Of a stretch of 64,000 bases of DNA, positions 1 to 64,000 are shown piece by piece. Made by a program: the position numbers and the translations under genes. The stretch spans positions 128,001 through 192,000 of the forward strand of contig CAWJQC010000004.1 in assembly GCA_963844965.1 (NCBI GenBank), written 5' to 3'. The notes under the pieces are model-generated. The model worked only from the letters and a program-made list of their open reading frames with translations. It did not search any database and was not told where the DNA came from. Positions within the stretch are counted from its first letter, which is position 1, and each line of letters starts with the position of its first letter. Source of the DNA: an uncultured bacterium. Its GTDB lineage: Bacteria > Patescibacteriota > Minisyncoccia > UBA6257 > 2-01-FULL-56-20.

Positions 1-163
1 ATTGCCAAGACGGGGCTGGACAGCAAACCCATCGCGGCGATTTTCTGAATGTCGTTCACATACTCGACCTCCGTCCCCAAGTTCAATTCCTCGACCGCCT
101 TTTTAGTCAGCTCAAACAGCTTTTTGCACTTTTGACAGCCCGAACCCAACACTTGAATCTTCA
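1..163 (-). CDS. thioredoxin-family small redox-active disulfide protein (partial, runs off window edge)
   Basis: Minus-strand ATG at 161-163; translation MKIQVLGSGCQKCKKLFELTKKAVEELNLGTEVEYVNDIQKIAAMGLLSSPV with CxxC motif; sits next to ArsR as in arsenic/redox loci. Confidence 0.55.
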
Positions 164-168
164 TGTTG

Positions 169-489
169 TTATTTGATTTGCTTTATCATCTGTACAAATT
201 TCCGACCTTTCTTCGTTAATCGGTATTCCACGAACGTGCTTTCTTTGGAGCTTTCGATAATGCCTCCGTCGGCCAAATCCTTGAGATGATGGGAGAGGAG
301 GGTTTGCGACAATCCCGTATGCGTTTCGAGGTCGCAGACGCAATGAGGGGCTTTATACAAAAGCGAGAGCATGGCGATTCTGCTTGGGGCGGAAACGAGC
401 TTCATCTGCTCCGCCACGGGGTTGAACTCCGCGAGGTCAACCTTATCGTGAGGCCGTACCTTGCATACACACCGCTTATATATGAACAT
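169..489 (-). CDS. ArsR/SmtB-family HTH transcriptional regulator
   Basis: 106 aa; metal-site/HTH signature CVCDLETHTGLSQTLLSHHLKDL typical of ArsR/SmtB. Confidence 0.75.
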   Translation of the reverse strand: MFIYKRCVCKVRPHDKVDLAEFNPVAEQMKLVSAPSRIAMLSLLYKAPHCVCDLETHTGLSQTLLSHHLKDLADGGIIESSKESTFVEYRLTKKGRKFVQMIKQIK

Positions 490-555
490 GCGTTCATATT
501 ATAGCGATGCCCAGAGTGCGTCAAGTATGACCACGGCCATGCGGCCGTGAGCTAT

Positions 556-1000
556 TTTGGGGGAGGAATTTGGGCGCGCCATACGCGAAGCCCCGAAGCC
601 CGAACAACAGTGAGCGGCTGAGGGGCTGAGCACAGACCCGTTTAGGGGTATTGTCGGGGGTCAGGATTTTTGAGAAAAGCGAGGTCTCGTAAGGGCGGAA
701 TGGCCGTCAGGGTAGTCAATCGTGATTGACGGGGTGATTGACTAGGCAAACCGGAGTGAAGTAGGACTTCTGGTTTTGTCCGGCGAGAGTCAAAAAGCCC
801 AGCGTTTTCAGGGCAATCAGGACTTGCTACCCCTTCATTCCGAGCATACCCGAATGAAGGGGTGAATGAAGGGGTAAATCCGGTGGCTAATCCCTCGGAT
901 TTTCGATAAAATAGGTTCGTACAGCGTTCAGCAACTGCGACAATAAATAAAAACGGCGAGGTAAACTCGTCGCCTTTAGGTCCCACTTTAGACGTCCCGG
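556..1000. repeat. divergent third copy of the ~330-bp element that forms the inverted repeats of the mobile island (32395-32720, 37650-37995); non-coding
   Basis: Shared blocks with IR-R in the same orientation: gaggggc..aggggtattgtcggggg..gaaaagcgaggtc..gggtagtcaatcgtgattgacgggg vs cgaggggcgaagggg..ggaggtattgtcggggg..gaaaggtccgaggcg..ggggtagtcgttctggaacgacccc; several local hairpins; the only ORF is an implausible antisense frame. Confidence 0.45.
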
Positions 1001-1165
1001 CCAACTGCCAGGTGGGCTCCTCAGTCGGACTTACCGGGATCAACTGTTTTAAGAGCCGACCCACCGAGTCTGACTATTGCGGATCCCTAAATAGATTGTT
1101 TGATCCGGAATCTACAAGTGGGATTGTTTTTATCATAACATAAAGCGAGGTGAACGCAATGTGAA

Positions 1166-1231
1166 CCCCCACACCCAACGAGGAGTGCTGGTAACAACGC
1201 ACAAGGCATTGCTCCTCGTTAGGTGTGGGGG
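1166..1231. repeat. palindromic element of the CCCCCACACC...GGTGTGGGGG family (intergenic copy)
   Basis: cccccacacccaacgaggagtgc...gcattgctcctcgttaggtgtggggg; ~25-bp imperfect stem; same termini as copies at 45720, 63584 and 63818. Confidence 0.65.
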
Positions 1232-1454
1232 TGAATTCAACGAAAAAGTGCATAAGTTACAAACCAGTGATTGATAAAGCACAGGTTTTCGGTTATAAAG
1301 CTTAATATATGCCCGGTACTACAACTTTGACGACGCCACTCTGTGCTTATATGTTTTATTCGGCAACAGCGGCCATAATAAACGGCCCGCACAAAGTTTT
1401 GTTACCAGGCAAACGGTCAAGGTCGCAGCATAAATCAAAGTTGTAGCACTGGGT

Positions 1455-2777
1455 ATGACCAAAAAAAGGCGGCGAATCATATTTTATACGCTTCTTCTCC
1501 TTTTTATTCTCGCGGGGGCGAGCGTCATTCTGTACGTAAACGGCTGGAGATTCAATTTCACGACATTCAGATTGGGGAAGGTCGGGGCCATATACGTCCG
1601 AAGCTATCCCCCCCAGGCGAACATGTATCTCGGCGGCCGGTCGGTGGAGAACAAATCCGGATTTTTCCAGAAAGGCACTTTCGTGAGCGACCTTTTTCCT
1701 AAGAACTACAAGCTTAAACTCACCCTGGATGGTTACGAAACTTGGGAAGAAAATGTCCCAGTTTTGCCGTCACTCGTGAGCGAGGTGAAATACGCGGTCC
1801 TTATACCGGAAAATTCCCGAATGGCTGCCACGGGGACTTTCAAAAACTTCTGGCTGCTCGGCAGCGGGGCGCTCACGGAAAACGCCGGAAATAATCTGCT
1901 CTACGACGGCAAAAAAATCGGCGCCGGCAGCGCCGCGGGATGGACGAGCGATTTCAAAAATATTCTCATACACAATGAGGCGCTTGGTAGCTATTCCCTG
2001 TACAACACCGACACCGCAAGCAGCACCGACGTGAATCTCCTCCTGAAAAAATCCAAATTCAACACGAAGCAGGATTTTGAAGTTTTCGCGGATTCGGAGG
2101 ACAAGAGAACACTCATAGTCCGGCAGCAGAATAAATTATACGCGCTGAACATCGGGGAGCCGTCGCTCACGAGTATTTACAAAACAAATCTGGAGCTCGG
2201 AGAAAAAATCGTATCGTCCCAATTCTATTACGCCTGGACGGAATGGAATGTCGCGGAAAATACTTCCACCCTTGTCGTTTACGACAAATTTCTGCAAAGA
2301 ATCAGACCGGAACTGCCAGAACTTCACGGCAAAAACTCGGAACTTGAGTGGATAAACGGAACGAACGAGATCGCCTTGCTTCAGGACGACGGCAGTTTAT
2401 ACACCTACGACATTTCAAGCGATAACATGCAAAAAATCGCCGACGACGTGAAAACATTTGCGTTCACGGACGGTGGCGACGCAGTGGCCGCCCTCGAACA
2501 CCGGTCGCTGGAAATCTTCTTCTTCAACGCGGACAAGGATTACTACCGTTTCAATTTGCCGGATGTCGGCCGCGCCGAAAGTATCATCTGGTACTCCGAC
2601 AAGAACCATCTGTTCGTCGTTTACCCCGGCGAGATAAAATTCCTGGACATTCAAGACGCTTCGCTTGATTACTTCCCCGTTGTCGCCGAGGGCCACCTGC
2701 CGCAATATGACGAGAAAAACAACATTCTCTATCTCGTGGCAAACGATGGCCTGAAAACGCTGGATTTTCCGAAGTGA
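1455..2777 (+). CDS. hypothetical membrane-anchored/secreted protein
   Basis: 440-aa ORF with N-terminal TM helix (IIFYTLLLLFILAGASVILYV); no recognisable catalytic motif. Confidence 0.6.
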   Translation: MTKKRRRIIFYTLLLLFILAGASVILYVNGWRFNFTTFRLGKVGAIYVRSYPPQANMYLGGRSVENKSGFFQKGTFVSDLFPKNYKLKLTLDGYETWEENVPVLPSLVSEVKYAVLIPENSRMAATGTFKNFWLLGSGALTENAGNNLLYDGKKIGAGSAAGWTSDFKNILIHNEALGSYSLYNTDTASSTDVNLLLKKSKFNTKQDFEVFADSEDKRTLIVRQQNKLYALNIGEPSLTSIYKTNLELGEKIVSSQFYYAWTEWNVAENTSTLVVYDKFLQRIRPELPELHGKNSELEWINGTNEIALLQDDGSLYTYDISSDNMQKIADDVKTFAFTDGGDAVAALEHRSLEIFFFNADKDYYRFNLPDVGRAESIIWYSDKNHLFVVYPGEIKFLDIQDASLDYFPVVAEGHLPQYDEKNNILYLVANDGLKTLDFPK

Positions 2778-2863
2778 GCGGGGTGGAAAGATTCGCTGAG
2801 TCGGTTACGAAAACAGCCCCGATTTTCTCGGAGTTGTTGTACATTTCTGCCCACGGTATCGCT

Positions 2864-3649
2864 TTACCGTTTCTCCCATTTATTCAATTTATTCTGCTCG
2901 TCCTGTTGAAGCGTCTGGAGGGCTTCCTTAACGGTTGTCATGAACTGCGCCGGGAAAATTATCGTGGAATTCTTTTCGGTGGCTATCTCCGCCATGGTCT
3001 GGAGCGTGCGGAGCTGGAGCGCAACGGGATGGGTCGCAATGATATCAGCCGCTTGCCCCAATTTTTCAGCCGCTTGAAATTCACCTTGCGCGGCGACGAT
3101 CTTCGCCCGGCGCTCGCGTTCGGCTTCGGCCTCTTTCGCCATGGCTCTTTGCATGTTGTCGGGTAAAATAACGTCCTTAATTTCTACGGCGGTCACCTGG
3201 ATGCCCCACGGCTCCGTATGGACGTCTATCACATTTTTTATTTTTTCGTTTATATCAACCGTCTGCGACAAAAATTGGTCAAGCATAAATTGGCCCACGA
3301 CGTTCCTCACTGTCGTCTGGCTTATCTGATTCACCGCATCGTGGACGTTCTCTATCGCAACTACGGACTTCTGGGAATCCACCACGTGGTAATATGCCAC
3401 AGCTGCGATGTCTATTGAAACATTATCCTTTGTAATAATCTTCTGCGACGGGATATTCATCGTAACCGTCCGAAGCTCCACACGCACCATCCTCTCAAAA
3501 ATAGGAAGGATGTAAATCAGACCAGGACCACGCGCTCCAACAAGGCGGCCCAAGCGGAACACAACCGCTCGCTGATATTCCTTTATCACCTTAATCCCCG
3601 AGAGGAGCAAGACAACAATGATGATAGCTATGTACATGAGCCACTCCAT
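2864..3649 (-). CDS. SPFH/band-7 (stomatin/HflC-like) membrane protein
   Basis: N-terminal TM then band-7 core ([24 protein letters not shown]...) and a C-terminal coiled coil ([20 protein letters not shown]); ORF extends to 3736 but the likely start is MEWLMY at 3649. Confidence 0.7.
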
Positions 3650-3817
3650 GTAGTCATTATATACTATTGCGGGTATTAATAATAGGGAAACGCAGAAATG
3701 ATGATGCTTTAAAAGCCCACCTATCGCTTCGTCCACAAGTAAAAATCCGATACTATTGACAAATATTTTATTGCATACTAACCTACGGCCAGCTATCTCC
3801 AGCCAGGAGGTTATCCA

Positions 3818-4135
3818 ATGAAAATTCTGGGTTGTGCTGCAGTACCGCTAGTTTGCATCCAAATGACCGTCGGCGACATAGGAATCCCCGAAAAGGGCGG
3901 CATCGTCCCTTTACTAGAGAAACCAGAAGAAGGAAAATTGCGACTTTACATCCCCAAGAAACTCGCTAAGGAACTTTTTCCGGGAAGCGTAATCGAAGCT
4001 CTATGTGTGCCCACGCCGGATTTGTCGATGGGCTATCAAACTTTTGTCCTCGCCAAAAAAGATGGCGGCATCACGCGGGTGATATACTCAGCTGGAAACT
4101 ATTGGGCAGAGCAATTTCGCTCACTGGTTTTCTGA
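3818..4135 (+). CDS. hypothetical small protein
   Basis: 105-aa ORF preceded by strong SD aggagg 8 nt upstream of the ATG. Confidence 0.5.
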
Positions 4136-4212
4136 CAAGCTCCCAGAACAAAATCATGGGGCTCCGACCAAAATCGGGGCCTGTTTTTATATCTCCCGGC
4201 CGTGCAGCACTT

Positions 4213-4684
4213 CTAGCGCTTCGCCCACTGGGGAGCCCTTCGTGCTTTCTTTAAGCCGTATTTCTTTCTTTCCACCATGCGCGGGTCGCGGCGGAGGTAG
4301 CCGAGCTTACTCAGGCGCTTTTCAAAATCGGGGTTCTTCAGGGCGAGCGCGCGGGCAAGTCCCAAACGCACCGCCTCGGCTTGGGCATTGATGCCGCCGC
4401 CATAGACCTTAGCCGACACGTCATACTTGTCACCGAGCTTCATTTTCTCCAGCGGCGCGAAAGCCAGTAATATGCAAGCGCGACAGGTCAAAGTAATTCT
4501 TGTATCCTTCTTCGTTCACCAAAAACTTTCCGTGCCCGCCTAAAACTCGCACGCGCGCAATGGCGGTCTTTCTTCTTCCCACACCCTCAACGTATCTGTC
4601 CGGTTTTTTCACCGCCTTAACCGCGGAGACCTCTTTGGTTTCCTTCGTTTGGATCTTTTTTGCTGGTTCTTTCTTTGTTGGCAT
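4213..4684 (-). CDS. rpsI: 30S ribosomal protein S9, interrupted by an apparent 1-nt frameshift (~4450-4490)
   Basis: N-terminal ORF (GVGRRKTAIARVRVLGGHGKFLVNEEGYKNYF) and overlapping C-terminal ORF (PLEKMKLGDKYDVSAKVYGGGINAQAEAVRLGLARAL...RKKYGLKKARRAPQWAKR) together make a full S9. Confidence 0.8.
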
Positions 4685-4708
4685 TTAAATAATATATTGG
4701 TACCGCCG

Positions 4709-5055
4709 TTATTTATCAACGAAGATCAAATTCTTCAACCTTTTTTGATTCAGAAAATTTTTGGGCAGCATGTGGCGCACCGTTTCCCTGAGCGTTTTCT
4801 CCGGATCTTTGGTAAAAACCTGCTCAAAAGTCTTTTCTTTCAGGGTGCCCCATGTAGCCGGTATGGCGATAATAGATCTTCTCTTTGAACTTTTTTCCGG
4901 TAACAACGAGGATCCTTGCAATTTTTCACGTATACTTTGTCACCACCGACGAGCCGCCGCTCGTATTTCGGGCTTTTCTTACCCTGTAAAATCAAAGCTA
5001 TCTCCGAGGCCAGTCGCCCCAATATCTTGTTTTTGGCATCTATGTGATAATCCAC
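4709..5055 (-). CDS. rplM: 50S ribosomal protein L13, GTG start, interrupted by two apparent frameshifts (A5 run ~4923-4927 and C4 run ~4848-4851)
   Basis: Three frames carry consecutive L13 segments: IDAKNKILGRLASEIALILQGK..GDKVYVKN / IARILVVTGKKFKEKIYYRHTGYMG / GTLKEKTFEQ..RHMLPKNFLNQKRLKNLIFVDK. Confidence 0.8.
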
Positions 5056-5058
5056 AGA

Positions 5059-5093
<35 letters not shown>

Positions 5094-5132
5094 TATATGT
5101 TTTATTCTATTTTCTAAATTCTAAATCCTTTA

Positions 5133-5486
5133 TTATACGAATTCCACGGCTGCCAGCCGCGAACCGTCCCTTTTTCTGGACTTTTGAAGTTTGATGATCC
5201 TGAGATATCCGCCGGCGCGCGCAGCGTAACGCGGACCCAGTTCTTCATAAATTTTATTGGCGATCCTCGGATTGTGCACGCGTTTCAAGATAAGGCGGCG
5301 TGCCGCCAAATTCTGTTTTTTCGCGATGGTGACGAGGCGCTCCACAACCGGCCTGATGGCCTTAGCTCTCGCCTCGGTAGTTTCAATTCGTCCCACCTTT
5401 ACCAAATCGTTCGCGAGATTGCGTAAAAAAGCACGCCTCTGTCCCCTTAACCTGTGAAATTTTTTCCCTTCTTTTAAATGTCTCAT
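5133..5486 (-). CDS. rplQ: 50S ribosomal protein L17
   Basis: 117 aa MRHLKEGKKFHRLRGQRRAFLRNLANDLV...; typical L17. Confidence 0.9.
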   Translation of the reverse strand: MRHLKEGKKFHRLRGQRRAFLRNLANDLVKVGRIETTEARAKAIRPVVERLVTIAKKQNLAARRLILKRVHNPRIANKIYEELGPRYAARAGGYLRIIKLQKSRKRDGSRLAAVEFV

Positions 5487-5490
5487 AAAC

Positions 5491-5524
5491 TAGAATCTAG
5501 AAAGTAGAATCTAGAAAGTAGAAG
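5491..5524. repeat. GTAGAAAG-type repeats interleaved with TCTAGAAT, upstream of the rplQ start
   Basis: tagaatctagaaagtagaatctagaaagtagaag begins 5 nt after the rplQ start codon (transcript sense upstream). Confidence 0.75.
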
Positions 5525-5569
5525 TCTTAGATTCTATTTTCTATTTTCCATTTTCTAGTTACGGCGCTA

Positions 5570-6337
5570 TTATGATTTCTTCGTTCTGCCGCGCTTCTTC
5601 GGCGCAGCTGCTTCGGCCTCAACTTTCGGCGCTGCGAATTCCTGGACGTTCAACGCCGAGACCTTCTCAAAATGATCTTTCAGGGCATTAGCCGATTTAT
5701 GCAAAGCCGACGACGGACTGATGGTTCCGTCGGTCTCTATCTCAACGCGCAAGCGGTTATAGTCGGTCCTGTCACCGACGCGCATGTTCTCAATTGAATA
5801 ATTGACCCTCTGCACCGGCGTGAAGATGGCGTCAATGGCTATGGTGCCGATGGAAAGCCGGCCTTCCTTCCGCGCCTCGACCGGCGAGTATCCGAGGCCG
5901 CGCTCCACCTTAACCTCCATATCAAGTTCAGCGTCTTTCGCTGTCAAGGTGGCTAGATAACTGTCCGGATTTACAAGTTCAACTTCCGAGCTCATTTTTA
6001 TCTCGCTGGCAGTCACGCCTTTCTCACCCTTTACCTTCAAGGTCAACACTTGTGGTTCATCGGTATGCATGCGGAATCTCAGTTTTTTGAAGTTCAGGCT
6101 TAGCTCTACCAGGTCCTCTTTGACTCCCGGCAAAGTTGAGAACTCATGGGGCGCGTTTTTGATCTTCAGTTCCGTAACGGCCGCGCCCGGCAGAGACGAG
6201 AGAAGCGCCCTTCGGAGCGCGTTGCCGACCGTAAGCCCGTAACCGGCGTATAATCCTTCAATCTCAAAAACGCCGTTTTTCGCGTCCTCGGAAACGGTTT
6301 TTATGGTAACGGTGGAACTTAAGTGAGAATGCTCCAT
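5570..6337 (-). CDS. rpoA: DNA-directed RNA polymerase alpha subunit, N-terminal domain only, with a Lys/Ala-rich tail
   Basis: 255 aa; alpha-NTD motifs (VFEIEGLYAGYGLTVGNALRRALLSS, GVTELKIK); ends AAPKVEAEAAAPKKRGRTKKS with no alpha-CTD; sits between rpsD and rplQ. Confidence 0.85.
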   Translation of the reverse strand: MEHSHLSSTVTIKTVSEDAKNGVFEIEGLYAGYGLTVGNALRRALLSSLPGAAVTELKIKNAPHEFSTLPGVKEDLVELSLNFKKLRFRMHTDEPQVLTLKVKGEKGVTASEIKMSSEVELVNPDSYLATLTAKDAELDMEVKVERGLGYSPVEARKEGRLSIGTIAIDAIFTPVQRVNYSIENMRVGDRTDYNRLRVEIETDGTISPSSALHKSANALKDHFEKVSALNVQEFAAPKVEAEAAAPKKRGRTKKS

Positions 6338-6353
6338 TGTTTTTTAATTATTG

Positions 6354-6959
6354 TTATTTGCTGAATGATTCGACCAATAAGTTGACATCAAACGGGGAGG
6401 TAGCCTCCGGAGGCGAAAGCACGCGCCCCTCCAATTTCTCTCTGTCCAAATGAAGCCACGCGGGCGGCTCGTATTTCTTGAGAATTTCGGCTCTCTTCTT
6501 TACCGCGTCAACGTCGCCCTGCGCAGTTATAACATCGCCAGCCTTGACCGAATACCCCGGCGATCTCACCCTGCGCTTGTTAACAAAAATATGGCCGTGG
6601 ACTATAAGCTGGCGCGCCGCTCCGCGCGAAGAAGCAAACCCAACCCTGTAAACCACGTTATCAAGCCGGCTCTCTAAAAATTCCACGATTTTCGCAGCCG
6701 AAGATCCTTTCGCTCTGACCGCCATCGCGAATATTCGCCTCAAATTACGCTCGTCCAAGCCGTAGCTCAACTTGAATTTCTTTTTTTCTTTGAGCTGCAA
6801 CCCGAATTCCGACAAACTCCTTCTTTGACGCTGCGGACCGTGAACGCCCGGCCGGTATGGCTTTCTCACAAAAGCACATTTTGGCGTGGAACAACGCTCG
6901 CCCTTCAGATTAAGGCGCTCGCCGACCGCTCTTTCTTTTTTTTCTTTGGGACCGATCAT
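6354..6959 (-). CDS. rpsD: 30S ribosomal protein S4
   Basis: 201 aa; S4 N-terminal zinc-ribbon-like region (CSTPKCAFVRKPYRPGVHG) and S4 domain (RLDNVVYRVGFASSRGAARQLIVHGHIFVNKRRV). Confidence 0.9.
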   Translation of the reverse strand: MIGPKEKKERAVGERLNLKGERCSTPKCAFVRKPYRPGVHGPQRQRRSLSEFGLQLKEKKKFKLSYGLDERNLRRIFAMAVRAKGSSAAKIVEFLESRLDNVVYRVGFASSRGAARQLIVHGHIFVNKRRVRSPGYSVKAGDVITAQGDVDAVKKRAEILKKYEPPAWLHLDREKLEGRVLSPPEATSPFDVNLLVESFSK

Positions 6960-6964
6960 AAACG

Positions 6965-6997
6965 TAAGTGTAAAGTTAAAAGTGTAAAGTGTAAAGT
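6965..6997. repeat. tandem octamer (GTGTAAAG/GTTAAAAG)x4 directly upstream of the rpsD start
   Basis: taagtgtaaagttaaaagtgtaaagtgtaaag; in transcript sense CTTTACAC repeats end ~8 nt before the ATG. Confidence 0.75.
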
Positions 6998-7029
6998 TTT
7001 TTGGCCATTTCCCATGTCGCTTTTCACAT

Positions 7030-7485
7030 TTATACTCGCCTCACTTTCGGCGGCCGGGGGCCGTTGTGCGGAATCGGCGTGACATCTTTTATGGAAAGGA
7101 CATCAAATCCCTGATTGATGAGAGACCTGATGGCGGAGTCACGACCGCCGCCTATCCCCTTCACGATTATCTCAACCTTGTTCGGACCGGTGTTCTTAAG
7201 CTTCTCCGCGATAACGGCAACAACTTTGGAAGAGGCGAAAGGTGTCGCTTTTTTCGGACCGGAAAAACCCAGGGCGCCCGCGGATGACCAGGCGAGCACG
7301 TCGCCCCGCGTATCCGTCACTGTCACGACCGTGTTGTTGTAAGACGCGTTAATGTAGACGCGGCCTTCTTCTGTTTTCTTGGATTTCTTGGCTGTCTGCG
7401 CGGCCTGCGGCGCTTGAGCCGCCGGGCTTTCTTTCCCGGTCTTAACTTCTTCAGCTGTTTGTTCTTTTATTTTTTTCTTACCCAT
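7030..7485 (-). CDS. rpsK: 30S ribosomal protein S11 with a Lys/Ala-rich N-terminal extension
   Basis: GRVYINASYNNTVVTVTDTRGDVLAWSSAGALGFSGPKKATPFA...GIGGGRDSAIRSL. Confidence 0.9.
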   Translation of the reverse strand: MGKKKIKEQTAEEVKTGKESPAAQAPQAAQTAKKSKKTEEGRVYINASYNNTVVTVTDTRGDVLAWSSAGALGFSGPKKATPFASSKVVAVIAEKLKNTGPNKVEIIVKGIGGGRDSAIRSLINQGFDVLSIKDVTPIPHNGPRPPKVRRV

Positions 7486-7487
7486 GT

Positions 7488-7871
7488 TTACTTCAATTCA
7501 ACTTTCCTCTTACCGCTGCCGGCGGTTCTCCGAACGTTTCCGCGGACGGTCCGCGAATTCGTGCGCGTCCGCTGTCCTCTTGAGGGCAGCCGCCGCAAGT
7601 GGCGCGAACCGCGATACGTCTTCAAGTCTTTTAACCTTTGGATATTTCTTTTTATAAGCTGGCGGAGTTCGCCTTCTATCGCGAAATTTTTTTCAACGAT
7701 ATTTTGGACGCGCGCAATCTCTTCGTTCGTGAGCGCGTTCGCCCTTTTATTCATGTCAACTTTGGCCGAACCCAAAATTTTCCGGCTCGCCGGCACGCCT
7801 ATGCCGTAAATATAAGTCAGCGCTATCTCAATTCTTTTATTATCTGGAATGTTAACGCCGAGAATGCGCAT
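7488..7871 (-). CDS. rpsM: 30S ribosomal protein S13
   Basis: MRILGVNIPDNKRIEIALTYIYGIG...KTYRGSRH. Confidence 0.9.
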   Translation of the reverse strand: MRILGVNIPDNKRIEIALTYIYGIGVPASRKILGSAKVDMNKRANALTNEEIARVQNIVEKNFAIEGELRQLIKRNIQRLKDLKTYRGSRHLRRLPSRGQRTRTNSRTVRGNVRRTAGSGKRKVELK

Positions 7872-7873
7872 GC

Positions 7874-7907
<34 letters not shown>

Positions 7908-7954
7908 TTATGTTTTTATTCTATTTTCTATTCTCTAAATTCTAGATTCTTTAT

Positions 7955-8068
7955 TTATCCTTGTCTTTGTTTATGTTTGGGATTAACACAGACGATATAA
8001 AGCCGCCCCCTGCGCTTAACGACCTGGCAATTTTTGCAAATTTTTTTTATTGAACTTCTTACCTTCAT
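7955..8068 (-). CDS. rpmJ: 50S ribosomal protein L36 (not in the supplied ORF track, below its length cut-off)
   Basis: Manual minus-strand translation [37 protein letters not shown] (38 aa); expected position between infA and rpsM. Confidence 0.85.
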
Positions 8069-8158
8069 GTTAACGCAATCCGAATCTGCGAATACATCCG
8101 AATGATACGAATTTTTATTCGGGGCATTCGGATGAAATTCGGATTTTTCGGGTCGCTA

Positions 8159-8377
8159 TTATAACCTCCGCACTATTCTTCCTCTTCTGCCGTCCGGACC
8201 AAGCTCAACCAAAACCCTATCGCCGGCTAGAACCCGGATATTGTTCAGCTTCATTTTGCCCGCCAAGTGAGCCAAAACCTCCACGCCTGCCTTTTGTTTA
8301 AGGCTGACCCTGAAAGTTAGACCGGGCAATGCTTCTAAAACCGTGCCTTCCTCGGACGCTTTCATCACGTTACTCAA
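8159..8377 (-). CDS. infA: translation initiation factor IF-1
   Basis: [62 protein letters not shown]; S1-like fold. Confidence 0.85.
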
Positions 8378-8482
8378 AAATTGAATGACGCATATATCCT
8401 ATGTGTGGGGTGGCTCAACTCACAACTTATTATGTAGATTATAAGCGATAGGGAGTATATCTGTCAATGCCTTTTCGTAACC

Positions 8483-10195
8483 CTAATTTACCGTTATTTT
8501 CACATGATTCGGGTTCGCGGGCAGGCTCCAAAGCCAGATCGGCCAGAGTGAAACCTTCGCCGAAGCAAGGTGAGGCAATGCGGCGATTGCAGAGCGCACG
8601 TCGCTCACATTTTTGCCGAGAATGCTTGACTTGAAATCGTCGGCGGAGAAATCGGGTTTCAGATCGCCCGAGGCGGAAACGTCAAAAGTTTCTTTGCCAT
8701 TTTTAAAATCCACCTTTATCTGGCTGTAGTTGATCTGCGGATTGCCGTCAAAAACCATATTCGGGTTGCTCGCCGCCGCCGCCGCAGAAAGGAAAGAATC
8801 CAAACTTTTTTCTCCAGTCTCGCGGAAACACAGAACTAGAATATTTGCTTCTCCCAAGACGCTGAAACTGCCGCTCGCATTGGTATCTTCATCCACCTTC
8901 AGTTTCGTGACATTGAATTGCTCGGCGCCGTCCAAAACCTTGCAATCCGTCGGATAAGCGGCGGTAAGAGAATTATCAAGGGCGCTACGCAAGGCCGCAG
9001 TAGTTTTATCCTTGGCTTTCGCAATGTCGTCCGCGGTGGGCACCGCTTTTTCGCCGATGAAACCGCCGCTTGTCCCGCTCTTCAGTTCCCCGTAAAAACC
9101 GTCGTAGCGCGGTGAACCCTTGAAACCGGGGATAGTAAGCTTGGAAACCGGCCCGACATTGTATCCCTCGCCGGCAACGTCGGCTACCACGGTGGCATCT
9201 ATCGACGACGGTATGATATTGCCGTTATTGATTTGCGCGCCGGGAACAATCACGCTTGCCGGAATTCTGAAAATCTTGCCGTCTGGGGTCGCGAACCGCG
9301 TGGTTGCCACCAGTGTTTGGGGCGCTGAGCTGTAAGCGTTGTAGATAGTGATGGTTCCCTGCGCTTTTTGCGATACATCCTTATTTGAAGATGCTGGGTA
9401 AAGCTGAACGGTGTTCTTGGTATCGGTCACTATCCAGCCGGGCAGAATATTCTTGTTAAAATCAACGTTTGAAACGGACTTATCCGCCGAGAAAGCGTGC
9501 TCGTAACTCCACGGCGTCCTCGTAAAAGTTATCACTACGTCGGCTTTGTTGAAATAGTTGTTAACGATCAAAAAGATGGCGACGAGAATCAAAATCGAAA
9601 CTCCTATCAAGAGCACCGGTTTGAAAATTTTACGCCTCTGTTCCGCTGTTATGACGGGAATTCTACTAATCTTCCCAACGGCCGGCTCTTTCACGATCTT
9701 TTCCACCACAGCTTCCTGCTTAGGAGGCGCGCTTACCGGAGCTGCTTCTTTCTCGTAAAGCACGGCTGGGGGTTGCTCTTCTTTTTCTTTGCGGCCTCTT
9801 TTTGGCTGGATGGGCGCTTCCGGCTTATCTTCTTTCGAGCCGCGCGGAACTATGTCGGAAAGCGAAGAACTCTTGCGGTCTCCCTCAAAAAATGAATGGG
9901 TAGCGACGAGATTCGCGGACTTGGACAACGCCAGAATCTCATCGTCCACGGACTCCACAAAAACATTCTTGCCGCTCGCAGCGGCTTCCCTCCTTATTAA
10001 ATGAAAATTGCTCACAGACTCCTTGAGCCGTGAATTTTTCGGCACGACGAGCGTCAAATCCGTCTCTTCGTCGCCGATGATTTTTTCCACAACCTCCGCC
10101 ACGCCTTCGTTTTTGTCTATGAAAAGTTTTTTCACGGAGTATTCGCGAATAATGCGAATTTTGTTTGGATAGTAACCGCTAAAGCCGATTCGCAT
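8483..10195 (-). CDS. hypothetical membrane-anchored extracellular protein
   Basis: 570 aa; cytoplasmic N-terminal domain, one TM helix (VLLIGVSILILVAIFLIV), large extracellular domain. Confidence 0.6.
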   Translation of the reverse strand: MRIGFSGYYPNKIRIIREYSVKKLFIDKNEGVAEVVEKIIGDEETDLTLVVPKNSRLKESVSNFHLIRREAAASGKNVFVESVDDEILALSKSANLVATHSFFEGDRKSSSLSDIVPRGSKEDKPEAPIQPKRGRKEKEEQPPAVLYEKEAAPVSAPPKQEAVVEKIVKEPAVGKISRIPVITAEQRRKIFKPVLLIGVSILILVAIFLIVNNYFNKADVVITFTRTPWSYEHAFSADKSVSNVDFNKNILPGWIVTDTKNTVQLYPASSNKDVSQKAQGTITIYNAYSSAPQTLVATTRFATPDGKIFRIPASVIVPGAQINNGNIIPSSIDATVVADVAGEGYNVGPVSKLTIPGFKGSPRYDGFYGELKSGTSGGFIGEKAVPTADDIAKAKDKTTAALRSALDNSLTAAYPTDCKVLDGAEQFNVTKLKVDEDTNASGSFSVLGEANILVLCFRETGEKSLDSFLSAAAAASNPNMVFDGNPQINYSQIKVDFKNGKETFDVSASGDLKPDFSADDFKSSILGKNVSDVRSAIAALPHLASAKVSLWPIWLWSLPANPNHVKITVN

Positions 10196-10256
10196 TATTT
10201 GCTATCATTCGCGTTATTAGCGATTACTCCAAAATTATAGCACAAAACTCCAAACA

Positions 10257-11396
10257 TTACTCCTGTATCAGCCAGTGCAGGCGCCTGCGCAGTTTATTGT
10301 TTATATCCGAATCGCTCTTGTCGCGGTAAAATTCAAAAAATGGCGCGAGTTTAATGAATATATCCCGCTCGGCGAGTGGCCACTCGCCGAAATCCGCCCG
10401 AAAACCTCCTTTTTCAAGAGCTTTCGCGAGCGGAAGGTCCGAGAAAGCAAGCCGCCCGACGGCCCGCGACGCGTCAAATGGAACCGGAACCGTCGAATAC
10501 AGGAACACCCGACCCTTGAGCCGCGACTTCTTGACCTCGGCCAAAAAATTATCAACCTCCGGCCGCAGAATTCGGTAAAAAGAACCGACAAAGGCGGGAG
10601 AAGCGTCTTTCCTCATAAAGGCGCCGTATAGCTTCATTGACGCCGGCTGGCTCACTTGGAGCGCCGAGATAATCGCCTTCCAGAACGACTTCATCCGCCA
10701 CTCTATTTCTCCCGAATAAACAGCGTTGCCCCAAGCGGCCTTGTCCAGTGTGAGGTAGGAAGTTTTTTCTTCGCCGACCAAAAGCAAATTGACCGGCAAC
10801 GATTCCACCCAGGCGAGAGAACGCAGGCCGGCAAGATGCGAGCCGGTAAAGAAAAAGCCTTCTTTGGAATTGAATAGGTCCTTGAGGCCGTAGAAAACCG
10901 GGCGCGTCGTGAACGTAAGCTCCAGCACCCCCTCAACCGTTTTGCCGCCAAAGCCAACGGGGTTCAAGACGGCGTGGCCGTCCATTTTGAAGTTGGTGAT
11001 CTTGGAATTAACGAGAATGGTATCAAGCTCGTCCGCCCCCAGGCGCGCGCTTGCGTTCTTCCTCTCATTATTGAACAATCTGCCGATTGCCTGTGCGAGA
11101 AGATTTTCCAGCTCCACGAGCGTAAGCGAATGAGAGACGGCGGACGTATCGCGCGCGAGCTTGACCGGAAAAGTTGTCGTGTGTATGAGCTCGGGCGCGG
11201 CCGAGACAATGACTTTCCTCCCGCGCAAATTCCGCGCCCGCGCGGCGCCGATTTTCTTCAAAGGAAAATCGTGCCAAATTTTTTCAAGACGCAAATTTCT
11301 TTCGCCGTCAACGCTCAAAAGCAAGGCGGAGGTTTTATCCTCGGCAACCTCCAAAAGCAAAAATTTTTCCTTGCCCCGTAGTAAATTTCTAAACAT
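10257..11396 (-). CDS. hypothetical protein
   Basis: 379-aa ORF, no recognised motifs. Confidence 0.55.
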   Translation of the reverse strand: MFRNLLRGKEKFLLLEVAEDKTSALLLSVDGERNLRLEKIWHDFPLKKIGAARARNLRGRKVIVSAAPELIHTTTFPVKLARDTSAVSHSLTLVELENLLAQAIGRLFNNERKNASARLGADELDTILVNSKITNFKMDGHAVLNPVGFGGKTVEGVLELTFTTRPVFYGLKDLFNSKEGFFFTGSHLAGLRSLAWVESLPVNLLLVGEEKTSYLTLDKAAWGNAVYSGEIEWRMKSFWKAIISALQVSQPASMKLYGAFMRKDASPAFVGSFYRILRPEVDNFLAEVKKSRLKGRVFLYSTVPVPFDASRAVGRLAFSDLPLAKALEKGGFRADFGEWPLAERDIFIKLAPFFEFYRDKSDSDINNKLRRRLHWLIQE

Positions 11397-11536
11397 CTAC
11401 GTAAACTGCCTTAATTTTGCGACGCAGGATACGAGGATTTTCCCGAGAAAATCATTGTTTGAAATTTTACTTCGGGGGCGCGGGCGAAAAAAATTTAGAT
11501 TCATCGCTTACTATTATCTTAACACAAACGGCGCGT

Positions 11537-12442
11537 TTACCGAAGCACGTTGTGCGGAAAATTTTCAAATCGACGGATGACGAAGCGGGGGACAGAATGC
11601 AAAAACTGGAGATAGGCGCGGAGATAATGTTTTTTTATGATCATCTCGCTGTTGTGCTCAACTATGAGCTTGAAAATCGTGTCAAGCGTCCGCCGATAAT
11701 GAGCGAGGTCTTCGCGCCGAATCGCGCCTTGCCATGTTTTCGTAAGATTTTCAGTCAGAGGCAGAGTCGCTTCAACTGAAAAAAGAGATTTCGTGTGGAG
11801 AATGCTGTAAATTTCGTGCGCGTCCGGATCGCCGATGATGGGATATTTCCCTTTGTAGCTGCAGAGGATGCGGGGAAACGGGTCATATCCGGTTTTTTCC
11901 TCAACGAGAAGCGGCGCCTTCACGTGTTCCTCTTCTATCTCGCTCTCCAATTTTCTGATCTGCTTTTTTCCATAGTAATCAACCACAAAATGTTTCGGAT
12001 GCGGAACAATAAGGACCATCTCCCGCTTTTTCGCGATATAATCCAAAAATTCCGTTTCCGTGAGATTTCCAAAAATCTCGTCGTTCTTGAGAATTGTGTA
12101 ATTGGTCCTCTTTTTGACGTAGTCGCGGAGATTGTCGTGGTCACCGAACGTTAAAAGTTCACGCCGGGCCACCAGTTTGAAAACCGCGTCAACGAACCGC
12201 TTTTTCAATTTCCACTGTATCCCAGGAATGACAAGAACTTTTTCGGTGCTGTAGGCCAACGCTTCTTTCATCGTTATCGGAATCACATTATGGTCCGAGA
12301 TTCCGAGAACCGCGCGCTCGCCGCCGGGCAGGTTGCGTTCAAGATACTCAACGTACCTCTCAATCGGCACCGCCGAATCGTGCGAGCGGTCGGAGTGAAC
12401 GTGAAATTCCAGAAGCAGCCGCGGTTTCATCGTAATTGTCAT
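11537..12442 (-). CDS. PHP-domain metal-dependent phosphoesterase
   Basis: PHP histidine motifs LEFHVHSDRSHDS and GISDHN; 4-nt overlap with the alaS start. Confidence 0.7.
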   Translation of the reverse strand: MTITMKPRLLLEFHVHSDRSHDSAVPIERYVEYLERNLPGGERAVLGISDHNVIPITMKEALAYSTEKVLVIPGIQWKLKKRFVDAVFKLVARRELLTFGDHDNLRDYVKKRTNYTILKNDEIFGNLTETEFLDYIAKKREMVLIVPHPKHFVVDYYGKKQIRKLESEIEEEHVKAPLLVEEKTGYDPFPRILCSYKGKYPIIGDPDAHEIYSILHTKSLFSVEATLPLTENLTKTWQGAIRREDLAHYRRTLDTIFKLIVEHNSEMIIKKHYLRAYLQFLHSVPRFVIRRFENFPHNVLR

Positions 12443-14379
12443 TCAATAACTCCGCGGATGCGCCTCACGCCCGCGCCGACCGCCTCTTCTTTCGCGATCC
12501 TGAAACGCCCTATTTCTCCGGTGTGTTCCACGTGCGGGCCGCCACAAAATTCTATAGAGAACGCCTTATCGAACTGCGGACTTTCCGGCGTAGCCGATTT
12601 CGGTCCAACGGAATAGACCGAGACGCGGTCGGGGTACTTCTGCCCAAACTCGTGCTCGGCGCCCAGCTTCTCCGCCTCTTCGCGGGCTATTTCACTACGG
12701 ATAACGGGTAAATCTTCGGCGATTTTTTCATTCACGATACGCTCAACTTCTTTCTTTTGTTCTTCGGTCATCTTTTCATTGTGGACAAAATCCATCCGCA
12801 AACGTTCACTCGTGATATTACTCCCCCGCTGTTTCACCTCTGGTCCAAGCACAATTTGCAGGGCCTTCAATAGCAAATGATGCGCAGTATGCAACCGCGT
12901 CGTCTTTTCGGAATGGTCGGCAAGCCCACCTTTAAATGTACCGGCGGATGCTGTACGGGATAGTTTTTGATGCCCCGCAAAAGATTTTTCGAACCCAGCT
13001 TCATCAACTTTTATCCCAACTCTTTCCGCCTCATCCTTAATGTAGTCTATGGGCAAACCATACGTCGAAAAAAGAATGAAGGCTTTATCCCCAGGAATAA
13101 CGCCATCGGATACCGATATTCGGATGACTCTCTCTAACTCTGAACGCGATTTTAGAATTTCGGTGAATTTTCCAGCTTCCCTCAAAACAACTTCTTTAAT
13201 CTTGTCTTCTTTTCCCACTAACTCCATATAGAATTTTATTGCATTCGAAATAATAGAATTAATAACAAAATGCGTTTTCTCATCCCATCCCATTCGCGGC
13301 CTCGAATCTAATGGAATAATTGCATCTTTTTTGGTAAGGCTGATAACATGAAAAATTGCTCTACGGAGAATGCGCCGCAAAACATATCCTCGCTCTTTAT
13401 TGCTTGGTTCTACGCCATCACCAATCAAATTTATGGCGGCCCGTAAATAATCTAGGATTATTCTCTTTTTTCGGACATCCTCACTTTCTTTATATTGATG
13501 AAGTGGTTCGGCCATAGCTTGGAATACGTCGATTTTGAAGATGTCGGGGTCGTTATTCGCCGCCGCGGTAATGCGCTCAAGTCCGCCGCCGAAATCTACG
13601 TTTCGCTGCGGAAGTTTTTCAAAAGAGCCATCCTCTCTTTTTTTGAATTCCATAAAAACGGAGTTCCCTATTTCAAGAAAGCGTCCACAATCACAGTTCG
13701 GATGGCACTTTTTCCCAAACTTAGTATCGTGCGACGTACCAAAATCGTAGAAAACTTCCGAATCCGGTCCGCCCGGCTCGCCCGCAGGCATCTCTGAGGG
13801 CATGCCGGCGCGGCTCCACCAATTCTTTTTTACTCCGTAGCCGAAAATGCGTTCGTCGGTCCGCATACCCTTCTCGCTTGCGTCTTCTTCGGTATTCATC
13901 TCGGCATATTTCGCAGAAATTTTCTTTTCGGCAAAAAGTTTCTGCCAGATTTCAACGGAATCATTATCGCGCTCAACGCCTTCTCCTCCTGAAAACACCG
14001 TTACATAAAGATTCTCCGGTTTGAGGCCAACGCCGCCTTCTTCCGGTTTATTCGTCAAAAATTCAAAGAACCAGCGAAGTTGGTCCCGTTTCCAATAATC
14101 TCCGAGCGACCAGTTGCCGAGCATCTCGAAAAAAGTCGTATGCCGATTGTCGCCTACTTCGTCTATGTCTTCGGTGCGAAAACTTTTTTGCGAGTTAGCG
14201 ACCCGCTTTCCTTCTGGATGCGGTGCGCCCAAAATATACGGCATGAGCGGCTGCATACCGCTTCCCGTAAAAAGCGTCGTCGGATCATTTTCTGGCACAA
14301 GCGAAGCCGAAGGAATAATCGCGTGCCCGCGCGCCTTGAAAAACTCCAGAAACTTTCGGCGGATTTCTTCAGAAGTCAT
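12439..14379 (-). CDS. alaS: alanine--tRNA ligase (short form, 646 aa)
   Basis: Class II AlaRS N-terminus (FLEFFKARGHAIIPSASLVPENDPTTLFTGSGMQP) and editing-domain HTAHHLL motif. Confidence 0.9.
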   Translation of the reverse strand: MTSEEIRRKFLEFFKARGHAIIPSASLVPENDPTTLFTGSGMQPLMPYILGAPHPEGKRVANSQKSFRTEDIDEVGDNRHTTFFEMLGNWSLGDYWKRDQLRWFFEFLTNKPEEGGVGLKPENLYVTVFSGGEGVERDNDSVEIWQKLFAEKKISAKYAEMNTEEDASEKGMRTDERIFGYGVKKNWWSRAGMPSEMPAGEPGGPDSEVFYDFGTSHDTKFGKKCHPNCDCGRFLEIGNSVFMEFKKREDGSFEKLPQRNVDFGGGLERITAAANNDPDIFKIDVFQAMAEPLHQYKESEDVRKKRIILDYLRAAINLIGDGVEPSNKERGYVLRRILRRAIFHVISLTKKDAIIPLDSRPRMGWDEKTHFVINSIISNAIKFYMELVGKEDKIKEVVLREAGKFTEILKSRSELERVIRISVSDGVIPGDKAFILFSTYGLPIDYIKDEAERVGIKVDEAGFEKSFAGHQKLSRTASAGTFKGGLADHSEKTTRLHTAHHLLLKALQIVLGPEVKQRGSNITSERLRMDFVHNEKMTEEQKKEVERIVNEKIAEDLPVIRSEIAREEAEKLGAEHEFGQKYPDRVSVYSVGPKSATPESPQFDKAFSIEFCGGPHVEHTGEIGRFRIAKEEAVGAGVRRIRGVIE

Positions 14380-14494
14380 AGTATATAAACTTTATCCCGC
14401 AAATCATAAATCGTCAAAAACAAAACGACCCTCCTACCTCTTCGCGATTGCGAAGTTTCGGAGGGTCGGGCACTAAAGCCAAAGTGAAAAAGAA

Positions 14495-15082
14495 TCAGCG
14501 GGCGAGGACCTGGGAGCCGACGAGCCACCTGAACGGGCGATCGACCGAGTAGGCGTGCATGTCCCAGCCACTGCCGTGCCAGTCCGCGTATACCGCCCAG
14601 AGGTTGCCGTCGCTGCCAATGATGTAAGCGATGTTCGCATACCCATTGGTAAGGAACAGCCCTGCCTCGCCCTTTGACTGCTTTTCGAGCAGTTCAAAGA
14701 AGTGGGCGAGAAAAATCCGGGCCCGTTCACCGAGTTCAGCGAGGACTTGGGCGTCGAGCAACGCCCTTTCCAAATTGTACGCGTTGAGGGTCGTTGCCTC
14801 GACGTTTTCCTCAACCATGTCGAAGAAAAGCTTCCTAAAGTTGCCGTCCATCCGGACGACGTTCGCTGCCTTGATGTGATCTTTGGCGACAAATTTCTTC
14901 GAGCCGTTGACCGCGACTGTCGCGACTTGTTTAAGCAAATCTGACATTTTCACGACAAGCTCGCCGCGGAGGAACCGTTCGGGTCCGTCTTCGCCGGCCT
15001 GCTTTTTGAGTAACTTAACAATTGCGTTCAGTTTGCCAGCGGTATAATCCTTCGATGCAAACTCTGCATTCTCTGCACTCAT
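14495..15082 (-). CDS. hypothetical protein
   Basis: 195-aa ORF, no recognised motifs. Confidence 0.5.
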   Translation of the reverse strand: MSAENAEFASKDYTAGKLNAIVKLLKKQAGEDGPERFLRGELVVKMSDLLKQVATVAVNGSKKFVAKDHIKAANVVRMDGNFRKLFFDMVEENVEATTLNAYNLERALLDAQVLAELGERARIFLAHFFELLEKQSKGEAGLFLTNGYANIAYIIGSDGNLWAVYADWHGSGWDMHAYSVDRPFRWLVGSQVLAR

Positions 15083-15159
15083 GGTCTTGCCTCCTTACCC
15101 TAATTTGGGCGTTTAGATTTTCCTCTAATCCGAGGATGGAGCTGCCACACGGCAAAGCA

Positions 15160-15790
15160 ACTTGCGCTTGGCTTCGTAGTCACAGCCAGAAATCCCCTGT
15201 TTTCCAAGGAACTTTTGGCCGTGACTACGATTTACGATTTTCAATGTACGCCAACATTATACATCCAAATAGTCTATTTTGTCAATCACCGCGGGCTAAA
15301 GCCCGCGGCTTGTGTTCGGCTCCTGTTCCCACTGGTTTCTGATATATTCTCTCATCGCTTTTTCGTTTTGACGGCCAACGGTTTCGGCAAAGTAACCATC
15401 CTGCCACAAGCTGTCTCCCCAGAGGAATTCTTCCAGCTCGGGAAATTCTTTTCTGACAGCCCTGGACGTACCGCCTTTGAGATAAAACACCGCTTTGGCA
15501 ACCGTCAGGGTAGCAGGAATTTGAAGCAATAGATGGACATGGTCGGGCATTATCTGCGCTTCATGGATGAACCATTTATTCATCTTGGCGGCTTGAAAGA
15601 ACAATGTCTTGAGTCGCCCGACCATGTCCCCTCGCAGTATCGAGCGGCGGTACTTTGGGCAGAAAACAACGTGGTACAAACATCGCGTATAGCTGTGGTT
15701 GCTTGGCCAGAATCCAGAGGGCATTATCTTCATTATCGCACCGGCAGAAACCAGTGGGAACAGGCAAATAAGCCCTCCGCCCCTCGCTTC
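15160..15790. mobile_element. IS200/IS605-family insertion sequence (boundaries approximate)
   Basis: TnpA gene flanked by the perfect 18-bp inverted repeat tgttcccactggtttctg (15318-15335 and 15741-15758) and subterminal hairpins (cgtagtcacagcc...ggccgtgactacg; ccgcgggctaaagcccgcgg). Confidence 0.45.
15296..15733 (-). CDS. tnpA: IS200/IS605-family Y1 (HuH) transposase TnpA
   Basis: 145 aa; YHVVFCPKYRR, HuH motif MPDHVHLLLQIP, catalytic Tyr context REYIRNQ. Confidence 0.85.
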   Translation of the reverse strand: MKIMPSGFWPSNHSYTRCLYHVVFCPKYRRSILRGDMVGRLKTLFFQAAKMNKWFIHEAQIMPDHVHLLLQIPATLTVAKAVFYLKGGTSRAVRKEFPELEEFLWGDSLWQDGYFAETVGRQNEKAMREYIRNQWEQEPNTSRGL

Positions 15791-15960
15791 GCTCGGGGCT
15801 ACGGGGTCGCCTTATCCTCGGCCTAAAGGCCGGGGCTTGCGGCGGAGCGGGTCAATGTACTATCTTGTCCTTGTTTTACAATGAAAACTGCAATGGTACA
15901 TATCCATTTCTTGGGCATGGAGATCCCCCGCCTGCCGGTAGGCAGGTTCGCCGTGCTCAG

Positions 15961-15997
15961 GATGACATAAAAATCAGCGATTATATCTCGCTGATTT
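15961..15997 (-). terminator. rho-independent terminator of rpoD
   Basis: Hairpin aaaatcagcga-ttatatc-tcgctgatttt immediately after the rpoD stop, followed by a U-run on the minus strand. Confidence 0.6.
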
Positions 15998-17209
15998 TTA
16001 TGTCAGGTTCTCAAAACCTTCTAGTGCCTTTGATTTCCCATGCTCCCTAATTTTCTCCAGCGCCTTCGCCTCAATCTGGCGGATGCGCTCGCGCGTGACG
16101 CCGAAGGCCTTTCCCACTTCTTCAAGCGTGTGGTTCACGCCATCGTCCAAGCCGAAACGCATCTTGAGAATTTTCTGTTCGCGCTCCGCGAGGTCCACCA
16201 GAATTTCCTTTATCAAATCGCGGAGCAGGGCGTGCGCGGCGAGCTGAGCCGGTGTTTGGTTCCGCTCGTCGGGGATGAAATCGGAGAGCGTGGAGTCCTC
16301 CTCGTCGCCGATGGGAGTTTCAATGGACAGAACCTCCTGCGAAATTTTTTGGATGTGCCGCACCTTGTCCACTTCCAACCCCATCTCGGCGGCGATTTCT
16401 TCCGCCAAGGGTTCACGCCCGAGTTCCTGGATCAGCTGGCGGCGCGCCTGCGTGTATTTGGAAATCGTCTCCACCATGTGCACCGGAATGCGCACCGTGC
16501 GCGACTGGTCGGCGAGTGCCCGCGTAATCGCCTGCCGAATCCACCACGTCGCATACGTTGAAAATTTGAAACCCTTGCGGTAATCAAATTTCTCCACGGC
16601 GCGCGAAAGCCCGATATTCCCCTCCTGTATCAAGTCAAGAATGGAGAGGTGCGGCGTGCGGTTCACGTAACGCTTGGCGATGGAAACCACGAGTCGCAGG
16701 TTGGCTTTCATAAGTTTCTGGCGGGCGTCTTCGTCCCCACGCTCGGCGCGCTTCGCCAATTCTTTTTCTTCTGCCTTAATTAAGAGCGGGGTCTTCCCTA
16801 TTTCCTTGAGATATATCTGAACCGCGTCCGGCACCTCTCCTTCCATCGCCAAGGCGTCGTCCAATTCTTTTTGGGCGAGTTCTTCCTTTGAAAAGCCGAC
16901 GAGTGCGCTTGTTTCTATGACTTTGATGCCGGCTTTTTCCAGACGGTCGTACACTTCATCCAAAAACGCCACGTCGTCTTCTATTTTCGGAAAGTAATAG
17001 AGAATCTCATTATCTGTCACAAAACCGCGCGGCTTCCCGCGTTCCAAAAGTTCCTTCAGGGATTCTTCGCGCGCCTCGGCCGCCGCCGCGGCTTTCCTGC
17101 CTAAACGGCGGGTCTTGCGCTTGGCTTTCTTCGGCTTCGCCGAAGACCGTCGTTCCCCCCTGTGCTTGCGGTACTTCCCGCGTTTTTTCCCGGACTTTTT
17201 ATTTTCCAT
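15998..17209 (-). CDS. rpoD: RNA polymerase sigma factor RpoD (sigma-70)
   Basis: Regions 2-4 conserved ([41 protein letters not shown]); ORF extends to 17257 but the likely start is MENKKSG at 17209. Confidence 0.9.
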
Positions 17210-17341
17210 AACTTTATCATAAAAAACTCCCAAAACTTCACACCATATACGAAGCAATTATGGACATTTTATTAATAGAATACAGGTGTTTCCATAATTT
17301 TTCAACCCAATCGCAGAAGTTAAATGAACAAGCGCGAAACA

Positions 17342-17818
17342 TTAAAACCAGCTGGCGTTATTCACAATCAAACCTCCCAAGTATTTGCTTAACAATACAA
17401 TAACAAGGGCGACGGCGGCGTGCTCAACAATTATCGGCAAAGGAGCCACCCGTTTCCTTTCGGCGACGGCGCGGCTCACTAACGACAAAACCGCCAGGCC
17501 GTACACAAGAGAGGCAAGAATCGCAATATTTAAGGGAAGGAGGGCGACAATAATGACAAATCCAAGCGAAACAATCAGCCGGCTGACGAAATTGGTGAAA
17601 GTGGATATCCAAACGTTGCGTGAATTCTGCCCTTCCGATTCCTGAAATATATGGATCCCAAGAGAGTCGGATAAATTATCCGCGATGGCGATCACAAACA
17701 AGCCGTCTATGATGCCCACCTTGGCGTTGACCGCCGAGCTGAGTCCCGTAATCAGGGCCATGTTGGTGATTATCGCCGACGCACTTCCGAAACTTATCCT
17801 GGTTAGGGGCAATTTCAT
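17342..17818 (-). CDS. hypothetical integral membrane protein
   Basis: 158 aa with ~4 TM helices. Confidence 0.5.
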   Translation of the reverse strand: MKLPLTRISFGSASAIITNMALITGLSSAVNAKVGIIDGLFVIAIADNLSDSLGIHIFQESEGQNSRNVWISTFTNFVSRLIVSLGFVIIVALLPLNIAILASLVYGLAVLSLVSRAVAERKRVAPLPIIVEHAAVALVIVLLSKYLGGLIVNNASWF

Positions 17819-17879
17819 TTATTAAAATCGAAAAAAATAATTTAACCGATCCAGATTACGATTTGGATAGTGATATTTT

Positions 17880-19625
17880 CTAAGATTCGTACACGGGCGC
17901 TGACAGGCCGTTCAGCTTCTCATTGATGCTCTGCAATTCCCGAATGGCGGATTCGCGGCCGGCTTCGTCGCCCACATCCTCGCGCTGCTTGACCTCATCC
18001 GCGAGCCGGCGTCTTTCTTCTTTGCAATGTTCTTTGATCAGCTCCGTTTTCAGCTCACCAAGTTCCTGCGCGCCGATATCAGCCGCACCAAGCACGATAA
18101 AATCCAAGAATCTCGTCCAAGGCGGGATCCGGAAGCTTCCTTTCTCCCTTTTGGAGAGCTTCCAAAATTTTTCCGCAATCCTTCGCAAGATAAGGAACAA
18201 TGTCATCCAAAATGCCGTAGTCGCTCTTCGCAACCGCCGCGCGCAGGAGAGTTTCGCTCACAAGTTCGCGCCGCGAATATTTCCGCGCGTGCGCATTCGA
18301 GACGTCCGTATCTTTTGAAAAGTCGCTGGTTTTAGATTCCGGTTTCGGCAAATTCATTTTTTCTGATTCCTCAATCAAAATCTTTTCGTCAATGCGCGCG
18401 CGCTTGGAAAGTTCCTTGAGCCAGAAACTTCTCTCAATCGGACTGGAGATGTTCACGATCTTGCCCAGCACAAGCCGCACATTATGGAGACCCCTGCGGC
18501 TGGAATAATCGGCTGAATTGCCTTTTTCCAAGTACTTGTCAAGATAGAATGCCATCGCCGGCACGGCTTCCTTGATGGCTTTCGTGAGATTTTCCGCTCC
18601 GGCTTCCGCGGCTTCGGCGGGATCCTTGAAGTCGGCGAACGTCGCGACCTTGACGCTGAAATCGTTGGCTTCAGCGAGGTCAATCGCCCGCTCCGAGGCC
18701 GCGGAACCGGCCGCGTCGGAATCAAAACTCAAAATAATTTCCTCGGTAAGGCGCTTAATACTCTAAGATGGTCGGCCGTAAGCGCGGTGCCGGAAGTCGC
18801 CACGGCATTCTTCACTCCGGCTTGCCAGCTCGCGAGAAAATCCATCTGCCCCTCCACGAGGAAAACCGAGCCGGCGTCGTGTATGGAATTTTTGCTTTTC
18901 CAAAATCCGTAGAGGAGACGGGACTTGTTAAAGATTGGCGTCTCCGGCGAATTCACGTACTTGCCGACGTTCTCGTTCTCAAACTGAGGAAGCAGCCGCC
19001 CGGTAAAGCCGACCACCTTGCCGAAATGATTGTGGATGGGAAACATTATCCGGCCGCGGAACCTGTCAAGAAGCAGGCCGCGCTCGGTTTTCACCGCGAG
19101 CCCGGCGCGTAAAATATCGTCCGGCGCGTAGCCCCTGTTCAAAAAATGCATGGAGAGCGCTTCCGGCTCGTTCGGCGCCCAGCCCAATTCAAACTCGTCT
19201 ATGGTTTCGGGTTTTAGCTGCCGGCCCACGAGATACTTCTTCACGACGGGAGTGCTCGTGAGCGCTTTGATATAAAATTCTTTCGCGGCGTTCTGAAGTT
19301 CAAATAAAAGTCCCGTATATTTGTGTTCGGCGGGATCAAGCCGCCTTAACTCCACGCCCGCCTTCTCGGCCAAAATCCGCAAGGCCTCGCCGAATTCCAG
19401 ATTCTCGTAGCGCATGACGAATCCGAAAATGTCGCCGCCCAAACCGCAGCCGAAGCAATGCCAGGACTGCCGTTCCGGCGAAACCATGAAAGAAGGCGTC
19501 TTCTCCTTATGGAAAGGGCAGGATGCCTTGAAATTTTTTCCGGCCGGCTGCAAATTCAAATACCCGCGCAGGAACTGCACTATGTCCAATTTCTCCTTGA
19601 TAAGCTCGGTGGTGGAGGAAGGCAT
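17880..19625 (-). CDS. dnaG: DNA primase, interrupted by two apparent frameshifts (~18735 and ~18105)
   Basis: Zinc finger CPFHKEKTPSFMVSPERQSWHCFGCG, TOPRIM EGQMDFL..SFDSDAAG and the C-terminal helical domain lie in three consecutive overlapping frames. Confidence 0.8.
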
Positions 19626-19705
19626 TTGTCTTCATTGTAGGTTGTAAATTGGAAATTGGAAATTGGTTTCTGTGCGTATCTTGGGCAAGAGATAGGTCAA
19701 TCATC

Positions 19706-19734
19706 TTGACGCATGCCCGAGGCTTCGCTAGAAT
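19706..19734 (+). promoter_or_regulatory. sigma-70-like promoter for the 19762 gene
   Basis: TTGACG (19706-19711), 17-nt spacer, TAGAAT (19729-19734), then SD aaggagg and ATG at 19762. Confidence 0.5.
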
Positions 19735-19761
19735 CATGGAAGTCCATTAAGGAGGCGGGTC

Positions 19762-20109
19762 ATGAAACGAAAAACTGGCTGCCTTTTCGTTCCTCTTACG
19801 AAAAGCGCCTTTGAAGATTTTCTGCGCGGGAAGTCGTGGGAGTTGCGGAAGGCGGAACGGCAATGGAACGAAAGACAAATTGTTAGCGGTAAAAAGGCAA
19901 TACTCTCGCGCGGCTATAATGGCCCGCGCATTGAAGGACTCACCGTCGGTAAAGTTGTTTTCGGCGCTCTTCGGGAAATTTTTGAAAAGGTGCCGTGGCA
20001 AAAAATTGAACCTCGTGCGCAAAACAGGGCTGAGGCGATAAAGATGAATCGGCTGCTTTTGGGCAAGGCGCGGCGTTATGTCGCATTCCGAGTGTACGTC
20101 AAATTTTGA
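19762..20109 (+). CDS. hypothetical small protein (possibly ASCH/PUA-like)
   Basis: 115 aa with promoter and strong SD; GKSWELRKAERQWNERQIVSGKK weakly resembles ASCH domains. Confidence 0.45.
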   Translation: MKRKTGCLFVPLTKSAFEDFLRGKSWELRKAERQWNERQIVSGKKAILSRGYNGPRIEGLTVGKVVFGALREIFEKVPWQKIEPRAQNRAEAIKMNRLLLGKARRYVAFRVYVKF

Positions 20110-20290
20110 CCGCGGTCCGATAGAATCGGGCCGTTTTTTATTACACAACAATCGGCAACGAAAAATAACGAAAAATTAAGTGTTAATCCCTTTCTCTTCC
20201 CTTCCGATTCAACCCAGATTTTTCCGCTCATTTTTCCTACACAAACAATAAAATAAAAGCTCCGACGCCGGTCGGAGCACAATCATCGTC

Positions 20291-20944
20291 TCAACGCACA
20301 AATAAATTCATTGCGGTCAATATTAAACCGGCAGCGACGGGACATAACCACAAATTATCCTCACCGTCCGTCAACTTTCCTTCAACAATTGTCAGAACAC
20401 CAGCCATCAGCAGGCTAAACAGAAACGCTTCAATAAGCGACGCGTGGGCAAGAGCCAAAATCACGAAGCCGATGAGAACGGCGCTTGCAAAAAACGCCGC
20501 GCTTCCGGCATATGACTTATCGGCGCATAAAAGCCGGCGAAATTTTCTTATGCCATACCTTTGGCCAATAATACTTGCCAAGGCGTCGCTTATTCCCAAA
20601 ACCAGCACGCCGTATACGTATTGCGACACATTTGGAAAAAATAGGGCTGTTACAAGAACTCCAAGCGGAAAATAAATCTCGCCGTAGGTATGGCGCCTAA
20701 CGCCATGCATTGAGCTGAAAACATTGTACCTTATGGATAAACATATTATCGCCACAAAACATGAACTAAGAAAGGCGATCTGGTCAAACGACATATATCT
20801 CGGCAATAATGCTGAGATAACCCCTGCGGTAATATGAATTATTCTCCGGGAGACATCTTTGCTCAAAGGCGAACTTTTCACGATGAGCTCCATCAATCCC
20901 AGCAATGCAAGATAGACCGCTGCCGCGATAAGCATCGCTATCAT
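20291..20944 (-). CDS. polytopic membrane protein, possibly CTP-dependent polyprenol/dolichol-kinase-like
   Basis: 217 aa, ~6 TM helices, GISDALASIIGQRYG motif. Confidence 0.4.
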   Translation of the reverse strand: MIAMLIAAAVYLALLGLMELIVKSSPLSKDVSRRIIHITAGVISALLPRYMSFDQIAFLSSCFVAIICLSIRYNVFSSMHGVRRHTYGEIYFPLGVLVTALFFPNVSQYVYGVLVLGISDALASIIGQRYGIRKFRRLLCADKSYAGSAAFFASAVLIGFVILALAHASLIEAFLFSLLMAGVLTIVEGKLTDGEDNLWLCPVAAGLILTAMNLFVR

Positions 20945-21056
20945 TGGTTATCCTCCTCTCCTGTCAACGTAAAATAGCCAATAAAAACATAGCGCAGACA
21001 GACCTCCGCGTCAATCCGGAGCCAAATCAGACCAACCGCTTACCAACAATGAAAAA

Positions 21057-22106
21057 CTAAATAATAATCACGCCTGTATAGGCGAAATGCTGATTGAGCA
21101 CGATAAGCAATCCGACGATGAGAATGACGAGCATGCCGCCCAAAATCACCTGCGAATGCTGAATGTGAATTTTTATGAATACATTAAGGACGAGAGCGGC
21201 GGCGAAAATCAAAACAACCGCCAGATAAAAATAATCAATGGTGCGGCGCGGATTCGCGGCCGCGCGCTGGACGATATTGGCCTGTTCCGTGTTGACTTGC
21301 TCCGCATGTGCAAGCGGAGCGGGCGTTGCTGTCGCTTCCGAAGCGATCCCGGTTCCGGCTCCTTTCACGGCAACAAAGAGATCTCCGCCGGTCGTTGAAG
21401 CCATCATGAGTTCCGGCGCGGGCTTCGCGGACACCTCCGGCGGGCGCGCGGCTGCCGCGGCAATCGGTGCGACCGCGGACGGCGGCGCCGGCTTTCCGAA
21501 AAGTTCAACCACGTAAACAGCTGGCTGGCCGTTAAATTCCCCCTGGGCGGTAGCCATACCAATATCGGTGAAGCCGGCGTTCGTAATATTCGCCCTATGT
21601 TCGGGAGAACTAAGCCAGGCATCGGTAACGTTTTGCGAATCCGAAAAGTTCACGGCGAGATTTTCGCCGGCGGCGAGAAAATTGTATCCGACTTTTTCAA
21701 ACCAATACCACGGAGTGACGCCGGAGGGACTCGTATGCGCGAAATAATTGTTCGCCACCATATCGTTCGCCTTGGCCTGCGCCGCCGCATCAAGAAGATA
21801 ATTCTCGCGGAGCACGTACAAATTGTTCGCGGCCCGGGCGGCATTGGTTTCGTCAATCAGCGCGTTCACGAGGACAATGCCAAAAAACTTTGAACGCGTG
21901 ATGACGGCGGACGAGCCGAAAATAAAAAGCGACTCCAGAGCGAGGGCAATGATAATCACGAACGCCACTATCCGCGGCCGCAGAATATGCGGCTTGTAAT
22001 CGTTCTCTTCGTGGGGAATGAAATATTTTTTCAGTTTCCTCGTTATGCCACCCATGGCCATATTATACCACATAAACCTTGAAAACACAACCGCCCCGTC
22101 ATCCAT
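21057..22106 (-). CDS. CAP/SCP (PR-1-like) domain protein, membrane-anchored
   Basis: CAP motifs YFAHTSPSG..GENLA..WLSSPEHRANI; N- and C-terminal hydrophobic segments; the true start may be the internal MAMGG. Confidence 0.65.
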   Translation of the reverse strand: MDDGAVVFSRFMWYNMAMGGITRKLKKYFIPHEENDYKPHILRPRIVAFVIIIALALESLFIFGSSAVITRSKFFGIVLVNALIDETNAARAANNLYVLRENYLLDAAAQAKANDMVANNYFAHTSPSGVTPWYWFEKVGYNFLAAGENLAVNFSDSQNVTDAWLSSPEHRANITNAGFTDIGMATAQGEFNGQPAVYVVELFGKPAPPSAVAPIAAAAARPPEVSAKPAPELMMASTTGGDLFVAVKGAGTGIASEATATPAPLAHAEQVNTEQANIVQRAAANPRRTIDYFYLAVVLIFAAALVLNVFIKIHIQHSQVILGGMLVILIVGLLIVLNQHFAYTGVIII

Positions 22107-22145
22107 ATGGATGACGGGGCGGTTGCTGATTTTTACAGTCAGTCG

Positions 22146-25100
22146 TTACGGCAATTGCGGGATCTGAAGATTCAGAGAAGGGCACATGAGCATGTTGATC
22201 CACCACCTCGTTGTCTTGTAGACGTAACCTGTGGCGATGGTGTTGCTCTTAAGACCGTGCGGTACCCACGGCTCAAGCACCTTAATGTTGTACTTCAACT
22301 GAAATTGTATCACGGCGTTGTACGTCAAACTTCCATAATATCCGGTGACGGGAAGGTTAATCCCCAAATTCTGATTTAGGAATTCCTGAAGTTTTTTCAC
22401 TTCACTTGGATCGTTGTTCGCTCCAAGCTTGATGTAATCTCTGAGGTACATGCCGCAGCTCACTGAAGCGCCGAGTACTTGTCCGCCTGTTTGTCCGCCC
22501 AAAAGCTGAATTGAATCATCGGCAGTCCCGATATCAGTATTGGTTACGGAGCGGTACTTAACATACACGGTCTCCGTACCCTGTGTGGACCCGATAACCC
22601 ACGGCTTAGTGGTAACGTACGGCTCCCATGTGGCGCCGGCGAAATCCGGAGTGTTGGAGAGTTCCATCGTGTACGCGCCTGTTCCGTAAAGGGACAGCGT
22701 CACGCTCGTGGTCGCGGTTGAAGGAGCTCCACTATCAATGGAGATGCTATATGCCGATCCACCGCCGCCACCCAAAACCGTAGAGCCTCCTCCGCCACCT
22801 CCGCCACCGCCTCCACCACAATTTGACGTGCAGGGTGCGGCTTGAACCGCAATCGAAACTGAAGACGAATTATTGGCGGGGTCATCTACAAGTGAATCCA
22901 ATTCCTTGATCGTCGCGGTATTTGTGAGCGTTGTCCCCGCAGTCTGCGGGAGAACCGTCACTGAAATAACGAGTGTTGCCGTGGCGTTCGGTGAGATTGT
23001 TCCGACGCTCCATCCGATGGTAGCGCCCATACTGGAAGTACCCTGTGATGAAGTTATGGAGTTTACGCTCAAGCCGATCGGGAGGATATCGTTTACTACA
23101 ACGTATGTGGAAGTCACGGAACCGAGGTCGGTCGCGGTTAGGGTATATGTTATCGTATCGCCGCCTTTCGGATTTGCATTATCCACCGTCTTTGTGATCG
23201 CGACGTCCGCCGTGTTATTTGCTATTGCCGTTGGCGTGAAGGTCACAGAGCATGTCGTGCTCGCGGAAAGCGTCCCTGCGCAACCGCTGGAAGTCGCAAC
23301 CACGTAGTTGGAACTCGCCGCCGTAACGCCATAGAGGTCATTTGTAGGAAGAACGAACAATCCCGTGCCGTTACCGGTGGACGTTGACTGCGTTGCGGAA
23401 GCCGTTGAATCCAAAACCGTGATCGTCGCGGTATCGCTCGCGTTGAGGCCGCTCACGGAAACCGAGAGTGTGCTTGTCGTGTTTAGGGCAGGCGATCCTC
23501 CGGTCCCCACCAATACAGTTGCGTCTGACGAATTGTTCCCCAAATTAGGATCGGTGGTTGAAGAATTCTCACCGACCGAAGCTGTATTGGTTATCGTCCC
23601 CGTGGCGTTCACCACTGCCGCGATCGCCAATGTCGCCGTAGAGCTCACAGGCATGTCGCCTATCATCCAGCTTCCTGTTGAACTCACGTAGCTTCCTTCG
23701 GAATTGGAAGAAGTGGCATTCAGGAAAGTGAGACCGGAAGGCAGAGTGTCGGTAGCTACTACGCCGGTTGACGTAGAAGGGCCGAGCGCCGTCACGGTAA
23801 GCGTATAGTGAACGGTGCCGCCTTCAACGGTTGAAGTCACGTCGGCCACTTTAGCGATGGAGATGTCGGCGGAAGGAATGGTTGAGGTGGGAGTCGGAAC
23901 CGGCGCGCCGCATGAAGAACCGGCTTCGGTCACGGTGAGCTTGTAAAGCAAACCGGCCGGATTTGACTGAGCCGTAGAGCTCGCCAGACCAAAGTTCGTC
24001 ACCGTAAGCGCCAGATGATTCACACCCTGGTGCACCGCGGATAACGCGTCAACGTGCCCCTCGTTCTCGAGGAAATAGTTGAATTCACCAGAGTTGAGAG
24101 CCACGTCCGTCCCATTCAGCGCCGCATCGTACGAATTATCTGCCGCGATATCAAGATGGGCCGCGAGAGGACCGCCAGTCACCATAAAGTCCTTAGTGAA
24201 TGTGAATGTCTGGTTATGCGCCGGGTCAGTCACGTAAGGCGTCGCCCAAATCCACGTCGCGCCAGGAATTGAGGCGGTCCAACGCGAATCGTAGGGCGTC
24301 GCGACGAGCGCCGCCGAGCTGCCGTTTACCATGTTCGTCGCATCGCTCACGATGACATCCGAACAAGTAGCAGCCGGCGCAGGCGTCGCGGTTATAGACG
24401 ATGTCGCATTGTTGTTTGTCGTGTTCGGATCGGTGGTTGAAGAATTCTCACCGACCGAAGCTGTATTGGTTATCGTCCCCGTGGCGTTCACCACTGCCGC
24501 GATCGCCAATGTCGCCGTAGAGCTCACAGGCATGTCGCCTATCATCCAGCTTCCTGTTGAACTCACGTAGCTTCCTTCGGAATTGGAAGAAGTGGCATTC
24601 AGGAAAGTGAGACCGGAAGGCAGAGTGTCGGTAGCTACTACGCCGGTTGACGTAGAAGGGCCGAGCGCCGTCACGGTAAGCGTATAGTGAACGGTGCCGC
24701 CTTCAACGGTTGAAGTCACGTCGGCCACTTTAGCGATGGAGATGTCGGCGGAAGGAATGGTTGAGGTGGGAGTGGAGGTTGAAATCGCGCCGAGGAACCG
24801 ATTGAGAACGATAAGCTGCCGCGTGGGCCGCGATGCCTCAAGATAGATGTCTCCGTCGGCGTTCGTATTCCTTAGACCATCGTTCGTCGGATCGTTGTCA
24901 AACAATTGCCCGCTGTAGGAGAAAAAATCGGATGTCGCATTTGCGGTAACTGTGTCCTGGTCGTTGTAAAGCGGCATTGCCCAGTTGTAGCTCGAGCTCG
25001 CAATCCGCTCCTCGCCATAGTAATAATGGCCAAGCGCGAGATTGTTGTAAGTCACGCACTGGGCGTTCGCCGCGGACGCGCCGAAAAGCTCTGCGTTCGC

Positions 25101-25670
25101 GGAAAGTGGGGTCGTGAAAACCGCGGTAGGCAGTAATCCTGCCGCAGCGGCCGTTGTTGAGGGCACGGAAACGAAGCCGGGAACCGTAAAGGTCTGCCCC
25201 GGAAACGCCGTGCCGTCCACGACCGTGCCGCTCGCATTCACAATCGCCTTGCAGACGCTTATAGACCCCGTCGTTGGCGCGGGAGGAACGAAGGTATCGG
25301 TGATGACGCAGGTCTTCGCGTCTTTTCTTTCCATCGTTCCCGAACAGTCAGCGGAAAAACCAGCAGTGTAATCCGAACTTGAAGCCTGACTAACGTGGTA
25401 CGTTCCGGTTCCCATTGAGACCAAGGTTCCGGAAGCGGAACCCTGGAACGTTGACGGAGAAGGATTGTCGCCGGAAACCATCACTGTAAAATCGGAGGCG
25501 GATTTGGTGCCGCCACCGGTGTTCACGACGTTCACGACAACTGTAAGCTTGGCGCAAGAATCAGAATCCTCGCCGCAACTGCATGCATATGTTTTTGTCG
25601 CCGCGAGGATCGCCGACCAGAGAAGAATTCCAGTAATAATCAGACCTGTAATCGCAATCTTTCTTTTCAT
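22146..25670 (-). CDS. giant surface protein (1174 aa): signal peptide, two DUF11-type repeat domains, poly-Gly linker, C-terminal peptidoglycan-binding domain
   Basis: The unit ADVTSTVEGGTVHYTLTVTALGPSTSTGVVATDTLPSGLTFLNATS...NTASVGENSSTTDPN occurs twice; CGGGGGGGGGGG run; C-terminal LQEFLNQNLGINLPVTGYYGSLTYNAVIQFQ matches the PG_binding_1 signature. Confidence 0.8.
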   Translation of the reverse strand: MKRKIAITGLIITGILLWSAILAATKTYACSCGEDSDSCAKLTVVVNVVNTGGGTKSASDFTVMVSGDNPSPSTFQGSASGTLVSMGTGTYHVSQASSSDYTAGFSADCSGTMERKDAKTCVITDTFVPPAPTTGSISVCKAIVNASGTVVDGTAFPGQTFTVPGFVSVPSTTAAAAGLLPTAVFTTPLSANAELFGASAANAQCVTYNNLALGHYYYGEERIASSSYNWAMPLYNDQDTVTANATSDFFSYSGQLFDNDPTNDGLRNTNADGDIYLEASRPTRQLIVLNRFLGAISTSTPTSTIPSADISIAKVADVTSTVEGGTVHYTLTVTALGPSTSTGVVATDTLPSGLTFLNATSSNSEGSYVSSTGSWMIGDMPVSSTATLAIAAVVNATGTITNTASVGENSSTTDPNTTNNNATSSITATPAPAATCSDVIVSDATNMVNGSSAALVATPYDSRWTASIPGATWIWATPYVTDPAHNQTFTFTKDFMVTGGPLAAHLDIAADNSYDAALNGTDVALNSGEFNYFLENEGHVDALSAVHQGVNHLALTVTNFGLASSTAQSNPAGLLYKLTVTEAGSSCGAPVPTPTSTIPSADISIAKVADVTSTVEGGTVHYTLTVTALGPSTSTGVVATDTLPSGLTFLNATSSNSEGSYVSSTGSWMIGDMPVSSTATLAIAAVVNATGTITNTASVGENSSTTDPNLGNNSSDATVLVGTGGSPALNTTSTLSVSVSGLNASDTATITVLDSTASATQSTSTGNGTGLFVLPTNDLYGVTAASSNYVVATSSGCAGTLSASTTCSVTFTPTAIANNTADVAITKTVDNANPKGGDTITYTLTATDLGSVTSTYVVVNDILPIGLSVNSITSSQGTSSMGATIGWSVGTISPNATATLVISVTVLPQTAGTTLTNTATIKELDSLVDDPANNSSSVSIAVQAAPCTSNCGGGGGGGGGGGSTVLGGGGGSAYSISIDSGAPSTATTSVTLSLYGTGAYTMELSNTPDFAGATWEPYVTTKPWVIGSTQGTETVYVKYRSVTNTDIGTADDSIQLLGGQTGGQVLGASVSCGMYLRDYIKLGANNDPSEVKKLQEFLNQNLGINLPVTGYYGSLTYNAVIQFQLKYNIKVLEPWVPHGLKSNTIATGYVYKTTRWWINMLMCPSLNLQIPQLP
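23548..23894. repeat. ~347-bp direct repeat inside the giant surface-protein gene (copy 1)
   Basis: Near-identical to 24427-24774; encodes the duplicated DUF11 repeat. Confidence 0.85.
24427..24774. repeat. ~347-bp direct repeat inside the giant surface-protein gene (copy 2)
   Basis: Near-identical to 23548-23894. Confidence 0.85.
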
Positions 25671-25984
25671 GGATATTCATTTTTATTATTTATTTTTCGA
25701 CCTTTGAATTTATATTCAGTTCTCAAAGGACGAAAAATATTTTCAAGGAACAAAGCACTCTTTTAAACCAAGAGTGCTTTAGAGCATCCCATTGCTTAAC
25801 CAAAATAAGTTACGAAGCGGCCGTGAAACATAGACCGCTCTGACCTATTATGGTTCAAGAATACTCCGTTTTTCTACCATAGGACACGTGAAAAAGCAAA
25901 ACCGTGTGTCAATACCCGCAACCCGCCGTGGCAATTGCCGCCGCGCGGAAATTTTCTATCAGTAAAAATTGGAGCGAAAATATA

Positions 25985-27805
25985 CTAACCAGCGGAGTTG
26001 TCCGTTGACTTCTTGTTTTCAGGCGGCGCGACTTGCAGCGAAAAAGTGAAGGTTGAACCCTTGCCTTCCCCGGCGGATTCCGCCCAGATCGTCCCTCCCA
26101 TTTTCTCCACCGTTTCCCTCACGATGAAAAGACCGAGGCCCGTCCCCGTGATGCCCTTGGTTTGGTCCGTTTGCACGCGGTAAAACTTCTGGAAAAGTTT
26201 CGTCTGCGCTTCCTTGGAAATGCCGAATCCCGTATCTTTCACGCGCGTTATTAAATTATCGCCGTAGATCTCATGAGTGATGATGACCCTTCCGCCGGGA
26301 TCGCTGTACTTTATAGAGTTACCCACTAAATTAACAATAATTTCCTTCAACCGCTCGGAGTCGGCCATAACTTTCGGAATGTTTTCCGGTATTTCGTAAA
26401 GCATCTCCGTCTTATTTTGATCGGCCAATGATTTCAGCTCGCCTAACGCCGAATCAATCGCCTCGGTTATGTCCACCGGCGAGACCTTGATCATGAGCCG
26501 TCCCGCTTCCGAACGGGAAACATCAAGAAGGTCGTTCACAAGCTGGATCAGGCGCTGGTTGGAATTGATAACCTTATTCACGAATTCCTTCGTCTTATCC
26601 GTGATGGGCCCCGTAAGGCCGTCGCGTATGAGGGTAAGATATCCCTTCATCGCCGCAACCGGCGTCCGAAGTTCGTGGGCGGCGATGAAGACGAATTCGT
26701 CTTTCAATTGCTGCAGTTGTTTCAGCCCGGCAATCATTTTATTGAACGCTTGTCCCAGTTCCTCAAGCTCGTCTCCGCTTTTGATATCAACACTCTCATC
26801 AAACTTCCCCTCCGCGACAAGTCTCGTTCCTTCCTCCAGTTTGCGCACGGGGCGGACAATAACCACGGCCAGCGCTATGCTCGCGATAATGACCGCAAAA
26901 AGCACGAAGGCCGAAACGGCGACATCCTTATACATGAGGTCGTTGACGCTCGCGTCCGCTTCCTTAGCCGGCCACTCGGCTATCAGTCCCAGCTTAAAAT
27001 CGGGCAGATACTTGCCGGCGGCAACGACCTCTTCGCCAAAATAATTTTTGTAGCGACGCTGACCGTCGGCGCCGAGAAAATCCATCCCATTCACGGTTTC
27101 GGAAACAATTCCTATATTGCCCACAAAAGTGTACAAAGGAACCCTAAGACCTCCGCCGACAAGAACGCCCTTGCCATCAACGAGGTACAAATAACCGCTA
27201 TTGCCCAAGGAAACATTTTTAAGGATCGCCTGAATACCGGCCAAACTTATCTCACCGCGCGTCACGGAAATAATCTTCTTCTCGCTGTTCAAAACCGGGA
27301 AGGCAACGGTCATCATCGGGACGTTCGCGGTAAAGTAAAGAGGGCTTACGTAGTCGTCGCCCTTGATCGCCGCGAGGAACGCCTCGCTTTGGCTTTCGTC
27401 CTTTAGATCGGAGCCGGCAATGCCGCTGGGATTTTTCCTGTTTATCACGAAAGCTTCGGTTCCGGAAGTGTTCAGCCAGGCGAATTCCTGCAATTCCTGG
27501 TGAGAATTCATAGCGGCAATGGCGCCGATCTTCACTCCGTCCATGTCAACGCTCTCCAGCGTGACCGGGAATGGAACGTATGTTTTTATCCCGCCCTCCG
27601 CGCCGGCTATGAAATCTTCTATTTCGTTGTACTTCTGTTCAATCAGCGCGTTCTCCAGATTCGCCACGTCTATGCGGTGCGACAATGTGACGCTGTATAT
27701 GGACAAAAATGCTGCGATCAAAATCGGCAGCAAACCGACAAGCATCATCAATAAAAATATCTTATTGCGCAATTTGCCTCGCGGATGTGAAACCTCCTCG
27801 GCCAT
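25985..27805 (-). CDS. sensor histidine kinase (extracytoplasmic sensor, HAMP, HisKA, HATPase_c)
   Basis: H-box AAHELRTPVAAMKGY, N/G boxes VNLVGNSIKYS..GTGLGLFIVRETVEKMGG; two TM helices around a ~270-aa sensor domain. Confidence 0.85.
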   Translation of the reverse strand: MAEEVSHPRGKLRNKIFLLMMLVGLLPILIAAFLSIYSVTLSHRIDVANLENALIEQKYNEIEDFIAGAEGGIKTYVPFPVTLESVDMDGVKIGAIAAMNSHQELQEFAWLNTSGTEAFVINRKNPSGIAGSDLKDESQSEAFLAAIKGDDYVSPLYFTANVPMMTVAFPVLNSEKKIISVTRGEISLAGIQAILKNVSLGNSGYLYLVDGKGVLVGGGLRVPLYTFVGNIGIVSETVNGMDFLGADGQRRYKNYFGEEVVAAGKYLPDFKLGLIAEWPAKEADASVNDLMYKDVAVSAFVLFAVIIASIALAVVIVRPVRKLEEGTRLVAEGKFDESVDIKSGDELEELGQAFNKMIAGLKQLQQLKDEFVFIAAHELRTPVAAMKGYLTLIRDGLTGPITDKTKEFVNKVINSNQRLIQLVNDLLDVSRSEAGRLMIKVSPVDITEAIDSALGELKSLADQNKTEMLYEIPENIPKVMADSERLKEIIVNLVGNSIKYSDPGGRVIITHEIYGDNLITRVKDTGFGISKEAQTKLFQKFYRVQTDQTKGITGTGLGLFIVRETVEKMGGTIWAESAGEGKGSTFTFSLQVAPPENKKSTDNSAG

Positions 27806-27904
27806 AGATAAATTATAGCAGATAATGAATGGTTCCGGGCCCCGCGTGGCGGCATTTGAGCATAAGCCGGCGACGGGTTAAAATGATTGATATAAGAAAG
27901 AGAG

Positions 27905-28618
27905 ATGCAAAAAATCCTGACGGTTAAAGATCTCAGCGTGAGCTTCGGCGAACAGAACGTGCTCGCCAATTTAAATTTTGACCTGGACAAAGGCGAAAAT
28001 CTGGCGGTCATCGGACCGAACGGCGCGGGAAAAACCGTGCTCCTGCGGGCGCTTTTGAACATGATCCCGTACAACGGCGAAATCTCCTGGGAGACGGGAA
28101 TACGCCTAGGCTACGTGCCGCAAAAGATAGAGGCCGACCGACACCTACCCATCAATCTGAAAAATCTTCTCGCGGCTAAAGCAAGTGTTCTTGGCCTGCC
28201 GAAATCGGATATAAAAACGGTGGTTGAAGCGACGAAGCTGACCGAAAAAATAATGACGACGCCCATCGGCCACCTCTCCGGCGGACAATTTCAGCTGGCG
28301 CTCATCGCCTTCGCGCTTCTCGGCCGCCCCGACGTGATACTTCTTGACGAGCCGACCGCGAGCATTGACCAGCTCGGCGAAGAACAGGTGTACGAACTGA
28401 TACACGAGCTTCAGGACAAATACGGCATCACCGTCATGCTCGTCACGCACGATCTGCATTTCGTGAACCATTACGCAACGAAAGTTTTGTGCATCAACAA
28501 AGCCGGCCTTTGTTACGGCACTCCCGAAGAAGCATTGACGCCGGAAATTTTGCACAAGCTCTACGGCGAACAGCACAAATACTACCACCACATGCATCAC
28601 CACGAACACGGCCAGTAA
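27905..28618 (+). CDS. metal (Zn/Mn-type) ABC transporter ATP-binding protein with a His-rich C-terminus
   Basis: Walker A GPNGAGKT, signature LSGGQFQ, Walker B ILLDEPTASID; tail YYHHMHHHEHGQ. Confidence 0.85.
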   Translation: MQKILTVKDLSVSFGEQNVLANLNFDLDKGENLAVIGPNGAGKTVLLRALLNMIPYNGEISWETGIRLGYVPQKIEADRHLPINLKNLLAAKASVLGLPKSDIKTVVEATKLTEKIMTTPIGHLSGGQFQLALIAFALLGRPDVILLDEPTASIDQLGEEQVYELIHELQDKYGITVMLVTHDLHFVNHYATKVLCINKAGLCYGTPEEALTPEILHKLYGEQHKYYHHMHHHEHGQ

Positions 28619-28645
28619 TTTCCAACAATATTCAAGTTTCAAAAC

Positions 28646-29413
28646 ATGCTTAGCGAAACATATTCAATAATTTTGGCGATATGCGCGGCGGCGGCGGCCG
28701 GCCTCGTCGGCGCTTTCGCGTTGATGAAAAAAACCGTGCTTGCCGGGGACGTAATGTCGCACGTCGCGATTCCCGGTTTGGGACTCGCCATCATCTGGCA
28801 CCTGAATCCCCTGCTCGGCGGCGGACTCACTCTTTTGGTTGGTGCGATTCTCATTTCGCAACTTGAAAGGAAAGCGGAACTGTCGTCGGAAGCGGCGATC
28901 GGCGTGATTTTCGCGAGTTCGGTCGCTCTGGGCGCGCTTCTCATCAACTCAAAGGAAGAACTGATAGACGCTCTCTTCGGTGGCTTCGGTAACTTATCCC
29001 TGAACGAATTTGTCTTCGGCGTCGCGGCAAGCGTTTTCATCGTCGTAGCACTTTGGCTTCTCCGCAACCGGCTCATCATCAGATTGTTCTCGGAGGACCT
29101 GGCAACCGCGACAAATATAAAATTGGGCGCTTTGAATCTCTGGTTTCTCCTTCTTTTCGCGCTTGCCATCCTTTTGGGACTTAGATTTCTCGGCGCCCTA
29201 TTAGCCGGAGCTCTGATAATAGTCCCGGCCTCCGCCGCGAGGCAGCTCACGCACACCCTCGGCTGGTTTCTCACCTCCTCGGTAGCTCTTTCGGTGCTAT
29301 CAATGGTGCTTGGCTACGCCATTTCTTCGGTCTATGGACCGGAGCTCGGCCCGACAGTCGTTGTCGTCGCCGCGGCGCTTTTCGTCTTGAGCTTACTGAA
29401 AAAAAAGGAGTAA
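28646..29413 (+). CDS. metal ABC transporter permease (ZnuB-like)
   Basis: 255 aa, ~8 TM helices; adjacent to the ATPase. Confidence 0.8.
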   Translation: MLSETYSIILAICAAAAAGLVGAFALMKKTVLAGDVMSHVAIPGLGLAIIWHLNPLLGGGLTLLVGAILISQLERKAELSSEAAIGVIFASSVALGALLINSKEELIDALFGGFGNLSLNEFVFGVAASVFIVVALWLLRNRLIIRLFSEDLATATNIKLGALNLWFLLLFALAILLGLRFLGALLAGALIIVPASAARQLTHTLGWFLTSSVALSVLSMVLGYAISSVYGPELGPTVVVVAAALFVLSLLKKKE

Positions 29414-29473
29414 AAAAACCAAAAAGAGCGGCTTACTTGCCGCTCCCAAAAGCTCGCCAGGCGCGGAAGCGTA

Positions 29474-29890
29474 TCAATTATGGGCGGATTCGGAAAGATA
29501 ACCGCACAGCGTCTCGTGGATCTCGCCCGCCATCCTCCGTAAAAGTTCCCGGCGCTTCCAGAAAGAATTGTTCTCGGAGACCTCTTTGTTCCGGATCAGG
29601 CCGAGCTCGCGGATAGCCACATAACGATCGTGCCCAAGATCGTCCGTGGTGCGGATATCTATATCTTCAATCCCCTGATAGACCTGCTTCATAATGAAAT
29701 ATTTGGGAGAGAGCTCGGATGCCCGGCTACCCCTTTTCGCGCCTTTGAAAAAGACCGCAAACGACGGCGTGGATTCTATATATTGGACGAAATCGTGGAG
29801 TGAGACGAAAAAAGGAAAGCTCGCGGGAGTTTCACGGACAATTTTGAGTTTTTGATCAAGAACCAGCCTGACTTTTTCCGTTGTTGTCAT
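29474..29890 (-). CDS. hypothetical protein
   Basis: 138-aa ORF. Confidence 0.45.
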   Translation of the reverse strand: MTTTEKVRLVLDQKLKIVRETPASFPFFVSLHDFVQYIESTPSFAVFFKGAKRGSRASELSPKYFIMKQVYQGIEDIDIRTTDDLGHDRYVAIRELGLIRNKEVSENNSFWKRRELLRRMAGEIHETLCGYLSESAHN

Positions 29891-30191
29891 TTACCTTATT
29901 CTACCACGCCCGCGGTAAAATAGCCATATTCTGCGGGATGTCTTTGCCCGTTTCTTTGTTTTAACAAAGAAGTGCGGGCTTTGGAAAATTAACGCGGGGG
30001 GCGGGTTAGTGAATAACGATAGAACCTGTTTTGTGCAAAAAATCCAGCATTTTCAGGTGCCGAGTTGTTCATGATCAAGAAATGTTGAAGAAAAAATGTT
30101 CCAGCGGCCGGAGGATGTAGAACTTCCTGCCTTGGTTACTAGGCAGGAGAGAACCAGTTTATACCAGTTTATATAAGTAAACACACTTGTA

Positions 30192-30977
30192 TTAAAGCTG
30201 ATATTTTCGCTTAAACCTTTTTATCGCCTCTCTAGCGCCAGGCAAAGCTGTGGTGTTGTACAACTTACTTAGGTTGTCAAGAAAACTCGGACCAAATGAT
30301 TCCTCAAATAATTTAACAACGTCCTGGTTTTCAAGCGTCTCCCCGTTCAATAAAGCCTGCACCAATGCCTCCCAACACACGCGCTCGCTCTGCTGATTCT
30401 TAGTTGCCAACCTCTTTACCATGGCATTGACTAAAGAAACTTCTAGGTTATAGGAAAATCCTTGATCGCTTGCGACTGCCGTTTTGTATGCACTTACCCG
30501 ATCCTCGGGCCATCTTGATCGCTCTGCGTAAGCCACGGTGATTTCCCTGGAGAGCTTTTCCACTACGCCCTCGTTAAGCGCATCGAACAAGCAGCCGAAA
30601 TTACTGTTGCGGTATATGCTGCTGACTCGGCCCGACCTTCGGAAGTTGATGCCTTCTTCGCCCAACTTTCGAAACAGGCCGGATTGTTTATAGTCTACGT
30701 ATTCTTCGGTTCTTCGATCTGGGTGTTCGTAGGTATTCCACATACAGATATTTCGACTTACTGCATGCGTTTCCTCGTGTGCCAGCACAGCAAGCTGTAT
30801 TAACTCTGCCCCTCCGCATTTTTCAAGTTTCGCTTTTGCTGACTTCCGCCTTTTCGGATCCAAGTCAGAATAATCATCAACACGGCTAAGCACAATGACG
30901 TTGTTTTCCGGATTGTAGCTATGACCTGGACCCGCTATTTTAGACACAAAGGTCGAAACCAAGTACCATTGTGTCAT
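30192..30977 (-). CDS. HExxH-motif putative metallopeptidase-like protein
   Basis: AVLAHEETHAV zinc-binding motif; start trimmed to MTQWYLV because the upstream part of the ORF is antisense to the recombinase. Confidence 0.5.
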   Translation of the reverse strand: MTQWYLVSTFVSKIAGPGHSYNPENNVIVLSRVDDYSDLDPKRRKSAKAKLEKCGGAELIQLAVLAHEETHAVSRNICMWNTYEHPDRRTEEYVDYKQSGLFRKLGEEGINFRRSGRVSSIYRNSNFGCLFDALNEGVVEKLSREITVAYAERSRWPEDRVSAYKTAVASDQGFSYNLEVSLVNAMVKRLATKNQQSERVCWEALVQALLNGETLENQDVVKLFEESFGPSFLDNLSKLYNTTALPGAREAIKRFKRKYQL

Positions 30978-32394
30978 GACTAACAAAAAGGGGCATCGTA
31001 TCCCCATGCTCCGCCGCATTGAGCGGGGCGAGGCGCAGGGTATCATCTGTTGGAAACTAGATCGAGTGGCACGCAATATGCAGGACGGCGGAAAGACCAT
31101 TGAACTCCTTAAACAAGGAGTGATCCAACATATTCGTGCCTTCGCAAGCAGTTACTATCCGCAAGACAACGTGCTCCTCATGTGCATAGAGTTCGGCATA
31201 GCTGACCAATATGTTCGCGATTTAAGTGCTAACACTTCGCGCGGATTGAGATACAAAGCAAGCTTGGGTATCTACCCCGGCCTCGCCCCGTTCGGATATA
31301 TAAACGATCCACAGACCAAGACCGTTATCGTAAACCGCAAGAACGCAAAGCTCGTCAAAAAAACTTTTGAGATTTACGCGACGGGCAAAGTCCGCCTTGA
31401 AAATCTTGCCGATCTTTGGGAGAAGGCGGGCGTCATGTCTAAAGGCAACCGTCGCGTCCATATTTCAAGAATGTCTTTCATTCTGCAAAATCCTTTCTAC
31501 TACGGACACTTTCGTTATTGCGGCGAGATACACGAAGGCAAGCATGAGCCAATCATTACGAAAGACCTCTACGATAAAGCGAACGCTGTCCTGCGAAGCC
31601 GAGGCCGTGTGCCGGACATTAAGAACGACCCAAGCCCTTACTGCGGCCTCCTGCGGTGCGGCGAGTGCGGTATGGGTATTACGGCCGAGGACAAGACAAA
31701 GCACCAAAAGAACGGCAACGTCCACCACTACGTTTATTACCGTTGTACCCGCAAATCGAAGACGCACAAGTGCCACGAAGCACCCGTGCGGAGCGAGATA
31801 CTGGATCGGCAGTTGTCGGCTCTTATCGCCGACTACGCCATGCCCAAAGAGTGGGTAGCCCCTTTGTCGGCTATGCTCGACCAAGAGGCCATAAACGCCA
31901 AACAGACGGCGTCGGTGGCCGTTCAAGAGTTGCGGGAGCAGGTGCAAGACCTTACCCGCGACCTCGCCAGACTTACCGATGTCTATGTTGCACAAGACAT
32001 AGAGCGAGATGACTACCTTGAGAGGCGTCGTTCGCTCATGTCGGAAAAGAAGTCCGTCGAGGAGCAAATAGCCCGTCTTGAACGAACCCCCTCCGCGTGG
32101 ATTGAACCTGCCCGAAGTTGGATTCGGGACGCTTCAATACTGGACGAAACAGCAAAAAACTTCGACCTCCCCTCCAAAAAACTCTCCCTCCAAAAAATCT
32201 TCGGATTGAACCTCTTTCTTAAAAACCGTCGTATCGAATTTAACCCCATCAAACCTTACGCTTCGCTCCGCGAAGCGCGCGTAAATTTTTCTGAAACTGA
32301 CTTACCTTTGAAACTGGAGCGGGTAACGGGAATCGAACCCGTGTGTCAACCTTGGCTCCGTCACCATAAGAAGGACTGCTTGCTTTTTCCGTGA
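30976..32394 (+). pseudogene. large serine recombinase lacking the N-terminal catalytic-serine segment (truncated paralog of the 43135 gene)
   Basis: Aligns to the intact paralog from GEAQGIICWKLDRVARN onward (zinc ribbon CGECGM..YYRCTRKSK, coiled coil, C-terminal ERVTGIEP); no YARKST.D..Q active-site region upstream; the 3' end is a degenerate tRNA-3'-half-like sequence. Confidence 0.7.
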
Positions 32395-32720
32395 GTGTAT
32401 TTACAACACCGCTTGGACTTATTTTAACAAAAAACTCTGACTTTGGCGAGGCCGGAAGGGGTCGTTGAGGGGGTCGTTCCAGAACGACTACCTTTTGAAT
32501 TGAAAATACTCGGCGAGCACTGGCTTCTCTGCCTCTCGCGGAGTTTTTTCTTACCCCCGACAATACCTCCTTTGAGGAGGTTGAAGGTTGCCCCTTCGCC
32601 CCTCGCCTGCTGGCTCGGGGCTCGGGGCTTATATTGTTGTGGGCTGGATGCGCTAATTTTCCTCGGCTCCGCTCTCCTTGGCCGAGTTGAAAAACACGAA
32701 CCGCAGTTGATGCGCGCGGG
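32395..32720. repeat. ~330-bp element, left inverted-repeat copy (IR-L), starting at the recombinase stop codon
   Basis: Reverse complement matches 37650-37995 at roughly 85% identity (e.g. cccccgacaatacctcc / ggaggtattgtcggggg). Confidence 0.8.
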
Positions 32721-32800
32721 TGGGAGAGAAACTTTGAGCCAAGGAGGAGCGGAGGCCTCGGAAAATCGGCCTCTTACTGATATAATGAATATATAATGCT

Positions 32801-33673
32801 ATGCCGAAACATACCAGCAAAAAATTTGTCAGAAGCCCAGACAATGGCGGCCGATTGCGCATCCAGCCCAGCGACGTCGCGCTCCTCCGCGATTTGTCGG
32901 AATATCGTTTCCTGAACACCGAGCAGGTTTTGGCCCTGCACCACCGAGGTTTGCGCAACCTCCAACGCCGCTTGCACGATTTGTACCACGCGGGGTATCT
33001 TGAACGCCCTCCCCAGCAGAACATCTCCGCTCTGCCGAAAGGTCATATCGTTTACGGCTTGGGGGCGAAGGGTGCGGAGCTTCTTTATGAAAATCGGGAG
33101 GAGCGCGCCGAAAAACTCCGGCAAGTGAAGCTGAACCGCGAGACAACGTTTCCCTACATCGCCCACGCTTTGATGATTTCCCAGTTCCGCGCGGCCTTGA
33201 CACTGGCGGCGGAAAAAACCGGAGGGAAGATGAAAGTTGCGAGATGGCGACAGGGCTTTGAATTGAAAAACTATTTGAAGCTCCGCGGCGGAACTCCCGA
33301 ACTCATGCCGGACGCGTTTTTCGCGATTGAACAGGGCGACAGACGCTGGAACTTGTTTTTGGAAACCGACCGCTCCACGATGACACTTGACCGGTTTTTG
33401 GTAAAGCTCAAAACATACTGGAAATGGTGGTGGGAGGAAAAATACAAAGAACAGCTCGGCATCTCGCACTTCCGCGTGCTTACCATAACCATTTCCGAAG
33501 AACGGAAGGAGAACCTTCTCCGCGTCGCCAAAAACGCCGACCCGAGAAGGCAAGGGAGCAACATGTTTTTGTTTATTTCCGAAAAAGAGTTTTCGCTGAA
33601 GAAGCCGGAGGCGGTGTTGTCTCCGGTGTGGCTTTCGCCGAGAGACGGATTGAAACATTCGTTTCTTGAATAA
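32801..33673 (+). CDS. replication-relaxation family protein (plasmid/ICE-type)
   Basis: 290 aa; N-terminal wHTH (LLRDLSEYRFLNTEQVLAL) and core PDAFFAIEQGDRRWNLFLETDRSTMTLDRFLVKLKTYWKWW typical of that family. Confidence 0.7.
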   Translation: MPKHTSKKFVRSPDNGGRLRIQPSDVALLRDLSEYRFLNTEQVLALHHRGLRNLQRRLHDLYHAGYLERPPQQNISALPKGHIVYGLGAKGAELLYENREERAEKLRQVKLNRETTFPYIAHALMISQFRAALTLAAEKTGGKMKVARWRQGFELKNYLKLRGGTPELMPDAFFAIEQGDRRWNLFLETDRSTMTLDRFLVKLKTYWKWWWEEKYKEQLGISHFRVLTITISEERKENLLRVAKNADPRRQGSNMFLFISEKEFSLKKPEAVLSPVWLSPRDGLKHSFLE

Positions 33674-33733
33674 ATTAGCGGCGGCCACGAGGTCGAAGCG
33701 GCCGCCAGTTTTTTAAAAAGTTCCCTATACTTT

Positions 33734-34492
33734 ATGCCGCATACGCCGACGACAACGACAATAATCGTGGGCGCGCTCATGGTCATCGCCACCGCGCTTT
33801 TTTGCGTCGCGGCTTATTTTGTCATCAAATACGCGCTCCGCTTCGTCGGAAAAATGTTCAGCTTCGTAAACGAGGTGGCAAACATCGTCAGGGAAAGGAA
33901 AGACCGGTATCTTGTTGGGCCGGTTTGGGGATGGGACATACAAGACCGGATAGAAGAATGGGACAAGCCGGACGAGGAGTGGTCGGTTATGGTCGAAGGA
34001 GCGGCGGGATACGGCGAAGAATTTTTGGAGCGCGTCGCTCGCCGCGCGCTTGACGAAAACATTCCCCGGCTTGTGGTGAGAAAGCGGATTGTCTGGCCGT
34101 ATCTGCGCCGAAAATGGCAACCGGTTCTTGTGATAACCAACAAGAAAATAAAGGGCTATCAAATGCTGATTGACGCGACAGACTACACCGACCGCCTTGA
34201 TGTTTGGTGGCGAGTTGATAAAGGCGACCGCGACCAACTGCCCTTGAGAGGGGCGGAAATACGGGAAAAGAGATTCGGGCTCGATTCGTCGGGCGTTCTT
34301 GAAGCCCAAGCCCAACAAGAGAAAAACTGGGTATTTCCCGAACAGATGACCGCTCTCGACAAGCAGGAGTGGGACAACTGCACTGGTTTGGTGCGCGATA
34401 TTGTCAGAGCCGAGGTAAAACGGATGGCGGACGAAGTTCGTATCGGCGGCGGCGTGGCTGGCGGCGCGAAGGGATTTATTGACATCAACTAA
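33734..34492 (+). CDS. membrane-anchored hypothetical protein, 14-nt overlap with the downstream T4CP-like ATPase
   Basis: N-terminal TM helix IIVGALMVIATALFCVAAYFVI; translationally coupled to the next gene. Confidence 0.55.
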   Translation: MPHTPTTTTIIVGALMVIATALFCVAAYFVIKYALRFVGKMFSFVNEVANIVRERKDRYLVGPVWGWDIQDRIEEWDKPDEEWSVMVEGAAGYGEEFLERVARRALDENIPRLVVRKRIVWPYLRRKWQPVLVITNKKIKGYQMLIDATDYTDRLDVWWRVDKGDRDQLPLRGAEIREKRFGLDSSGVLEAQAQQEKNWVFPEQMTALDKQEWDNCTGLVRDIVRAEVKRMADEVRIGGGVAGGAKGFIDIN

Positions 34493-36071
34493 CTATGAAA
34501 AACGGATTTTTAAAAACAATTTTGGACTGGATACTGGACTGGCGTTATCCGCTCCCGCCCCCGCCGGAGCCGGACTTGCCTCTTTTTCCGAGCAGTCGGA
34601 GGAACCGATGGCGGACAAATTCAAACTGCCGAGGCCCAACGAGCTTGTTCTCGGCAGTACGACAACCAAAGGGCCGGACGGCAAGGCAGAAGGCAAGACA
34701 AAGGGCGTGTCGCAGGACGACCGCTCGACCCATTTTTACGTGGTGGGAGCGACCGGCACGGGCAAGACGAAATTTTTGGAAACCCTAATCTTGCAGGACG
34801 CGATGAACGCGCACGGCTTTGGCATCGTGGACGCGCAGGGCGATTTGACGGAAGACATCAAGAGCTATCTTTTCATTCTTACCTTCCCAAACGAACCGGA
34901 GGAAACCGCCGAATTTGAAAAAGATTCGGAAAAAGCCCTCAAAAAAATTAAAAGATTTTTGAGCGAACGCGTCGTGCTGATAGACCCGTCCGACAGGGAA
35001 AGAACTGTTTGCTTTAATCCGCTTGAAAAAGTGGAGGGGCTTTCGCCCGCCGGAATCGCGAGCGAAGCAGTGGAGGCGTTCAAGAAAATCTGGCATGACG
35101 CTTGGGGCGCGAGAATGGAAGACCTGCTCAAAAATTCTCTGATAGCCCTCGTCGAGAACGACCTCACCCTCGCCGAACTTCCCCTGTTTCTTTCCGACAT
35201 CGGGGCGAGAAAAAAGATTCTGAAAAAAGTCATCCATCCCGTCTGCCGCCAGTATTTTGAAAAGTTCAATTCTTTGAGGTCGTCGTTGCAGGACGAGTGG
35301 GCGGAATCAACTCTGAACAAGGCCCGCGCCTTCATGTCCAACGACCACGTGCGGCAGATGCTCTCGGCGGTTAAAAGCACTTTCAACTTCCGCGACATAA
35401 TGGACGACCGGAAAATTCTGCTGGTGAAGCTGAATCGCGGAAAATTGAAGGGCGACGCCGACCTGCTCGGCTCTTTGCTTCTCTCCAAAATCCAGATGGC
35501 CGCCTTTTCTCGGACGGACGTTCCGCAATCCGAACGCGTGCCGTTTTATCTTTACATCGATGAGTTTCAGAATTTTGCGACCGAGAGTTTTATCCAAACG
35601 CTCGCCGAAGCGAGAAAGTATGGCCTGTCGATTACGCTGGCTCATCAGAATCTCGCCCAGCTACCGCCGTCCCTGCGGGCGTCGATACTCTCCAACTGCG
35701 GCTTGCAGGCGTACTTCCGCATCTCGCGCGACGACGCGAACATGCTAGCTAGGGAATCTCTCGCTTCCGTTTACGAAGAGCCGCCCGGCTGGGAGTTTTA
35801 CGTCCGCTCGCTTCAAGAACTGCCGAGGCGCGAGTGCGTGATAAAACATAAAATCGCGGGAGGCGTGATTGCCGTCCACACCATCGGACTGCCTACCCCT
35901 TGGGAATGGGCGAAGATGGACGAAAAGAAATTCTCGGAGGGACTGGCCGCGATGAATACCGGCGGCGCGTACATGCGCAAGCGCGAGGACATAGAGAAAG
36001 AATATCGGTCGAGGCAAGAGGCCCTCCGATTTATGGACGAGCCGGAGAGTTTCTGGGAGCGGAAGGTTTAA
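34479..36071 (+). CDS. VirD4/TraG/TraD-like type IV coupling-protein-type ATPase (soluble domain only)
   Basis: Walker A VVGATGTGKTKF; Walker B YLYIDEFQNFATE; ARKYGLSITLAHQNLAQL motif characteristic of T4CP/TraD-like ATPases. Confidence 0.65.
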   Translation: MTSTNYEKRIFKNNFGLDTGLALSAPAPAGAGLASFSEQSEEPMADKFKLPRPNELVLGSTTTKGPDGKAEGKTKGVSQDDRSTHFYVVGATGTGKTKFLETLILQDAMNAHGFGIVDAQGDLTEDIKSYLFILTFPNEPEETAEFEKDSEKALKKIKRFLSERVVLIDPSDRERTVCFNPLEKVEGLSPAGIASEAVEAFKKIWHDAWGARMEDLLKNSLIALVENDLTLAELPLFLSDIGARKKILKKVIHPVCRQYFEKFNSLRSSLQDEWAESTLNKARAFMSNDHVRQMLSAVKSTFNFRDIMDDRKILLVKLNRGKLKGDADLLGSLLLSKIQMAAFSRTDVPQSERVPFYLYIDEFQNFATESFIQTLAEARKYGLSITLAHQNLAQLPPSLRASILSNCGLQAYFRISRDDANMLARESLASVYEEPPGWEFYVRSLQELPRRECVIKHKIAGGVIAVHTIGLPTPWEWAKMDEKKFSEGLAAMNTGGAYMRKREDIEKEYRSRQEALRFMDEPESFWERKV

Positions 36072-36081
36072 CCGCGCCTAT

Positions 36082-36111
36082 TTGACAAACCGGACTTGAA
36101 AATGGTATCTT
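36082..36111 (+). promoter_or_regulatory. candidate sigma-70 promoter
   Basis: TTGACA (36082-36087), 18-nt spacer, TATCTT (36106-36111). Confidence 0.3.
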
Positions 36112-36267
36112 CTCCCCAGTTTCATTACCCCCGCCGTCCGCGCTAAAGCGGTGCGGCGGGAAAGCGGAACGCGAGGGAGATCGCGCTCTCGCCCGTTCCC
36201 TTGGATGGCTCCTCCTCGAACCGCCGAGAAGAAGGAATGAAACTTTTTCATAATAAAGAGTACAATA

Positions 36268-36300
36268 AAAGGACGTCACGGGACGTCCTTTTATTTTTTT
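36268..36300 (+). terminator. rho-independent terminator
   Basis: aaaggacgtc-acgg-gacgtcctt followed by ttattttttt. Confidence 0.5.
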
Positions 36301-36354
36301 GAACTGGAACATCTCGCAACCGAAATAGAGCCGCTCGGCAAAACCACCTTCCAC

Positions 36355-37597
36355 GAGAAGGGCGTTTTATTCGGCATCAGGCCCAAAGACCGCCGCCATC
36401 ATATGTACGTTATCGGGCAGACCGGCACCGGCAAGTCCACGCTCTTGAAGAATATGGTGATACAGGACTTGCGGTTCGGCCACGGGGTGCGCGGTCATTG
36501 ATCCCCACGGCGAACTGGTGGAAGACATTTTGAACTTCGTGCCGCGCTCGCCGCACGAACGAGGTCGTGTATTTCAATCCGGCGGACACGGAAAACCCCA
36601 TCGGCTTGAATATCCTTGAAGCCCGCGACGAGAACGAAAAACAGCTCGTCGCTTCGTCGCTCATCTCGGTATTCAAGCATTTGTGGAAAGGGTTTTGGGG
36701 TCCGCGGCTTGAGCACGTTTTCCATAACGCCATACTTGCTTTGATGGACACGCCGGGCAGTACCTTGCTCGGCATTTACCGGATGCTCGCGGACGACGAA
36801 TACCGGCAGCAAGTCGTCGGCGCAGGTCAAAGACCCCGTCGTGAGATTGTTTTGGAAGGAGGATTTTGAGAAGTATCCGCCGCAACTTCAAAAAAGAAGT
36901 CGCCTCGCCGATTCAGAACAAAATCGGCCAGCTTCTCACGAGCACGCCCTTGCGAAACATCGTCGGCCAGTCCCGGAGCACGATTGATCTGCGCTTCATT
37001 ATGGACAACCAGAGAATTTTCCTTGTGAACCTCGCCAAAGGCACGGATCGGCGAGGACAAGGCAAATCTGCTCGGCTCGGTGCTCGTTACGAAGCTGTAC
37101 CTTGCCGCGCTTGAACGGCAGGACATGCCGGAGGAGGAACGCAAGGATTTTTATCTGTACATTGACGAGTTTCAGAACTTCTCCACGGACGTTTTCCCGT
37201 CTATCTTGTCGGAAGCCAGAAAATATCGGCTTGAACCTCATTCTCGCCCATCAATATCTTATATCAGCTTTCGGAGAGCGTGAAGCACTCGGTTTTCGGC
37301 AACGTCGGCACGCTCGCGTCTTTTCGCGTCGGAAGCATCGACGCGCGCGAACTGGCCGAGGAGTTCAGCCCGACTTTCACCAAAGAAGACCTGGAACACA
37401 CCGAAAACTATCACGCCTACCTCAAGCTGATGATAGACGGGAAGCGATCCACTCCTTTTTCCGCCGAAACGCTCCCGCCTCTCGCCCATCAGGGCGACGA
37501 GGCGCAGAAAGAAACGCTCATTAGAGTTTCACGGGAGCGTTTCGCGTCAAAGCGAGAGGACATGACGGAGAAAATCGAAAAATGGTTTTCAAAGTAA
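36355..37597 (+). pseudogene. degenerate T4CP-like ATPase paralog with at least five frame disruptions
   Basis: Consecutive frames give MYVIGQTGTGKSTLLKNMVIQDL / VYFNPADTENPIGLNILEARDE..FWGPRLEHV / KEVASPIQNKIGQLLTS..DLRFIMDNQRIFLVNLAKG / DFYLYIDEFQNFSTDVFPSILSEARKY / SVFGNVGTLASFRVGSIDAREL..; collinear with the 34479 gene. Confidence 0.7.
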
Positions 37598-37649
37598 ACC
37601 ATTTTTCATGTTTTTTTTCCTCGGCCTTGCGGCCTGAGCGGATTTTCTT

Positions 37650-37995
37650 TTTTTGTTTTCCTTCCCACCCGCGCGTAGAATACGATTCGGTTTTTTCAAC
37701 TCGGCCAAGGAGAGCGGAGCCGAGGAAATACGCTAGAGACAGCCCAGCATACAATAGTAAGTCCCGAGCCCCGAGCAGCAGCGAGGGGCGAAGGGGCAAA
37801 CCTTCACCCTCCCAAAAGGAGGTATTGTCGGGGGTGTCGAAAGGTCCGAGGCGGAGCGAAGAAGCCAATATCAGCGGAGTAATTTCAATTCACGGGGTAG
37901 TCGTTCTGGAACGACCCCCTCAACGACTCCTTCGGGCCTCGCCAAAGTCAGAGATTTTGGTTAAAATAAGTCCAAGCGGTGTTGTAAATACACTC
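37650..37995. repeat. ~330-bp element, right inverted-repeat copy (IR-R)
   Basis: Reverse complement of IR-L; outer end ...gtaaatacactcc abuts the recombinase-3'-end duplicate. Confidence 0.8.
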
Positions 37996-38140
37996 CATAA
38001 CACAACTTAAAGGTTTTTTATTCACCGAACAATGGGCTTCCACAATGGAAGCCCATTGTTTTTCCGCAAAACCGCGCGCTTCGCGCGCGTGGAGTGTCAG
38101 GTTCAATCCGAAAATTTTTTGAGCGAACGATTTTTTGAGG
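37996..38140 (-). repeat. near-identical duplicate of the last ~140 nt of the 43135 recombinase gene (att-like junction with IR-R)
   Basis: Reverse complement matches 44515-44650, then switches at gttatg|gag into IR sequence instead of tRNA-Gly. Confidence 0.75.
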
Positions 38141-38244
38141 GGTAAGGGGGTCGCAGATAAAGATATAATGCTTGCCCCGCCCTTCCCGTGCGCGCATTAT
38201 GTATTTTTGCCGATTTTGAAATCGGCAACTCCCTTATAACGATT

Positions 38245-40950
38245 TTACCTTTTCAGACCATATTTCTGTTCTCGTTTCTGGAAAGCTTCTGTGCCGCCCT
38301 CAAGAACGTCATAGATTGTCTTCCGCATCTCTATATTCTCTAACGAACCTTGTAGGGCATTAACCTTACTTTTATCATCAACGGATAAAGCAGTTATCAA
38401 TTCTGAATCGCCCAAGACAACGATATTGGCGTTATGGGTGCAAATAATTATCTGCCTGTTCACTTTTTGCTCTCTAACCAAAGTTACTACCTTCTCTGCT
38501 ACGAATTTTGCGTCAAGGTGATCCTCCGGCTGGTCAATGATAAGTGGATGGTCGCCAGACAACAATATAAGTTCCACCAAAGTGCCGCATCGCTCGCCGA
38601 ACGACATACTATCTTTGCCGAGTATTTTAGTTCCATATTTAATGTGATTTTCTCCGGTTTCCGCATATTCATCTAGCCGCATTATTAGGTCTTCTCTAAT
38701 AATTTGAGTATTCGGGTCTTCAAAAAACCACCGCAGAGTTTCTGTCTTTCCGCTACTATCTTGTAATTTTGGTATTCTATTTTCTTTAATAGTGGAAATT
38801 ATCTTTTCCCTTGCGACATCACCAGTAGCTTTGCCGACAAGTTCGTTTATTACATCTTTAACGTAATCCTCTCTGACGGGAGATTTTATCTTAAAATTCT
38901 TTTCAATGACACCCTTTAACTCGTCGTTTGATTGGAGGAACTGCTCCTTTATCCACGGAGCAATATCACCACTTGGATCGTCCCATACGGCAGTGATTGT
39001 TGTATCCTTAAAAGATTCGTTGAACCCGCCAATAAGTTTTTGGTTTTCCTTTATCCAGAGTTTTAGTTTTGCCGCCAGTTGATTCACGAGTTGGCTGTGT
39101 TGTTTCTTATCGCCTTCAAACTTTTTTAGGCGATTTTCAAGTTGCGATGATTGCTGGTCAATAAACTTAATTCTGTTGTTTCGCTTTTCTACCTCACTCT
39201 TTGTTATAGTAACGCCGTTTAGCTTACAGTAATCGGTAAACTGCTTTGTAAGTTCTGCGCTTTCTCTATCCAGTTCTTTTTTTACATCGGATTCTCTTAC
39301 TTCCTTTACTGCTCCTTCTAAATTCTTAACTACGGAATCCAGTTGAGATTCTTTTAGGTTATAAAAATCTTCAATTTTTTTCTTTAGCGCATTTTTCTCC
39401 GCAAAAAGTTCTAAAACTTTATCTTTATCAACAGTAGTAGAAAGTTTAAGTTGCCCTGCGAATTTTTTAATGAGGACGGCTTGGGCTTCAATATCTTGGA
39501 TCAAGCCATCAATCAACTGGCGTTTGGCTCTATTGCTTTTAATTTTTTCGGCAAGGTCTTTATATTCTTTTGTTTTTAACTTCTTAAAGTAAGATTCAAT
39601 TTGTTCTCGTTCCGCTTCAAGTTTCTTTTTGTCTATTTCTACTTGGAGTTTATCGGCGTAACTGTTACGGGTAGTTTCCATTTCTACAGCCAACGCCTCT
39701 ATTTCCTCTTTTGTCTTAATGAGTAGATCGGAATGAAGACGGCCTCCTATGTAATCCGCTATCTGTTTTGGGCTATCGGCTTTTTTCTCAATTTCTCCTT
39801 GTGTCCAGTATTCAACTTGAAAGGACGAAGTATAAAATGGGTCATTCCACTCTTTGACTTGACGCTTTAGAGATACTGGGTCTTCTGCTCCACTTTGAAA
39901 GATAACCTCAACTTCAAGATTGGGGAACTCCCTACTCAAAAATTCAATTAAGGAAAGTTTTTTGTCGCCTTTATCGGATGAAAACTTGTTAGCTACATAT
40001 CCAATCAATTCTGCTAAAGCGGTCTTTCCGGCGGCTCGTGGCCCGATAACCGTGGTTAAATTCGGACTAAAAAACAGTTCTTGATTTAGAGTAATTGGTG
40101 GAAATATACTTCTCTTTGATTGATAACTTTGATGATTTAGCAATTTTGCGGATACAATCTGCGGATGAAGATAAAGTGGCGGACTATCATCAAGACAAAC
40201 TCTAATAACTGGCTCATAAATAATTTGTTTCAAACCTTCAAATGTTGGATCGGCCTTAATCCAACTATACTTCTTACCAATTACTTCCGTTGAGTGGCCG
40301 CTTTTGTATTGAAGTTTTGATCTATCGCAAGCGTCGGAAGTAATAATACACGGAAACTCCTGTTTAATCTTTGGGAACACTATTTTTCTGTAATCCTCAA
40401 CCTGTTTTATGGCCGATACTTCAAAAATATCAACCAAAAACGCTAAATCTTTTTTTAGTGTCGCACGGACATCACTATCCAATTGTTCTATCCCGTTGGA
40501 CTTGTTACCCGCGTGGAGTAAAACAAGCCCGTCTAACTCGTGTATTTTTTGACACGCGTCTTCAAAGTTACAGTAAATCTCCTTATCCCCCTTACCCTTA
40601 ATATCGTTTTCCGAAAAATTAAGAGGGCAGAGTAATTTATCGTAAATAGTTTTTGAAGTAGTGGAAGAATCAAAAACTCCGATAATATGTATCCCTTTAT
40701 TGCCCTTATCGGTGCGCAGTTCAACGCCGGGGAGAATTGTTATATCTTTTCCTTTAGCAGCTTTTAGAACCTCGTCAATTCCTTTAACGGTATGGTGGTC
40801 TGTAATAGCAATAACAGATATATTTTCTGTTATTGCCTTTTTCACTATGTCTTCCGCTTTGTCTTTACAGCCACTATCCCAATCATAAGAAGACGGGGTA
40901 TGAACGTGCAAATCCCACTTTCTCCAAATTGAACCGCGGGGTGAATTCAT
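38245..40950 (-). CDS. PHP-domain phosphoesterase fused to an SMC/SbcC-like ABC ATPase with a long coiled-coil insert (901 aa)
   Basis: PHP motifs WDLHVHTPSSYD and VIAITDHH; Walker A GPRAAGKT; ~350-aa coiled coil; signature-like MSFGERCGTLVELIL; Walker B LIIDQPEDHLD; H-loop IICTHNANI; start codon 6 nt after the MTase stop. Confidence 0.75.
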   Translation of the reverse strand: MNSPRGSIWRKWDLHVHTPSSYDWDSGCKDKAEDIVKKAITENISVIAITDHHTVKGIDEVLKAAKGKDITILPGVELRTDKGNKGIHIIGVFDSSTTSKTIYDKLLCPLNFSENDIKGKGDKEIYCNFEDACQKIHELDGLVLLHAGNKSNGIEQLDSDVRATLKKDLAFLVDIFEVSAIKQVEDYRKIVFPKIKQEFPCIITSDACDRSKLQYKSGHSTEVIGKKYSWIKADPTFEGLKQIIYEPVIRVCLDDSPPLYLHPQIVSAKLLNHQSYQSKRSIFPPITLNQELFFSPNLTTVIGPRAAGKTALAELIGYVANKFSSDKGDKKLSLIEFLSREFPNLEVEVIFQSGAEDPVSLKRQVKEWNDPFYTSSFQVEYWTQGEIEKKADSPKQIADYIGGRLHSDLLIKTKEEIEALAVEMETTRNSYADKLQVEIDKKKLEAEREQIESYFKKLKTKEYKDLAEKIKSNRAKRQLIDGLIQDIEAQAVLIKKFAGQLKLSTTVDKDKVLELFAEKNALKKKIEDFYNLKESQLDSVVKNLEGAVKEVRESDVKKELDRESAELTKQFTDYCKLNGVTITKSEVEKRNNRIKFIDQQSSQLENRLKKFEGDKKQHSQLVNQLAAKLKLWIKENQKLIGGFNESFKDTTITAVWDDPSGDIAPWIKEQFLQSNDELKGVIEKNFKIKSPVREDYVKDVINELVGKATGDVAREKIISTIKENRIPKLQDSSGKTETLRWFFEDPNTQIIREDLIMRLDEYAETGENHIKYGTKILGKDSMSFGERCGTLVELILLSGDHPLIIDQPEDHLDAKFVAEKVVTLVREQKVNRQIIICTHNANIVVLGDSELITALSVDDKSKVNALQGSLENIEMRKTIYDVLEGGTEAFQKREQKYGLKR

Positions 40951-40956
40951 AAATTA

Positions 40957-42072
40957 TTACCTTTGTTTCAAAAACTCGTACTCAATCTTTGAAAATAAAT
41001 TACTGGGTAAGTTAGACAATCTTTTTTTAGCAACCTTGATGGCCTGTTCTGATTTATCAATACCAATCCAATGTCGGCCAAGCTCTTGGGCGGCAACGAG
41101 GGTTGTCCCAGAGCCGCAAAAACAATCAAGAACTAAATCGTCTTTATTTGACGAAGCTTCAATAATAAACTTTAACAAGTCCAAACTTTTTTCTGTTGGA
41201 TAATTGGGATACTGCGGGTCTTTAAATTCCCAAATATCCTGCATTTTCTTCCCTGTTCTCTCATCGAGGAAAATTTTTTTGCGTGGTACTCCGCTTGCCG
41301 ACCATTCAATAAGTCCTTGCTTATCCCATTCTTCTAAAATAGCCGGATTAGTTCGCCAATGGCGTCCTTTTGGTGGTTTTTGCCCTCGCCACTCCTTACT
41401 TGTATTCCCGTTTGATGTTTCTCCGGGTGCGTGGAGTGGGATTGTTGTATATCGCCGTCCGTCTTTATCAACTTTCTTAAACAAGCGATCCTCGTCTTCC
41501 TCGGAGAATGAAACGTGTGGATCATTCCAAATCGGGTTTTCTGATTTGGAGTAAAAAAGTATCAAATCCTTGATATTGCCGTAGGCCTTACGATGAAAAT
41601 TTTTCGGGTTACACTTAATGCGAGTAATATCGTTACGAAAACTTTTGCGACCAAAAACTTCATCCATTATAAGTTTCACATAGTGGCCGATTTTATAATC
41701 AATGTGAAGGTAAATTGACCCACGCTCGGATAGAAGTTCGCGCAAAAAAATCAGGCGTTCGCGTAGAAATTCTAAAAATTCCGCACCAATTAACGTATCG
41801 CTATATGCAATCTCATCGCTATTGCTACTACTGATTGTATTGGCACGCCCCTCGCTTATTTTGAAATGGCCATTGGTTGCAAATGGTGGATCAATATAAA
41901 TCAAATCAACCTTACCCCCATAATTATCAAGTAACGTTTTGAGAGTGGAAAGATTATCGCCATGAACAAGTTTATTTTTTGCCCCTTTGCCGGAAAGCAC
42001 TTTCAAGTTAGCTCTTGGAGTGCTTTCAAGAATTTCACGCTCACCCTTTTTGCTTTCATAACTAAGAAGCAT
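40957..42072 (-). CDS. beta-class DNA methyltransferase (N6-adenine or N4-cytosine)
   Basis: Motif IV LIYIDPPF precedes motif I VLDCFCGSGTT (beta-class order). Confidence 0.8.
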   Translation of the reverse strand: MLLSYESKKGEREILESTPRANLKVLSGKGAKNKLVHGDNLSTLKTLLDNYGGKVDLIYIDPPFATNGHFKISEGRANTISSSNSDEIAYSDTLIGAEFLEFLRERLIFLRELLSERGSIYLHIDYKIGHYVKLIMDEVFGRKSFRNDITRIKCNPKNFHRKAYGNIKDLILFYSKSENPIWNDPHVSFSEEDEDRLFKKVDKDGRRYTTIPLHAPGETSNGNTSKEWRGQKPPKGRHWRTNPAILEEWDKQGLIEWSASGVPRKKIFLDERTGKKMQDIWEFKDPQYPNYPTEKSLDLLKFIIEASSNKDDLVLDCFCGSGTTLVAAQELGRHWIGIDKSEQAIKVAKKRLSNLPSNLFSKIEYEFLKQR

Positions 42073-42078
42073 ATAAAA

Positions 42079-42861
42079 TTATATTTGATATAAGAATTCG
42101 CGCAGGACGAGTGCGCTCATAATATTCTCGTCCTTTAACTCGCCAGCGACCGCTTTATACATTTTGTTGTTGCCCTTGATATAAAGTACCCCATCTAAAA
42201 TGGCCACCTTAACCGCTTTAACACCCTTCGCTTTGATAGTGGCGATTGCGTCGTTAAATTGAGCATTTTGATGACCCCCAAAATCGGTTAAAAATTTTGC
42301 CTCTCCAATAACATACTTCCCGTTAAAACGCCCTATCAAATCAAGTCCTTTGTTATGATTGTAGTTCAAGTATTTTTTAGCAAAGGCCATCGTTTCCGCA
42401 TCTCCCGCATCAAGAACTGCGTTTCCTTTTGCCACTAAAAATTCCGACATCTTCAGCGGTTGCACTCCGAGAGTTTTTCTATTCAGCCAGCGGCGGAAAA
42501 GTGGGCCAATTTGTCGGTTTGTTTCTTTTGGCTCTGATGAACGAGAGAAAATTTGCTTAAGACCCATCTCATACAATCGGCCACATAGACGAGCAACCGT
42601 CGCCGGATTGCGCTTTAATGCTTCTTTGTCGCGCTTAAGATAAGCAATGTAGGAATCTTTAATAGGAAATAAATCAAGCTTCAAAAGATTTTCAAGAAGC
42701 GCAACATTGTTCCTTTTTTCAAACGCCTGTTCTACGTTTTTCCAAAGCGCCTTGTTAATGTCGCGAATTCCCTCTGGAATTGTTGGATATACTTGAAACA
42801 AATCATCGAGGTAGCTTCGCTGATTTGCGTAATCAATACTTAATTTTGTCCAATGGTTCAT
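42079..42861 (-). CDS. putative type II restriction endonuclease (PD-(D/E)xK-like)
   Basis: 260 aa between the C-protein and MTase genes; GLDLIGRFNGKYVIGEAKF fits a D...E-x-K motif; no other recognisable motifs. Confidence 0.55.
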   Translation of the reverse strand: MNHWTKLSIDYANQRSYLDDLFQVYPTIPEGIRDINKALWKNVEQAFEKRNNVALLENLLKLDLFPIKDSYIAYLKRDKEALKRNPATVARLCGRLYEMGLKQIFSRSSEPKETNRQIGPLFRRWLNRKTLGVQPLKMSEFLVAKGNAVLDAGDAETMAFAKKYLNYNHNKGLDLIGRFNGKYVIGEAKFLTDFGGHQNAQFNDAIATIKAKGVKAVKVAILDGVLYIKGNNKMYKAVAGELKDENIMSALVLREFLYQI

Positions 42862-42865
42862 GGTT

Positions 42866-43078
42866 TTATTTTATTAAGTCATCAACTGCGACATTTAGGG
42901 CTTTGGCTATTTTCGCCAAAGTTTCTATTGTCGGATTCTTATTAACACCCGATTCAATTTTAATCATGGTGTTATAGGTAACATCCGCCAATTTGGACAA
43001 ACGATCTTGTGAAATGCCGAGTTTACTACGGTATTTTTTGATATTCTCGGCAATCCTTGATTTGTTGCTTGCTCCCAT
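42866..43078 (-). CDS. XRE-family HTH controller (C) protein of the R-M operon
   Basis: 70 aa; KKYRSKLGISQDRLSKLADVTYNTMIKIESGVNKNPTIETLAKIAKAL; first gene of the operon, 4 nt before the REase. Confidence 0.7.
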   Translation of the reverse strand: MGASNKSRIAENIKKYRSKLGISQDRLSKLADVTYNTMIKIESGVNKNPTIETLAKIAKALNVAVDDLIK

Positions 43079-43134
43079 AGTAATATAGTAGTATGATTGA
43101 ACTAATAGCGAGTGATTTTGTTTAATCTATTACT
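43079..43134. promoter_or_regulatory. divergent control region between the C-protein gene and the recombinase gene; contains inverted repeats (candidate C-box)
   Basis: ccatagtaata...tattactatgg 11-bp inverted repeat spanning the 56-bp intergenic region. Confidence 0.35.
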
Positions 43135-44739
43135 ATGGTATCAAAAAATACACCGCACGTAAATACCTATTTTCTCTACGCCCGCAAATCCACCGACGTT
43201 GAAGACAAGCAAGTCCGGTCTATTGAGGACCAGCTTGCCGTATTGCGGGCGTTGGCCAAAGGCGAAGGACTAACTATCGCCAGAGAGTTTATTGAGCGGC
43301 AATCGGCCAAGAAGCCGGGCCGCCCCGCTTTTAACGAAATGCTCGCCTTGATTGAAAAAGGCGAAGCGCAAGGAATCCTCTGTTGGAAACTTGACCGCTT
43401 GGCTCGCAATCCGGTTGATAGCGGCCGCATATCTTGGCTCTTACAGCAGGGCGTTATCCGGCACATCCAAACGCACGACCGAAGCTTTTATCCTACGGAC
43501 AATGTTTTGATGACGAGCGTAGAGTTCGGGATGGCGAACCAGTTTATCCTTGATTTGAAAGTGAACACCAAACGCGGCCTTGACGCCAAAGCCAAGCGCG
43601 GCGACTATCCGGGCCATGCTCCCATCGGCTACATCAACGACACCCGCGTAAAGCTCGTGGCCGTTGATAAAAGGAAATCCAAAATTATCAGGCGCGCGTT
43701 TGAACTCTACGCCGAGGGCAACTGGCGTTTGGAAGACGCCGCCAAATTCCTTTTGGAGAACGGTATTAAAACGAAAGGCGACAAACCCTTGTCGCGCGAC
43801 CGAATCTCTTATCTCTTGACCAATCCTTTTTATTACGGCAATTTCCGCTACAACGGGGAACTTTACGAAGGCAATCACGAGCCGATAATTACGAAGCAAC
43901 TTTTTGACAAAGTTCAGGCGGCGTTGAAAGCGCGAAGCAAGCCGCCCTCAAGTCCCGCCAATCACCCGCAAGCTCTTTGCGGGGCTATCCGGTGCGGCAC
44001 TTGCGGCATGATGATAACCGCCGAGCGTAAGATAAAACACCAGAAAAACGGCAATGTCCACGAATACACTTATTATCGTTGTACCCGCAAGAACAAAGCG
44101 ATCCGGTGCTCCGAGCCGCCTATCCGCGAGGACGCGCTTAATCGGCAGTTATCGAACCTTATCAAAAAGTATGCTTTGCCGGACGATTGGGCGGCGGAGC
44201 TATTAAAAATGTCCGAGCGGGACGAACAGGAAGCCGCCCAATCAACGACCGCCCTCGTCCGAGAGGCGCGGGACGAGATACAGGCCATTTCTCAAAAACT
44301 CCAACGCCTTCTTGACGCATATCTTGACCAAGATATTGAGCGGGAAAGCTACCGCTTCGAGAAGGCAAACCTTCTCTCCCGCAAGAAGTCGTTGGAGGAG
44401 AAAATCGGCAATTTGGAGCAAGGGGCGATTGCTTGGGTTGAACCCCTGCGCGATTGGATAAAAGACGCTCAAACGCTGAACGAAATGACGGAAACGACCC
44501 CCTTACCCCTCAAAAAATCGTTCGCTCAAAAAATTTTCGGATTGAACCTGACACTCCACGCGCGCGAAGCGCGCGGTTTTGCGGAAAAACAATGGGCTTC
44601 CATTGTGGAAGCCCATTGTTCGGTGAATAAAAAACCTTTAAGTTGTGTTATGGAGCGGGCGAAGGGAATCGAACCCTCGTCTATAGCTTGGGAAGCTATC
44701 GTACTGCCACTGTACTACGCCCGCAAGATAGCCCACTAA
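43135..44739 (+). CDS. large serine recombinase (integrase), intact; 3' end overlaps tRNA-Gly in antisense
   Basis: 534 aa; catalytic N-domain YARKSTDVEDKQVRSIEDQ, recombinase domain, zinc ribbon CGTCGM..YYRCTRKNK, coiled coil; last ~30 codons are antisense to tRNA-Gly. Confidence 0.85.
   Translation: MVSKNTPHVNTYFLYARKSTDVEDKQVRSIEDQLAVLRALAKGEGLTIAREFIERQSAKKPGRPAFNEMLALIEKGEAQGILCWKLDRLARNPVDSGRISWLLQQGVIRHIQTHDRSFYPTDNVLMTSVEFGMANQFILDLKVNTKRGLDAKAKRGDYPGHAPIGYINDTRVKLVAVDKRKSKIIRRAFELYAEGNWRLEDAAKFLLENGIKTKGDKPLSRDRISYLLTNPFYYGNFRYNGELYEGNHEPIITKQLFDKVQAALKARSKPPSSPANHPQALCGAIRCGTCGMMITAERKIKHQKNGNVHEYTYYRCTRKNKAIRCSEPPIREDALNRQLSNLIKKYALPDDWAAELLKMSERDEQEAAQSTTALVREARDEIQAISQKLQRLLDAYLDQDIERESYRFEKANLLSRKKSLEEKIGNLEQGAIAWVEPLRDWIKDAQTLNEMTETTPLPLKKSFAQKIFGLNLTLHAREARGFAEKQWASIVEAHCSVNKKPLSCVMERAKGIEPSSIAWEAIVLPLYYARKIAH
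44651..44724 (-). tRNA. tRNA-Gly (anticodon CCC)
   Basis: 74 nt: GCGGGCG-TA-GTAC-AGTGGCA-GTAC-G-ATAGC-TTCCCAA-GCTAT-AGAC-GAGGG-TTCGATT-CCCTT-CGCCCGC-T-CCA; perfect acceptor stem; CCA encoded. Confidence 0.85.
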
Positions 44740-44751
44740 GTCCTTCTTTGG

Positions 44752-44817
44752 TGCGGGGCTTGGGAAGGTCTCGCCTGCATACCGGCAGGCAGGTTCTGCC
44801 ACTGAACCATACCCGCG
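44752..44817 (-). other. tRNA-like remnant: 5' half with a Tyr-like GTA anticodon arm joined to a degenerate 3' end
   Basis: GCGGGTA-TG-GTTC-AGTGGCA-GAAC-..CCTGC-CGGTATG-GCAGG then only 15 nt (no T-arm) before GCCCCGC-ACCA; cannot fold a complete cloverleaf. Confidence 0.4.
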
Positions 44818-44845
44818 TTTTTTGTTACATGCTACATGTTACATG

Positions 44846-45679
44846 TCACTTGTCGCTAACGAGCGGCACAAAACTGAAACCGAAATACTCTTTCTCTTTC
44901 CAGCCGGAGGCTGGTCCGCCTTTGGCGGAAACACCTTTCCCTGAAATTTTATCCAAAACGACGATGCTTTGTCCAACGGGAGCGACGATGCGGCCGCCGA
45001 TCTTGAGCTGATTCTTCCATTCTTTGGGTATCAGCTCAAGCACGGATGAACGCGGATAAGACGCGGATTGAAGCTGATTCTCAATGGCGGCGCTTGCGAG
45101 AATCTTGTCAAATCCTCCGACCGGCAAAAATTCTTTTGGCGCGCCGCGATAGCCGTCGCCGCAATGAAATTTAACAATCCCCTTCTCTACAAAATTGTAT
45201 TTGCGCACGTTCACCTCGCCGAATTTGCACAGTTCCTGGATGCGTTCTATGGCTATCACGCATCCCGCGGATGTACGCTGAACTGACGCGGAACTACGCG
45301 GAATTTTTTTCGCATTAAGCCGCGCAGCATTGCTAGGAATTTTTTCTGCGTTATTCTGCGTACTGTCCGCGTTTATCCGCGCGGCTCTGCTCACACAGTA
45401 TGCGAGCAGAGCCGACGTCCAGCCGGAGCCCGCACCGACATCCAGAATTTTTTCTCCCGCGTGCGGCTCGAAAAGCTCCAGCATGAACGCCACGGTAAGT
45501 GGCTGGGAAATCGTCTGCCCATGACCGATGGACAAAGGATAATTTCCGTAAGTCTCTCCCATCGTCTCCGGCAAAATGAAATCCTTGCGGTCAATTTTTT
45601 CAAACGCCTCTATCAAGCGGGGTGTTTTTAGGTATCTGTCTTTTATCAAGGACTGTACTAAAAATTCTTTATCTGTCAT
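44846..45679 (-). CDS. pcm: protein-L-isoaspartate O-methyltransferase with a low-complexity in-frame insertion
   Basis: TISQPLTVAFMLELFEPHAGEKILDVGAGSGWTSALLA; ~30-aa insertion ARINADSTQNNAEKIPSNAARLNAKKIPRSSASVQR encoded by a repeat-rich segment at 45280-45390; ORF extends to 45868 but the likely start is MTDKEF. Confidence 0.75.
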   Translation of the reverse strand: MTDKEFLVQSLIKDRYLKTPRLIEAFEKIDRKDFILPETMGETYGNYPLSIGHGQTISQPLTVAFMLELFEPHAGEKILDVGAGSGWTSALLAYCVSRAARINADSTQNNAEKIPSNAARLNAKKIPRSSASVQRTSAGCVIAIERIQELCKFGEVNVRKYNFVEKGIVKFHCGDGYRGAPKEFLPVGGFDKILASAAIENQLQSASYPRSSVLELIPKEWKNQLKIGGRIVAPVGQSIVVLDKISGKGVSAKGGPASGWKEKEYFGFSFVPLVSDK

Positions 45680-45719
45680 CGTATGTAAAAATTTTATACG
45701 CCGATTGCAAAAGAGTAAA

Positions 45720-45747
45720 CCCCCACACCTAAGCATGGGTGTGGGGG
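45720..45747. repeat. short palindromic element of the CCCCCACACC family (intergenic)
   Basis: cccccacacctaagcatgggtgtggggg. Confidence 0.65.
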
Positions 45748-45825
45748 TGAACCCCCCGCGCCATAACGAGGATAAAAAAATGGGCCGAGGGGTTTTACCT
45801 CCGGCCCGCCGCAGTTGGACAGCGG

Positions 45826-46848
45826 CTATCGGCGAATGCCGACGCCCTGCGAAAACTGCTTCAGCCAAATTCGCATGAACTCAATGGCTTTTTCAAATTG
45901 CGTAAAGGTCAAACTATGGTCGCCCAGCATATCCAGGATCTGCCGGTCGGGGCAAACCGAGATCACGAGGCGCGCCGGTCTCATTGCCTTTGCCGCGGCG
46001 ACGCCGGTAAAGAAATTCGCGTAGTCGTGGAGTTCGCCGTCAGATTCGGCGTAAGCAATAACAAGATCTGCCTCCCAAGAAAGGAAATCCCGAAGGGCGC
46101 GCCTTTCATAAACATTGAAGGGCTTGCCTTCAACTGATTGATTTTTCGGGAACGAATCATGGTGCAAGATGTGAAGCACTTTTCCGTTACGTACAACTTC
46201 ATCGTCCACACAGGCAAACCAGTCCGAGTCACCGTAAGCAAGGGAGATATCCCCGATGAGATTTACGAACACCGGCTCGTGGTAATCGGGAATGGAAAAT
46301 TGCAGCGCCGCTCTCTCAAGGAACGCCAGTCCCTCTTCAAAGGTCCGATATCCCATGAAAGGAAATTCTCCGGAGCCCGTGATGGGCATGTACGGATTGC
46401 CGGCGAGCATGAAAAATCTCCGATACCTTGAGCGGTTATGGACAAATGCTTTTTCAAACACGCCTTTCAGATTTATATCAATCTCACGAATCTCACCCCT
46501 CGAATCATTCAGCGCGTCCTCAAGAACGACTACGCGCAGACCGTGCGGATTCTTGCCTTTGTGAAGGTAGGTCTCACCTATGGCTCCTTCTCCGCCCGGG
46601 TTGTCTCTTTCAAGATAGCCGAAAATGATATCGGCCTCCGCCGCCATCCATAAATCCAAGCTCCCCCAGCCGTCGTGCGGAAGAGATTCGTCTGTGCTCT
46701 CCGGCCGGTTTCGGCGCGGGTCAAAATAACGAATCATCCTCGAGGGCGGTACGGCGTTCATAATCTCATCGTGCCAGTATATGACCCTGTCTCCATCTTT
46801 CTTCGGGTGCATCCCGCCGGAAAGATACACTGAAATCGGTACGCGCAT
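45826..46848 (-). CDS. protein with two tandem nucleoside 2-deoxyribosyltransferase-like (NDT/LOG-fold) domains
   Basis: Domain 1 VYLSGGMHPK..DLWMAAEADIIFGYLE..GEGAIGETYLHKGKNPHGLRVVV resembles NDT YFGAGWF..GLGMELGYAL.GKYV; the pattern repeats in domain 2. Confidence 0.5.
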   Translation of the reverse strand: MRVPISVYLSGGMHPKKDGDRVIYWHDEIMNAVPPSRMIRYFDPRRNRPESTDESLPHDGWGSLDLWMAAEADIIFGYLERDNPGGEGAIGETYLHKGKNPHGLRVVVLEDALNDSRGEIREIDINLKGVFEKAFVHNRSRYRRFFMLAGNPYMPITGSGEFPFMGYRTFEEGLAFLERAALQFSIPDYHEPVFVNLIGDISLAYGDSDWFACVDDEVVRNGKVLHILHHDSFPKNQSVEGKPFNVYERRALRDFLSWEADLVIAYAESDGELHDYANFFTGVAAAKAMRPARLVISVCPDRQILDMLGDHSLTFTQFEKAIEFMRIWLKQFSQGVGIRR

Positions 46849-46992
46849 TAAGTCCTCCTTTTTTGTCTCAAAGCTACTAACAGAGTATCAATAAAACAAC
46901 GGGCAATGCAATAAAAGTTATCCACAGTGACTTCTGCACGTTACGCGATCACGCCGCTATAAAAACAAAGGCCTCGCACCTAAGTGGGGTGT

Positions 46993-47022
46993 AAAAAAAA
47001 CTCCCCGACTTTTACATCGGGG
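46993..47022 (-). terminator. rho-independent terminator downstream of the exonuclease gene
   Basis: ccccga-cttttaca-tcgggg hairpin followed by a U-run on the minus strand. Confidence 0.5.
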
Positions 47023-47047
47023 ACAAATTGGCCAACTTTTGACCTAC

Positions 47048-48034
47048 CTACAATCTTACTATTCTGTCCACTCGTTTCCTGAATATCGCGTACCGGCCCG
47101 CTTCGTTATCGGGCAACGACAAAACTTCTTCCCTCGTCACGATTTTCCTGCCGCGAAATTTTGTTCCCTCGCCGAATTGCGAGGACGAGAAGTCAACATC
47201 CTCCCCGCTTAAACAATTGAAATAATGGGGAGCAACGATGCCGCCAGGCAAAACCGCTTCAACGAAAACGATCTCTCCCCCAAAGGCCTCGTTGGCATAG
47301 AGCGCAAACATCACACAGTGTCCCCATGCGGGTCTTTCCAGCGACCAATCCTTGGCGCATCCGGGCCAGCAAGTGTCTTTTCCGGAAGCGTTTTTTGATA
47401 CTCTTTCCAGTTTTTTGTACATAAGCTTCCTGTAAACCTCAAACGCTTTCCGCGCGCCGTTTATGGCTTCGTGGACTTCCGGCTCCGGCTCAAGACCTAG
47501 ACGCGTGAGGAGCCGGCCGTTCCGGATGCTGAATTCGGCGGGGTCGTAAACTTCTCCCGGTCGAAGAAGTTCCTGCACGGCCATGGAACGCGTGTCAAAG
47601 CGGGTGTAATGCAAGTGCTTGCTGTATTCGCTTTCGGAAATATCGCACCAGGCGAAGGCGACAGTGAGAAAACTCCAGTCAAAGAACCAGTTCTGCCCGC
47701 CCGGGACCGCAACTGTCCCGTATTTTGAAGCGAAGGGAAGAAGTTCGTCCAATGCGTGTCTGAGCGGCACCGCTTCATCCCACTCGCCGCGCGCAGCGCG
47801 TTCCGGATAATGATTAACGAGGTTGGGCAAGCACCGTTCGGGATGTTCGGGGCGCACTTTTGTCTTTAAAAAACCCAGAACTTTAAGATTTTTTTGTTCA
47901 ACGAGAAGCGCGGCAATGTCTATAATCTCGTGCCAAGGGACAAGATAACCATTAACTTTTTTAAGCGGGTCATGGCCGGTCGTTTCCAGGTCCAGGAAGA
48001 GAAGCGAGTTGTTCATCGTTATTGTCCTTTTCAA
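47048..48034 (-). CDS. DEDDh (DnaQ-like) 3'-5' exonuclease domain fused to a C-terminal domain of unknown function
   Basis: Exo I LFLDLETTG, later H..FD.R; C-terminal ~150 aa novel. Confidence 0.65.
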   Translation of the reverse strand: MKRTITMNNSLLFLDLETTGHDPLKKVNGYLVPWHEIIDIAALLVEQKNLKVLGFLKTKVRPEHPERCLPNLVNHYPERAARGEWDEAVPLRHALDELLPFASKYGTVAVPGGQNWFFDWSFLTVAFAWCDISESEYSKHLHYTRFDTRSMAVQELLRPGEVYDPAEFSIRNGRLLTRLGLEPEPEVHEAINGARKAFEVYRKLMYKKLERVSKNASGKDTCWPGCAKDWSLERPAWGHCVMFALYANEAFGGEIVFVEAVLPGGIVAPHYFNCLSGEDVDFSSSQFGEGTKFRGRKIVTREEVLSLPDNEAGRYAIFRKRVDRIVRL

Positions 48035-48118
48035 CGTTTCAAATTCTCCCTATAGTTTAAGGCCTAAAAAGAAAAAGTCAACGAAAAAGGAGCGGTGATA
48101 GCCGCTCCATGCGAACAA

Positions 48119-48343
48119 TCAGGATTTCGGTTTCCAGATCGGGCAACGAGTAATCGTAAGCGCAACGTTGTCGTTGACACAAATCTGGTACAGTGCCTGA
48201 GCGACGCGACAATGGTCGGGACTTCCGGGCTTCATATTACCGCAGTTCAAACAAAGACATTCTTCGCGCCGCACCGACTCCGTCGTGGGGTTGACCCATA
48301 CCAACTTTCCATAATGTTCTTCTTGTACTGGTTGCACTCTCAT
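48119..48343 (-). CDS. small Cys-rich (zinc-ribbon-like) hypothetical protein
   Basis: 74 aa with CLCLNCG...HC...C...C. Confidence 0.45.
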   Translation of the reverse strand: MRVQPVQEEHYGKLVWVNPTTESVRREECLCLNCGNMKPGSPDHCRVAQALYQICVNDNVALTITRCPIWKPKS

Positions 48344-48458
48344 TCAGAACCTCCTTCAGTTTTTAACAATTCCAAAATTTATATTAACAGGTGAGACGAG
48401 AAAGTCAAGGAAAAAGAAAAAGGCCTGGGGAAAAATCACCAGGCCGGATTTCAAAAGA

Positions 48459-51449
48459 TCAGACAGGATTCGGCAGGAATTCCGCCCAATCAAAGTCAAA
48501 TGGTTTCTTCCAATAATCACGGAGGAAGTCGAACGGCAACGTTCGGATAAGTATGGGCCCGCCATCGGGACCGGACACGGGAAGTCCGACAAAAGAAACA
48601 CCTGTGTTGTTCGGCGGGAAACCAAGCTCGCCGTACACCTCCGTCGGCACGCCGGGCATTGCCATGACATAGACAGTATGTCCGGTGAGAACCGCGCCGT
48701 CGAAGTGCTTGTCGCCGTAGACCTTGAGCGTCATGCGCCTGTCAAAGATGCGGGAGTAGTTCCCGCGCCTTTCGTCGTTGCGAACGGCAGCAAGAAGCGT
48801 GTTACCCCAGCTTGAGAGCTTGGTGGGCTTGTTCCGCACTTCAAGGCCCCACTCATATCCGCCGGGGGCTTTAACAGTTCCCCAGCCGACCGTGATGTTG
48901 CCGTAAACCGGCGCCTTCACGAGCTCGTCGAGCAATTCCTCCTTGCCATTCCACTGAGGCCTTGCCCGAAGCATGAGCCGCAGATTCTTGGCGTAGATCG
49001 GGCCTTCCAAGATCGCCCACTCCACGGTATTGAGGAAATGATTTCCCGTGGAAAAATTCACCGCGCCAATATCTCTCGTGTCGGGAGTGCCCGCGGGAAA
49101 ATGGTCGTTGTCGTTGAACGCACTTACGCCGCGCAGGACTATTCCCGCGTCCACCGTACGCGTCAAGAGCGCATCAAAGAAATCAATATTCGGCTCAAGT
49201 AGGCGCTCGATAGCTTGGTCAACCTGATCCTGCGTCCAGTGCTCGCCTCGCACCTGAAACTGATAAAGGTTGAAGCGCCGCATTTCGCGCAGAACTTCGA
49301 GCCGCTTCGCCGCGTCACCGCGCTCCGCCTCTTTCAATGCCGCGAGCCATCTTCCTTCGATCTTGTGGAAGGGAATCTTGTGCTGATGAGGCTGTTTTTG
49401 AGTTTCAAAGTGGTTGCCCTGCGTAGGGTCGTCCGCTATCGCGAAAATATGCAGGGGCATTTTCCCTTTCTCAAAAAGCTTTGCGCGCCGCATCATTTCG
49501 ATGACGGCTTCACACATGCCGAGGTCTCGCCCGTTTTCGGGATGGACAAATTCTTTCCAGCCCCAGCCCCAGTGCGGGTCGGAGGGAAGCATTGCCCAAA
49601 TATACTTATCGCTCGGTGCATCTTTCGTTTTAGAATAGATGCCATGTCCCACTTCGCTCTTGATGAGCGCGCCGACCGTGAAAGGCTCGGCGTGCACCAC
49701 GCCGTCGATGCAGGCAAGATCTATCACGCCCGCCTGGAATTGGCCGGCCCAGATCGCCTTCTCCAGAGGATGAACTCTCTTTGTGGTCTCCAGAAGTTGC
49801 GATCGGAGGAACTTCTCGTCAATAAGAATGGGGGCGACATATACCCGCGCAGAGCCCCTTTTGCCGCGGACATCCACTTCGCGTGTCGTCCTGCGGAAAT
49901 TTAGCGAGTGCGGATGGCAGCGGACAACCGTCCTCGGGATCTCACCGCGAAGAACGCGCGGTCCGTAGTGGTCGGAAAAATCCGCGAGCAATTCGTCGGT
50001 AACCCGAGTATGGGGCGGGATCTCAAAAAGCACCATCTCGTCGCCGATCTTCATGTAGGTAGAACCCTGTCCGATGACTTTCGAGTTGGGGATCGCCTCT
50101 TCGATCTTTTGAACAACAAATGTGCGGATGCGTCGCGCATAATCTTCCATGTCTTCGCGGCGATGGTTCGAAACCCTCGTTCGGGAAAGTTCTTCGGCAA
50201 TCATGTTGCGATTTTCGGTAAGTTCCTCAATTTTCTTTTTGGCCGCGCCGGATTCCAACGCCTTTTTGAGCTCCTTGTTCGCAAGCGACAGTTCAACCGC
50301 AAGGTCTTTCTGCCGTAAGAGCGTCTTGTAACGGAGTTCCCAATAGGTCGCGGTCTTGATGAAGTCATCTTCTTTCGGTCCGAGAATAATGAACACGGAA
50401 CCCTGAAATTCCGGCTTGCCGTCGGGGCGCATATCGTTCTTTCTCCATCCGGAGAGAATGTTCAGGAATTTTTCCGCAACCGTTTCGTAGATGAATCCTT
50501 CCTCATCACCAGCGAGAACCGCTTTGGCCCGCGGCTGGTAAGATTCCGACAGGATATCCACGTTCGTGTTGTAACCGGAGATCTGAGAACGGTAAATCTG
50601 CGGAGTGCCTCCGGCCTTTTTAAGGTCAAGGTCAATGAGGCTCACGAGAACCACGAAATCTTCTTTCCTGCGTTGAGCATTGGCCAATGCGCAACGGACG
50701 GGATTCTCTTCAATGATAGGCGTGTGCTTGATACCGATGTTCGCGCCGTTAATGACCCTTCCCGTCCAATGAGACTTCGTGACGCCCGATATATAGGGAT
50801 GCTTGATGGAGTTTTTCTCGAACCGTACGATATCCCTCGGATCGATCTTGCTCACGTCGGTTACGCGCCCGATGCCGCGCATGAACTCAGCCGGGTGCTT
50901 CAGGTTGCTTATGCCACGGAGTTCTCTCACCTTCGCTGCCGCAAATCTTTGCGGAATATACGAGTAGTACTTCAGGAAGGTTTCTATCGGCATGCCGCGC
51001 CGCATCACTTTCTCAAACGCCTTAAGCGTCTCGCTGTCCCAGACAATTCCCGAAACCTTTTCGGTAAAATCTTCGCGGTTCTGGAGAAAATTCGGCTTGA
51101 TGCTCGCCACGTCGGCTTCCTTGCGGAGTTTTTCGTGGAGTTTTGCTATGGCATTATCACCATCGAGCAAAGCGCCGTGAACTATCAGCTCACGCAGCTC
51201 GCCTTCGAGCGGTTCTTCCTGCGCATTGCCGCGCTCATAGCTGATACGCAAATTACTAGCCAGAGATTTAATGTATTCCTGAGTAGTTTCAACACCGTGT
51301 GCGTTTTTGACATGCTCTAGCACGCCACGCGCGCCGAAGCGTTCATAATACTTCTTAACGGCTTCGCGGATTATCTTTGCCTTAGCGCCTGGATCCTGGT
51401 ACTTTATCCCAAGTTCACCGGCCGTGTGAGAGATCGTGCTTACTGACAC
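48459..51449 (-). CDS. large hypothetical protein (996 aa) whose C-terminal half carries RtcB-like RNA-ligase motifs
   Basis: LPSDPHWGWGWK (cf. RtcB PDVHxGYG), DLGMCE (cf. DINCG), two GNHF motifs (QGNHFE, TGNHFL); N-terminal ~600 aa unassigned. Confidence 0.6.
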   Translation of the reverse strand: MSVSTISHTAGELGIKYQDPGAKAKIIREAVKKYYERFGARGVLEHVKNAHGVETTQEYIKSLASNLRISYERGNAQEEPLEGELRELIVHGALLDGDNAIAKLHEKLRKEADVASIKPNFLQNREDFTEKVSGIVWDSETLKAFEKVMRRGMPIETFLKYYSYIPQRFAAAKVRELRGISNLKHPAEFMRGIGRVTDVSKIDPRDIVRFEKNSIKHPYISGVTKSHWTGRVINGANIGIKHTPIIEENPVRCALANAQRRKEDFVVLVSLIDLDLKKAGGTPQIYRSQISGYNTNVDILSESYQPRAKAVLAGDEEGFIYETVAEKFLNILSGWRKNDMRPDGKPEFQGSVFIILGPKEDDFIKTATYWELRYKTLLRQKDLAVELSLANKELKKALESGAAKKKIEELTENRNMIAEELSRTRVSNHRREDMEDYARRIRTFVVQKIEEAIPNSKVIGQGSTYMKIGDEMVLFEIPPHTRVTDELLADFSDHYGPRVLRGEIPRTVVRCHPHSLNFRRTTREVDVRGKRGSARVYVAPILIDEKFLRSQLLETTKRVHPLEKAIWAGQFQAGVIDLACIDGVVHAEPFTVGALIKSEVGHGIYSKTKDAPSDKYIWAMLPSDPHWGWGWKEFVHPENGRDLGMCEAVIEMMRRAKLFEKGKMPLHIFAIADDPTQGNHFETQKQPHQHKIPFHKIEGRWLAALKEAERGDAAKRLEVLREMRRFNLYQFQVRGEHWTQDQVDQAIERLLEPNIDFFDALLTRTVDAGIVLRGVSAFNDNDHFPAGTPDTRDIGAVNFSTGNHFLNTVEWAILEGPIYAKNLRLMLRARPQWNGKEELLDELVKAPVYGNITVGWGTVKAPGGYEWGLEVRNKPTKLSSWGNTLLAAVRNDERRGNYSRIFDRRMTLKVYGDKHFDGAVLTGHTVYVMAMPGVPTEVYGELGFPPNNTGVSFVGLPVSGPDGGPILIRTLPFDFLRDYWKKPFDFDWAEFLPNPV

Positions 51450-51703
51450 ACGAATACCAACTTTCCGGAGTCTCTCTGACCATTTTCGGCCCCTCTTTCG
51501 CGTACCATACCTTTACGATCTCGCGAATTTTCGCTGCCTGAGCCAATATCTTTTGACGTGTCATTCGACACCTCCTTCATATTCAGTTGTGATTATTCTG
51601 CCCTCATTATCACAGGTATGCCAACCACAAGCAATTGTTTTCTGTGCATAACTTGCTCAGCGTGACCAGAAAATTTTGGAAGGATTACGTCAAATTCACC
51701 CGC

Positions 51704-53173
51704 TTATGGGTGTTTCACTCCCTCCATGTATCCTTCGGCGGTTTGCGACACAAATCTTCCTTTTTCATGGAGCTCTTTAAGGTTTCTCGCTCCGATATAG
51801 GCCATCGCCGAGGCGAGGCCCTGCAGGAGGTCATCAACAAGCTCGTTCACCGTGCACGTAACCGGCACCGTCTCTGTAACACCCTCCGGCCGCCGGATTC
51901 TTTCCAGGTCCCCGCGCTTGTACCGATAGAGCTGAGCAAAGAATGAAGCGGAGCCGACATAATTTTTTACCGGCCGCCCTTCGTCATCCAAAAATTCCGG
52001 ACTCGCCGATTCCTCTGTGCGCGCGAGCATTTGCCCCAACATTACGGCCGAGGCGCCGGCAACCAGAGCCTTAGCCAGATCGCCAGGATCTTTTATGCCA
52101 CCATCGGCGATAATCGTTTTCCTATAGCGACGCGCTATGACCGCACATTCCGCAACGGCAGCAAGCTGCGGAATACCAACACCAACAGCGCGCGTCCGGC
52201 AGACAAATCCTGGTCCCTGCCCCACCTTCACGACGTCCGCGCCAATCTCAAAAAGAAACTTCGCGCCTTCCGCCGTTGAAACGTTGCCCACCGCGAGCGG
52301 CAGGTCCGAAAATTCTTTTTTGATTTTCTCCACGGCTTCCTTGGTGTTTACAGAATATGCTCTCGCCGTGTCAATGAGAAGCATGGATATTCCTTCCTTC
52401 AATTGCGCCTCAACTTCATAAAGATGCTGTTTGGTAAAAACCCTGCCGACTCCGATGCTACCGGCGCGGACGAATCTCCCGTTAAGATCGCGCGTCGCGC
52501 GCGGATGTCGGGACTTGTAAAAAAGTCCGTTCGCCGTTATCAAACCGGCCAGTTTCCCGTTCTTTTGGACGAGCGGCAGTTTTTCTATTTTGTTTTCGCG
52601 AAGGATCTCGGAGGCCTTGGTGAATTTTATTCCGAGCGGAGCCGTAATCACTTTTTTTGTCATAAGGTTGCGCACCAGCTTGCCGTTCTCTTTTTCGTAA
52701 AGCCAGTCGCGGGTGGAAAGAATACCGACAGGACGTTTATCCTTGTCAACGACGATCAAACTCCGCACGTTGAATTCTTTCATAAGCTCCTTGGCATCTT
52801 TCAGGCCGCTTGTAGGAGTTATGGTCAGTGGCTCGTCGATCAAGGCGGAATCCACGCGTCCAATCCTGCGTATCAAGTCCAGGCGTTCTTTTATCGGCAA
52901 CGTCTGCGGCGGAAAGGCCAACCCTCCCTCGCGTTCAAGCGCGACCGCCAATTCCAATCCCATCACCGATTCCATGTTCGCGCTCACGATAGGCGCGGCG
53001 AGTTCAATAGCCGGCGTCAGCTTCGTTTTGAAATCAAAAATTTCCGCGCGTGAGCGGATATCCGAATAATCCTCCGGGAGAACAACGTCGTTGTACGTCG
53101 CGGCAAGGCCGAGCGGCAGGCCTTTTGACGCAAAAAATTCTTCAATTGCAAGTTTTTCTTCGCTCGTAAGCAC
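51704..53173 (-). CDS. guaB: IMP dehydrogenase with CBS pair
   Basis: CBS pair, catalytic loop GIGPGSICTTR-like ([22 protein letters not shown]), [23 protein letters not shown]. Confidence 0.85.
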
Positions 53174-53353
53174 GCCCCGTAGTAGAAACTCAATTTATTT
53201 TTTTAATCGCCTGCGCCGAGTCGAATTCCCGCCGCAGCCAATACCTCCTAATGAAAGCTCATCATTTGCTCCTTCTGCCACTTTGCGGCCAATTGAGTTT
53301 TCACTACGGGGCACGAAAGTAATTATAACAAACAAAGAGCGCTTGCGTAGCGC

Positions 53354-53653
53354 TTATTGTTGACCGGTGGAAGACATCGCCGCTGTTGAGCTTTGCGGAA
53401 CGATGATTATCATCTTTTCGCCAGGCGCCTTGTAATTGAAGCGCGCGCGAAGTTCTTTTTCCAAATTCGCGGGGTTGGAGTAGTAATCCAGTTCGGCCTG
53501 AAGCTCCGCATTGTCCTGTTTCGCCGCGTTGACTTTATCCTCCAAGGAAAAATATTCCTTCATCGCCGTGTTCGCCTCGCCCCAGAACTTATAAACCTGG
53601 ACGCCGAGCAGCACGATTACAATTGATAAAACTATGGAAGCGGTTAATTTCAT
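53354..53653 (-). CDS. ftsB: cell-division protein FtsB/DivIC-like (septum formation initiator)
   Basis: N-terminal TM, coiled coil (KQDNAELQAELDYY), ARFNYKAPGEKMIIIV. Confidence 0.65.
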   Translation of the reverse strand: MKLTASIVLSIVIVLLGVQVYKFWGEANTAMKEYFSLEDKVNAAKQDNAELQAELDYYSNPANLEKELRARFNYKAPGEKMIIIVPQSSTAAMSSTGQQ

Positions 53654-53895
53654 CCCGTTAGAAGCAGATCGCGATTGGCGACCAGCACAACAATTTGTTT
53701 GATTTGCGATAATTGTCCATTCATTGATAAAAATTTCATAATCGCACCAAGCAATCGCGCCTGCCTGCCGGCAGGGCTTCTAACGGGATTCATTCCTATC
53801 ACCTTTTATGGTAACTCATAAATTTATATTGCCAAGTCATTGACATAAAAAATGTTGTTTTATACAATACATCCAGCTCGCATAAGGAGATAAAC

Positions 53896-54198
53896 ATGGA
53901 AGAAACAGACGGACACGAGCGGGAAGAAAGAATGGTGTTTTGCGGGCAAGTTGGCCACGTCCAAGCAACAACCATCGTTATTGTTGAAGGCGGCGTGACC
54001 CCTTCCGCGCGTATTGTGCTCAAGCACGACGATACCTATCGGAACGATATGCCACCGAAATTTGAAAAGCTCCCGCCGCTCTTTAAGTTAGAGCCCTACG
54101 AGGCAACACTTCTCGCCGAGACTCTTATCGCGGCCGCCGAAGCGGCGAAGGCCGCCATCGGCAAACGTAAACGTGATCCAATCATACGGGGAGGATAA
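53896..54198 (+). CDS. hypothetical protein
   Basis: 100 aa; SD aaggag 7 nt upstream of the ATG. Confidence 0.5.
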   Translation: MEETDGHEREERMVFCGQVGHVQATTIVIVEGGVTPSARIVLKHDDTYRNDMPPKFEKLPPLFKLEPYEATLLAETLIAAAEAAKAAIGKRKRDPIIRGG

Positions 54199-54208
54199 TA
54201 CGACGACA

Positions 54209-54376
54209 ATGCCGAACGGAAATCCATCCACCAAAACAGAAAAACTCAGCAAATGTTGCAACGCGCCCATAGAACCAAACATTGGCGTTATTCCTGGAGA
54301 CAATATCTGGCGCGACTATTGCACAAAATGCGACTGCGTCGTTGAACCAAGCCTGGGAATCTGTGCCGATGCCTGA
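54209..54376 (+). CDS. small Cys-rich peptide (55 aa, six Cys)
   Basis: MPNGNPSTKTEKLSKCCNAPIEPNIGVIPGDNIWRDYCTKCDCVVEPSLGICADA; SD gggagga upstream; alternative ATG at 54173 overlaps the previous gene. Confidence 0.4.
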   Translation: MPNGNPSTKTEKLSKCCNAPIEPNIGVIPGDNIWRDYCTKCDCVVEPSLGICADA

Positions 54377-54404
54377 ACGCCCGATACCCAAGCCCAACTC
54401 TTCT

Positions 54405-54440
54405 GCGGGGACGAACTAGCACCTTGCCCCCGTTTTTTAT
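54405..54440 (+). terminator. rho-independent terminator
   Basis: gcgggg-16 nt loop-ccccg followed by ttttttatttc. Confidence 0.45.
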
Positions 54441-56343
54441 TTCTTCAAAATCTCCCGGAACACCTCCGGCGACAGCTCCACCTTAGCCATACTCTGCAAT
54501 TTCTCCTTACCGCGCCGCTGTTTCTTCCAAAGTTTCATCTTGCGCGTCCTATCGCCGCCGGTCTTGCCGAAATTGCCGAGCAATTTTTTCATCGCCGGGA
54601 TCGTTTCACGGGCTATTATTCTCCCCTGCGCCCGTGCCTGGATCGCCTGCACGAACTGCTCCTTGGGCAAAAGATTTTTCAGTCGCTCAACCGTTGCGCG
54701 CCCTTCACGCTCCAGGTCTTTCTTGGGCACGATGCGCGTCAAAGCCGGCACGACATCGCCCACAATTAAAATCTCCAATTTCTCCACGTCCGCTTCTTCC
54801 TCGCCGGCTAATTCATAGTTGAAAGAGGCATAACCCGCGGAAACCGATTTCAACCTATCGTCAAAATCGCGGATAAGTTCGGCAAGTGGCATCCGGCCGA
54901 CCAGAAGCAGGTTCTCGCCCATATTTTGGATTTCCGAGATTTCCAGATCAAAAACCATTTTCAGGTTCATGATCTGGTTCAGGTATGTCTGCGGCGTGAG
55001 TATTTCCACTTTAATCATCGGCTGCCAAACCTTCTCCGGCTTATCCGGAAACGCATGCGCCTCTTTAGCAATGAACTCGCGCGAGCCGTCCTTGATGTGA
55101 TAGGCGATGGACGGAAAGCTCGTCAAAAAATCCAGATTGAATTCCCGTTGCAGCCGGCTCGCCGTAATCTCAAAATGCAACTGGCCGAGAAATCCCACTT
55201 TCAATCCTCTCCCCAGCGCTTCGTTCGCGTCGGGCTCAAAGCTCAAAGCGGCATCGGTTAGGCGCAAGCGCTCAAGCCCTTTTTTTAAATCCTCAAACTT
55301 AGTAGCGCCATCGGGATAAAACGAAATAAAAACCACCGGTGCCGGCTCACGGTAGCCGGGAAGCGGTTTCGCTGACGCATCCGGTTTTGTGACCGTATCG
55401 CCGATTTTGATGAGCGCCGGCTCTTTGAGACCAGTCGCAATATAGCCCATACCGCCGGCGGAAATTTTATCCTCCGGCTTCAATTCCGGCGCGAAACAGC
55501 CGGTTTCTTTTATCTTTACTTTCGTTCCCTGGGCGAGCAGTTTTATTTCCTCGCCGCTTCGGAATTCGCCGCTGAACACACGGATGAACGCGAGTATTCC
55601 CTTGTGGTCATCGTAAAGCGAATCGAAAATGAGTGCGCTCGCTTCGGCATGGAAAATTTCTTTCGGGGGCGGAACTCGCGAATTACCGCTTCCAAAAGTT
55701 CTTTCGCTCCTTCGCCGGTTTTTGCCGAAACCTTGAAAATTTCCCCTTCGTCGACGCCCAAGAGCTCGGCGGTCGCTTTTACGATTTTATTCAAATGCGG
55801 CAGCTGTAAATCAATCTTGTTCACCGCGCCGATGATTTTGAGCCCGGTCTTGCGCGCCGCGCGGAGATTGGATAAGGTCTGCGCCTGGATCCCTTTCGTG
55901 CCGTCAACCAAAAGTATCGCGCCCTCAACCGCCGCAAGCGCGCGGGAAACCTCATAAGAGAAATCGGAATGTCCCGGCGTATCTATCAAATTAAGAATGT
56001 ATTCTGAATTTGAATTTTTAATTTTCAATTTTGCAATTTCCAAATTGTTTGAAAATTGAGAATTAGAAATTGAAAATTGCGGATGGTACGCCATCCGGAC
56101 GGGCGCCATTTTGATGGTTATCCCCCGCTCGCGTTCAAGTTCCATCTTGTCCAAATACTGCGGCACCATATGCCGCGCGTCCACCGTGCCCGTGAGTTCC
56201 AAAAAACGGTCGGCAAGAGTGGACTTGCCGGAATCGATATGAGCGATAATAACAAAATTTCTGATGTTCTCTTCCATATTGTTGCAGTGTACAAAAAAAA
56301 GCGGCCGTTCACAAGGAACGGCCACCAGCGATCTTTCCGGCAC
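54437..56343 (-). CDS. lepA: elongation factor 4 (LepA), interrupted by a single frameshift in a G5/C5 homopolymer (55665-55669), with an in-frame ~21-aa insertion in the G domain
   Basis: N-terminal ORF NFVIIAHIDSGKSTLADRFL..DKMELERERGITIK..LIDTPGHSDF; in the other frame PPKEIFHAEASALIFDSLYDDHKGILAFIRVFSGEF continues as the C-terminal ORF. Confidence 0.85.
56005..56080. repeat. AT-rich imperfect palindromic insertion inside the lepA coding sequence (in frame)
   Basis: aattttcaattttgcaatttccaaattg / tttgaaaattgagaattagaaattgaaaattg encodes FSISNSQFSNNLEIAKLKIKN between the conserved ITIK and LIDTPGH. Confidence 0.6.
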
Positions 56344-56698
56344 ACAATTGCCGCAGGAATGGACTACCCTTTATAGTTCCGGCGTAGCCGAGTGTTTCGC
56401 CCACCTTGGCATGAGATTGATAGTAGGGAGCGACGCCTCCTCCGATTTCAACCATGGTTTCATGAGCCCACTTGGCGAGCTCATCGGCTGGCCTTTCGCA
56501 TATTTTCACCATCACTATCTCCCGGCCCCCTTCCGACAAAACCAGGCATCCGGGATTCATGTCCAAGCGGGCGCGGAATATCCGCTCGGCTCCGCCCATA
56601 GAAACCCTCACATCGCCCTCCAAGCAAAGGTCTTTCTGTAATACAAGTTCTGCCCTAAGCTCTCCTCTTTCCTCAAAATCATTGCCATTTGGTTTCAC
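56309..56698 (-). CDS. hypothetical protein
   Basis: 129-aa ORF; weak MOSC-like resemblance only. Confidence 0.35.
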   Translation of the reverse strand: MKPNGNDFEERGELRAELVLQKDLCLEGDVRVSMGGAERIFRARLDMNPGCLVLSEGGREIVMVKICERPADELAKWAHETMVEIGGGVAPYYQSHAKVGETLGYAGTIKGSPFLRQLCAGKIAGGRSL

Positions 56699-56760
56699 AA
56701 CAACATCCTCCTGCCCAAATTCTGAAACAATCTATATGCCAGTGCCAATTAAACAATGCT

Positions 56761-64000: not shown

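Follow-up and report, generated by a model that had tools for sequence, protein, structure and literature searches.

Why does a gene for a predicted nuclease-ATPase close a complete restriction-modification (R-M) operon on a mobile element? A sequence-only reading of the window (the whole 64,000-nt stretch of DNA analysed) had proposed that the four genes form a composite defence cassette. The genes were identified by profile and motif searches and structure prediction, and their arrangement was compared with that of relatives in other genomes.

Operon and control region

In the operon, a TrlF-family gene follows a complete Tsp45I-type type II R-M system; all four genes are on the minus strand, with gaps of 4, 6 and 6 nt. 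The coordinates, strand and 4-6 nt spacers first read from the sequence match the ORF list exactly, and the gene identities (controller-type HTH, REase, MTase, PHP/ATPase) were upheld by Pfam and PADLOC profiles. The first gene (42866..43078) encodes a 70-aa XRE-type HTH regulator in the C-protein position (HTH_3 E 9e-13; weak match to PADLOC Control_protein, E 2e-8). An apparently intact Tsp45I-family type II REase (42079..42861) aligns to PF06300 Tsp45I over its full length (1-260/260, E 1e-120) and to PADLOC REase_II PDLC03495 (E 6e-126). The type II beta-class N6_N4 DNA MTase (40957..42072; PF01555 N6_N4_Mtase E 5e-48) has its motifs in the order DPPF, then FCGSG, as read in translation, and matches PADLOC MTase_II PDLC03354 near full length (E 8e-174). 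The last gene (38245..40950) encodes the 901-aa TrlF-family protein, with PHP domain and SMC/Rad50-like ABC head. A Shine-Dalgarno-like AAGGT lies 8 nt upstream of its ATG, within the 3′ end of the MTase gene. Because spacing is short and no internal promoters or terminators were predicted in the four-gene operon, TrlF is probably co-transcribed with the R-M genes. The HTH, REase, beta-class MTase order and 4-6 nt gaps resemble C-protein type II R-M systems of the Tsp45I family, from which the operon differs by its fourth co-oriented gene.

A putative control region (43069..43144) spans the 56-nt divergent intergenic space. It contains an inverted repeat (CATAGTA...TACTATG) with arms extending over the two start codons, and a site resembling a promoter for the operon. 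The same divergent arrangement is found in context L163. No canonical C-box could be made out. The window HTH is ~70% identical (by eye) to that of L163 and 49% identical (tblastn) to that of L148, and it is kept in related elements carrying other R-M modules. The earlier assignment as a controller stands for the XRE fold and position; the HTH looks like element backbone, not clearly a module-specific C protein. Being common to an element with an unrelated R-M module, it may control the element as well as the R-M pair.

Mobile element at tRNA-Gly

The locus is a ~6.7-kb mobile cassette inserted at the 3′ end of tRNA-Gly(CCC) (44651..44724, minus strand; ARAGORN, Rfam tRNA 70.5 bits). It contains a large serine recombinase and the divergent HTH-controlled operon between 161-nt terminal inverted repeats, and GC content falls to 0.37-0.42 across it. 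The recombinase LSR1 (43135..44739, plus strand) has Resolvase, Recombinase and Zn ribbon domains and is CcrB/XisF-like by HMM, below equivalog cutoffs. The serine-recombinase element at tRNA-Gly, as first read from the sequence, was confirmed.

The inverted repeat is perfect (100% complementary) and had gone unmentioned in the sequence-only reading. Its left arm, S′ (37993..38153), lies directly downstream of the TrlF gene and, reading outward, has T-runs after GC-rich hairpins; homologous sequence also lies downstream of TrlF in the independent contigs L001, L163 and L164. The outer 5 nt of the right arm, S (44495..44655), are TGGAG, matching the tRNA-Gly 3′ end (CTCCA). A three-domain recombinase at the element edge, a defined site and cargo are shared with other large-serine-recombinase elements (SCCmec Ccr, TnpX/TndX transposons, XisF, serine phage integrases). 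The window element differs in that its perfect repeats are far longer than usual att half-sites and the LSR1 ORF continues through the right arm into the antisense tRNA. Adjoining mobile-element debris (30976..37995) includes a second, truncated serine recombinase (30976-32394). Its 3′ region is similar to S, and a tRNA 3′ fragment comes next. The debris also holds inverted repeats X (32393-32716) and X′ (37670-37995), which enclose Replic_Relax (32801-33673), a TraD/TrwB coupling protein (34479-36071) and a degraded TraD copy (36567-37597). Related element copies abut tRNA genes in either orientation.

The TrlF-family protein

The 901-aa protein passes NCBIfam NF045780, "TrlF family AAA-like ATPase" (469 bits, cutoff 350), over its full length (residues 5-898 against model positions 1-944). 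A literature search found no paper explaining the TrlF name or function. Pfam identified PHP (E 2e-11), SMC_N, AAA_21 and AAA_23. The complete set of PHP metal residues is present (D13, H15, H17, D51, H52, E77, H88, H146, D206), bearing out the histidine motifs first noticed. ATPase motifs were likewise found: Walker A (303-310), Q384, the SFGER signature (783-787), Walker B (D806/E809), a D-loop and an H-loop histidine in CTHNAN, the last read in translation. The AlphaFold model (pLDDT 85) matches SMC, JetC and Rad50 heads and the PHP domain of RNase AM; for the ATPase head with coiled coil, the best structural matches are 5xei, JetC, MukB and Rad50. The continuous coiled coil is ~250 aa long (helices ~394-646) instead of the ~350 aa first estimated. 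The SMC hinge put forward for HMM checking was not found in the protein, nor was a CxxC zinc hook. By sequence, TrlF is a Ppl-like protein, a putative PHP metal-dependent nuclease fused to an SMC/Rad50-like ABC ATPase.

Gao et al. are said to have reported Ppl in 2020 as a single-gene anti-phage system. Kinship with Ppl, also suggested from the sequence, holds at the family level (PADLOC Ppl E 1e-33), but the protein fails the NCBIfam Ppl equivalog (156 bits, cutoff 1000; E 1e-45) and its best Ppl match is confined to the C-terminal ATPase lobe. On these scores it counts as a Ppl relative rather than an equivalog. Both have an N-terminal PHP nuclease domain plus ATPase in ~880-900 aa and occur on mobile or defence DNA; they differ in that the window TrlF closes an R-M operon and Ppl is solitary. 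An SMC-like ATPase paired with a nuclease is also seen in Wadjet JetABCD, Lamassu, Rad50-Mre11 and SbcCD. Compared with these, TrlF unites the ATPase and a predicted PHP nuclease in one polypeptide, has a short coiled coil, and is without kleisin/KITE partners, an Mre11/SbcD gene, hinge or hook.

Relatives within restriction operons

Contexts of TrlF relatives at >=40% identity were compared (14, window included). TrlF is co-oriented within R-M operons in 12 of the 14, and the R-M kinds are unrelated: three type II, type III (Mod-TrlF-Res) and type I (HsdM-TrlF-HsdS). Besides the HTH-R-M-TrlF order of the window, the type II contexts are L178 (HTH, type II M, type II R, TrlF) and L163, where HTH, C5 MTase, HaeII REase, Vsr and a 162-aa ORF precede a TrlF gene that overlaps by 4 nt. 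Type III Mod-TrlF-Res operons with overlapping junctions are found in L166, L168, L169, L174, L184, L083 and L003; L001 has Res-TrlF, and L176 has HsdR-GmrSD-HsdM-TrlF-HsdS. The flanks of the Mod-TrlF-Res operon are conserved, and Mod, TrlF and Res diverge in step, with identities such as 81/71/89%, 79/84/84% and 69/70/58%.

Across 146 loci, 25 same-strand R-M genes lie <=100 nt from TrlF, compared with 2-3 per kb at distances of 4-7 kb, and same-strand R-M genes outnumber opposite-strand ones 78:9. The commonest Pfams among tight neighbours are MTases, REases, HsdS, ResIII, Vsr, PglZ and DUF499, and serine recombinases adjoin TrlF in several other loci. The homologs are associated with defence and mobile elements and are not ordinary repair genes, and R-M neighbours are very frequent. 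Of the three findings that the sequence-only reading had named as fatal to its idea (homologs that are ordinary repair genes, missing PHP residues, no R-M neighbours elsewhere), none was observed. In L184 the PHP site has decayed (N51, Y52, N88, Y146), the ATPase motifs are all invariant and the gene still lies between Mod and Res. Because L184 keeps its operon place despite this decay, an integrated role is indicated rather than that of an autonomous nuclease. The functional link claimed from the sequence gains from occurrence in type I, II and III operons, co-diverging Mod-TrlF-Res and the kept PHP-degenerate member; its stronger form did not survive the comparisons that follow.

Modularity and alternative explanations

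TrlF proteins 85-89% identical are paired with different, unrelated R-M modules or stand alone, and distant members occur singly on plasmids of E. coli (IncF), Burkholderia and S. epidermidis; RefSeq gives plasmid homologs the TrlF family name. The annotated NF045780 members examined are mostly solitary, unlike the operon-embedded clade of the window. On this evidence a dedicated four-gene C/R/M/ATPase system was rejected, and TrlF is instead a promiscuous R-M-linked module. The L002 copy, 85% identical, forms its own transcription unit. Nucleotide homology to the L001 and L002 contexts ends at the TrlF ORF borders, and TrlF GC stays at ~0.38 whatever the GC of its partners; both would also fit a selfish module landing in well-expressed operons. 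TrlF is intact in L163, L164 and L165, where the HaeII REase is broken up into two ORFs, so an active REase is apparently unneeded for TrlF retention.

All of these observations would be expected if TrlF were an independent, self-sufficient Ppl-like defence hitch-hiking in R-M operons without mechanistic coupling. Defence genes cluster and move together, operon insertion would supply TrlF expression, and a single gene suffices for E. coli Ppl. However, hitch-hiking does not readily account for overlapping placement between mod and res and between hsdM and hsdS, for the strand bias and sharp peak of R-M genes beside TrlF, or for Mod-TrlF-Res being inherited as one unit, and an autonomous nuclease effector should not outlive loss of its active site. 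Uncoupled hitch-hiking is accordingly judged unlikely, though it deserves serious weight.

PrrC in EcoprrI, RloC and other restriction-linked ORFs (PMC12707154, PMC2610378, PMC3458546) are likewise ABC-type ATPase-nuclease fusions encoded within an R-M locus as an extra defence layer. TrlF differs from them in its effector, an N-terminal PHP DNA/RNA phosphoesterase and not a C-terminal anticodon nuclease, in being without a zinc hook and in occurring with types I, II and III, not specifically type Ic. A guardian of the PrrC/PARIS type would be latent while restriction works; a phage anti-restriction factor blocking the R-M system would unleash TrlF, which would destroy DNA and cause abortive infection. 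The genomic logic is like that of prrC embedded in a type IC locus (PMC12707154), the ABC-type ATPase is as in PrrC, RloC and AriA, PARIS is among the fold matches (AriA matches are weak), and Ppl is gated by nucleotide pools. Guarding by protein contact nevertheless needs partner specificity, and near-identical TrlF proteins sit beside type I, II and III enzymes with no common subunit. Pfam searches of TrlF found no anticodon-nuclease or HEPN domain, and PHP-degenerate members would be without a toxic effector. A guardian role is quite improbable.

Least probable of the readings weighed is that TrlF maintains the serine-recombinase element or processes its DNA, resolving or protecting ends in excision and transfer or excluding competing elements, and is not an anti-phage restriction partner. 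In its favour, the backbone shared by the window and L163 (recombinase, HTH, TrlF, terminal repeat) is kept while the R-M module is swapped, gene order and long inverted repeats recur in L148, whose TrlF is only 29% identical, and serine recombinases adjoin TrlF elsewhere, but most Mod-TrlF-Res operons lie amid housekeeping genes with no recombinase nearby (Woesebacteria genome L174, also L169, L176 and L184).

Proposed role

The reading preferred here, with a probability of about one half, is that TrlF is a plug-in accessory to restriction, processing DNA after R-M discrimination and breaks. The R-M partner would provide self/non-self discrimination and break unmethylated invader DNA. The TrlF ATPase head would then engage the invader DNA, and the PHP domain would degrade or otherwise disable it; in type III operons the Res nuclease may take over the job of the PHP domain. 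A repairable cut would thereby become irreversible loss of the invader. Coupling would run via a generic intermediate (DNA ends or DNA topology) and not a specific protein contact, which would explain how near-identical TrlF proteins can work with partners of types I, II and III.

Tsp45I produces 5′ overhangs and HaeII 3′ overhangs; enzymes of types I and III cleave DNA at a distance. E. coli Ppl is described as a 3′-5′ ssDNA exonuclease (in a review, PMC12904381, and by Xu et al., Mol Cell 2026, as cited in PMC13434339), activated, in the same accounts (PMC12904381, PMC13434339), by 3′-OH DNA ends from phage homing endonucleases and by NTP depletion. By analogy, TrlF may depend on restriction breaks. 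Since partner-made ends differ, a strict Ppl-like need for 3′ overhangs cannot hold in all contexts. TrlF may also not need a partner, because distant plasmid genes stand alone and the L002 copy forms a separate transcription unit. Restriction operons of all three main types hold TrlF, and this distribution suggests that the family may be an add-on that works with restriction enzymes.

Results

The operon consists of four co-oriented minus-strand genes with intergenic gaps of 4, 6, and 6 nt. These encode an HTH regulator (42866–43078; Pfam HTH_3, E 9e-13), a Tsp45I-family REase (42079–42861; PF06300, E 1e-120, 1–260/260), an N6_N4_Mtase MTase (40957–42072; PF01555, E 5e-48), and a 901-aa TrlF protein (38245–40950; Pfam PHP, E 2e-11, with SMC_N, AAA_21, and AAA_23). 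The ORFs, their 4–6-nt spacers, and the identities of the regulator in C-protein position, the endonuclease, and the MTase are as the sequence-only reading had described them. PADLOC called the middle genes as a type II REase (REase_II, E 6e-126) and a type II MTase (MTase_II, E 8e-174); both are intact and adjoining and form a type II R-M pair. The HTH regulator matches PADLOC Control_protein weakly (E 2e-8) and is kept across differing R-M modules. TrlF is the final gene, 6 nt past the MTase gene, unlike the stand-alone single-gene Ppl. An AAGGT motif lies 8 nt upstream of its ATG, within the end of the MTase gene. The cassette has 37–42% GC content versus ~51% in its surroundings. Promoter and terminator scans predicted counts no higher than in shuffled sequence and were therefore uninformative, and the tRNA was the sole Rfam match over 36–46 kb.

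By profile score, the 901-aa protein is a Ppl relative rather than a true Ppl, because it passes the cutoff of the NCBIfam "TrlF family AAA-like ATPase" (NF045780; 469.2 bits versus 350; residues 5–898 against profile positions 1–944) and misses that of the Ppl equivalog (NF042955; 155.7 bits versus 1000; best stretch residues 780–893 only). The PADLOC Ppl model also matches it (E 1e-33), in two stretches and chiefly in the C-terminal ATPase lobe. The kinship to Ppl proposed from sequence alone therefore holds at family level, and identity with Ppl does not. Pfam, motifs, AlphaFold, and Foldseek agree on the TrlF-family architecture, in which a PHP domain at the N-terminus is joined to an ABC/SMC-type ATPase that carries a helical insertion.

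Motifs were analyzed in an alignment of 32 relatives. The PHP histidine motifs, Walker A/B, and SFGER noted earlier are present. All nine PHP metal ligands are found in the window protein (D13, H15, H17, D51, H52, E77, H88, H146, and D206), and the ABC motifs (Walker A, Q-loop, SFGER, Walker B D806/E809, and D-loop) are invariant in the alignment. An AlphaFold model (pLDDT 85, pTM 0.70) was compared by fold: its best ATPase match is a coiled-coil-bearing SMC head (5xei, E 4e-9), alongside JetC, MukB, and Rad50, and at the N-terminus it resembles the RNase AM PHP domain (7ug9, rmsd 3.4 Å). The coiled coil spans ~250 aa instead of the ~350 aa first claimed, and neither a hinge nor a CxxC hook was found in the protein. 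Profile and fold searches for a solved Ppl or TrlF structure found none, matching only PHP and SMC/Rad50 pieces. A full-text literature search for the origin of the name TrlF gave nothing relevant. The family is large, with 1,093 clusters (50% identity clustering) matching at E up to 1e-30, of which only about six representatives reach E below 1e-140.

Loci carrying TrlF relatives (184) were fetched by exact look-ups, genome and metagenome scans, and annotated plasmid records. Relatives at least 40% identical to the window protein fall into 14 distinct contexts, the window counted, and in 12 of these TrlF is co-oriented within an R-M operon, so homologs do adjoin R-M genes. Type II operons comprise the window (HTH, Tsp45I-type REase, MTase, TrlF), L163–165 (88% identity; HTH, C5 MTase, HaeII REase, Vsr, 162-aa ORF, TrlF, with a 4-nt overlap), and L178 (44%; HTH, fused type II MTase, type II REase by PADLOC at E 4e-69, TrlF). 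Type III operons have the order Mod-TrlF-Res in L166 (75%), L168 (70%), L083 (63%), L169 (60%), L184 (58%), L174 (57%, a Ca. Woesebacteria genome, CP058602.1), and L003 (46%, Nanoarchaeia), and Res, TrlF in L001 (89%). Mod-TrlF-Res junctions have few-nt gaps and a TrlF/Res overlap of ~20 nt, and Mod in these type III loci is a full-length PADLOC MTase_III match (E 1e-126). A type I operon, L176 (57%), reads HsdR, GmrSD, HsdM, TrlF, HsdS and places TrlF between hsdM and hsdS. In L002 (85%), TrlF is adjacent only: it is transcribed as a separate unit, and a divergent hsdRMS lies 268 nt away. L180 (40%) has no MTase, and its TrlF follows a Cas4-like nuclease.

Distant TrlF genes (22–27% identity) are solitary on plasmids of E. 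coli (IncF colicin), Burkholderia, and S. epidermidis. A Yersinia plasmid pairs TrlF with a Schlafen-like protein, and a haloarchaeal plasmid has it within a DUF1156/DUF499 locus. A Schlafen AlbA_2/HATPase_c_4 protein overlaps the TrlF 3′ end in a Yersinia ruckeri plasmid (L182, 4977–8731) and eight metagenome or genome loci; this subgroup may be a two-gene system.

Four lines of results argue that the link between TrlF and R-M exceeds defense-island clustering: position, tight neighbors, co-inheritance, and PHP decay. HMMs built for MTases and Res/HsdR helicases were run on 146 non-duplicate loci; type II REases lie outside these models, and the counts are thus lower bounds. Same-strand R-M genes number at least 25 within 0–100 nt of TrlF versus 2–3 per kb at 4–7 kb, and same-strand genes outnumber opposite-strand ones 78:9. 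In Pfam tallies of the wider family, tight neighbors are predominantly N6_N4 and C5 MTases, BsuBI/PstI REase, HsdS, ResIII, Vsr, PglZ, DUF499, and Schlafen-AlbA_2 proteins. Mod, TrlF, and Res diverge together in three type III pairs (81/71/89%, 79/84/84%, and 69/70/58% identity), and the coding flanks on either side of TrlF are conserved in this group, which indicates that the trio is inherited as a unit.

H15Q occurs in some of the TrlF proteins encoded in type III and type I operons. The L184 TrlF (6001–8766) has lost most PHP ligands (N51, Y52, N88, Y146) and keeps all ATPase motifs and its slot between Mod and Res. This loss implies that it cannot act as an autonomous nuclease effector and must work with its neighbors. 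The PHP site is also altered or largely lost among the relatives P0015, P0017, P0026, P0028, and P0043, with invariant ATPase motifs; the PHP-altered proteins whose context was examined lie in type III or type I operons.

The candidate four-gene cassette put forward by the sequence-only reading is not a dedicated C/R/M/ATPase system, since close relatives pair with unrelated R-M genes or stand alone. TrlF proteins 85–89% identical to that of the window occur with a type III Res (L001), with a HaeII-type system (L163), and alone (L002). At the nucleotide level, homology with L001 and L002 (~86%) starts 5 nt before the ATG and stops ~16 nt before the stop codon. TrlF GC content is 37–39% in L001, L002, L163, L166, L174, and L176 versus 37–56% in hosts and operons; partner genes have 45% (L166 Mod), 47% (L166 Res), 48% (L001 Res), and 44% (L176 HsdM). 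With partner variety, ORF-limited homology, constant GC content, and solitary members, TrlF is thus a promiscuous module strongly prone to landing in restriction operons and fixed there in one lineage. In its ORF-bordered homology and constant GC content, TrlF acts as though the unit that moves were the ORF alone. In three independent contigs, the HaeII-family REase gene is broken into two ORFs of 156 and 200 aa that overlap (L163 2668–3733, L164 134–1199, and L165 167–1232), and TrlF is intact despite this. The L163 recombinase also has an in-frame stop.

A perfect 161-nt inverted repeat (37993–38153 and 44495–44655) bounds a 6.3-kb segment with TrlF, the MTase, the REase, the HTH regulator, and a large serine recombinase (43135–44739) with all three domains of that architecture (Pfam Resolvase, Recombinase, and Zn_ribbon_recom). 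The outer 5 nt of the right arm, TGGAG, correspond to the CTCCA 3′ end of tRNA-Gly(CCC) (44651–44724), and the recombinase ORF reads through this arm. The repeat sequence also follows TrlF in L001, L163, and L164 with three differing outer flanks and therefore marks a true element end. The outer flank in L163 is the 3′ end of tRNA-Leu(TAA), and relatives abut tRNAs in opposite orientation. Defined ends at the tRNA-Gly 3′ end and the evidence of mobility from L001, L163, and L164 identify an integrative element, confirming that a serine-recombinase element carries the cassette. An assembly artifact was rejected, given the same sequence after TrlF in three independent contigs and a diverged copy ending a second recombinase gene.

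The recombinases of the window and L163 are clearly homologous. The two loci are ~75% identical (by eye) in the N-terminal part of the recombinase, 71% identical in DNA over the recombinase 5′ end and HTH region, ~70% (by eye) in HTH, 88% in TrlF, and 89–93% (nucleotide) in the repeat. Their R-M modules, between HTH and TrlF, are unrelated, which suggests that a cassette was swapped while the backbone was kept. In both, an inverted repeat (CATAGTA...TACTATG) overlaps the start codons of the recombinase and HTH genes, which diverge from it (window 43069–43144; L163 1362–1462); it is a likely operator and a candidate for one that the two elements share, and no known C-box consensus was established in it. 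L148, whose TrlF is 29% identical, has the same order as the window: recombinase, HTH (49% identical), Mod, Res, 230-aa ORF, TrlF. Its inverted repeats of ~350 nt (886–1234 and 11486–11835; 92–97% complementary) enclose the operon but leave the recombinase outside; next comes a tRNA-Ser 3′ fragment.

An inversion ON/OFF switch was considered and dropped. None is evident in the window, where the identical arms leave the arm coding sequence unchanged in either orientation. L148 has an AT-rich region upstream of the HTH gene inside the bracketed segment, and overall no case for a switch could be made.

The DNA left of the cassette is older mobile DNA and includes an N-terminally truncated second large serine recombinase (30976–32394), whose 3′ region resembles the 161-nt repeat as a diverged copy and is followed by a tRNA 3′ fragment (TGGAGCGGGTAACGGGAATCGAACCC). 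Two inverted sequences of ~330 nt, X (32393–32716) and X′ (37670–37995), are 86–90% complementary in their best-matched parts and flank Replic_Relax, TraD, and a TraD pseudogene. The arrangement from 30976 to 37995 looks like serial insertions at one tRNA. Flank X was considered as an attP-like conserved partner of the repeat and rejected, the L164 and L001 flanks not being homologous to it.

Elsewhere in the window, a perfect 300-nt direct repeat (23545–23844 and 24424–24723, 879 nt apart) lies inside a 1,174-aa ORF (22146–25670). A composite motif, in which TTCTATTTTCTA-like sequence comes after a run of (TAGAAAG)n, occurs three times (5046–5134, 5491–5561, and 7875–7948). A 996-aa ORF (48459–51449) has no Pfam match.

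Discussion

The observations made from sequence alone were confirmed, and their interpretation is partly supported. The best-supported reading for the window, held at a probability of about 0.5, is that the R-M pair would supply self/non-self discrimination and make breaks, and TrlF would then engage the cut DNA and destroy it. Coupling would run through a generic DNA intermediate, as no other route would let nearly identical TrlF proteins serve type I, II, and III enzymes. The partner enzymes of TrlF leave differing kinds of DNA ends, and a strict 3′-overhang trigger therefore cannot be general.

The leading alternative, which we consider rather unlikely, is an independent defense that merely hitch-hikes with R-M. 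Solitary plasmid genes and the separate transcription unit of L002 are compatible with it; the conserved type III trio and the L184 protein with its decayed PHP site argue for the restriction-linked reading. A guardian of restriction of the PrrC/PARIS type (PMC12707154) is improbable. TrlF resembles PrrC and RloC in lying inside R-M loci, both in the window and in relatives in type I and type III operons, but it lacks partner specificity and an RNase domain. PrrC and RloC carry a C-terminal anticodon nuclease, with a zinc hook in RloC, whereas Pfam, NCBIfam, and a CxxC search found neither in the 901-aa protein. Still less probable is a role in maintaining the element.

A RecN/SbcC repair protein is rejected on the basis of context, absent partner gene, and absent hook. 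SbcC, Rad50, and RecN are marked by an Mre11/SbcD partner gene, by a zinc hook on a long coiled coil, and by a place among housekeeping genes, none of which applies to the window TrlF; its relatives sit in defense loci and mobile elements.

Part of this is already known: NCBIfam names the TrlF family, Ppl is an established defense, and R-M-embedded accessory genes such as PrrC have been described. Literature searches turned up no account of Ppl/TrlF-type genes as members of type I, II, and III restriction operons, nor of a Mod-TrlF-Res unit. R-M and single-gene nuclease-ATPases such as Ppl are usually seen as separate defenses that merely cluster. Among the close relatives sampled, a Ppl-like gene forms part of restriction operons of each of the three classical types. 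One lineage inherits it together with mod and res, between which it lies, even where its own nuclease site has decayed. Unusual too is the carrier, a serine-recombinase element whose ends at tRNA genes are perfect 161-nt inverted repeats; it shows how whole R-M modules get swapped within a conserved backbone.

E. coli Ppl, a stand-alone single gene, is described in PMC12904381 as a 3′–5′ ssDNA exonuclease inhibited by bound NTPs; the window TrlF lies inside an R-M operon and matches below equivalog level. Activation of Ppl is attributed to NTP depletion and 3′-OH ends from phage homing endonucleases (PMC12904381; Xu et al. 2026 as cited in PMC13434339). This reported need for phage-endonuclease ends raises the question of whether host restriction cuts feed TrlF. 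If they do, that would account for the way in which bacteria possibly without RecBCD-type nucleases complete the destruction of restricted DNA. It would also amount to a portable enhancer of restriction and give type III R-M a variant with three genes.

More broadly, and tentatively, TrlF-type PHP/SMC-like ATPases could be true third components of an as yet unnamed restriction class (Mod-TrlF-Res, HsdM-TrlF-HsdS, and type II R-M-TrlF). They would be a universal restriction booster that loads onto DNA which an R-M system of any type has marked or cut, and that makes restriction irreversible. Such a booster would be particularly frequent in lineages with small genomes, such as CPR bacteria and DPANN archaea, and would travel both as a free ORF-sized module and on inverted-repeat serine-recombinase cassettes.
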